Shown here: in pieces, positions 1-28,116 of the stretch
Position numbering within the stretch: the first letter of the stretch is position 1
How the letters are laid out: every line of letters starts with the position of its first letter
Assembly (NCBI GenBank): GCA_030649345.1
Contig: JAUSKK010000027.1
Coordinates: forward strand, 1-28,116
DNA length: 28,116 nucleotides
Origin: Candidatus Iainarchaeum sp.
GTDB lineage: Archaea > Iainarchaeota > Iainarchaeia > Iainarchaeales > 0-14-0-20-34-12
Direction of reading: 5' to 3'
The notes under the pieces: model-generated
Told to the model about the DNA's origin: nothing
Databases searched by the model: none
The model's input: only the letters and a program-made list of their open reading frames with translations
Translations under genes and position numbers: made by a program

Positions 1-1
1 A

Positions 2-82
2 ATAAAAGAAACTGCTGATAAAATCTTCAAAGAAAAAGACAAATCTCAATTCAAGACCCGTATCATTTACGTGTTTCAGTAA
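2..82 (+). CDS. 3' end of a CDS truncated by the window edge (..IKETADKIFKEKDKSQFKTRIIYVFQ*), function unknown
   Basis: Frame 2 is open from the window start to TAA at 80-82. Not in the ORF track because it is incomplete. No recognisable domain. Confidence 0.3.
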   Translation: MKETADKIFKEKDKSQFKTRIIYVFQ

Positions 83-90
83 TTATTGAA

Positions 91-462
91 TTGCAAACAG
101 TCGAAGAAGAATTACTCAAAAACTCCATTGAACAAATGAAAACCAGAATTGAAAAAAATCCAACCATCACAATCTATTCCTTGAAACAAGAAGCAATTCA
201 AAAATCAAACGAAGAAAACTACTCTACTTTTTTAGAAATTGAATTCAGTGTCAAAGACTTTGAAAGCCTAGTCAAATTTGTATACTTTTATGGCCCCAGC
301 AGTATTGAAATTTTAAAACCAGAAAAAGTAGAAATTGAAAACAATGACTTACAAGACGCCTTAATGTTTATGGCTGACATTAACTACAAATATGCTGACT
401 TGGTAACCAAAAATATGAACAAAAGACAATTAGAAGAATTCTACCAATCAGTATTTAAATAA
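91..462 (+). CDS. hypothetical protein, 123 aa
   Basis: ORF with coding-like composition starting 9 nt after the previous stop. The track start is TTG; an in-frame ATG lies at 136. No family recognised. Confidence 0.5.
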   Translation: MQTVEEELLKNSIEQMKTRIEKNPTITIYSLKQEAIQKSNEENYSTFLEIEFSVKDFESLVKFVYFYGPSSIEILKPEKVEIENNDLQDALMFMADINYKYADLVTKNMNKRQLEEFYQSVFK

Positions 463-614
463 AAAAATCGTCAATCAGCGAAATTTCAATTGTTTGAGGT
501 TTGTTTAATACAAAAATAAAACCTATTACGTTGATTGTCTTTTCAATATTCGCTTAAATACGAAAATTTAGCCCTATTGTGTTTTGGTTCTTTGAAAAGA
601 ACTGGTTTTAACGA

Positions 615-628
615 AAAGTATTTAAATG
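615..628 (+). promoter_or_regulatory. candidate archaeal BRE/TATA promoter for the surface-protein gene
   Basis: AAAGTATTTAAATG lies about 85 nt upstream of the ATG at 712. A GAGGTGA Shine-Dalgarno-like site at 697-703 sits 8 nt before that ATG. Confidence 0.35.
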
Positions 629-711
629 AAATCTTCAACTTAATAGTAATCGTCCAGATAGCCATACATAGCTGTCTGAACATAATGTTCAATTATGAGG
701 TGAAACAAAAC

Positions 712-3700
712 ATGAATGGATTAAATGTCAAGAAATTAGTTGCTTTAGGAATTGGAGCAGCCTTAGTTGGTGCTGCAGTAGCCCCTTTAGCCAGTGCACA
801 AGCACTAGATAGAAGCGCTTTGTTTAATGAAAGCGGAGATCCTATTGTTGACGTTGTAGTAGGTGCTGGAAGTCAGCCTAGCGACGGAGTATGGGCCGCT
901 AATATTGCTGCAAAACTTGCACAATTAGCTTATGTTGAAGTAGCTGGAACTACAGATGCAACCGGAACTTACACAGGAACTATCTCTACCGGTGGCGGAG
1001 AAGAATCAATTAGCTCAACAGGTTCATATGTTATTGACACCAATACTATGAGTTCTACATCTGGAGCAAAAGAATTTGGAAGAGTAACTTACACCAGATC
1101 TCAATTGCCTTGGTTAGTAGATAAAGCATACACTCAATTATTGAATAGTACAAATTATTCAGTAACTATTAAAGAAGAAATTCACGTAAATTGTGATTTA
1201 TTATTTGATTATACAAGAACTACAGTCGCTGATTTGGTTGGAACTTGCCCTGGTGTAGGAGATTTTAATTACACAGTTGCAGCTTCATCTGGACAGCCTT
1301 TGGTTGTTTTAGATGCTGCCACAGGAACTACTACAGATTTCTCTGATGGTTCAGACGACTATATTGTTGTGCCTTTCTTTGGACAAGAATACACTGTATT
1401 TAGTGTAACCACAAGCGGAACAAAACCAAGTGAAACTATCTCTAGTATAAAATTAGCAAAATCAGCTAATGAAAGAACATTGGTTGCCGGTGAAGAATTG
1501 GAAGTTGCTGGAGTTAACAACTATGCTGGTCAAACTTTGAAATTAAAATTAGATGGTGTTTCACAAACAAGTTCAGGTGGAACTTACAGCGGATCTTTTG
1601 TTGTAACTGATGAAGAAGGAAACCAAGTTGTCAGTCTAAATACTGGTGACGGAATTTTCTTAGCTCAGTCTTTAAGAGACGCTTCAGGTCAATTAGTAAC
1701 CAGTACTGAAAATTATATTAGCAGAATAAGTTTGGATGTTTCCAGAGATCCTGCTGTTGGAAGTGTTGTATTGTTGACTGGATCCGATATTTTGGATTTA
1801 AGAGCTGATCAATATCCATTCAATTCTTCAGATTCTGACACTAGTAATGATCGCTGGAAAGTTGCATTTGGTCCACATGTTAATTCTAGCAGTCCAGATG
1901 TAAATGCTATCAGTACAATCAGTGTTTACAACAATAATATTTCGGTTTCGTTAAGAGACAGTACCAATCCATTGTACTCTAAAAATAGTTCTCTGACTGG
2001 AAAAGGAACTGAAAGTGAATGGAATTTCTTAGCTGGTGAACCAGTAGGAACAAACGGAAAAGATTTTGTTATCATGCGATTTGATGGTTGGAAAACGGAT
2101 AATATTAGATTTTCAACTTTGACAATCGGTGGAAGTGTTTCAGGAAGTTCATCTGGATCCAGTACTGGAGTTGTTTACAAAGACAGTACAGGATTTGAAC
2201 ACAAAGTTCCATTCTATTATACTTTGAGCACAAGCTCTCAAGGTGGAAGTACTTTCACATTAGATGGTGCAACCTTCTACTATAGAGTAAGTACATCAGA
2301 TTTGAATTTTACTTTAGCTGGTGGAGACACAAATATAATTAATGGATACAATCCAATAAAGACACTGCTTGATGCAAACTTGCCACTTAATACTGATCAA
2401 GGTGACTTGAATTTTTCAAGCCTAAGTGTTGGAGTAGTATCGGGTGTGGCTTTAGGTGCAACCAGAAATATTGACTTAAATGGTGTCAATTATTATTGTA
2501 CAAGAACTAGTGCAACAGGTCATGCATTGAATTGTGCCGCTGATGGAAATCTGATGGTTTCTACAAATGGTAAAAGTTTCAGTCCAGAGCCTGTAGCCGG
2601 TGATGTAATTGGTGGAACCAATCAAAATCGTACTTGGTATTATGATGATGGTAACCTTGCTGGTAAAACAACCAGAGCAATTAATCAATTGGCAATAACA
2701 TCCACAACTGGAATGAATAGTAAAACCTATAACTATGTTCCATATGTTAATGAAACACAAGGAAGAATGTACTTGTTATTAGGTGCAGGCGGTGTTGGTG
2801 GTCAAGCGATTACTGATACTGAAAACACCAATTCCTTTGACTTTACATTCTATGGAACAGACACAGGAGAAGACCTGATAGAAGATAGATACTTCTACTG
2901 GCCTGACTTCCAAGAGTTGCCAAACTTTGAAGGAAGCTCAACTATCTTAGGTCAAACTACAACTAAGTCGACTTCATCTCCAACTGGTGACAGTTCAGAC
3001 ACAGCTTATTTTACAGCTGTATTTGATGTAGACACCAATAAAGATGCTGCTTACAATGCAGAAGTATATGTTGATACATCTACTGGAAAATTGGTAACTT
3101 TGCCTAATGCAAATTTATCTATTGTTAGTGCTGATGTAAACTTCCATAATGGTCAACCAAGCGGTAACTTATGGAGCTTGTCTGATAGAACCGATGTTGT
3201 TGTATTACATGCAGGTTACGATGACTATGGGACAAAAATTTCTGTAGCTGACAAAGTTGCAACCTTTATGGTTCCACATGAAGCTGTAAAGACAAAAACA
3301 ACTTTCTATGGTTCAAGTACAACAGTAACAGTAAGTGAACCAGTAGTTGTAACTTACACCTGTAATCCAGGAGACACAGAAGTTGTAGTTGAAGTTGGCG
3401 GAAGTAACCAAACAGTTATCTGCCCAGGAGCAGCAGCTGCTGGAACAACAACCAGAGTTTACTCCACTGTTGAAGCAAGTGTTGTATTAGACAGTGACGC
3501 ATTCAATTCAGCTGGTCCCCACATTATTGTTGGTGGCCACTTGGTTAACACCTTGGCTGAAAGTGTTGTTTTAGCTGACGGAAGAACATCTGCTGAAGCT
3601 TTAACTCAATCTGGAGACAAAGTCATGGAAGTTTTAAGTAACGGAAATGTCTATGTAGCCGGTTGGACTGCAGCAGACACTCAATCAGCAGCCAGAGACT

Positions 3701-3732
3701 TAATTAGCGCTTTGGACAACTTAACTGAGTAA
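712..3732 (+). CDS. large secreted cell-surface (S-layer-like) protein, 1007 aa
   Basis: The ORF track extends to 535, but the internal ATG at 712 has a GAGGTGA RBS. It begins a classic signal peptide, MNGLNVKKLVALGIGAALVGAAVAPLASAQA. The mature part is S/T/G/N/V-rich with many N-x-S/T sequons and no TM segments, and a strong terminator follows. Confidence 0.8.
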   Translation: MNGLNVKKLVALGIGAALVGAAVAPLASAQALDRSALFNESGDPIVDVVVGAGSQPSDGVWAANIAAKLAQLAYVEVAGTTDATGTYTGTISTGGGEESISSTGSYVIDTNTMSSTSGAKEFGRVTYTRSQLPWLVDKAYTQLLNSTNYSVTIKEEIHVNCDLLFDYTRTTVADLVGTCPGVGDFNYTVAASSGQPLVVLDAATGTTTDFSDGSDDYIVVPFFGQEYTVFSVTTSGTKPSETISSIKLAKSANERTLVAGEELEVAGVNNYAGQTLKLKLDGVSQTSSGGTYSGSFVVTDEEGNQVVSLNTGDGIFLAQSLRDASGQLVTSTENYISRISLDVSRDPAVGSVVLLTGSDILDLRADQYPFNSSDSDTSNDRWKVAFGPHVNSSSPDVNAISTISVYNNNISVSLRDSTNPLYSKNSSLTGKGTESEWNFLAGEPVGTNGKDFVIMRFDGWKTDNIRFSTLTIGGSVSGSSSGSSTGVVYKDSTGFEHKVPFYYTLSTSSQGGSTFTLDGATFYYRVSTSDLNFTLAGGDTNIINGYNPIKTLLDANLPLNTDQGDLNFSSLSVGVVSGVALGATRNIDLNGVNYYCTRTSATGHALNCAADGNLMVSTNGKSFSPEPVAGDVIGGTNQNRTWYYDDGNLAGKTTRAINQLAITSTTGMNSKTYNYVPYVNETQGRMYLLLGAGGVGGQAITDTENTNSFDFTFYGTDTGEDLIEDRYFYWPDFQELPNFEGSSTILGQTTTKSTSSPTGDSSDTAYFTAVFDVDTNKDAAYNAEVYVDTSTGKLVTLPNANLSIVSADVNFHNGQPSGNLWSLSDRTDVVVLHAGYDDYGTKISVADKVATFMVPHEAVKTKTTFYGSSTTVTVSEPVVVTYTCNPGDTEVVVEVGGSNQTVICPGAAAAGTTTRVYSTVEASVVLDSDAFNSAGPHIIVGGHLVNTLAESVVLADGRTSAEALTQSGDKVMEVLSNGNVYVAGWTAADTQSAARDLISALDNLTE

Positions 3733-3744
3733 GTTTAACAAAAA

Positions 3745-3785
3745 GGAAGAGACTAACCTCTCTTCTCTTTTTTTCTCTTTTTTTA
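3745..3785 (+). terminator. stem-loop plus T-tract terminator after the surface-protein gene
   Basis: GGAAGAGA (3745-3752) pairs with TCTCTTCT (3759-3766) around loop CTAACC. It is followed by CTTTTTTTCTCTTTTTTT. Confidence 0.6.
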
Positions 3786-3826
3786 TTTCATTCTATTTTT
3801 TAAATCTTTTTTAATACATTTTCTTT

Positions 3827-4456
3827 ATGAATAAAACTAAAATTTTGCTTGGCATTGCTTTAGTATTGATTGCAGTCAATGCATTTTTTTTTAGTTTTGC
3901 TTTATTGAATAAGCCCAATTATGCATTTACTTCAGAAGTAAACGGAGTTTTACTGGTTTCCAATACTGGAAATCCATTTGATTTATTGAAAACATTTAGT
4001 GAAACTTATTCTATTAATTTAGCTCCCTTGTATTTGCCTTCAGATAAAAGTGTTGAAAATTCTGTTTTATTGAATAATTCGGTTATGCCTTTTGTTGTGG
4101 TATTGAATGCCAATGACAAAAATGCAGTTTTGGTTACTTTAAATAATGCAGTTGATTCAACAAATTTTTCAGATTGTTATACTAATTTTGGAGATGTGAA
4201 TACTTCTGAATTGCTTGCAAAAGAAGTTTGTCAAAGTTTACTGGCTAATTCCAATTCTAAAACAATTTATTTTCCGCACCCAGATCCAAATGTTTCTAAG
4301 CCAATGGCTGTAATTGAATTGAATCAAATTACTATAAAAGTATCCAGATATACTGATTTTCCTTTGGTTTCTTTGACTGTATTAAGACAATTATACAAAA
4401 ATACTGATGATGCTATTGGCCGTACAAATACTCTGGCCGCCATCTATACCCAGTAA
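3827..4456 (+). CDS. membrane-anchored/secreted hypothetical protein, 209 aa
   Basis: ATG start with an N-terminal hydrophobic anchor (KILLGIALVLIAVNAFFFSFALL). No known domain recognised. Confidence 0.6.
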   Translation: MNKTKILLGIALVLIAVNAFFFSFALLNKPNYAFTSEVNGVLLVSNTGNPFDLLKTFSETYSINLAPLYLPSDKSVENSVLLNNSVMPFVVVLNANDKNAVLVTLNNAVDSTNFSDCYTNFGDVNTSELLAKEVCQSLLANSNSKTIYFPHPDPNVSKPMAVIELNQITIKVSRYTDFPLVSLTVLRQLYKNTDDAIGRTNTLAAIYTQ

Positions 4457-4657
4457 AACATCTCAAAAAACGAATCAAAGGCACTATATTGTTCAAAATA
4501 ATGTGTTTTTGATTAAATTTTGTTGGGTGACTGCCTTAATTTAGGATTGTTTTTGAATTAATTTTTTGATTTTTTTTAATTTGTTTCCTTTTTCAATAGT
4601 TCCTTATTCTTTTTAATTAGATTATTTTAATATGGGTATTATTTGGGTTTTTTGTTT

Positions 4658-5953
4658 ATGCATTTGCGTGGTAAAACTATTTTTGTCTTTGGCTTATTTG
4701 TCTTGATTTCTGTCTTAGGTGTTTTGCTAAGTATTACTCCTTGGATGGTTCTTTTTTTGTCGTTGATTTTTTTAAGTGTTGCGTCTGTTTTTATTTTTGT
4801 TTACGAAGACTTCAGTGACAAATTGGTTTTAGGCAACAAAAAAATTAGTTATCCTTCTTTATCTGTTTTAATTCCTTGTTATAATGCTAGTGCTAGTATT
4901 CTGCAATGTGTTCAGGCAATTAAAAATATGGATTACCCTCAGCCATTTGAGGTTATTGTAATTGATGATGGCAGCAAAGATAATTCAGTTGCTTTGGTTA
5001 AAACTGTTTCGGGTGTTCGGGTTATTGTAAAAGAAAAAAATTCCGGAAAAGCCAATTGTTTAAATCTTGGGTTAAAAGAAGCTCAAGGTGAATTGGTTGT
5101 TTGCATTGATGCTGACACTTATCCTGAAAAAGATTGTTTAATGAAAATGGTGCCTTTGTTTGAGTCAGAAAAAGTAGGAGCTGTAACTGCTTTAATTAAA
5201 CCGTATAAGCCTTCAAATTTATTGCAGAGAATTCAATCCATTGAGTATTTGGTTGGTTTTGGTTTTTATCAGTCCATGTTGTCTGTAATGGATGCTGCTT
5301 TTGTTACACCTGGGCCAATGTGTGTTTATCGGAAAAAATATTTATTGGAAATAGGCGGATATGATGAACAAAATATTACTGAAGATATGGATATTGCATT
5401 GAATTTGCAAAAACATCATTATCAAATCAAAGCATGTCATTATGCCACAGTTTATACTGAAGTGCCTGTAACTTTGTCTCATTGGATTAAGCAAAGATTA
5501 CGATGGTATCGTGGTAAAATTTTTAACACAAAAAAATACAAAGATCTTTTGTTCAATAAAGAATATGGTCATTTAGGCCGGTTTACTTTGCCATTTACTT
5601 TTTTACTGGAACTTGCTTCAGTTTTGTCAATTTTTATTGTGTTGGCTAATTTGGCGGATGTTTTGTTTTATGCAGGAAACGTGTTTTTTATTGGGTTGTC
5701 GGTGGGTGTTGGCCCAAAACTTGAATTGCCTAAAATTATCATTAATTCTTCAACCGTTCTTTTTTATTTAATTATGCTGTTTATATTTAGTGTGAATTTG
5801 TATTTGGCATTCAAAGTATCTAGGCAAAAACTGAGTTTAAGTCAGTTTCCTGTAATGCTTGTGTTAATTATGGCATATACTACTGCCGTGGCTTTGATTT
5901 GGATGTATAGTTTGTTTTTAGAATTAAATCATGCAAAAAAGGTTTGGTTATAA
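4658..5953 (+). CDS. family 2 glycosyltransferase, processive beta-glycan synthase type (PgaC/IcaA/NodC/chitin-synthase-like)
   Basis: Motifs VIDDGSKDNS, CIDADT, ITEDMD and QRLRWYRG (QxxRW), with N- and C-terminal TM segments. ATG at 4658 is preferred over the TTG at 4643. Confidence 0.85.
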   Translation: MHLRGKTIFVFGLFVLISVLGVLLSITPWMVLFLSLIFLSVASVFIFVYEDFSDKLVLGNKKISYPSLSVLIPCYNASASILQCVQAIKNMDYPQPFEVIVIDDGSKDNSVALVKTVSGVRVIVKEKNSGKANCLNLGLKEAQGELVVCIDADTYPEKDCLMKMVPLFESEKVGAVTALIKPYKPSNLLQRIQSIEYLVGFGFYQSMLSVMDAAFVTPGPMCVYRKKYLLEIGGYDEQNITEDMDIALNLQKHHYQIKACHYATVYTEVPVTLSHWIKQRLRWYRGKIFNTKKYKDLLFNKEYGHLGRFTLPFTFLLELASVLSIFIVLANLADVLFYAGNVFFIGLSVGVGPKLELPKIIINSSTVLFYLIMLFIFSVNLYLAFKVSRQKLSLSQFPVMLVLIMAYTTAVALIWMYSLFLELNHAKKVWL

Positions 5954-6588
5954 TGAATTTTTACGTAAAAGCAATTTTGTTGACAATATTTTTTATGGCT
6001 GCTGGTTTGTTTATTGTGTATCAATTGGATTTGGTTTCAATTGGAAAAATCAGAACTCAATTGGATGACTTAAGTATTGAATTGGAAACATCCAAGCTGA
6101 TGTTTTTGTATTCTCAATCTTTGGATGATCAGAATGTTTATTGTTCTGTTTTGGAACGACAAATTGATACACAGGCTGGAAAATTAATGCCTTTACTTTC
6201 TTCTTTAGGAATTACTCAAAGAGAAATTTTTTTGGGTAATTTAGATCAAGTGAAAAAGCGTTATTTTTTAGCCAATGCGGAATTGTATTACTATTTACGG
6301 GAATCCAACAAAACTTGCTCTAAAGATGTTGCGTTGATTCTTTATTTTTATACTGATCAAACGCGATGTGCTGATTGTGAAGTGCAAGGAGAAATCTTGG
6401 ACCGCGTTCGAACTCATTGTTCTAATGCAAAAATTTTTGCTTTTCCAATTGATTTTAAATTAGAAATGGTTAATTTGTATTTATCTTTATTTGACGTAAG
6501 TTCTGCTCCGGCTATTGTTATTGATGAAAAAGAAACTTTGACTGGGCTGCAAACATATGAGTCGATTGTTGAAAAAATTCATTGTTAG
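5953..6588 (+). CDS. membrane-anchored thioredoxin-fold protein (CxxC)
   Basis: ATG at 5953 overlaps the upstream TAA by 1 nt (TAATG). It has an N-terminal TM helix. C-terminal part: YFYTDQTRCADCEVQG ... SSAPAIVIDEKETLTG, consistent with a thioredoxin-like CxxC and a cis-Pro region. Confidence 0.65.
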   Translation: MNFYVKAILLTIFFMAAGLFIVYQLDLVSIGKIRTQLDDLSIELETSKLMFLYSQSLDDQNVYCSVLERQIDTQAGKLMPLLSSLGITQREIFLGNLDQVKKRYFLANAELYYYLRESNKTCSKDVALILYFYTDQTRCADCEVQGEILDRVRTHCSNAKIFAFPIDFKLEMVNLYLSLFDVSSAPAIVIDEKETLTGLQTYESIVEKIHC

Positions 6589-6645
6589 TTTTTTTATTCC
6601 ATGTTTTTTTGTTTTTGATTAATTATTGGTTTCCAGCAGGCAATA

Positions 6646-7938
6646 ATGTATGGATTATTGCGGATTATTTGTATGGTTTATGGGTTTGCGAGTATTATGT
6701 TTGATGTTTTCTTTTGGATTGCTTTGGCTATTTCAGCTTTTTATATGATTTTGTTTGTATTTACTTTACTTTTTCGAACGCATATAAACGAAAAAGAGCC
6801 GGTATTTATTGAATCAAAGACACTATTTGTAAGTGTTCATATTCCGACTCGAAATGAATTGGTAGCTATTTCGTGTGCTAAAGCTTGTTTGGAGTTTGAT
6901 TATCCTCAAAATAAGTTTGAAATTTTGATTGGTGATGACAGTGACCAGCCGGAAGTTTCAAAAAAGCTTGCGGAATTTGCTCAACAGCATTCTTCCAGAG
7001 TTCGAGTGATTCAGCGGGCAAAAAATATTGGATTTAAGGCTGGAAACTTAAATAATTTAATTCCATTTTCTCGTGGAGAAATTTTTGTAATTTTTGATTC
7101 AGACTTTATTCCTAAAAAAGATTTTTTGAAAAGAATTATTGCCCCGTTTTTGTATGATTCAAAATTGGCTGCAGTTCAAGCTAGATGGAAGCCTAAAAAT
7201 TCAGGTCAAAATATTATTTCTATTCTGGCAGCCAATGTAGTGGAAGTATTTCATTATGTAATGATTCCATTCATGCGATGGGTTACAGGTACTGTGGTTA
7301 TTTGCGGTTCAGCGGAAGCTGTCCGAAAATCGTATTTAATTCAATATGGAAATTGGCAAAATGGAAGTTTAACGGAAGACATTGAATATTCGTTCCGATT
7401 AATTCAAGCAGGTCATACCATTACTTATTTGGAAAATTTAGAATGTGAATGCGAAGTTCCATTTAATGCTAAAGATTTGTACAGGCAACAAATGCGTTGG
7501 GCGTATGGTGTCATGAGTGCTTTTCGTCAGCACTTTATTGGAACCATGCTGTCTAAAATTCCGTTTAATCGAAAATTTTCATTGGGTTTAGCCAGTATTG
7601 GTTATTTGTTGACTGTGATTTTGGAAATTTTGTTTGTAGTGGGTTTCCTTAAATTAAGCGGAGTATTTATTTTTCCAGCCCAGCATATTTTGGTTTTGTT
7701 TTTGCAGACTTTATTTTATGTATTGTTAACCATTGGTCCGATTTTAGTGGCTGTTTTGGTTTTATTTATTACTCAAAAAGCAGATCAAATCTATAAATTT
7801 TTACTGTCTACGTTTTCGTACGGTATTTTGACTATTTATTATGTCAATGTAGGAATTTACAAAGCTTTATTCAATAAGCCAATGCAATGGTTTTTGGTTG
7901 CTAAATCTGGAAATACTTTGGCTGAAAAAAAGAACTAA
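6646..7938 (+). CDS. family 2 glycosyltransferase, cellulose-synthase-like processive type
   Basis: Motifs IGDDSD, GFKAGNLNN (resembles BcsA HAKAGNLN), FDSDF, LTEDIE and QQMRWAYG, plus multiple C-terminal TM helices. Confidence 0.85.
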   Translation: MYGLLRIICMVYGFASIMFDVFFWIALAISAFYMILFVFTLLFRTHINEKEPVFIESKTLFVSVHIPTRNELVAISCAKACLEFDYPQNKFEILIGDDSDQPEVSKKLAEFAQQHSSRVRVIQRAKNIGFKAGNLNNLIPFSRGEIFVIFDSDFIPKKDFLKRIIAPFLYDSKLAAVQARWKPKNSGQNIISILAANVVEVFHYVMIPFMRWVTGTVVICGSAEAVRKSYLIQYGNWQNGSLTEDIEYSFRLIQAGHTITYLENLECECEVPFNAKDLYRQQMRWAYGVMSAFRQHFIGTMLSKIPFNRKFSLGLASIGYLLTVILEILFVVGFLKLSGVFIFPAQHILVLFLQTLFYVLLTIGPILVAVLVLFITQKADQIYKFLLSTFSYGILTIYYVNVGIYKALFNKPMQWFLVAKSGNTLAEKKN

Positions 7939-7939
7939 C

Positions 7940-9199
7940 TTATTCCATTTCATTTGATTTAGTGATTTCTTGCAATACTGTGGTTGCATAATTTCCTTTA
8001 CTTAAACTGAACTGCAGTACACACGCCAGTTTTCCTGCATTGAATTCATCGGGTTGAATTTTTAATATTTTAAAGTTTTCTGGAATTAATGCAATCTCTT
8101 TTCTGGTTCCCTTGCACGAACATTCAGGTAAAACTTTTAATCTAAAGTCTTCAAATTGGACTTGTTCTTTTTCCAGTATTTGTTTTTCAATTTCTCCAAT
8201 TTTTCCTTCCGTAAATTGGCTATCGTATCCTGGCAGTAAAACCAAAGCAATGCCTTGTTCATTTACAGGTTCTCCTGGAATTGCTTTTATGCCTAATCCT
8301 TGATGAATTCGTTCTTGAATAATTTGATTAAAAATATGAGATTGATAAGCATGGGTTAAAAGATACCTTATTTTTTTTGGGAGTTTTTGCAATGCTCCGG
8401 AAAAATCGTTGGGGTTTTTAACTAAATGATTCAATAAAGCCAATTCAAAACTGGCTTTGGGAGAAAATTCTTTTAATGCTTTAGCATAATCTAAAGTTTC
8501 GCCTAAATTTTTTCGAGCTTGCTGCATTTCAATATCTTCTTTTTCTCCAATAACCGTCAAATAAGCTAGTACTGCTTCTTTTACTTTTCCCAAAACCAAA
8601 TATTTTCCAACAATATGTGTGACGCTTCTGTTGCCTCCGAATCGCTGTCCTCCAAAATAATTTGGAATTCCTTTGGAGAGTTCTGGAATGCAAATTTCGA
8701 GTCTTTTTTTTAATTCATTTTCGTCAAGTTCAATATTGCGTACTGTGATTGTGAATTGGTTTCCTTGAAGCATTCCCAATTCAATTCTTTGCGAACTCCA
8801 TTCAAAATTGCGTACATCCATTCCCCAAAGATTTTTTTTCTTTAATAATTCTGCATTGGGTTTCCATACATTGATTCTTTGACAAGTAATTCCGCGTTTG
8901 TCTTTTAAGCCAGCGTAACCTATGCGTTTTATGCTGACTTGAAGTGTTCGAGATAAAACTTTCATTGCAGTGACTGCGTCAATGTTTATTTTTTCTAAAT
9001 CAAAATTTAAGTAATCCAAATTTTCTTTGTTTTCCGGAATTTGAATTTCTGTTTTAGGCTGATTTTCATGAATAAATCGTTGTACTTCACAAATCGTTCC
9101 ATTGGTTTGAATTTCTTCTACGATGAAATCCGTGTATCTGCGTTTAATTTGTCCGCCGGTACCTGGAAAGGTTGTTCCGTATGAAAAAGTTTGAGCCAT
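7940..9199 (-). CDS. truD: tRNA pseudouridine synthase TruD/Pus7 family
   Basis: N-terminal DFIVEE, catalytic-Asp motif GYAGLKDKRGIT, and NYFGGQRFG. 419 aa. Confidence 0.9.
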   Translation of the reverse strand: MAQTFSYGTTFPGTGGQIKRRYTDFIVEEIQTNGTICEVQRFIHENQPKTEIQIPENKENLDYLNFDLEKINIDAVTAMKVLSRTLQVSIKRIGYAGLKDKRGITCQRINVWKPNAELLKKKNLWGMDVRNFEWSSQRIELGMLQGNQFTITVRNIELDENELKKRLEICIPELSKGIPNYFGGQRFGGNRSVTHIVGKYLVLGKVKEAVLAYLTVIGEKEDIEMQQARKNLGETLDYAKALKEFSPKASFELALLNHLVKNPNDFSGALQKLPKKIRYLLTHAYQSHIFNQIIQERIHQGLGIKAIPGEPVNEQGIALVLLPGYDSQFTEGKIGEIEKQILEKEQVQFEDFRLKVLPECSCKGTRKEIALIPENFKILKIQPDEFNAGKLACVLQFSLSKGNYATTVLQEITKSNEME

Positions 9200-9203
9200 A
9201 AAG

Positions 9204-10433
9204 TTACTTGTACCTTAGGAAAGCAGCCAAGCCGCCGAATCCTGCCATAAATTGTTTGCCTTCATCTGTTTCTGTGCTAATAACTTCAGTTTCTGCTCCA
9301 ATACTTTCTGCTTTTTCTCGCAAATAATCAATGTATTCTGCTTCTTCCATGGATTCCATTACATGCTGGCAGTTGGTGCATTTAATTTCACTGCGAACTT
9401 GGTTTTCGTTTAAAACTTTTTCAGTTTCACAATTGGGGCATTTAAATCTATGAATGGTTTTGTCAATTCCTTCACTTAATAAAAGCAATCGAATTTTTCC
9501 AATTTCTAAGGCTTCCAAGACTTCGTTTTCTCCATAGGTGACTAAACCGTTTTTGGCTATTTCAGTTAAAAAGTCTTGGATTAATTTTTTTTCATGAACA
9601 ATAGAGCTATCTTTTAGTAGTTCTCCGGACATGTCGACTACTTCTTTGATTCCGTATTCGTCTGTATAACTGGTGTCTAATTTTCCAATAATTTTGTCTT
9701 TAATTCTGTAATCTAGATTTCCTTCGTCTAAAAATTCTTCTTTGGTAATTCCTGGGCCTGCAATAATCATTCCTTTAAGTTCATTTAAAATCGGAATAAA
9801 TACTCCGCCCATTTTTTCGGCTACTTCTCTGTAAAATTGCTGAGCTGCTTCTTCTCTAAGTCTCTGAAAACGAACAGCACTCTGGCCCCCAGCACGTTCC
9901 TTTCCATGAACTCGACTAGTGAAGTGTCCTACAATATCATATCGTTTTCCGCGTAAGACTGCAACTGTAGCTTCTCGTTTGTCCATGGTTAGAATTCCGT
10001 AAATTTCAGATGTTTTAATCATTTTTTGCAATGGGTCTAAATGGAATTCGGAATCACACCAGTATAATTTGGTGTCCAAGCGTTCAATTGTTTTTAATGC
10101 AAACAACCGGATGTCCGGCCTTCCGCTTCGAGTGCTTACATTTCCGCAAAAAATAACTATTCCTAATTCAGGGATTTTAAAGTCAATGGATTTTAAAAAA
10201 TTAATAATTTTTCGCAAAGCTCCTTGTACATTTTTTCGTGTGGTTGGATCTTTGATATTGGAACTTTGGCTCATTTCTTCGGTTAATTGTCCTGTAACTG
10301 AACTGCGGTCTGCAGTAGGTGGAACATACAAGGAAATAAGTTCTGTTCCAGATCCTTTGAATTCTGCCATTTTTTGCAGTTTTTTCTTAAAAATGCTTTT
10401 TTCGGCTTCACTGGCTGTATGAAATTGAGTCAT
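9204..10433 (-). CDS. prf1: peptide chain release factor aRF1
   Basis: GGQ motif (RAGGQSAVRFQRLREE), YxCxxxF motif (YWCDSEF), a NIKS-position motif reading NIKD, and a Cys4 mini-domain (CPNC...CTNC). 409 aa. Confidence 0.93.
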   Translation of the reverse strand: MTQFHTASEAEKSIFKKKLQKMAEFKGSGTELISLYVPPTADRSSVTGQLTEEMSQSSNIKDPTTRKNVQGALRKIINFLKSIDFKIPELGIVIFCGNVSTRSGRPDIRLFALKTIERLDTKLYWCDSEFHLDPLQKMIKTSEIYGILTMDKREATVAVLRGKRYDIVGHFTSRVHGKERAGGQSAVRFQRLREEAAQQFYREVAEKMGGVFIPILNELKGMIIAGPGITKEEFLDEGNLDYRIKDKIIGKLDTSYTDEYGIKEVVDMSGELLKDSSIVHEKKLIQDFLTEIAKNGLVTYGENEVLEALEIGKIRLLLLSEGIDKTIHRFKCPNCETEKVLNENQVRSEIKCTNCQHVMESMEEAEYIDYLREKAESIGAETEVISTETDEGKQFMAGFGGLAAFLRYK

Positions 10434-10471
10434 TTTTTTACCTGTATATTTTTATTTAACAAAATTCTTTG

Positions 10472-10607
10472 CAAGGTGTTGAATGTTATTTAATTCAATA
10501 CTAATGAATGCATCTTTTTTATTTGTTCAACACCTTGTCAAGGTGTTGAATATTTTTAATGCAATATAAATGAATCAAACATATGTTTTTATTTGTTCAA
10601 CACCTTG
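10472..10607. promoter_or_regulatory. divergent prf1/pyrH control region with four copies of the 12-mer TTCAACACCTTG
   Basis: Copies: CAAGGTGTTGAA 10472-10483; TTCAACACCTTG 10526-10537; CAAGGTGTTGAA 10539-10550 (forming a perfect 12+1+12 palindrome with the previous copy); TTCAACACCTTG 10596-10607. The 22-mer TTTTTATTTGTTCAACACCTTG is repeated exactly at 10516 and 10586. Confidence 0.55.
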
Positions 10608-10616
10608 ATAATCTAC

Positions 10617-11417
10617 ATGGATCAAGGTATTTTTGAAATGTTTGCTCAAGAAAACAATCCTTCGACTCCGGTAACTCCAGCTTATTCTTCTGCATATTCG
10701 ATTCCAGTGGTTGAAAAAATTGTAGTCATTTCCATTGGTGGCTCGATTATTTTAGATGAAAAACCGAAGACGAATTTTATTGCCAAACTGGCTCAGACTA
10801 TTACTGAATTAAACCAAGAAGGCTTTAAAACGTGTTTGGTGGTAGGCGGAGGTTCAACTGCTAGATCGTATATTGCTTCAGCTAAATCATTGGGTGCAAA
10901 TAATTTTGTATTGGATGAGTTAGGCATTTCTGCCAGTCGATTGAATGCCCAGCTTTTAATTAGTAGTTTAGAGAATGCTTTTCCAAAAGTGCTTACAGAG
11001 ATTTCGCAAATTAAACTGGTTTTAGAGAAAGGAAAAATTCCAGTTTTGGCTGGATTATTGCCTGGTTTGACTACAGATTGTATTGCTGCTTTGTGTGCTG
11101 AATTTTTACAGGCAGATTTTATTAATATGACCAATGTAGACGGAGTGTATTCTGCGAATCCAAAAGAAGATGCAAGAGCACGAAAATTTCCAGAATTGAG
11201 TTATGAAAAATTATTGAGTTTGATGCGAATTGCGGATATTAAGCCTGGGCAAAATTTGGTTTTGGATATTCCGGCTTGTTTGATTTTAAAAAGATCTAAA
11301 ATTAAAACAATGGTTTTAGATGGAACTGATTTAGAAAACTTCAAGAATGCAGTTCGCGGTTTAGACTTTGAAGGAACGATTATTCGAGAGACTGAAAAAT
11401 CCGAAGAAGAAATTTAA
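10617..11417 (+). CDS. pyrH: uridylate (UMP) kinase, archaeal type
   Basis: Amino-acid-kinase fold motifs ISIGGSIILDE, VVGGGSTAR and TTDCIAALCAE..MTNVDGVYSANP. ATG at 10617 is preferred over the TTG at 10593; the N-terminal approx 35 aa are non-conserved, so the start is uncertain. Confidence 0.85.
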   Translation: MDQGIFEMFAQENNPSTPVTPAYSSAYSIPVVEKIVVISIGGSIILDEKPKTNFIAKLAQTITELNQEGFKTCLVVGGGSTARSYIASAKSLGANNFVLDELGISASRLNAQLLISSLENAFPKVLTEISQIKLVLEKGKIPVLAGLLPGLTTDCIAALCAEFLQADFINMTNVDGVYSANPKEDARARKFPELSYEKLLSLMRIADIKPGQNLVLDIPACLILKRSKIKTMVLDGTDLENFKNAVRGLDFEGTIIRETEKSEEEI

Positions 11418-11422
11418 TTGTT

Positions 11423-11476
11423 TTAGATTAGTTCTTCGAAAATGTAATTTTCCATGCTTCTTTTTCCTAAAGCCAT
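11423..11476 (-). repeat. orphan duplicate of the last 17 codons plus stop of dph2
   Basis: The reverse complement reads ATG GCT TTA GGA AAA AGA AGC ATG GAA AAT TAC ATT TTC GAA GAA CTA ATC TAA. This gives MALGKRSMENYIFEELI*, identical in protein to the true dph2 C-terminus at 11541-11594, with only synonymous nucleotide differences. Confidence 0.8.
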
Positions 11477-11540
11477 CCGAACCGCGGGGCAAAACCAAGG
11501 TTTTTCCCCTCAGTTCTAGGGAGTTCCTGATCCCCTTTTC

Positions 11541-12548
11541 CTAAATTAATTCTTCGAATATGTAATTTTCCATGGATCTTTTTCCTAAAGCCATTTCTAG
11601 TTCGATTCCGTTGATTAATGGTTTTTTCCATTTTTTGGCATCCTCTATTGAAATGCGGGGGCAAGCTGTACAAACAAAACAATCAATATCCAATCCAATA
11701 AAAAATTCAGGCAAAATTAAATCAGCTGCAAAGACATAAGCTTGTTTTCCGGTTTGTTCAATGGTTTTTTTTAACTGCAAAGCCAATTCTATTCTATATT
11801 GGCCTTCTTTTAAGCTGACCAATATTCCAAATTTTTGTGCTCTTTGAGCTAAAGCAATTAATCCATATCTTTGTCTAAGGTATCGTTCTTTGTCTCCTTT
11901 TAATTCTTCGATGGTTTCATTTAATGGATTGAGTGCAAAAATCTTTTTATCTAAAGTAAATTGAATCGGCAAAGAATGAAAATTTCCATCGCCTACATAC
12001 ACAATGCAATCTACTTGGTTTTCAATACTTTTTACACTTAAAGCATCACAGCCCAATAATTGGGCTTCTCCGGTTAATTTTCCTTTTCCGGTTTTTATTT
12101 CCAATCCTTGTTGAGTTAAATATTTTTTTAAAAATTCAATGGTTGGCTTGAATTGAATAACTCCAGATATTCCAATGGTTTTGATTTTTTCTTTTTGCAA
12201 TTTTTTAACCAATTCATTTCCAAGTTTTTCTTCTACTCTGGAATCAATTTCATATAATAAAGGAATGTAGATTGTTTTTCCAAAATCTTTTTTCACAAAC
12301 TGCGTGTGCCCAAAATGCAAAATGATGTCTGCTTTGAGCTGGTTGCGTTCGTATTCTGCTAAATCACAGGCTCCGAACACAGGATCGCATAAAACAATGC
12401 ATTGTGCGCCTGTTTGGGTTTGAATTTCGTTTACAATTTCAAAACTTTTAACTTTTAATCCTTCCGGTAATTGAATGACTACGCGTTTAGCTTTTTGTTT
12501 TTGAATTTCTTGAATTCCTTCGCTTAAGTCTAGAATAAGTTCGGACAT
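11541..12548 (-). CDS. dph2: diphthamide biosynthesis enzyme Dph2 (2-(3-amino-3-carboxypropyl)histidine synthase)
   Basis: About 335 aa with typical archaeal Dph2 length and layout (three-domain alpha/beta protein with conserved Cys). ATG at 12548 (MSELILDL) is preferred over the TTG at 12566. The TATA-like CCTTTTAAAAAAGG lies just upstream. Confidence 0.85.
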   Translation of the reverse strand: MSELILDLSEGIQEIQKQKAKRVVIQLPEGLKVKSFEIVNEIQTQTGAQCIVLCDPVFGACDLAEYERNQLKADIILHFGHTQFVKKDFGKTIYIPLLYEIDSRVEEKLGNELVKKLQKEKIKTIGISGVIQFKPTIEFLKKYLTQQGLEIKTGKGKLTGEAQLLGCDALSVKSIENQVDCIVYVGDGNFHSLPIQFTLDKKIFALNPLNETIEELKGDKERYLRQRYGLIALAQRAQKFGILVSLKEGQYRIELALQLKKTIEQTGKQAYVFAADLILPEFFIGLDIDCFVCTACPRISIEDAKKWKKPLINGIELEMALGKRSMENYIFEELI

Positions 12549-12733
12549 TAAATATGTCTGTTCCAAAACCTTTTAAAAAAGGTTCCAAGCAAAACAAAGC
12601 TTTGCTTGGCACATAAAATCAAGGATTTTACGTTGTATCAAAAAGCCATAGGCAAAACCTTTTAAATACTGTTTTAGGTTATTTTTTGTTGGAACTTAAA
12701 TGCGTTCAAAATTTCTTTAAAATTTTGAAATTT

Positions 12734-15124
12734 TTAAAAAACCTGTTGGTTTTTTAAATGCGCTAATAGAATGCGTTTTTCTTCTGCCATGACTGTGTTT
12801 TTGATTTTTTGCACTGCATCAATATTGGCACTAATGCTGTTGATTCCAAATTGAATTAATTTTTTAACCATTTCTGGATTGCTGCCGGCTTGTCCGCAGA
12901 TACTGGTTTCAATTCCATAATTTTTGCATTTTTCAATAACCATTTTAATCTGGCCTAAAACAGCTGGATGTAATTCAGTGAATTGTTTTTGAATACGTTC
13001 ATTGTTTCGGTCAATTCCTAAAGTTAATTGTGTTAAATCATTGGTTCCAAATGAAACAAAATTAATTCCTTCTTGGGCAAAGTCTTCAATAATCCAGCAA
13101 GCTGCTGGTGTTTCTACCATGACTCCAAATTTTACTTTTTGAGATCCTAGTTCTAAGCCTACTTGTTTGGCAATTACTTTAGCTGCTTGTATTTCGTTAA
13201 CATGAATTACGAATGGCAGCATGACTCCAATATTGGTGTAGCCTTCTTCAGCTAATTCTTTAATGGCTTGAAATTGTGCTTTTAATAAATCCGGTTGATC
13301 CAAGTCTCTTCGGATTCCATGCCAGCCCATCATGGGATTGAATTCTTTGGGTTCTTTATTGCCTCCTTTTAGCATATGGAATTCATCTGTTCTGGCATCA
13401 AAGGTTCGATACCATACAGGATATCCTTTGAATGCATTGGCCACTCCCAAGATTCCTTTTTTGACTACTTGAACCAATTCATTGTATTTTCCTTCTCGTA
13501 AATATTGTGCTGGGTGTTTATTGGTTATGGCAATCATGTGTTCTGCGCGCAGTAATCCTACTCCTTGAGCTCCGCTGTCAGCTGCGCGTTGGGCTCCATC
13601 CGGTAAAGCTACATTGACTTTAACTTTTGCAGAAATTTTTTCCAATATTTCTAATATTTTTGCTTCATTTTCTTCTAATTCTTTTTCGCTGAGGTCTTGT
13701 TTTTCAATTGCGTTTAAATTTAATGCACGCATTAAGTCTGGAATTTCTGTTCGTGCAATAATTTTTTCTGTTTGCGTTTCTGGTAAAACCAGTTCTACTT
13801 TTCCGTCGTATACTTCTCCATTGTATCCATTGACTGTTACTATTTGTCCATTTTTTAAAACACGGGTGGCATTACCGGATCCAACAGAACACGGAATTCC
13901 TAATTCTCGGCTGACAATAGCTGCATGGGCTGTAATTCCTCCTTCATCTGTAATAATGGCTGAAGATTTTTTCATTAAAGGAACCCAAGCTGGTTCGGTC
14001 ATTTTGGTGACCAAGACTTCGCCTTGTTTTATTTTTTGGGCATCTTTCATTGTTTTAGCAATGCGGACTGCTCCAAATCCAATGCCTGGACTGGCCGCCA
14101 ATCCTTGCAATATTTTTTTAGCATCTTTTGTTTTCAGTACTTTTTCTCGTTCGCTTTTAATATTGGCTTTCAATGAAAGTGTAGTAATGGCTCGGCTTTG
14201 AACAATAAATAATTCGTTGTCTTCAATAGCCCATTCAATATCTTGCGGTACTTTGTAATAGGCTTCAATTCGTTTTCCAATGGCTGCAATTTCTAATGTT
14301 TGTTGGTCAGTGATTTTTTGTTTTTGCCAGTCTTTTTTAGACACCGAAGTTTTTTTGGTTTTGCCTTTAAATTTTACAATTTGCCACTCTTGTTTGCTAA
14401 TGTGTTTTTTAATAATTTGGAGTTGTTCTTTCTCAATCAAGAATGTGTCTGGCGTAATGCTTCCAGAGACAATGCTTTCTCCTAAACCATAGCCTGCTTC
14501 TACAATTAAATTATTGGATTGCCCTGTTGGATCTTGAGTAAACATGACTCCGCTGATCGCACTGTTTACCATTTTTTGTACAACAACTGCAATTCCAACT
14601 TGACTGGTTTCAAATCCTTGTTTTTTTCGATAATAGGTTGCTCTGGCTGTAAATAAGGAAGCCCAGCAGTCTCGGACTCTTTGAATTAATTCTTTTTCGC
14701 CGTGAACATTCAAGTAAGTTTCTTGTTGTCCTGCGAATGAAGCTTCGGCTAAGTCTTCAGCTGTTCCACTGGATCGTACAGCTAAATAAATGTCTTTGTA
14801 TTTTTTGAATTTTTTAAAATTTTGAATAATTTCTTTTTCCAATTCTTTACTCATTTTTGTATTTTTAACCAAAGCCCTGATTTTGGCAGAAACTGTTTCC
14901 AATTCTTCATTATTATCGACATCAATGGAGTTTGCCAATTGCAGTATTTTTTCTTTAATTCCTGTTTCTTGAATGTATTTGAAATAAGCTTGAGCTGTAA
15001 CCACAAAGCCTGGAGGAACTGGAAATTTGGCCTGGGTCATGATTCCTAAGTTTAATCCTTTTCCACCAACTATTTCTAAATCACTTTTTTGAATTTGATT
15101 AAACCAAAGAATGTTTTCAGTCAC
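12734..15124 (-). CDS. ppsA: phosphoenolpyruvate synthase (pyruvate, water dikinase)
   Basis: N-terminal ATP-grasp region (GGKGLNLGIM), phosphohistidine swivel motif GGITAHAAIVSRELGIPCSVG, and C-terminal PEP-utilising TIM barrel (FVSFGTNDLTQLTLGIDR). 796 aa. Confidence 0.93.
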   Translation of the reverse strand: MTENILWFNQIQKSDLEIVGGKGLNLGIMTQAKFPVPPGFVVTAQAYFKYIQETGIKEKILQLANSIDVDNNEELETVSAKIRALVKNTKMSKELEKEIIQNFKKFKKYKDIYLAVRSSGTAEDLAEASFAGQQETYLNVHGEKELIQRVRDCWASLFTARATYYRKKQGFETSQVGIAVVVQKMVNSAISGVMFTQDPTGQSNNLIVEAGYGLGESIVSGSITPDTFLIEKEQLQIIKKHISKQEWQIVKFKGKTKKTSVSKKDWQKQKITDQQTLEIAAIGKRIEAYYKVPQDIEWAIEDNELFIVQSRAITTLSLKANIKSEREKVLKTKDAKKILQGLAASPGIGFGAVRIAKTMKDAQKIKQGEVLVTKMTEPAWVPLMKKSSAIITDEGGITAHAAIVSRELGIPCSVGSGNATRVLKNGQIVTVNGYNGEVYDGKVELVLPETQTEKIIARTEIPDLMRALNLNAIEKQDLSEKELEENEAKILEILEKISAKVKVNVALPDGAQRAADSGAQGVGLLRAEHMIAITNKHPAQYLREGKYNELVQVVKKGILGVANAFKGYPVWYRTFDARTDEFHMLKGGNKEPKEFNPMMGWHGIRRDLDQPDLLKAQFQAIKELAEEGYTNIGVMLPFVIHVNEIQAAKVIAKQVGLELGSQKVKFGVMVETPAACWIIEDFAQEGINFVSFGTNDLTQLTLGIDRNNERIQKQFTELHPAVLGQIKMVIEKCKNYGIETSICGQAGSNPEMVKKLIQFGINSISANIDAVQKIKNTVMAEEKRILLAHLKNQQVF

Positions 15125-15253
15125 ATTATTTTTTAGGAAATTGAAGTTTAAATAATTGCTGTTTGCACAAAAAGTATGACTGAATATGCACGCAAAATTG
15201 TACTAAATTTAAGAATTTGAGTATAAAAAATAGAAAAAAATTGCAGACTAAAT

Positions 15254-15997
15254 TTATTTTTTCTTGCCTGCGTCTTTTTTGGCTGGAGCTGCTTCTTTTC
15301 CTGTGGGTGCTTTTCCGCCAGCAGGTGCAGTTGTTTTTCCAGAAGCTTCTTTTCCATCGGCTGTGGCAGGTGCTGCAGTTTCCCCTTCTTTGGTAACTGT
15401 TTCGGCTCCAGCTTTAACTGTGGTTTCAATGGCAACATCAGTGATTTCTTTAGGTCGTGTTCCAATGCTTTTAGTATCTGTTCCAACTTTAACATGTACA
15501 CCGCAGGACATTTTTTTGTTAGCCCGCATTAATGCTTTGCTGGTTAAAGCAATATCTTTTTCATCCACTAAAATGCTCATAATGGTATCGTTTTTTAGAA
15601 CTCGAACAGCTCGTCCAACTGGTCTTCCGAATGGATGACTCATTCCGTCACTGACACGATCTGCTCCAGCTCCTTGAGCCATTTTGTTTTCTCGCAAAAT
15701 GTGATGAGGGTATTGTCGGATTCGCATAAAATAATTATCTTTTCCTAGAACTCGGTTTAAGTATCGGTTAATGGAAATTCGTGAAGATTCAATTGCATTG
15801 TCTCGGACTTGAGTTGCGCGTACTGCTTTAGCGTCTAAAATGTGGCTAAATTCTTTGACTGGATTTCCCATATTGAATTGTCTAATTTTTACTTGAGGAA
15901 TGGTTCCAATATAATTTTTTTTATGAACAGTTACAGCCACTCGTGTATAGGGTCGTTCGTCTAAACTACGGTAACATCGTGCAGGTCGTATTCCCAT
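15254..15997 (-). CDS. rpl10e: 50S ribosomal protein L10e (uL16) with a low-complexity C-terminal extension
   Basis: MGIRPARCYR... N-terminus and the conserved L10e core. The last approx 70 aa are A/G/K/T/E-rich (..APATADGKEASGKTTAPAGGKAPTGKEAAPAKKDAGKKK). Confidence 0.92.
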   Translation of the reverse strand: MGIRPARCYRSLDERPYTRVAVTVHKKNYIGTIPQVKIRQFNMGNPVKEFSHILDAKAVRATQVRDNAIESSRISINRYLNRVLGKDNYFMRIRQYPHHILRENKMAQGAGADRVSDGMSHPFGRPVGRAVRVLKNDTIMSILVDEKDIALTSKALMRANKKMSCGVHVKVGTDTKSIGTRPKEITDVAIETTVKAGAETVTKEGETAAPATADGKEASGKTTAPAGGKAPTGKEAAPAKKDAGKKK

Positions 15998-16134
15998 TTA
16001 AAAAACCCCGCAGTTTTTTAAAGACTTAAAATTTACGGTAAATTTTAATCCCATAACAGATCACATTTTTCATTAAAAAGAGCTTAAATTGCGCTTATAT
16101 TATTAAGTAAAACCAAAGTATTTTAAAACAAACT

Positions 16135-16671
16135 TTAGGCTACTTTTATTTGGCATTCTGGGCATAAGCCTAAAATTCGTTCAGAGGCTTTAAATAAACT
16201 GAATAAAATAATCAATGTGCCCAAGATCACGAATTCCCATCTATGATCTATCAAAAAAAACACTCCGTTGGCTCCCAAGATGCCAAAAAAGGCAGCTACA
16301 CAGCTAGCGCAAGTGGCACTAGCGAAAATAGCGCTGGCAATTGCTGAAAGGCCTGCTAAAGCTGTTCCTGTGCTATTTTTGACTGAAATTTCTTTATTTA
16401 AATTATAAATATGTGCTTGCATGCTGACCAATAAGCCTGTGCCTAAAACTAAAAACACTGTGTATGCTGACTGTAAACTGGTAAGTTGTCCAATATACGC
16501 TTCTAAATTTTTGCCTGGAACTGAATTGATTTCCACAAAAATAATTAAAGTTAATAAAATTAAAGAAGAAAGAATGCTGATGGCTAAATATTTGGGTTGC
16601 TTTAAAATAGATTTAATTCCTTTAAAGATTGTAGAAAAAAAATAACTTGGCTTTAAAATTTTAATTTTCAT
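16135..16671 (-). CDS. four-TM membrane protein with an intramembrane CxxC and a C-terminal CxxC
   Basis: 178 aa with predicted TM helices. CASC lies within the hydrophobic segment ASATCASCVAAFFGILG, and CPEC lies near the C-terminus. It is last in a minus-strand operon with the DsbA-like gene. Confidence 0.65.
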   Translation of the reverse strand: MKIKILKPSYFFSTIFKGIKSILKQPKYLAISILSSLILLTLIIFVEINSVPGKNLEAYIGQLTSLQSAYTVFLVLGTGLLVSMQAHIYNLNKEISVKNSTGTALAGLSAIASAIFASATCASCVAAFFGILGANGVFFLIDHRWEFVILGTLIILFSLFKASERILGLCPECQIKVA

Positions 16672-16719
16672 AAAAAAAAATAAAAAAAGAAAGGCAGAAT
16701 TGAATCTGCCTTATTGAAA

Positions 16720-17568
16720 TTAACTTAAATTACTCCAATTGTCTTGTGTTTGAAATAATTTGTCATGCATTTCCAAAGCTTTTCCTTGTTCTTTAGCACA
16801 TTCATAAGCTAAAGCTGCAGGCATTGCATTCGGATGGAAACTCAAAGGATAATGTCTGTACTGAAATTTGATTTTTCCAGTTTGAACATATTCTTGTTTG
16901 AGCTGCACTAAACTTGCATCGTACAATCGTTTACAGAAAGGACACTGAAAGTCAGAATATTCTACCACTGTTACAGGTGCAGTTTCTTGCCCCATTAAAG
17001 TAAAGCTTCCGACATAGGTATCCATATTGGGAACTACGGCATCAGCATCTGCATCTTGGGCTGTTCCATCGGCTACTTTATCTAAAAGAGCTTTAATGGT
17101 TGCATAAGGTACAGCTCCTACGACAATGTATCCTTTTTGTCCTGGTTTTCCAATAACCAAAGTAGGTGTTCCGCCTTGGCCTTGTGCTTTTAATCCGGAT
17201 TCAGTAAATAATTGTTCTCCAGATTGATAATCTGCGTCAATAAATGTTTTATACTTTTGAGTTGAAACACACGAATTAAAACTAACTGCATTGGTGGCTC
17301 CAGTTTGTTGTGCTGTGCTGGCTAAATATTGTGCTGCAGTCTGAGAAGGTGCTGCGGCTGTTCCAGCAGTGCCTAAATTTCCAACAGTGCCTGCTGTTCC
17401 AGTGGTTCCTGTTCCGGCTGTGGCTAAATTTAATCCGGAAAGTTTTTCGCCTAAAGCATTTCCTGTAGTCATAATACTGACACTTAAAATAATACTGGCT
17501 AACAATACACTGATGGCCAACAAAGTTGTGCTGGATAATGTAAAGCTTAATGTTTTTTCTTCACTCAT
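16720..17568 (-). CDS. membrane-anchored DsbA/thioredoxin_4-like thiol:disulfide oxidoreductase with apparently permuted domain order
   Basis: N-terminal TM anchor and a G/T/A-rich linker. Next comes a segment resembling the C-terminal half of DsbA (FNSCVSTQKY...GGTPTLVIG...). After it comes the N-terminal half, VVEYSDFQCPFCKR...HPNAMPAALAYECAKEQG..LFQTQDNW, ending at the stop. RBS GGAGG..GGTGA lies upstream. Confidence 0.8.
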   Translation of the reverse strand: MSEEKTLSFTLSSTTLLAISVLLASIILSVSIMTTGNALGEKLSGLNLATAGTGTTGTAGTVGNLGTAGTAAAPSQTAAQYLASTAQQTGATNAVSFNSCVSTQKYKTFIDADYQSGEQLFTESGLKAQGQGGTPTLVIGKPGQKGYIVVGAVPYATIKALLDKVADGTAQDADADAVVPNMDTYVGSFTLMGQETAPVTVVEYSDFQCPFCKRLYDASLVQLKQEYVQTGKIKFQYRHYPLSFHPNAMPAALAYECAKEQGKALEMHDKLFQTQDNWSNLS

Positions 17569-17573
17569 TCAAT

Positions 17574-17849
17574 TCACCTTTCCTCCGTAATGCACTGAAT
17601 CGTGCAACTAACTTGTTTTGAAGAATTCAATTCTGAAAACTGAATTTCTACTGGTTCGGCAGAAAACATTTGTTCTGAATTAATTTCTGCTGTAAATTTT
17701 TTTTCTTCGTTTTGGATTTCCAAGCTAACCATTCCAGTAATTTCTGAACTGGAATTATCGGCTTTGGTTAAACCAATTAATCCAACAAAAACAATTAAAG
17801 CAGTAATGCCTAAAATCAAATATTTTTGTGAATCCATAGTGTATCCCAT
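17574..17849 (-). CDS. small secreted/membrane-anchored protein, 91 aa
   Basis: N-terminal hydrophobic segment (YLILGITALIVFVGLIGL). Its TGA stop lies inside the RBS of the downstream DsbA-like gene, which implies co-transcription. Confidence 0.5.
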   Translation of the reverse strand: MGYTMDSQKYLILGITALIVFVGLIGLTKADNSSSEITGMVSLEIQNEEKKFTAEINSEQMFSAEPVEIQFSELNSSKQVSCTIQCITEER

Positions 17850-17898
17850 GATAATGTAAGTATAATGTAACCTTAATGTAACACTTCTTTTAAACCTT

Positions 17899-18264
17899 TT
17901 GTTTTTAGTTTTATTTGAGTTTAATACTATTATAATTGTTTTTTTTGGGTGGATGGTTGATTTTGTGGATTGGAGTTCTGTTTTATTTTTAGTATTTTCT
18001 TTGTTGGCTGTAGTGTTTGCTTTTTTGCTGTCTCGTGAATCTTCGCATGAAAAATATTGGGTGTTTTTTGTTTTGGGTTCTTTAGCTTTGGTTGCTTGGA
18101 GTATTTTGGAAAATTTTTTGGTTTCTGTTTTTGATGTTGGTTTTCAATCTTTGTTGTTGGATGTATTTCAAGTAATGACTGCGTTTTGTTTTGCGTATGC
18201 TTTTTTTGGTTTGTATTCTGGCATGAAACAAGTTCGTAAAAAAGTTTCCGAAAAATTTGATTAA
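17899..18264 (+). CDS. small polytopic membrane protein, about 103-121 aa
   Basis: Strongly hydrophobic ORF with 3-4 predicted TM helices. The track start is TTG and an in-frame ATG lies at 17953. It sits immediately upstream of a wHTH gene. Confidence 0.45.
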   Translation: MFLVLFEFNTIIIVFFGWMVDFVDWSSVLFLVFSLLAVVFAFLLSRESSHEKYWVFFVLGSLALVAWSILENFLVSVFDVGFQSLLLDVFQVMTAFCFAYAFFGLYSGMKQVRKKVSEKFD

Positions 18265-18275
18265 CGGATTTGTGT

Positions 18276-18545
18276 ATGAAAGCTGTTTTGTTTTATTGGG
18301 GTAAAGGTTCGGAAGTTCGAGTTAAAATTTTGTTAGAGCTTTATCGTTGTTCAGGTTCGAATACTCCGTGTTATTTGAATTCTTTGGCTGACTATTTGAA
18401 GTTGTCGCATGTGGCTGTGAAAAAGCATTTGGATTTATTGCTGGAACACAAATATGTTCGGCCTGTGAATCCTTTGGGCAAGCCGGTGTATTTGGAATTG
18501 TCGGAACAAGGAAACGAAGTTGTAAAAGAGTTTTTAAGCAAGTGA
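18276..18545 (+). CDS. small winged-helix (ArsR/MarR-like) transcription regulator
   Basis: About 89 aa. RVKILLELYR...YLNSLADYLKLSHVAVKKHLDLLLEHKYV fits a helix-turn-helix plus wing. ATG at 18276 is preferred over the TTG at 18270. Confidence 0.65.
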   Translation: MKAVLFYWGKGSEVRVKILLELYRCSGSNTPCYLNSLADYLKLSHVAVKKHLDLLLEHKYVRPVNPLGKPVYLELSEQGNEVVKEFLSK

Positions 18546-18742
18546 TTGTATGCAAAAACTTAAACGGAAATCCAAACAATTGGAGTTTAAGTTTAATATT
18601 AAAACAAAATGATGCAAATTTAGACTTCGATGGTTGCTGGGTTTATCCAAACGAATGCAGGCTTTTTTTTGAGTTAGGCTCAAACAAGGCTTTAAATTTA
18701 TGCGAGCCAAGGATTCAACTGGCTTGTTTTTGCATTATTTTA

Positions 18743-18839
18743 AAGTTTTAGAATAATTTATTAAGTTTTAGAATAATATGTTTTAAGATAATTTGCTGAG
18801 TTTAGGATGCGTATTTGAGTTTTAGAATAGTTTAATTTG
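18743..18839. repeat. degenerate approx 20-bp tandem repeats with core AGTTTTAGAATA upstream of the GNAT gene
   Basis: AAGTTTTAGAATAAT starts at 18743 and 18763. AGTTTAGGATG is at 18799 and AGTTTTAGAATAG at 18818. Confidence 0.6.
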
Positions 18840-18861
18840 TTTTTTGAAGAAAGGAAATCGT

Positions 18862-19446
18862 ATGGCTGTGCAAAAGAAAGTTTTAGGCAAAATAAAATCT
18901 AAACCACAAATCCGAAAATCAAAACAACTTTCATTTCGGTTTCGTGAGCGAACTCATTTTCATTCAGAAAAAGTTCAAGCTTTGCTTGGAAAATATTCAA
19001 AAGCAGGTATTCATTCTTTTTTTCGAATGGGCAAACAGATTGTAGGCGAAGTTCACGGTTCTCATGGAGCCAAGGTTTTTTTGTTTTCGTTAAATGAAAC
19101 TTTTAGGCCTAAACAATTGCTGGCAACAGGTTCATTGTATCTTCCAGAATCTATTTATAGTTCTTTTCCTGAATTTCTTGATTTTAAGAAAAAAGGTCAA
19201 GTATTGGAGTTAGGTTATAATTTGCAGGAATTAACTCACGGTGAAGTGCAAGGTCGAGGTTTAGCTCAAACTGTTGCAAATTGTTTAATTGAACAAGCAA
19301 AAAAACTAAAATTACATGGTTTAGTGGCTCGCGTGGAAGGTAAAAATCCTGCCAGTCATCGAATTTTGCGAAAAGCTGGTTTTCGTAGATTTCGAACAGA
19401 GCAAGTTCCAAGAAAAATTGTTTTTTATTATTTGGATTTAAGCTAA
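18862..19446 (+). CDS. GNAT-family N-acetyltransferase
   Basis: Acetyl-CoA motif A-like VQGRGLAQ and the C-terminal VARVEGKNPASHRILRKAGFRRF. ATG at 18862 is preferred over the upstream TTG. Confidence 0.7.
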   Translation: MAVQKKVLGKIKSKPQIRKSKQLSFRFRERTHFHSEKVQALLGKYSKAGIHSFFRMGKQIVGEVHGSHGAKVFLFSLNETFRPKQLLATGSLYLPESIYSSFPEFLDFKKKGQVLELGYNLQELTHGEVQGRGLAQTVANCLIEQAKKLKLHGLVARVEGKNPASHRILRKAGFRRFRTEQVPRKIVFYYLDLS

Positions 19447-19450
19447 TGGT

Positions 19451-21091
19451 TTATTTTGTTTTTTCGGAATCAATTATTTTTTTGGCTTTATTGATGGCTT
19501 CTTCTGTGTCTTTGCTGATGTAGTCGGCTCCGCCAATGTGCTTAATGAGTCCATGTTTTTCTAAAATTTTTCGAACTCTAGGCTGGATTGTGGACAAAAT
19601 AATTTTCCCGTTGTTTTTATGAATTTTGTCAATAATAAGTTCCAATGCATGAATGCCGGTTGCATCAATGACCAATGCGTGTTTGAGTCTTAGAATTAAT
19701 ATTTCTCCTTTTTTGTGCTGGATGTTGTCTTGCAGCATGCTGGCTGCTCCAAAAAACATTGGGCCGGAGATTTCATACAATGAAATTTGCGGATATTCTT
19801 TGATTTGTTCTTGTAATTGTTGGGCGCGTTTGTTGCCTTTTTTGGAACTATCTTCTAATGTGACTACGCTAATTTCGCTGATTCTGCGAATAAATAAAAT
19901 TGCCGCCAATACAACGCCTATTCCTACAGCCATGGTTAAGTCTACAAATACGGTTAATCCAAAAGTTAAGAATAAAACCAAGACATCTGAGCGAGGTGCA
20001 TTGAGTAGTTTTCGAAAATGATGAATTTCACTCATATTGTAAGCTACCATCATTAAGATTGCAGCTAAAACTGTTAATGGAATAATTTTGGCATAGGGTG
20101 CAAAAAAGAATAAAATTGCTAATACTGTAATGGAATGAATAATGGCTGCATTTCTGGTTTGAGCTCCGTTTTTGATATTGGTGGCTGTTCTTGCAAAAGC
20201 TCCTGTGGCTGGAATGGCTCCAAAAAAAGGCAAAGTAATATTTCCAATTCCTAAACCAATTAATTCTTGGTTGGAGTCGTGTTTTTTTCCAGTCATTCCG
20301 TCAGCTACCACTGCAGATAGCAATGATTCAATGGCTCCCAGTATGGCAATCGTGAATGCTGCCGGCAATAATAGTTCAATGGTTTGAAAGTCAAATGCCA
20401 AAATATGAAATTGAGGTAATCCAGAAGGAAGGTTTCCAATGGTTTGAATTTGGTTTTGGAAAAAAATTCCAGCAATAATTCCTGCAAACAATGCAATGGG
20501 TGCAGGCGGGAATTTTTTGTTAATTTTTGGCCAAATAAAATAAACCAGTAAAGTAATTCCTCCAATTAGGACTGCGTAAGGGTTGATTCCTTTCGGAATA
20601 TTTTCGCTGATTAATTTTAATGTTTCAATAAAATCATGAGGCCTTTGAGCGAATTGTAAACCTAAAAAGTTTGCTATTTGTCCTGCGAATATTAAGACCG
20701 CGATTCCTGCAGTTAATCCTATAATCACTGGATACGGTATAAATTTGATGACTGTGCCTAGTTTAGCTATTCCCATTAATAGTAAAATAATTCCAGCCAT
20801 GAATCCTGCAATAAGTAAACCTTGCATTCCGTATTGGTTTACAATTCCAAGCAAGAGTACTACAAAGGCGGCTGTTGGTCCAGAGACTTGAAACTCAGAT
20901 CCTCCGAATAAAGCAATAAGTGCTCCTCCGATAATGGCTGTGTACAATCCTTGTTCTGCGCTGGCTCCTGACGCAATGGCTAAAGCAATGGATAAAGGCA
21001 AAGCAACTAATCCTACGACAATTCCGGCAATTAAGTCTTTTTGAAAAGAAGTTCTAAAATAAGTTTGAATTTTGGATACGATAGTTTGCAT
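19451..21091 (-). CDS. SulP-family anion (sulfate/bicarbonate) permease with a C-terminal STAS domain
   Basis: 546 aa with a polytopic core typical of SulP (LIAGIVVGLVALPLSIALAIASG..., GIGNITLPFFGAIPATGAFARTA). A C-terminal STAS-like domain follows. Confidence 0.92.
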   Translation of the reverse strand: MQTIVSKIQTYFRTSFQKDLIAGIVVGLVALPLSIALAIASGASAEQGLYTAIIGGALIALFGGSEFQVSGPTAAFVVLLLGIVNQYGMQGLLIAGFMAGIILLLMGIAKLGTVIKFIPYPVIIGLTAGIAVLIFAGQIANFLGLQFAQRPHDFIETLKLISENIPKGINPYAVLIGGITLLVYFIWPKINKKFPPAPIALFAGIIAGIFFQNQIQTIGNLPSGLPQFHILAFDFQTIELLLPAAFTIAILGAIESLLSAVVADGMTGKKHDSNQELIGLGIGNITLPFFGAIPATGAFARTATNIKNGAQTRNAAIIHSITVLAILFFFAPYAKIIPLTVLAAILMMVAYNMSEIHHFRKLLNAPRSDVLVLFLTFGLTVFVDLTMAVGIGVVLAAILFIRRISEISVVTLEDSSKKGNKRAQQLQEQIKEYPQISLYEISGPMFFGAASMLQDNIQHKKGEILILRLKHALVIDATGIHALELIIDKIHKNNGKIILSTIQPRVRKILEKHGLIKHIGGADYISKDTEEAINKAKKIIDSEKTK

Positions 21092-21163
21092 TTATGGAGT
21101 TCAAAAGAAGAACCAATTAAAAAAGCTAATCTTTTTTACAACATAATTTTGTTGTGGTCTGAT

Positions 21164-21796
21164 TCAAAAATCAATTAAGGGCATGAGTATAAATTTTCCA
21201 TTTCTGTATCCTAGCACCATAATGTCTTTGGATTCAATTTCACATGCTCTATAAATTGTTTTTTTTGCTTGAGCTAATTCAGCATAAGCATACCTGTGCA
21301 CAGACTCAAATTTGCTGGATTCCTTTAGGTTTGCAGCTTTAAATTCTTCTAAAACTTTTTGGCCGCGTTTAGTGTTTTTCTCCAGTATTTCTTCCAAGGT
21401 AGGATAAACTGCTTTTCTCATGGCTATCAATCGTTCGCCAATCACATAAGCTTTAGGCTCCAGCAATACATAGGTTGTAGGTTCTTGTGTTCGATTGTGT
21501 TTTCGTGTACGCCGAATTACTTCTCGAATTGTTTCTTTTGCAGTGTCTACTTCTGTGCGTTTGATGACAACACTTTTGAATTCTGGATAATTTCGTTGAA
21601 TGTTCATGGCTCTTATTCTTCGGCCCCATTCTGTAGTATTTTCAGGTGAAGGATTTGTATTGAGTATCCTGCGGCGGAGATCCACATCATTTTGCCGGTG
21701 ATCAATATTTTTCATTTTTCCTAAACGAGTATCTATTTTTTTGGATGCCTTTCTCAATCTTTGAACTAGTTTTTTAGGTAATTTTCCAATCGGCAT
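21164..21796 (-). CDS. hypothetical basic protein, 210 aa
   Basis: ATG-initiated ORF with a TATA-like AATTTTAATA about 30 nt upstream and a lysine/arginine-rich N-terminus. No family recognised. Confidence 0.6.
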   Translation of the reverse strand: MPIGKLPKKLVQRLRKASKKIDTRLGKMKNIDHRQNDVDLRRRILNTNPSPENTTEWGRRIRAMNIQRNYPEFKSVVIKRTEVDTAKETIREVIRRTRKHNRTQEPTTYVLLEPKAYVIGERLIAMRKAVYPTLEEILEKNTKRGQKVLEEFKAANLKESSKFESVHRYAYAELAQAKKTIYRACEIESKDIMVLGYRNGKFILMPLIDF

Positions 21797-21837
21797 AGTT
21801 ACTACTGGTTTGAATGTATTAAAATTAGTTTTGGTTT

Positions 21838-21897
21838 AAGCGGTACGCGTGCTACTCAATCTTAAACAACTCTTCTAAACGTATTTACGAAAAGCAA
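21838..21897. repeat. island repeat element, copy A
   Basis: AAGCGGTACGCGTGCTACTCAATCTTAAACAACTCTTCTAAACGTATTTACGAAAAGCAA aligns at roughly 70-75 percent identity (hand alignment) with copy B at 25050-25112. It lies between a minus-strand stop (21944) and the next minus-strand start (21796). Confidence 0.6.
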
Positions 21898-21943
21898 ATG
21901 AATTTACATTTGAAGTTTTTAAAAAGTAAGCACCAATCCAGTA

Positions 21944-22708
21944 TTATTTCAGTAAATCAGTTTTTCTTGGATAAATTACTCCGACAATCATAAACGTTGG
22001 GAATCTGTAATGTGATCCGACGATAAAGTAAACATGTTTGTTTTTCATTATTGCATTTAACATTTTTTCTTTGACTTTTTGATGAACTTCATTTTCATCT
22101 TTATATTTTCCTTGTTTTCGATAATCTTCACATTTTCGATAAAGTTCTCCCACCTCCCAATCTTCACATAATGTTTCATGAATTCTTCCGTCAATGTCAT
22201 CTTTGAATTTATAACTGTACTTAACTTTAGGCGGGCTGAGTTTGAATGCTTTGCTGCCAAAAAGATCTTTTTGTTTTCCCATATTCACTAATTTTTCATA
22301 GTGCTGATTGTCTGAAGGCAGAAAATCGAATACTTCTTTTGGTTCTATAACTCCTAATGATTGTTTTTTTACGCCTTTTTCTTCTATTTGTTCAATTGTT
22401 TCGATTCTAGTTTTAAGCAGGTCTTCTATTTCTTTAAATGTAGCTTCTCGTAATGGTTTAATTGTTTCGAATTTTACTTTTCTACTTTCTGGTCTGTGAT
22501 CAGAAGGTTTGTCATCTTGAAGTTCGTATTCAATCCACCATTTTTTCTTAAAATTTTGCGGGCTGGTTTTCCAAAATAATTCCCATGGAATTGGATATAT
22601 TCTTCTCCATTCGCCTTTATCTGTGATGCCAGCTACACAGATTAATTCTTCATATTTTTTGCTTGCTTCAGGAACAGCCTTTGCAAGCACTAATAAGCGT
22701 TCTTTCAT
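21944..22708 (-). CDS. hypothetical protein, 254 aa, translationally coupled to the DUF488 fusion gene
   Basis: Its ATG overlaps the upstream TGA (ATGA, 4-nt overlap at 22705-22708). It is a charged, soluble-looking protein (ICVAGITDKGEWRRIYPIPWELFW ... HVYFIVGSHYRFPTFMIVGVIYPRK). No family recognised. Confidence 0.7.
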   Translation of the reverse strand: MKERLLVLAKAVPEASKKYEELICVAGITDKGEWRRIYPIPWELFWKTSPQNFKKKWWIEYELQDDKPSDHRPESRKVKFETIKPLREATFKEIEDLLKTRIETIEQIEEKGVKKQSLGVIEPKEVFDFLPSDNQHYEKLVNMGKQKDLFGSKAFKLSPPKVKYSYKFKDDIDGRIHETLCEDWEVGELYRKCEDYRKQGKYKDENEVHQKVKEKMLNAIMKNKHVYFIVGSHYRFPTFMIVGVIYPRKTDLLK

Positions 22709-23553
22709 ATATGAGTCACTGAAATGCCTTGCTTTTCTAGTTCGTTGCTAACTATTCCTCTATGGCAATGATTTTTATCTTGTTCAAAACACAATAAGGC
22801 TATTCTCTTTTTCCTGCCAAGTTCCATTATTGTTTTTACCTGGTTTATTTGTTTTGGCAAAATACCTTTACTGTAAAACTCAAATAGTTCTTTATAATCT
22901 GCATCCGTTTTCAAGTCTTTTCTATATTCTCCGTTAATTCCAAGTTCTGGAATGTGCAGATACTGTATTCCGGCTTTTTCTAAATAATGAGTCAATTTAT
23001 TTTTAGTAAAAACAAAGTTCATGCTAAACGGGTTAGCTCTAAGGTCAATAACAAATTCAATATGATTTTGAATTAGCAAGTCTAAAAATGAATCGATATC
23101 CTTCTTTTCATAACCAATTGAAAAAACACATGGCGTATAATATTGTTTTGTCGAAGTTTTCAGTACACTTCGCTCAGCGTAAGCGGGATAAGCAGCATAA
23201 ACATAATCAACAATTCTTGTAGTGCTGTAATGACCGTATTTGTTAACAATTTCATTAACCAATTGTTTTTCTTTTTGACTCAAAAGACCTTCAATTTCAT
23301 TAACTGGTTTTTCTAATTCTAAATTTTTATCTAAATATGTTTGGTTTTGCAAATCTGTCAGGTCAAAATAATACTGATTTGAAAAAGGTCCGTAGTTGTG
23401 AGGATAAAAATTGTAAAACTTTACAACCGCATCTATTGTTGTTTCCTTTTTCAAAAGGAACAGTATCTTATCTAAAAAGGTCTTTGTTGTCCTTCCGTTT
23501 AACTTTGATAATTGCAAAATTAAATATAATAATACTTTTTGCCGATTGTACAT
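22705..23553 (-). CDS. fusion protein: N-terminal DUF4065/Panacea(SocA)-like domain plus C-terminal DUF488 domain
   Basis: The C-terminal approx 150 aa fit the DUF488 pattern (VFSIGYEKKDIDSFLDLLIQNHIEFVIDLRANPFS...GIQYLHIPELG...RIALLCFEQDKNHCHRGIV). The N-terminal approx 130 aa (FLDKILFLLKKE...FYNFYPHNYGPFSNQYYFDL) resemble the DUF4065/Panacea signature KLxKLLY...W.yGPv. This assignment is from memory, not a search. Confidence 0.8.
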   Translation of the reverse strand: MYNRQKVLLYLILQLSKLNGRTTKTFLDKILFLLKKETTIDAVVKFYNFYPHNYGPFSNQYYFDLTDLQNQTYLDKNLELEKPVNEIEGLLSQKEKQLVNEIVNKYGHYSTTRIVDYVYAAYPAYAERSVLKTSTKQYYTPCVFSIGYEKKDIDSFLDLLIQNHIEFVIDLRANPFSMNFVFTKNKLTHYLEKAGIQYLHIPELGINGEYRKDLKTDADYKELFEFYSKGILPKQINQVKTIMELGRKKRIALLCFEQDKNHCHRGIVSNELEKQGISVTHI

Positions 23554-23581
23554 GGTATATGTACTAAAAATTTGAGTGTTT

Positions 23582-23608
23582 AAAAAGGCTTCGGAACCGC
23601 ATTTCCGG
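23582..23608 (-). terminator. stem-loop plus U-tract after the PA14 gene
   Basis: On the minus strand, CCGGAA ATGCGG TTCCGA is followed by AGCCTTTTTAAAC. It lies 5 nt downstream of the PA14 stop codon. Confidence 0.45.
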
Positions 23609-23612
23609 TGAA

Positions 23613-24467
23613 TTATTCACATTTTTCTACTTCACGATATTTTACTACTGGTCTTGTTTTTGTGACGTCTTGACAGCTTGTTATAGGTCGTTGTTGTGGG
23701 GTTTGTCTTGTTTTTTGTTCGCAGCGTTGTTCAGTTTTTGGTCTAGTTTTTGTTTCTTGCCATTCAATTACACTATCATCTGTGTCAAAATAAAGTCTTG
23801 AATTGCCGTATGTTTGATAATAGCGTAGTTCTAAATTATGGTATCCTGCGCTTAATGTGATTGTTTTTTGAGATTGATAAAAGCTGTGGCTTCCCCAATT
23901 ACTGATGACTACTTGTCCGTCAACATAAAGTATTGATCCATCATCGCTTCCTAATACAAATTGCACAGGTCTTTCTGTTGGCACATATATTCTTGAATTT
24001 CCAACAAATCCAATATAATCATCTTCGCCATTATAAATAGGGTTTCCAGCCCAATCATAATCAATTTTTGCATCCCATGTTTGTGTGCCCATAGGTCCAT
24101 CATACATGAGTTCATTGTTTCCATTGACTCCATACCATGTTAAGTTCCATTGAGTTCGAACAGTATCTTGATATGGTTCTTGCACAGTTACATTATTGCA
24201 TTCAGTATATGGTTCTGGAACATAATAAGTTTCATACGTGGTGGTACATTCTCTGTCTGTATAATTTTCTGTATCCTCATAAGGTTCATTTACTGTTTGA
24301 CAGTTAGCGTTTGCTAATACAAGTGTTGCTTGTCCAGTGGATGTTTTGTTAAATGGATTAATTGCTACAACTAGTAAGATGAGTGCAATTCCAACAATTA
24401 TTCCAATGAGTAATTTATCTAATTTTACTTCAACTTTTTGTTTTTCCGGAACTTGTTCATCAACCAA
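23613..24467 (-). CDS. membrane-anchored PA14-domain protein with a basic Cys-containing C-terminal tail
   Basis: TTG start with a GGTGA RBS and an N-terminal TM anchor (LLIGIIVGIALILLVVAI). PA14-like core: FVLGSDDGSILYVDGQVVISNWGSH...TITLSAGYHNLELRYYQTYGNSRL. The tail carries KTRP repeats and ends VEKCE. Confidence 0.75.
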   Translation of the reverse strand: MVDEQVPEKQKVEVKLDKLLIGIIVGIALILLVVAINPFNKTSTGQATLVLANANCQTVNEPYEDTENYTDRECTTTYETYYVPEPYTECNNVTVQEPYQDTVRTQWNLTWYGVNGNNELMYDGPMGTQTWDAKIDYDWAGNPIYNGEDDYIGFVGNSRIYVPTERPVQFVLGSDDGSILYVDGQVVISNWGSHSFYQSQKTITLSAGYHNLELRYYQTYGNSRLYFDTDDSVIEWQETKTRPKTEQRCEQKTRQTPQQRPITSCQDVTKTRPVVKYREVEKCE

Positions 24468-24541
24468 ATTTTCACCAACTTAATTTTTTCGAATTACAAA
24501 ATGATTTTAATACTAATTCTATGCTGGATAAAGTTTAAATA

Positions 24542-24595
24542 GATTGTGCTTCGATTGTGCAAATATTGAGATAGTATTTAACTGCGGTTTTGCAC
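24542..24595. promoter_or_regulatory. possible operator sites in the divergent PA14 / wHTH intergenic region
   Basis: Direct repeat GATTGTGC at 24542-24549 and 24553-24560. Inverted pair GTGCAAA (24557-24563) and TTTGCAC (24589-24595), just upstream of the wHTH ATG. Confidence 0.3.
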
Positions 24596-24604
24596 CTAAT
24601 TTGT

Positions 24605-24859
24605 ATGTCTAATTGGGCTTTAACCACATTTTTCAAACGTAGTGCAACGGCTAAGTTAATCCTTCAAAAATTAGTAACTAGGCCTAAAACACCTTCTGAA
24701 CTAGCCAAAGAACTAAATTTGCATCAGCAATCAGTTTCAAAGACGCTGTTAAAATTAGCTGAATTTAAGCTGGTGACTTGCATTAACCCAAATGAACCCA
24801 ATTATCGCCACTATACAATTACTCCTCAAGGCAGTAGTTTGCTTAAAAAATTGAAATAA
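24605..24859 (+). CDS. small winged-helix transcription regulator
   Basis: 84 aa. AKLILQKLVTRPKTPSELAKELNLHQQSVSKTLLKLAEFKLV fits an ArsR/MarR-like HTH. ATG at 24605 is preferred over the TTG at 24590. Confidence 0.65.
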   Translation: MSNWALTTFFKRSATAKLILQKLVTRPKTPSELAKELNLHQQSVSKTLLKLAEFKLVTCINPNEPNYRHYTITPQGSSLLKKLK

Positions 24860-24897
24860 TTTTCGTGCGCTTTTTAGCTATTTCACCATGGCTGATT

Positions 24898-24987
24898 TTA
24901 ATTCAAGTGTAAATACTTAGTTGAAAATTTGTTGCAGGGCTTGTAAATACGCTCTTTGTTATGGATGTCTAATTCATTTTGTTTCAT
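24898..24987 (-). CDS. candidate small ORF, 29 aa (MKQNELDIHNKERIYKPCNKFSTKYLHLN)
   Basis: Below the ORF-track length cut-off. The ATG is preceded by AGGAG 7 nt upstream and by GGTTTAAAAACC (TATA-like) roughly 20 nt upstream of the ATG. It lies directly downstream of repeat copy B on the minus strand. Confidence 0.3.
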   Translation of the reverse strand: MKQNELDIHNKERIYKPCNKFSTKYLHLN

Positions 24988-25025
24988 TTTGAATCTCCTG
25001 CTTTTCGGGGTTTTTAAACCTTCGT

Positions 25026-25112
25026 GTCGTAGAGTTGTTTCAAAATGAAAAGCGGGATACGCGTTTTCTAATTCAAAATAACTCTTCTACTGAATATATT
25101 CACGAAAAGCAA
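25026..25112. repeat. island repeat element, copy B
   Basis: GTCGTAGAGTT-N13-AAGCGGGATACGCG...AACTCTTCTAC...CACGAAAAGCAA. It shares the long repeat with copy A. It shares the 12-mer AAGCGGGATACG and the 11-mer arm (inverted) with copy C. Confidence 0.6.
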
Positions 25113-25148
25113 CAACTTAATTGATAATTATTGGTATGACTTAATTGG

Positions 25149-25865
25149 CTATTTAATTGGATTTTCCTGTATTCTGCCCATCAAATAACTTTTTATTTTA
25201 ACTGTTTGAATGGTCATTTTTATTCTCATGTCTATAAAATTTTTCAGCTCCTTACTAGATAATAATTTAGTAAATGCTTTTTCGCAGCCTTGATAAATTG
25301 CATGCTTTTTGTTTTCAGACAAATCTTCACAACTAAATTGTTCCGCAAATTTTTTAATATTTGGGATGTCATCAGGCATTCTAAATGTTAATTCCCTCCA
25401 TATTTTAGGAAATTCGTTAATGACTAAATTTCTGATGTAACCACCGTTTATTTTATTATTATTATCTGTAATGCCGAATTCTTTCAGTTCTTCCATCATA
25501 TTTTTCTCAAATTCATCTTCGATGATTTTTCTAAATTTAAATAAAAAGTCATTATGTTCCTTTATTTTTTCATCAAAAAAATTCCACAACCAATTTCTTG
25601 TTTCTACTTCAGTTCCCATAAACAAATAATTATATTTTATGCTGTGAAAATTTTTCAAGGTTAATCCAAGATAATCATCTGGGGCTTTTGATCGTTCTTC
25701 AATTTGAAAAATGTCTTCAAGTAAACGAGAAAAAATTTCTTGATTTCTTTTAAGTTGTAATTCTTTTTCAGCCTTTTTCTTTTCGATATGTAACGTTATG
25801 AATGTACCTGTGATGACACCAATTAAACCTGAAAATAAACTAATAACAAGCTGATCGTATTCCAT
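25149..25865 (-). CDS. N-terminally membrane-anchored hypothetical protein, 238 aa
   Basis: ATG start, one N-terminal TM helix (LVISLFSGLIGVITGTFITL), then a charged helical region. A TATA-like element lies upstream. No family recognised. Confidence 0.6.
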   Translation of the reverse strand: MEYDQLVISLFSGLIGVITGTFITLHIEKKKAEKELQLKRNQEIFSRLLEDIFQIEERSKAPDDYLGLTLKNFHSIKYNYLFMGTEVETRNWLWNFFDEKIKEHNDFLFKFRKIIEDEFEKNMMEELKEFGITDNNNKINGGYIRNLVINEFPKIWRELTFRMPDDIPNIKKFAEQFSCEDLSENKKHAIYQGCEKAFTKLLSSKELKNFIDMRIKMTIQTVKIKSYLMGRIQENPIK

Positions 25866-25943
25866 GATAAAATTATTTTTAAAATAGTTTTAAAACCCAT
25901 TAGTTTAATAGTACTAAAATAAGCTAATAATGTCTTATTTTAA

Positions 25944-26170
25944 TTAATTGCATTTTTCTACTTCTTTAGTTACTGGTCGTGTCTTTGTTACATTGCACAG
26001 CTCGTGTTCGGCACTTGTCTTGGTGAGCTTCTAGTTTTGTTGGCATTTAACCAAGTAATGTGAAGAATCAGGTAGTTAGGTTTCCAAGAATGTCTGTTTC
26101 AACAGTTGATTTTACTGCGCTTTTTTCTTGTTCTTGGGGCGTTTCTTTTTGTGTTTGTTTTTGGGTGACC
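25944..26170 (-). pseudogene. decayed 3' fragment of a PA14-protein paralogue (C-terminal tail only)
   Basis: The minus-strand translation ends ..CNVTKTRPVTKEVEKCN*, compared with ..CQDVTKTRPVVKYREVEKCE* in the intact gene at 23613. An in-frame TAG occurs at 26031-26033. The upstream part (TQKQTQKETPQEQEK...) is in another frame, and there is no start codon. Confidence 0.55.
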
Positions 26171-26175
26171 ACGTT

Positions 26176-27129
26176 TTATTGTTTTGTGGTCACCTTAAGC
26201 TGTTTTTTGAGTGTTTTATATTCTTCCAGCATTAATTCAATTGTTGGTCTTAGATTGTGTTTGGTTTCATATTCTTGTAAGGTTGCATAATATTGTTTTC
26301 TTTTTCCAAAGTCTATGTTGATTGGTGGTAATTTGTGCTGGATTAAAACATAGTTCATTAGAATTCTTCCAACCCGGCCATTTCCGTCTTCGAATGGATG
26401 AATATTTTCAAATTGGTTATGCATAACTGCCGCAAGAACAATAGCAGGATATTTGTTTTTGTATTGGTTATGCCAGTTTGCGAGTTCTTTTAAGAGTTCT
26501 AATACTTTTTCTGAAGGAGCTCCTTGGTGAATTACATTTCCTAGACCGTCTCGTACAACCACTTCTGTTCCTTTGGATCTGAGTTTTCCTGCGAATTCTT
26601 TTGAGTTCTTGAATACAATTTCATGAATTTTTTTAATGAATTCAATAGAAATAGGCTCGTGTGTTTTTCGAATAAATTCAATAGCTTCTTTTACACCATA
26701 CGCCTCAGCAATATCTTCTTTGCTTTTGTATTCAGGCCATTTGTTTTTTTTCAGTAGGTCTTTGACTTCTTTTTGATTTAATTCAGATCCTTCAATTGCA
26801 TTTGTATTGTAGGTGAAAATTTCAGAAAATGCAGTCCATTGTTGCTCTGATAAATGAAATACTTTAAACGCATATTTTGCTTCCAGTTCCTTAATGTTCT
26901 GCAACTCAGATTCTGAAAGAACTTCCAACAGTGGATCCGCGATTTTTTTAACAACCTTAATTCTGTGCAAAATTTGTTCTTCAGCAATTTTTTTAATTTC
27001 TGCTAGTTTTTGTTTGTTTAAGTTTGTTCCTAAATACCGGCGGATTTTTTTTACTTTTTTTCCCTGCCTAAATGAATGAACTAAATAATATTTTTTCTTT
27101 TTTCCGATTGTGCGGATTTCAATAAACAT
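26176..27129 (-). CDS. Fic-domain protein (AMPylase/adenylyltransferase family) with an intramolecular inhibitory motif
   Basis: Canonical Fic motif HPFEDGNGRVGR. An upstream TNAIEG matches the (S/T)xxxE(G/N) inhibitory helix motif. A TATA-like TGTTTAAATAATG lies about 30 nt upstream of the ATG. Confidence 0.9.
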   Translation of the reverse strand: MFIEIRTIGKKKKYYLVHSFRQGKKVKKIRRYLGTNLNKQKLAEIKKIAEEQILHRIKVVKKIADPLLEVLSESELQNIKELEAKYAFKVFHLSEQQWTAFSEIFTYNTNAIEGSELNQKEVKDLLKKNKWPEYKSKEDIAEAYGVKEAIEFIRKTHEPISIEFIKKIHEIVFKNSKEFAGKLRSKGTEVVVRDGLGNVIHQGAPSEKVLELLKELANWHNQYKNKYPAIVLAAVMHNQFENIHPFEDGNGRVGRILMNYVLIQHKLPPINIDFGKRKQYYATLQEYETKHNLRPTIELMLEEYKTLKKQLKVTTKQ

Positions 27130-27284
27130 ATACTAATAATAGGTGGCTACATTATTTAAACATATTGTAAAAAATGGCTACAATTGGCGTGGGTGTGCTT
27201 AAAGTAACTTTTTTACCCCTACACTTTTGCTTATTGGTAAATTTTGCAGGTATAACTTCTTGTAAGAGAGTTATCTTGCAAGTT

Positions 27285-27313
27285 AACTCTACGACAAGCG
27301 GGATACGAGAGTT
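27285..27313. repeat. island repeat element, short copy C
   Basis: AACTCTACGAC-AAGCGGGATACG-AGAGTT. It has the same 12-mer core as copy B, flanked by the AACTCT/AGAGTT arms in swapped order. Confidence 0.45.
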
Positions 27314-27432
27314 GAACTCGTCTGACTCCCTAACTTCGCCTTGCATTTCCCATTGCACCAACGGGTGCTCGCGCAATGTTATTGCATTGCGCAGTTTTCT
27401 CTTTTGGGAAACGTACACTTTTCTCTTTTTCT

Positions 27433-27552
27433 AAAAGAGAAAAGGGGCGCTGCAGGGGAGCGCATAGCCGATCTGCCAATCCCGCAACCAGGGTTCCGGT
27501 TGGTTGAACGTGCTACTTTCGTTAATGCTCAGTAGCACTGCTTTACGGTTTA
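27433..27552 (-). ncRNA. candidate structured small RNA of about 120 nt, unidentified
   Basis: The segment is GC-rich by eye relative to the AT-rich surroundings. It has three hairpins (plus-strand coordinates 27510-27538, 27485-27506, 27447-27463). On the minus strand the last hairpin is followed by CCCTTTTCTCTTTT. A TATA-like TTTAATAATTATT lies about 25 nt upstream of a possible start near 27550. Strand and ends are uncertain. Confidence 0.3.
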
Positions 27553-27559
27553 TTTAATA

Positions 27560-27586
27560 TGATTTAGGAAGAATAATTATTAAAGA
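27560..27586. repeat. perfect 27-bp direct repeat, copy 1 (TGATTTAGGAAGAATAATTATTAAAGA)
   Basis: Exact match to 27706-27732. It contains the TATA-like AATAATTATTAAA. Confidence 0.9.
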
Positions 27587-27705
27587 CTGACCTTGAAGAG
27601 TAGATTAAAGGAAAGTATTGTATTCAAAGGGTATATGGCCGAAGGCATGTGTTACGAACAAAGTGAGTAACACGCAAGGGAGGTATCGGAACCGTAGGTT
27701 CTGAT

Positions 27706-27732
27706 TGATTTAGGAAGAATAATTATTAAAGA
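27706..27732. repeat. perfect 27-bp direct repeat, copy 2, overlapping the proximal thiI promoter
   Basis: Exact match to 27560-27586. It ends 14 nt before the thiI ATG. Confidence 0.9.
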
Positions 27733-27746
27733 GTGTGGGAGTCAAA

Positions 27747-28116
27747 ATGCAGGAAAATGCTATTTTAGTCAAATTGGCAGGAGAAATCAGTCTAAAAAGC
27801 GATTCTGTCAAAAAACGCTTTACGGAAACCCTTAAACAAAATCTAGTTACTGCATTGGAAAAAAACAAAATTAAGTTAACTGAAATTCGACAAAAGCCTG
27901 GAAGATTTTTGATTTTTTGCAATGATTTGGAAAAAGCTCAAAAAATTTTAAGCAAAGTATTCGGAATTCATTCCATTGCTTTGGTTTACTTTTTTGAATC
28001 TAAAATCAAACAAGAAATTTTAGAAACCTGTGCAAATTATTCATTGCCTTTTTTAGAAAATAAAAAAACTTTTGCAGTTAAATCCAAACGAGAAGGAACG
28101 CATGCATTTACATCTC
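27747..28116 (+). CDS. thiI: tRNA 4-thiouridine / thiamine sulfurtransferase ThiI, N-terminal ferredoxin-like plus THUMP region (3' truncated by the window end)
   Basis: Open frame from ATG 27747 to the window end: MQENAILVKLAGEISLKSDSVKKRFTETLKQNL...FGIHSIAL...KTFAVKSKREGTHAFTS. This is the typical ThiI N-terminus. It is absent from the ORF track because no stop lies in the window. Confidence 0.85.
   Translation, partial: MQENAILVKLAGEISLKSDSVKKRFTETLKQNLVTALEKNKIKLTEIRQKPGRFLIFCNDLEKAQKILSKVFGIHSIALVYFFESKIKQEILETCANYSLPFLENKKTFAVKSKREGTHAFTS

Follow-up and report, generated by a model that had tools for sequence, protein, structure and literature searches.

The window analysed here is the whole 28,116-bp contig (34.2% GC) of a metagenome-assembled genome (MAG) from an Iainarchaeia/Diapherotrites-like DPANN archaeon with a small genome. 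Its gene content comprises an S-layer protein, a glycosyltransferase, TruD, aRF1, PyrH, Dph2, a PEP-utilising enzyme, L10e, a DsbA-like protein, a GNAT protein, SulP, a DUF488/SocA protein, a PA14 protein, and a Fic protein. The genes pyrH and dph2 are convergent, and the features at their junction are collected in Table 1. The pyrH stop codon, TAA, occupies 11415–11417, and the start of this gene is uncertain, with the ORF opening at TTG 10593. The likely start of dph2 is ATG 12548, in an ORF that opens at TTG 12566, and the encoded protein aligned end to end, through its last residue, with 20 homologues. Dph2, with either start codon, was absent from a collection of 15 billion proteins that does include, from NCBI, ten other proteins encoded on this contig; this absence may result from a pseudogene annotation caused by the duplicated gene tail described below.

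Table 1. Features at the pyrH–dph2 junction, numbered by their position in the 28,116-bp window.
Feature	Position	Strand	Basis
pyrH (UMP kinase)	10638–11417	+	Pfam AA_kinase, E=1e-32; homologues named UMP kinase by their sources
Spacer from pyrH stop to orphan stop, 5 nt	11418–11422		Tail-to-tail spacing
Orphan dph2 tail, 17 codons and stop TAA	11423–11476	−	Translation MALGKRSMENYIFEELI and stop, repeat scan, alignment
GC-rich insert, 64 nt	11477–11540		GC 55%; unique in window
Main hairpin of insert, 18-nt arms, 83% complementary; core 11486–11509, GGGGCAAAACCAAGGTTTTTCCCC	11479–11516		Folding
Weak second hairpin of insert, 4–5-bp stem, 8-nt loop	about 11519–11536		Folding
Working dph2 tail, 17 codons and stop TAG	11541–11594	−	Recoded twin of orphan
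dph2 (2-(3-amino-3-carboxypropyl)histidine synthase), intact, full length	11541–12548	−	Pfam PF01866 Diphthamide_syn, E=1e-77

The last 17 codons and the stop codon of dph2 are present twice on the minus strand, once as the working end of the gene and once as an orphan copy next to pyrH. Translation of the reverse complement of both intervals gave MALGKRSMENYIFEELI followed by a stop codon, which confirmed the duplication reported in the first-pass annotation; the copies lie in direct orientation, 118 nt apart from start to start. Of their 54 nt, 6 differ, spread over five codons (orphan versus working copy: AGC/TCC for Ser, 2 nt; ATT/ATA for Ile; CTA/TTA for Leu; ATC/ATT for Ile; TAA/TAG for stop), and a recount found all six differences silent and none nonsynonymous, as that annotation had stated. 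The Ser codons of the two copies belong to different codon families and differ by two nucleotides. The similarity is bounded by the Met codon, again as first described, and by the stop codon, and the flanking sequences are unrelated. The longest identical run between the copies is 18 nt, with no N in between. In a repeat scan of the 28,116 bp, the pair was the sole strong repeat, and its local alignment score reached a z of ~27 against shuffled sequences. The orphan tail is undamaged, begins with ATG and has all 17 residues intact. Its reading frame differs from that of dph2 (64 = 3 × 21 + 1), and no evident promoter or ribosome-binding site was found for it.

The history of the two copies was evaluated by simulation. 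The peptide and its stop codon were preserved after six random substitutions in 8–10 of 400,000 trials (~2e-5). Since a silent-only outcome is thus expected about twice in 100,000 under random substitution, the copies must have evolved apart under selection on the protein, each as coding sequence in its own lineage, before they were joined, which upholds the evolutionary reading of the silent differences given at first pass. Moreover, the peptide shows no post-event damage in the orphan tail, suggesting that the joining event is young. All 17 tail residues are retained in the orphan, whereas 5 of them differ in P0001, the nearest recorded Dph2 at 69% identity; the donor was therefore a closer relative than P0001. 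As the X-Y-X′ layout is symmetric, position does not distinguish the resident tail from the imported one, and the spacing between the orphan tail and pyrH fits either; a comparison of the codon usage of the two tails likewise gave no decision on which is native.

The junction was then placed beside those of relatives, the nearest PyrH being 61% identical. Convergent dph2 and pyrH were found in 18 relatives. The gap between the two genes is −9 to 25 nt, with the stops overlapping or close, in 8 of the 18, and unrelated AT-rich DNA or small genes lie between them in the other 10. The closest relative with the junction assembled (L086) has the order TruD, aRF1, pyrH, 12 nt, dph2, and the other convergent pairs in the window are spaced by 1 and 4 nt. 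Judged from these gene orders, convergent dph2 and pyrH with near-zero spacing are ancestral in the clade and typical of this genome, and the 5-nt tail-to-tail spacing between pyrH and the orphan tail looks native. In a separate feature of this junction, the pyrH and dph2 tails are similar in reverse complement (11402–11438 and 11388–11570; 16 nt at 81% and 29 nt at 72%), a consequence of the shared protein ending ..EE[EL]I, so the native tail-to-tail junction forms an inverted repeat in its own right. The aRF1 gene of L086 (1172–3916) encodes a protein of 914 aa with an intein (Intein_splicing and LAGLIDADG matches), as against 409 aa and no intein in the window.

When each of 79 other archaeal dph2 loci was compared with its own gene tail, in nucleotides and in peptides, no orphan copy emerged, and no element flanked dph2 in any of them. 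The first-pass annotation had proposed a search of relatives for an integrated element at this position; none was present at the 79 loci, and distant relatives showed plain junctions. In addition, no donor or empty-site genome for the dph2 tail was found. Sensitive alignment of the eleven junctions with a sizeable dph2–pyrH gap (ten of the 79 loci and L087) gave a weak signal in L087 only. There, the 169-nt AT-rich gap between pyrH and dph2 weakly matches the dph2 tail of the same locus (1115–1151 versus 1182–1223; z = 4.6, 14-nt identity), and the match could reflect either an older orphan copy, now degraded, or a chance similarity of low-complexity sequence.

The 64-nt insert between the two tails has a GC content of 54.7%, compared with 34.2% for the window, and folds into one strong and one weak hairpin; both properties had been noted at first pass and held on re-examination. 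Its fold energy is −22 to −26 kcal/mol, with a modest z of ~−2.3 against shuffled sequences that becomes −0.9 once the flanks are included. The insert contains no tRNA and matched no Rfam family even at permissive thresholds. A search for further copies, also proposed earlier, found no second copy within the 28-kb window and no match in 185,579 GTDB species representatives (this genome not among them), IMG/VR, or phage or plasmid records, and no conservation of the insert was seen in any relative examined. No terminal inverted repeats were found, nor a short identical target-site duplication, the repeat being 54 nt long with 6 differences. A consensus scan detected no terminator-like or promoter-like site at the insert, the consensus being bacterial-type and the host archaeal.

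Several further candidates were evaluated at this site. In a post hoc comparison, the 6 nt preceding the Met codon of the gene tail, CTAGAA, were seen again at the upstream edge of the 37-nt hairpin block, against an expectation of 0.008 occurrences. Extension of the orphan homology across the hairpin block (CTAGAA, ..GI..LE) was not significant (P = 0.24). A bulge-helix-bulge intron was rejected, the predicted fold containing no such motif at 11594/11595 or 11476/11477. A diversity-generating retroelement was also rejected: the differences between the tails include G/C and C/T, instead of being restricted to template adenines, and are all silent, and no reverse transcriptase is encoded in the window.

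The 24-nt core of the main hairpin, searched with two loop bases left free, occurred 16 times in JGI metagenome contigs. Fourteen of the 16 occurrences belong to one family, a conserved ~90-nt 5′ leader of tRNA operons (L088, L090–L092 and L094–L103; e.g. L097 7007–7121, minus strand). The leader comprises a TATAAT box, a hairpin 1 with four compensatory base pairs, a AAGGAAAAGCGTT spacer, an invariant hairpin 2, ATGA, and the tRNA. The leader stands ahead of tRNA genes or tRNA clusters, its chromosomes are bacterial (with genes for RpoD, DnaG, and Fmt) and come from several metagenomes, and it is not in Rfam; more diverged copies score 54–62 bits (L099 4827–4919, L095 3077–3168). The core of the insert hairpin equals leader hairpin 2 at 24 of 24 nt, so that the imperfect hairpin GGGGAAAAACCTTGGTTTTGCCCC is identical in both, including its asymmetric mismatch. 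In contrast to the leaders, whose hosts are bacterial, the window has no TATAAT box, covarying hairpin 1, AAGGAAAAGCGTT spacer, or tRNA 4–6 nt downstream. A covariance model of the leader matched the window only at model positions 64–87 of 93, which is the 24-nt hairpin, with 27.7 bits, and found no match when applied to about 27 loci from Iainarchaeia. Beyond the hairpin, homology between the insert and the bacterial leader was therefore rejected, as the flanks differ. Because a 24-nt hairpin holds about one arm of information and the occurrences collapse to two independent contexts, homology is not claimed for the hairpin itself, and its identity in the insert and the leader could have arisen by convergence.

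Support for the assembly was obtained from independent Logan contigs of run SRR13727527, which match the window at 1271–11291 (1 mismatch) and 13073–19063 (0 mismatches). These contigs break between 11291 and 13073, and the dph2 tail junction lies outside their coverage. The single mismatch, at 11263 (L004 position 29; A vs. T), lies 28 nt from the contig end and changes a Leu codon of pyrH to TAG. It probably reflects a read-error tip, not a real variant; strain variation was rejected as its source, given this pyrH stop codon so near the contig end and the agreement of the other Logan contig with the window. A scaffolding artefact is seen in a GTDB MAG (L019, 10905–11135), where a gap of 100 N is flanked on either side by the same 55 nt from the 3′ end of dph2. 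The tail pair of the window is unlike that artefact, because it has 6 differences, identical runs of at most 18 nt, a unique spacer of 64 nt, and no N. From these properties of the sequence, misassembly at the dph2 tail junction appears unlikely.

The first-pass annotation had attributed the duplication to an integrating element that carried a replacement 3′ end for its target gene. The layout on which this claim was built stands, as it is that of e14 in E. coli icd/icdC, where incoming DNA brings a replacement 3′ end and the two copies show mainly synonymous differences (PMC13626634). In e14 and phage 21 at icd, as at dph2, the gene stays functional and the displaced C-terminal fragment forms a direct repeat with mostly synonymous differences (PMC13626634). 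At the window, a gene tail and an orphan direct repeat with mainly synonymous differences are present, but only 64 nt separate the copies, with no recombinase or cargo, whereas e14 spans 15 kb, encodes an integrase and excises. Besides, icd and icdC differ by two conservative amino-acid changes and the dph2 tails by none, and the host and target are E. coli and icd in one case, and a DPANN-type archaeon and dph2 in the other. Among archaeal elements, those of the SSV or pTN3 type target tRNA genes, and family-2 casposons target the 3′ end of aEF-2; casposon target duplications are ~14–15 bp, initially identical and accompanied by terminal inverted repeats, and such elements leave an integrase or Cas1 and cargo. 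The dph2 site shares with the archaeal 3′-end-targeting elements the duplicated 3′ end of a conserved translation-related gene, but it has none of their integrase or Cas1, cargo, and terminal inverted repeats. A version of the claim fitted to these data is that a site-specific integrative element (a virus, plasmid, or island), whose attachment site mimicked the dph2 tail so that its integration kept the gene whole, later underwent an internal deletion that left 64 bp and both attachment copies. Homology confined exactly to the stretch from Met to stop is also what an attachment-site mimic would give, and the insert is compositionally foreign. However, two events would be needed, and a deletion that spares both repeats yet leaves 64 bp would be unusual; moreover, no integrase, transposase, or viral gene is encoded in the 28-kb contig, the 79 other dph2 loci gave no instance, and IMG/VR held no Dph2 relative and no sequence encoding MENYIFEELI. 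We therefore regard an element stump as unlikely, though second only to the explanation favoured below. The further suggestion that the insert is a miniature element or a small RNA fared similarly, in that its two hairpins are real, but it has no terminal inverted repeats, a single copy in the window, and no Rfam match. A complete miniature non-autonomous element, either the 118-bp unit or the hairpin block, moved in trans by a recombinase encoded elsewhere, would account for the exact recurrence of the 24-nt hairpin core in other genomes and for the CTAGAA at the edge of the hairpin block. It is nevertheless very improbable: an identical target duplication is also absent, the match in the bacterial family is limited to the hairpin, with different flanks, about 27 Iainarchaeia loci gave no matches, and hairpins are common, so that the two contexts could be convergent, while the extended homology was not significant. 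Even less credence is given to the fuller proposal that the 118-bp unit is a complete, trans-mobilised DPANN miniature integrative element made of a hairpin module and a recoded target-gene tail, possibly sharing its hairpin with co-occurring uncultured bacteria.

Explanations that involve no element were weighed against the same data. An assembly or library artefact, in the form of a chimeric join of two strain haplotypes or an amplification chimera, is conceivable for a metagenome-assembled contig whose Logan counterpart is broken at this very place, whose Dph2 is missing from the protein collection, and whose gene shows a scaffolding duplicate in L019. Overlap artefacts, however, are exact and k-mer sized, unlike the recoded copies with unique sequence between them, a graph assembler would need spanning reads to produce such a structure, and the Logan contigs on either side are otherwise identical to the window; we judge this explanation improbable. 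A selected module appears quite improbable as well. The insert would then act as a small RNA, or else as a bidirectional terminator or insulator, with the orphan kept as a 17-aa peptide, an antisense regulator of the dph2 tail, or the carrier of a pyrH terminator, which is in line with the tendency of GC-rich islands in this AT-rich genome toward structured RNA, with the undamaged orphan beginning at ATG, and with a T5 run inside the orphan on the pyrH strand. Against such a module stand the modest fold stability, which weakens with flanks included, and the negative results for Rfam, for bacterial-type terminator and promoter consensus sites, for conservation in relatives, and for bulge-helix-bulge motifs at the junctions. 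Finally, the closeness and direct orientation of the copies would fit a tandem-type duplication that arose locally in one genome, with drift afterwards. This possibility was effectively refuted by the simulation, given that all six changes are silent and include the two-step Ser codon-family switch; in addition, the 64-nt spacer has no duplicate and no match in nearby sequence.

We tentatively favour, with somewhat less than an even chance of being right, a recent one-off scar left by a homology-anchored illegitimate join with DNA of a related strain. A one-step join of this kind gives the same structure, so no element is required. We infer that related-strain DNA carrying a dph2 tail and at least 64 bp of its own downstream sequence would have been incorporated in one step, with one end anchored by homology within dph2 and the other attached by an illegitimate join immediately upstream of the Met codon in the resident tail, by homology-facilitated illegitimate recombination or templated break repair. 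The dph2 tail would in this way have been duplicated, not replaced. A donor with a different downstream sequence is plausible, as 10 of the 18 relatives have unrelated DNA between dph2 and pyrH. The orphan tail is untranslated and adjoins pyrH at a spacing typical of the ancestral arrangement, and dph2 is left intact, so the scar is tolerated. Most likely, the structure is harmless and a mobile element is no longer present there. The hairpin-rich spacer between the convergent genes may incidentally be a transcript-end structure, although a function is unnecessary for the explanation.

Homology-facilitated illegitimate recombination comes from the transformable bacteria Acinetobacter and Streptococcus pneumoniae, and we know of no documented case in DPANN archaea. 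The dph2 site resembles it in having one homologous and one illegitimate end and a short non-homologous stretch beside a homeologous patch; unlike in the transformable bacteria, the donor, the anchor crossover, and microhomology are not visible. If the favoured explanation is true, the site preserves a clean and datable record of genetic exchange among related DPANN lineages at an essential gene linked to translation, and direct evidence on DPANN recombination or DNA uptake is, to our knowledge, scarce. Because of such scars, an intact gene can be lost or wrongly labelled by annotation pipelines, with Dph2 missing from the protein collection as a case in point, and a scar of this type could be mistaken for a prophage border. 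The dph2 site counts as one example of an already known type of event and involves no new system or mechanism.

Other features were observed elsewhere in the window. The divergent intergenic region between aRF1 and pyrH contains four copies of the 12-mer TTCAACACCTTG within 136 bp (10472–10607), two per orientation and one pair forming a perfect palindrome, where ~0.2 would be expected; these repeats are probably a transcription-factor operator. At 27560–27735, the two copies of a 30-nt direct repeat (1 mismatch) enclose 116 nt that are richer in GC, and an ATG follows shortly downstream at 27748. A relationship between this repeat-flanked sequence (27590–27705) and the dph2 insert was rejected, as no significant similarity was found. 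Nearby, a stretch of ~280 nt (27270–27550) has no ORF, a GC content of 45–55% compared with 34% for the genome, and no Rfam match at E ≤ 1, and it may be an undescribed structured RNA. In addition, a SocA/Panacea antitoxin-like and DUF488 protein (22705–23553) and a Fic/DOC-family protein (26176–27129) are encoded a few kb apart, and these genes could be toxin-antitoxin or defence-related.

Follow-up and report, generated by a model that had tools for sequence, protein, structure and literature searches.

In the 28,116-nucleotide stretch of Candidatus Iainarchaeum sp. DNA analysed here (the window), two adjacent genes on the minus strand, below called A and B, both start with ATG in the list of open reading frames and encode proteins of 282 and 254 amino acids, respectively (Table 1). 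As each of them has hundreds of full-length homologues, these are real genes. An initial annotation of this DNA had described an overlap by ATGA, and this is borne out by the open reading frame list and the sequence, the gene A stop and the gene B start sharing these four nucleotides. At least 12 orthologous loci show the same overlap. It had also been taken to imply co-translation; since the two genes are often convergent in bacteria and phages, however, co-translation is a feature of certain lineages and not part of the mechanism.

Upstream of gene A, a terminator-like hairpin (23607-23592) followed by a T-run belongs to the preceding PA14 gene, and about 30 nucleotides ahead of the gene A start codon lies an A/T-rich stretch that resembles a TATA box and may be an archaeal promoter. 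The promoter scan was based on sigma-70 models, which are irrelevant for an archaeon, and from this procedure only the hairpin was retained. The hairpin and the TATA-like stretch point to A and B as an autonomous transcription unit. The T-rich runs behind the gene B stop are the probable end of the operon, with a putative terminator role, and a 27-nucleotide motif in this region (21871-21897) recurs after another minus-strand gene.

Table 1. Features of the two-gene locus, with positions in the window
Feature	Position	Strand	Description and basis
Upstream intergenic region of gene A	23554-23612	(-)	Hairpin, then A/T-rich TATA-like stretch
Gene A	22705-23553	(-)	Panacea-like N-terminal domain and C-terminal DUF488; PDC-M19A match
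N-terminal helical domain of A, residues ~1-135	23149-23553	(-)	Divergent SocA/Panacea-like module
DUF488 domain of A, residues ~141-282	22708-23133	(-)	Pfam, AF2 and Foldseek
Predicted active-site loop of A, C255-F-E-Q-D-K-N-H-C-H-R265 (Cys-X9-Arg)	22759-22791	(-)	Sequence, conservation and AF2
ATGA overlap	22705-22708	(-)	Gene A stop and gene B start, 4 nt; sequence
Gene B	21944-22708	(-)	PDC-M19B match; predicted RPA-like OB-fold protein; no Pfam entry
Domain 1 of B, residues ~1-90	22439-22708	(-)	Predicted OB fold, beta1-beta2-beta3-alpha-beta4-beta5; AF2
Domain 2 of B, residues ~113-254	21947-22372	(-)	Predicted beta-rich, OB-like domain with helical inserts; AF2
Region 3' of gene B stop	21871-21943	(-)	T-rich runs; sequence

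The pair had been placed next to a Fic enzyme, in a mosaic accessory island; it is not adjacent to the Fic gene, and an island is not supported for this window. The Fic gene (26176-27129) is 2.6 kb away, with three open reading frames in between. When the surroundings of the pair were checked for signs of an integrated island, no tRNA and no integrase were found, the neighbours are mostly housekeeping genes (SulP transporter, L10e, PEP synthase, aRF1, TruD, Dph2), and GC content showed only a mild dip; the repeats around the pair are weak and short, and are probably shared terminator-like motifs. In this window, neither a PADLOC search nor the annotation of neighbouring genes revealed known defence genes beside the pair, and this counts against the conflict-related reading given below.

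The proposal that the pair is undescribed had to be abandoned, as both proteins match existing models end to end. Protein A matches the PADLOC model PDLC04505 (PDC-M19A) with an E value of 1.6e-74 and 249 bits, its residues 1-276 being aligned to positions 1-285 of a profile of 294, and protein B matches PDLC04508 (PDC-M19B, E 1.1e-43, residues 2-250 to positions 3-263 of 269) as well as PDLC04507 (E 5.7e-39). The layout is also that of the PDC-M19 cassette, FAM_02799>>FAM_02993, with the two genes adjacent, on one strand, and A first. PDC-M19, an entry of PADLOC-DB v2, is one of 145 untested candidates for phage defence (Payne et al., bioRxiv 10.1101/2024.01.29.577857). It was obtained by guilt-by-embedding, having been found inside BREX, DISARM or type I RM systems, and has 174 instances. 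In contrast to these instances, the present DPANN copy lies outside RM, BREX and DISARM loci. The catalogue entry has no assigned mechanism or fold, and a literature search for PDC-M19 by name yielded no paper. That viruses also carry the pair is evident from matches to PHROG families (phrog_14939 for A, E 4e-41; phrog_25907 for B, E 4.7e-34). The locus thus represents PDC-M19, a widespread and horizontally mobile two-gene candidate module, in a DPANN archaeon.

The DUF488 family is large and occurs in many bacteria and archaea. That the C-terminal half of protein A belongs to it, as initially suggested, was confirmed by Pfam, in which PF04343 matches residues 153-270 with 93.1 bits (gathering cutoff 22.2, E 2.6e-26); PF22751 (DUF488-N3a) matches protein A as well, with 32.8 bits. 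Protein A has 221 homologues, and PF04343 is found in 40 out of 40 members of the family. Invariant in these 40 sequences are G147-Y148-E149, D170, R172, N174, H200, R211, C255, E257 and C263-H264-R265, and in the AF2 model (pLDDT 94.1, pTM 0.90) all of them sit at the C-terminal ends of predicted strands. The putative active-site loop spans the end of the strand 250-255, at C255, and the beginning of the helix 264-274, at H264-R265, and its CxE...CHR motif is also present in bacterial, phage and plasmid DUF488 partners of B. Foldseek relates the model to SsoPTP, TpbA and the DUF442 phosphatase 3gxg (probabilities of 0.8-1.0, E values of only 4.6e-3 to 0.1) as well as to diphthine-synthase-like methylases (probabilities of 0.9-1.0, E values no better than 4.6e-3), which is a likeness at the level of the superfamily; sequence and profile searches of protein A against the PDB gave nothing significant. 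With the rhodanese-phosphatase superfamily and PTPs, protein A shares a PTP-like or diphthine-synthase-like predicted fold, in which a strand ends at a conserved Cys and a helix starts with an Arg. However, the loop of classical PTPs is Cys-X5-Arg, whereas that of A is Cys-X9-Arg. The DUF488 domain of A is best regarded as a predicted Rossmann-like, PTP/rhodanese-like phosphoesterase or phosphotransferase.

DUF488 had been described as a domain with no established function. As far as experiments are concerned this is correct, since a search of the available literature for DUF488 returned incidental mentions only and no experimental report, and no DUF488 protein is known to have a biochemical activity. 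It is less correct for the classification of the domain, which Burroughs and Aravind, in 2023, reportedly placed in the rhodanese-phosphatase superfamily. They are also said to have predicted DNA-end processing in conflict systems for DUF488, and this prediction fits the putative single-stranded DNA-binding partner found here.

The N-terminal part of protein A is less straightforward. The first 130 residues or so had been likened to DUF4065/Panacea, and SocA_Panacea (PF13274) indeed matches residues 47-120 above the Pfam gathering score (32.2 bits, cutoff 25.7, E 2.2e-7). Across the family the match is marginal, however, with only 6 out of 40 members at E<=0.01, and few of the precomputed annotations of A homologues include PF13274. 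The N-terminus also weakly resembles the C-terminal region of DarG (E 0.0038 in NCBIfam, E 0.0029 in PADLOC) and matches the C-terminal region of a type I Specificity subunit in PADLOC (E 3.3e-11). Elsewhere, the module is MazE/AbrB, wHTH, XRE-HTH or ParB, or it is absent. In the Archaeoglobaceae the Panacea-like domain is replaced by MazE/AbrB (PF04014 MazE), another antitoxin-type domain, and conjugative plasmids of the Sulfolobales carry ParB-DUF488 fusions; a ParB-DUF488-HTH protein binds CTP in vitro. Many pairs contain a stand-alone DUF488 protein of 140-165 amino acids without any antitoxin-type domain, and most DUF488 partners of B are entirely without Panacea. Panacea is therefore not the defining feature of the pair: what is conserved next to B is the DUF488 domain, whereas the N-terminal module is absent or replaced in most lineages. 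The conserved core consists of DUF488 and the OB protein described below, and the Panacea-like N-terminus is one of several exchangeable modules.

With the PanAT systems (Kurata et al. 2022, PMC8832971) the locus has in common an overlapping two-gene operon in which the gene with the Panacea-like domain comes first, and the PF13274 match, marginal as it is across the family. Known PanA antitoxins consist of Panacea alone or of HTH-Panacea (PMC8832971), whereas here the Panacea-like domain precedes a conserved enzyme and is dispensable for the pairing of A and B. Neither DUF488 nor B is listed as a Panacea partner in that study, and DUF488 is likewise absent from its supplements (PMC8832971).

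Protein B had been left unrecognised, but a confident AF2 model (pLDDT 85.9, pTM 0.85) gives it an OB fold and, behind this, a further domain that is OB-like. There was no match to Pfam and NCBIfam families, the RPA, SSB and tRNA_anti-codon models included, and searches of the PDB by sequence and profile gave nothing significant and no sequence-level link to RPA. The family is nevertheless sizeable, with 215 close homologues and 1,834 cluster representatives at E<=1e-3 (50% identity clusters); DPANN copies share 50-78% identity. Foldseek of the model finds RPA, Teb1 and HIN-200, with probabilities of 0.87-0.99, E values down to 7.7e-5 and TM scores of at most 0.44, again a likeness at the level of the superfamily, and further matches include the baculovirus SSB LEF-3 and SSBs. 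At full length, B aligns to the two-OB DBD-A/B of RPA70 (1jmc_A, TM 0.42-0.44, probability 0.96; 4gop_C, probability 0.99). Domain 1 on its own matches Teb1 OB-A (rmsd 3.7 over 90 columns) and the OB domain of RecO (rmsd 3.3-3.4). C24, R36, P39 and R72 are invariant throughout the family, K55, D70, E74 and S75 nearly so, and most of the family-wide invariant residues are located in domain 1. Domain 2 is less securely assigned to the OB fold than domain 1; in it, the motif H177-x5-D183-W-E185 is conserved and a Cys/His cluster is variable. An HNH/beta-beta-alpha-Me nuclease was considered for the Cys/His region and rejected, as fold searches gave no support for it and the Cys residues are not conserved family-wide. 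Relatives carry an extra CxxxxC, and in some of them the Cys/His cluster is like the Zn ribbon of RPA70-C.

Protein B thus shares with RPA, Teb1 and LEF-3 a predicted two-domain OB architecture, and Foldseek aligns it over its full length to Teb1, LEF-3 and the RPA proteins of Pyrococcus and eukaryotes. In contrast to RPA and the SSBs, it shows no sequence similarity to them and low TM scores, its invariant Cys24 and acidic residues are atypical of SSBs, and its gene is always coupled to that of an enzyme, outside replication operons. The fold, and the conservation of basic and aromatic residues in beta2, beta3 and loop L45, suggest that B probably binds single-stranded DNA; alternatively, its invariant Cys and acidic residues could mean that B is itself an enzyme.

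A pattern scan of 185,579 species genomes recovered 28 archaeal loci from at least eight phyla, and in 27 of these a DUF488 gene adjoins the B gene. The pair is also found on plasmids of Pseudomonas, Burkholderia, Rhizobium, Streptomyces, Sulfitobacter, Arthrobacter, Calothrix and Sulfolobus, and in Gordonia phages it corresponds to gp42/gp43 of the lysogeny cassette, with the immunity repressor on one side and the integrase on the other. The tight linkage of A and B is thus conserved across archaea, bacteria, plasmids and temperate phages. The pairing is kept although order and orientation vary, with A ahead of B and overlapping it, B ahead of A, or the two convergent. Flanking genes differ in every locus, with no synteny beyond the pair; integrases, PIN, AbiEii, Dcm/Vsr, Schlafen-AlbA2 and IS elements occur occasionally, and the majority of the archaeal copies reside in chromosomes, where their contexts are diverse and not mobile. 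On plasmids, several copies have ssb, radC, DUF932 or primase genes as neighbours, a location that could suggest plasmid establishment instead of defence.

DUF488 proteins widely occur alone, whereas B is almost never observed without a partner enzyme. Where DUF488 is missing, B neighbours other nucleic-acid enzymes, namely ParB_N-ASCH (locus L016) or a PD-(D/E)xK-like open reading frame (pSOG1/2), which fits B as a shared DNA-binding subunit. A single natural fusion of DUF488 and B (P0330) was found. Its weight as a Rosetta stone was downgraded, since only one contig encodes this singleton, which a frameshift or an assembly error could have produced.

The initial annotation regarded the pair as a candidate toxin-antitoxin or defence module. 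As a class this is reasonable, in view of the PADLOC candidate PDC-M19 and the exchange for MazE/AbrB in the Archaeoglobaceae. I tentatively favour a mobile, toxin-antitoxin-like and conflict-related pair, predicted to act on nucleic acids, that serves either as a defence against viruses and mobile elements or as a selfish, addiction-like module. Protein B would bind single-stranded nucleic acid, most likely single-stranded DNA from viral or plasmid replication or entry, via the canonical face of its first OB fold. This face is predicted to carry C24, R36, R72, K55, D70, E74 and S75, and D183 and E185 in domain 2 are also conserved. Protein A would then work with B on the substrate held by B, its DUF488 domain probably removing or transferring a terminal phosphate or sugar-phosphate at a nucleic-acid end, by which the invader DNA could be made unusable, or be marked, or be repaired. 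The Panacea-like domain, for which swapping is observed, may act as a swappable regulatory or DNA-targeting module that most likely autoregulates the operon or restrains the enzyme, as antitoxin domains do. In this genome the overlapping genes would be translationally coupled, with a putative promoter and terminator of their own. It is rather unlikely, but worth considering, that the pair is a new kind of toxin-antitoxin or defence system directed at single-stranded DNA, in which B is itself a novel effector and uses a pocket of Cys24, Arg36, Arg72 and acidic residues to modify or trap this DNA, with DUF488 as the phosphoesterase that reverses or completes the chemistry.

DarTG consists of a single-stranded DNA ADP-ribosyltransferase toxin and a macrodomain antitoxin, and a type II/IV toxin-antitoxin system resembling it is a less probable alternative to the conflict-related pair proposed above. 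B would be a toxin that sequesters or modifies single-stranded DNA or RNA, and A its antidote, with DUF488 reversing the damage and the antitoxin-type N-terminal domain, here Panacea, binding B and/or repressing the operon; any defence would come about via abortive infection. By analogy only, each system pairs an antitoxin-like protein, which bears an enzyme and an additional domain for binding the partner, with a protein that acts on single-stranded DNA, as predicted for B. An antitoxin-like gene precedes a toxin-like gene with a four-nucleotide overlap, A carries classic antitoxin domains (Panacea, MazE/AbrB, XRE-HTH) as its N-terminal modules, and the weak similarity to the toxin-binding C-terminal region of DarG appears in two independent libraries. 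The solitary occurrence of DUF488, as opposed to the near-constant presence of a partner enzyme beside B, is in line with this reading, and the invariant Cys, Arg and acidic residues of B exceed the needs of a generic SSB. However, Pfam finds neither an ART-fold toxin nor a macrodomain in A and B, and the DarG equivalog NF048014 scores 16.5 bits on A against a cutoff of 250, far below membership. The antitoxin domain is missing from the many pairs with stand-alone DUF488, the convergent arrangements with separate promoters that are common in bacteria and phages are atypical for type II operons, and no toxin or catalytic domain can be recognised in B; ParB_N-ASCH, its partner where DUF488 is missing, looks more like an effector than an antidote. 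The Panacea study noted dual-function antitoxins such as DarG, but DUF488 is absent from the partners it lists (PMC8832971).

Alternatively, the pair may serve the establishment or repair of mobile-element DNA, or counter-defence, which I consider improbable. B would coat incoming or replicating single-stranded DNA of plasmids and viruses while DUF488 trims or repairs the ends, for instance after attack by the host, and the chromosomal DPANN copies would be remnants or domesticated versions. The presence of the pair on conjugative or mobilisable plasmids in many phyla would agree with this, as would its PHROG families in viruses, the ParB-DUF488 fusions of the Sulfolobales, and its occasional neighbours, to which can be added primase/toprim genes and genes for large helicases of the type common in plasmid leading regions. 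Likewise, on Methanoperedens plasmids DUF488 is found near the replication and repair genes RadC, UvrD and YpsA. In the Gordonia phages, however, the pair is part of a lysogeny/immunity cassette and not of the replication genes, most archaeal copies are in chromosomes, antitoxin-type N-terminal domains are hard to explain in a repair factor, and the pair is known to be embedded in RM, BREX and DISARM loci (bioRxiv 10.1101/2024.01.29.577857). Finally, the RPA-like fold of B, the high identity among DPANN copies and the housekeeping neighbours in the window could be taken to indicate a lineage-specific DPANN RPA or SSB that shares an operon with a metabolic phosphatase, DUF488. This is very improbable and was rejected, as the distribution is sporadic and mobile: the pattern scan found the pair in so few loci, from unrelated phyla, it resides on plasmids and phages, no synteny is conserved around it, and B is not similar to Pfam RPA/SSB families.

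In this study I provide an OB-fold model for B, a PTP/rhodanese-like predicted fold with a Cys-X9-Arg loop for DUF488, and a definition of the conserved core of the pair. These yield a testable model of a single-stranded DNA binder that works with a Cys-dependent nucleic-acid-end phosphoesterase, and the plasmid pairs of Pseudomonas, Burkholderia and Rhizobium, as well as gp42/gp43 of the Gordonia prophages, are tractable homologues. If B is indeed an effector, DUF488 would gain its first biochemical function, as would the B family, with its roughly 1,800 clusters and no name, its first function of any kind, and this would be one of the earliest mechanisms of defence to be defined in DPANN archaea. 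Validation would move PDC-M19 from a catalogue entry to a mechanism, and would add to the very sparse knowledge of immunity and addiction modules in DPANN archaea.

The gene pair A-B is best classed as a DPANN-archaeal member of PDC-M19, a known two-gene candidate phage-defence system of PADLOC that is uncharacterised by experiment. In PADLOC-DB v2 both proteins match from end to end, the DUF488 protein A to PDC-M19A (PDLC04505, residues 1-276, E 1.6e-74) and its partner B to PDC-M19B (PDLC04508, residues 2-250, E 1.1e-43), and the window locus agrees with this system in every respect that could be tested. The initial annotation was right in placing the pair in the toxin-antitoxin/defence class, but not in regarding it as undescribed. 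The "phage defence candidates" (PDCs) of Payne et al. [quoted passage not shown] In the supplementary table of that study CAS_00089 (FAM_02799>>FAM_02993) carries the remark "Assign as candidate PDC-M19" and, in the first column, a count of 174, which is read here as an instance count. In the literature library that was searched, no paper gives the name PDC-M19. In PHROGs, A matches phrog_14939 (E 4e-41) and B phrog_25907 (E 4.7e-34), both families of unknown function. Residues 143-282 of A also match PDC-M45B (E 2.3e-19) and PDC-M45C (E 5.4e-14), components of another untested PADLOC candidate; DUF488 is thus shared by at least two candidate defence cassettes.

Coordinates of the features in the window and at three homologous loci
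Feature	Sequence	Coordinates	Strand	Product or extent
Gene A	window	22705-23553	minus	ORF, 282 aa
Gene B	window	21944-22708	minus	ORF, 254 aa
ATGA	window	22705-22708		stop codon of A and start codon of B
Basic protein	window	21164-21796	minus	210 aa
PA14-domain protein	window	23613-24467	minus	284 aa
Terminator-like hairpin	window	23607-23592		
Direct repeat, copy 1	window	21871-21897		27 nt
Direct repeat, copy 2	window	25086-25112		27 nt
ORF before copy 2	window	25149-25865	minus	238 aa
Fic/DOC protein	window	26176-27129	minus	317 aa
aRF1 homologue	window	9204-10433	minus	
L016	Thermoplasmatota MAG	1409-3165		
L035	Gordonia phage Eviarto	4974-6271		
L043	Sulfolobus pSOG1	2758-5180		

The two minus-strand ORFs and their ATGA overlap are as first described, and the domains predicted for A, an N-terminal DUF4065/Panacea and a C-terminal DUF488, both exceed the Pfam gathering scores (SocA_Panacea, residues 47-120, 32.2 vs. 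25.7 bits; DUF488, residues 153-270, 93.1 vs. 22.2 bits). B has no family match in Pfam or NCBIfam. The proposed accessory island beside a Fic enzyme is less well supported: the Fic gene stands 2.6 kb from the pair, and three ORFs separate them. This Fic/DOC gene (PF02661, E 1.7e-20) is apparently solitary, no obvious antitoxin ORF adjoining it. Other neighbours in the window, which is a piece of a DPANN archaeal chromosome, encode a SulP transporter, ribosomal protein L10e, PEP synthase, aRF1, TruD, a diphthamide synthesis protein, glycosyltransferases and an S-layer protein; no tRNA and no integrase were found within it. The aRF1 homologue has a weak Zn_ribbon_4 match (residues 330-359, E 0.0011) inside eRF1 domain 3, which may be a lineage-specific insertion. 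Directly upstream of A lies the gene of a PA14-domain protein (E 7.3e-8) that also has a hydrophobic segment near its N-terminus; this gene ends in a terminator-like hairpin. Directly downstream of the pair is the gene of a very basic protein, for which Pfam, PADLOC and PHROGs gave no match. The two copies of a direct repeat, 81% identical, each lie about 50 nt past the stop of a minus-strand gene, B in one case and the 238-aa ORF in the other. They may represent a terminator-like motif common to both genes, or alternatively the edges of a 3.2-kb cassette in which A and B stand together with the PA14 gene and a small gene for a wHTH protein.

A pattern scan with one genome per species returned 28 loci with B relatives, all archaeal except one from a MAG labelled only "bacterium" (L009), and spanning Micrarchaeota, Undinarchaeota, Aenigmatarchaeota, Woesearchaeota, Thermoplasmatota, Bathyarchaeota, Methanocaldococcus, Archaeoglobi and Altiarchaeota. 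A DUF488 gene adjoins the B relative in 27 of the 28 loci, and in 26 it directly precedes B on the same strand, where the 4-nt overlap is often kept; in the exception, L016, a 331-aa ParB_N and ASCH protein is encoded directly upstream of the B homologue. The N-terminus of the DUF488 protein, on the other hand, varies. Among 40 close relatives of A, only 6 have PF13274 at E<=0.01. While the window's clade has the Panacea-like domain, an Archaeoglobaceae locus (L021) has MazE/AbrB (PF04014, 29.9 bits vs. a cutoff of 24.7), other Archaeoglobi and the Bathyarchaeota loci have a similar AbrB-like domain as judged by eye, some archaeal loci have AbrB plus wHTH or Zn-ribbon plus wHTH, and the 140-165 aa proteins of e.g. 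Methanocaldococcus indicus have no such module. At its N-terminus A thus has an exchangeable module of antitoxin or DNA-binding type, and the conserved unit is DUF488 with B, not Panacea with B, contrary to the Panacea-centred view taken initially. Since Panacea is not the conserved partner of B, I do not count the pair among the Panacea toxin-antitoxin systems (PanAT).

Beyond the chromosomes of archaea, 23 plasmids and 7 temperate Gordonia phages encode B relatives, and apart from pSOG2 each of the plasmid and phage cases set out here has a DUF488 partner. Stand-alone DUF488 genes are convergent with B on a Pseudomonas plasmid (with overlapping 3' ends), Burkholderia pYS1, Rhizobium pRL8 and an Arthrobacter plasmid, as is an XRE-HTH-DUF488 gene on a Streptomyces plasmid; a stand-alone DUF488 gene precedes B on a Sulfitobacter plasmid, and B precedes a divergent DUF488 on a Calothrix plasmid. 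In Sulfolobus pSOG1 (L043) a 349-aa ParB-DUF488 fusion is encoded directly upstream of the B-like gene, whereas its sister plasmid pSOG2 (L036) is without this gene and has an integrase at that place. pSOG1 also has a 168-aa PD-(D/E)xK-like ORF beside the B-like gene. In a separate study, an archaeal ParB-DUF488-HTH protein was found to bind CTP. In temperate Gordonia phages of the Nymphadora group, such as Eviarto (L035), B-like gp43 is convergent with the 150-aa DUF488 protein gp42, between immunity repressor gp44 and integrase gp39. The slot between repressor and integrase is the usual site of prophage-expressed defence genes. A 409-aa JGI metagenome protein, P0330, joins DUF488 (residues 14-131) and a B-family region (154-398) in one chain; as a singleton on one 10.9-kb contig it may be a real fusion or a sequencing artefact, and it is weak evidence for the DUF488-B link. 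Flanking genes differ at every locus, with integrase, PIN, AbiEii, Dcm/Vsr, Schlafen-AlbA2 and IS elements as occasional neighbours, and from the ever-changing flanks it follows that the pair behaves as an autonomous, horizontally mobile two-gene module.

On sequence grounds A is a bona fide DUF488 protein. In its AF2 model (pLDDT 94.1, pTM 0.90) the DUF488 half forms a parallel-sheet Rossmannoid domain, with the invariant residues G147-Y148-E149, D170/R172/N174, H200 and C255-x-E257-x5-C263-H264-R265 all at the C-terminal ends of strands. Foldseek matched this half to the DUF442 putative phosphatase 3gxg, to the PTP-fold proteins SsoPTP, TpbA and a plant glucan phosphatase, and to the diphthine-synthase/tetrapyrrole-methylase fold, with probabilities of 0.9-1.0 and weak E-values (4.6e-3 or worse). 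The domain in A is PTP/rhodanese-like, and its residues of active-site type are invariant. The motifs GYE, DxR and CxE...CHR are kept in most of the plasmid and phage partners; the divergent Calothrix DUF488 has GYG for GYE and CAE for CFE.

For B, single-sequence and profile searches found no relatives in the PDB. The AF2 model built from 36 homologues (pLDDT 85.9, pTM 0.85) has a classic OB topology in residues 1-90 (OB1), followed by a second beta-rich domain with helical inserts. Its Foldseek matches in the PDB are multi-OB ssDNA binders, such as Pyrococcus RPA (8oej_A, E 7.7e-5), fungal RPA70 (4gop_C, probability 0.99) and human RPA70 DBD-A/B (1jmc_A, TM 0.42-0.44), as well as Teb1 and HIN-200, and single-domain superposition on Teb1 OB-A and the RecO OB domain is clean (rmsd 3.3-3.7 A). 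Among viral models the baculovirus SSB LEF-3 matches best; behind it come SSBs and OB domains from DnaE and DNA ligase. The predicted likeness to RPA, Teb1 and LEF-3 is at the level of the fold only; B is no member of the RPA/SSB families by sequence, though probably ssDNA-binder-like in action. At E<=1e-3 an exhaustive profile search collected 1,834 cluster representatives, almost all of them 240-300 aa long. In 114 diverse representatives C24, R36, P39 and R72 are invariant and K55, D70, E74, S75, S117, D183 and E185 nearly so, and most of these positions, as judged from predicted secondary structure, appear to fall in OB1, within beta2, beta3 and the loop between beta4 and beta5, the canonical ligand-binding face of an OB fold.

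The two genes form a conserved pair, and the modelled OB fold of B bears an invariant patch on its binding face. B would bind single-stranded nucleic acid, DUF488 would carry out phosphate or sugar-phosphate chemistry on the ends of nucleic acids, the module at the N-terminus of A would regulate or target this enzyme, and the pair as a whole would serve genetic conflict. I rank first, at slightly less than even chances, a defence or conflict module in which B would be the subunit that binds DNA and DUF488 the enzyme for processing, because B keeps its role while the partner enzyme can change (DUF488, ParB_N-ASCH, possibly the PD-(D/E)xK-like ORF), and because the pairing survives convergent gene arrangements.

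A serious rival, ranked second and less probable, is a toxin-antitoxin system in the manner of DarTG, the ssDNA-modifying toxin with its macrodomain antitoxin, in which B would be the toxin and A the enzymatic antidote. The pair itself is not DarTG; still, A bears classic antitoxin domains as its N-terminal modules and precedes B in the overlapping operons, B is almost never solitary, and two independent libraries show a weak resemblance between the N-terminus of A and the part of DarG that binds the toxin. A role in plasmid or phage DNA establishment or repair, to which neighbouring ssb, radC, DUF932 and primase genes on certain plasmids point, as does the plasmid context in Methanoperedens, is improbable and comes third. 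Least likely by far is a housekeeping RPA function, against which the sporadic and mobile distribution argues.

To my knowledge, the predicted RPA-like fold of the B family, the definition of a DUF488 and OB core shared by archaea, bacteria, plasmids and phages, and the list of N-terminal modules that replace one another are new. The mechanism is a predicted one and the system was already catalogued; DUF488 and its partner have tractable homologues, among which gp42/gp43 of the Gordonia phages offer a tractable test system.
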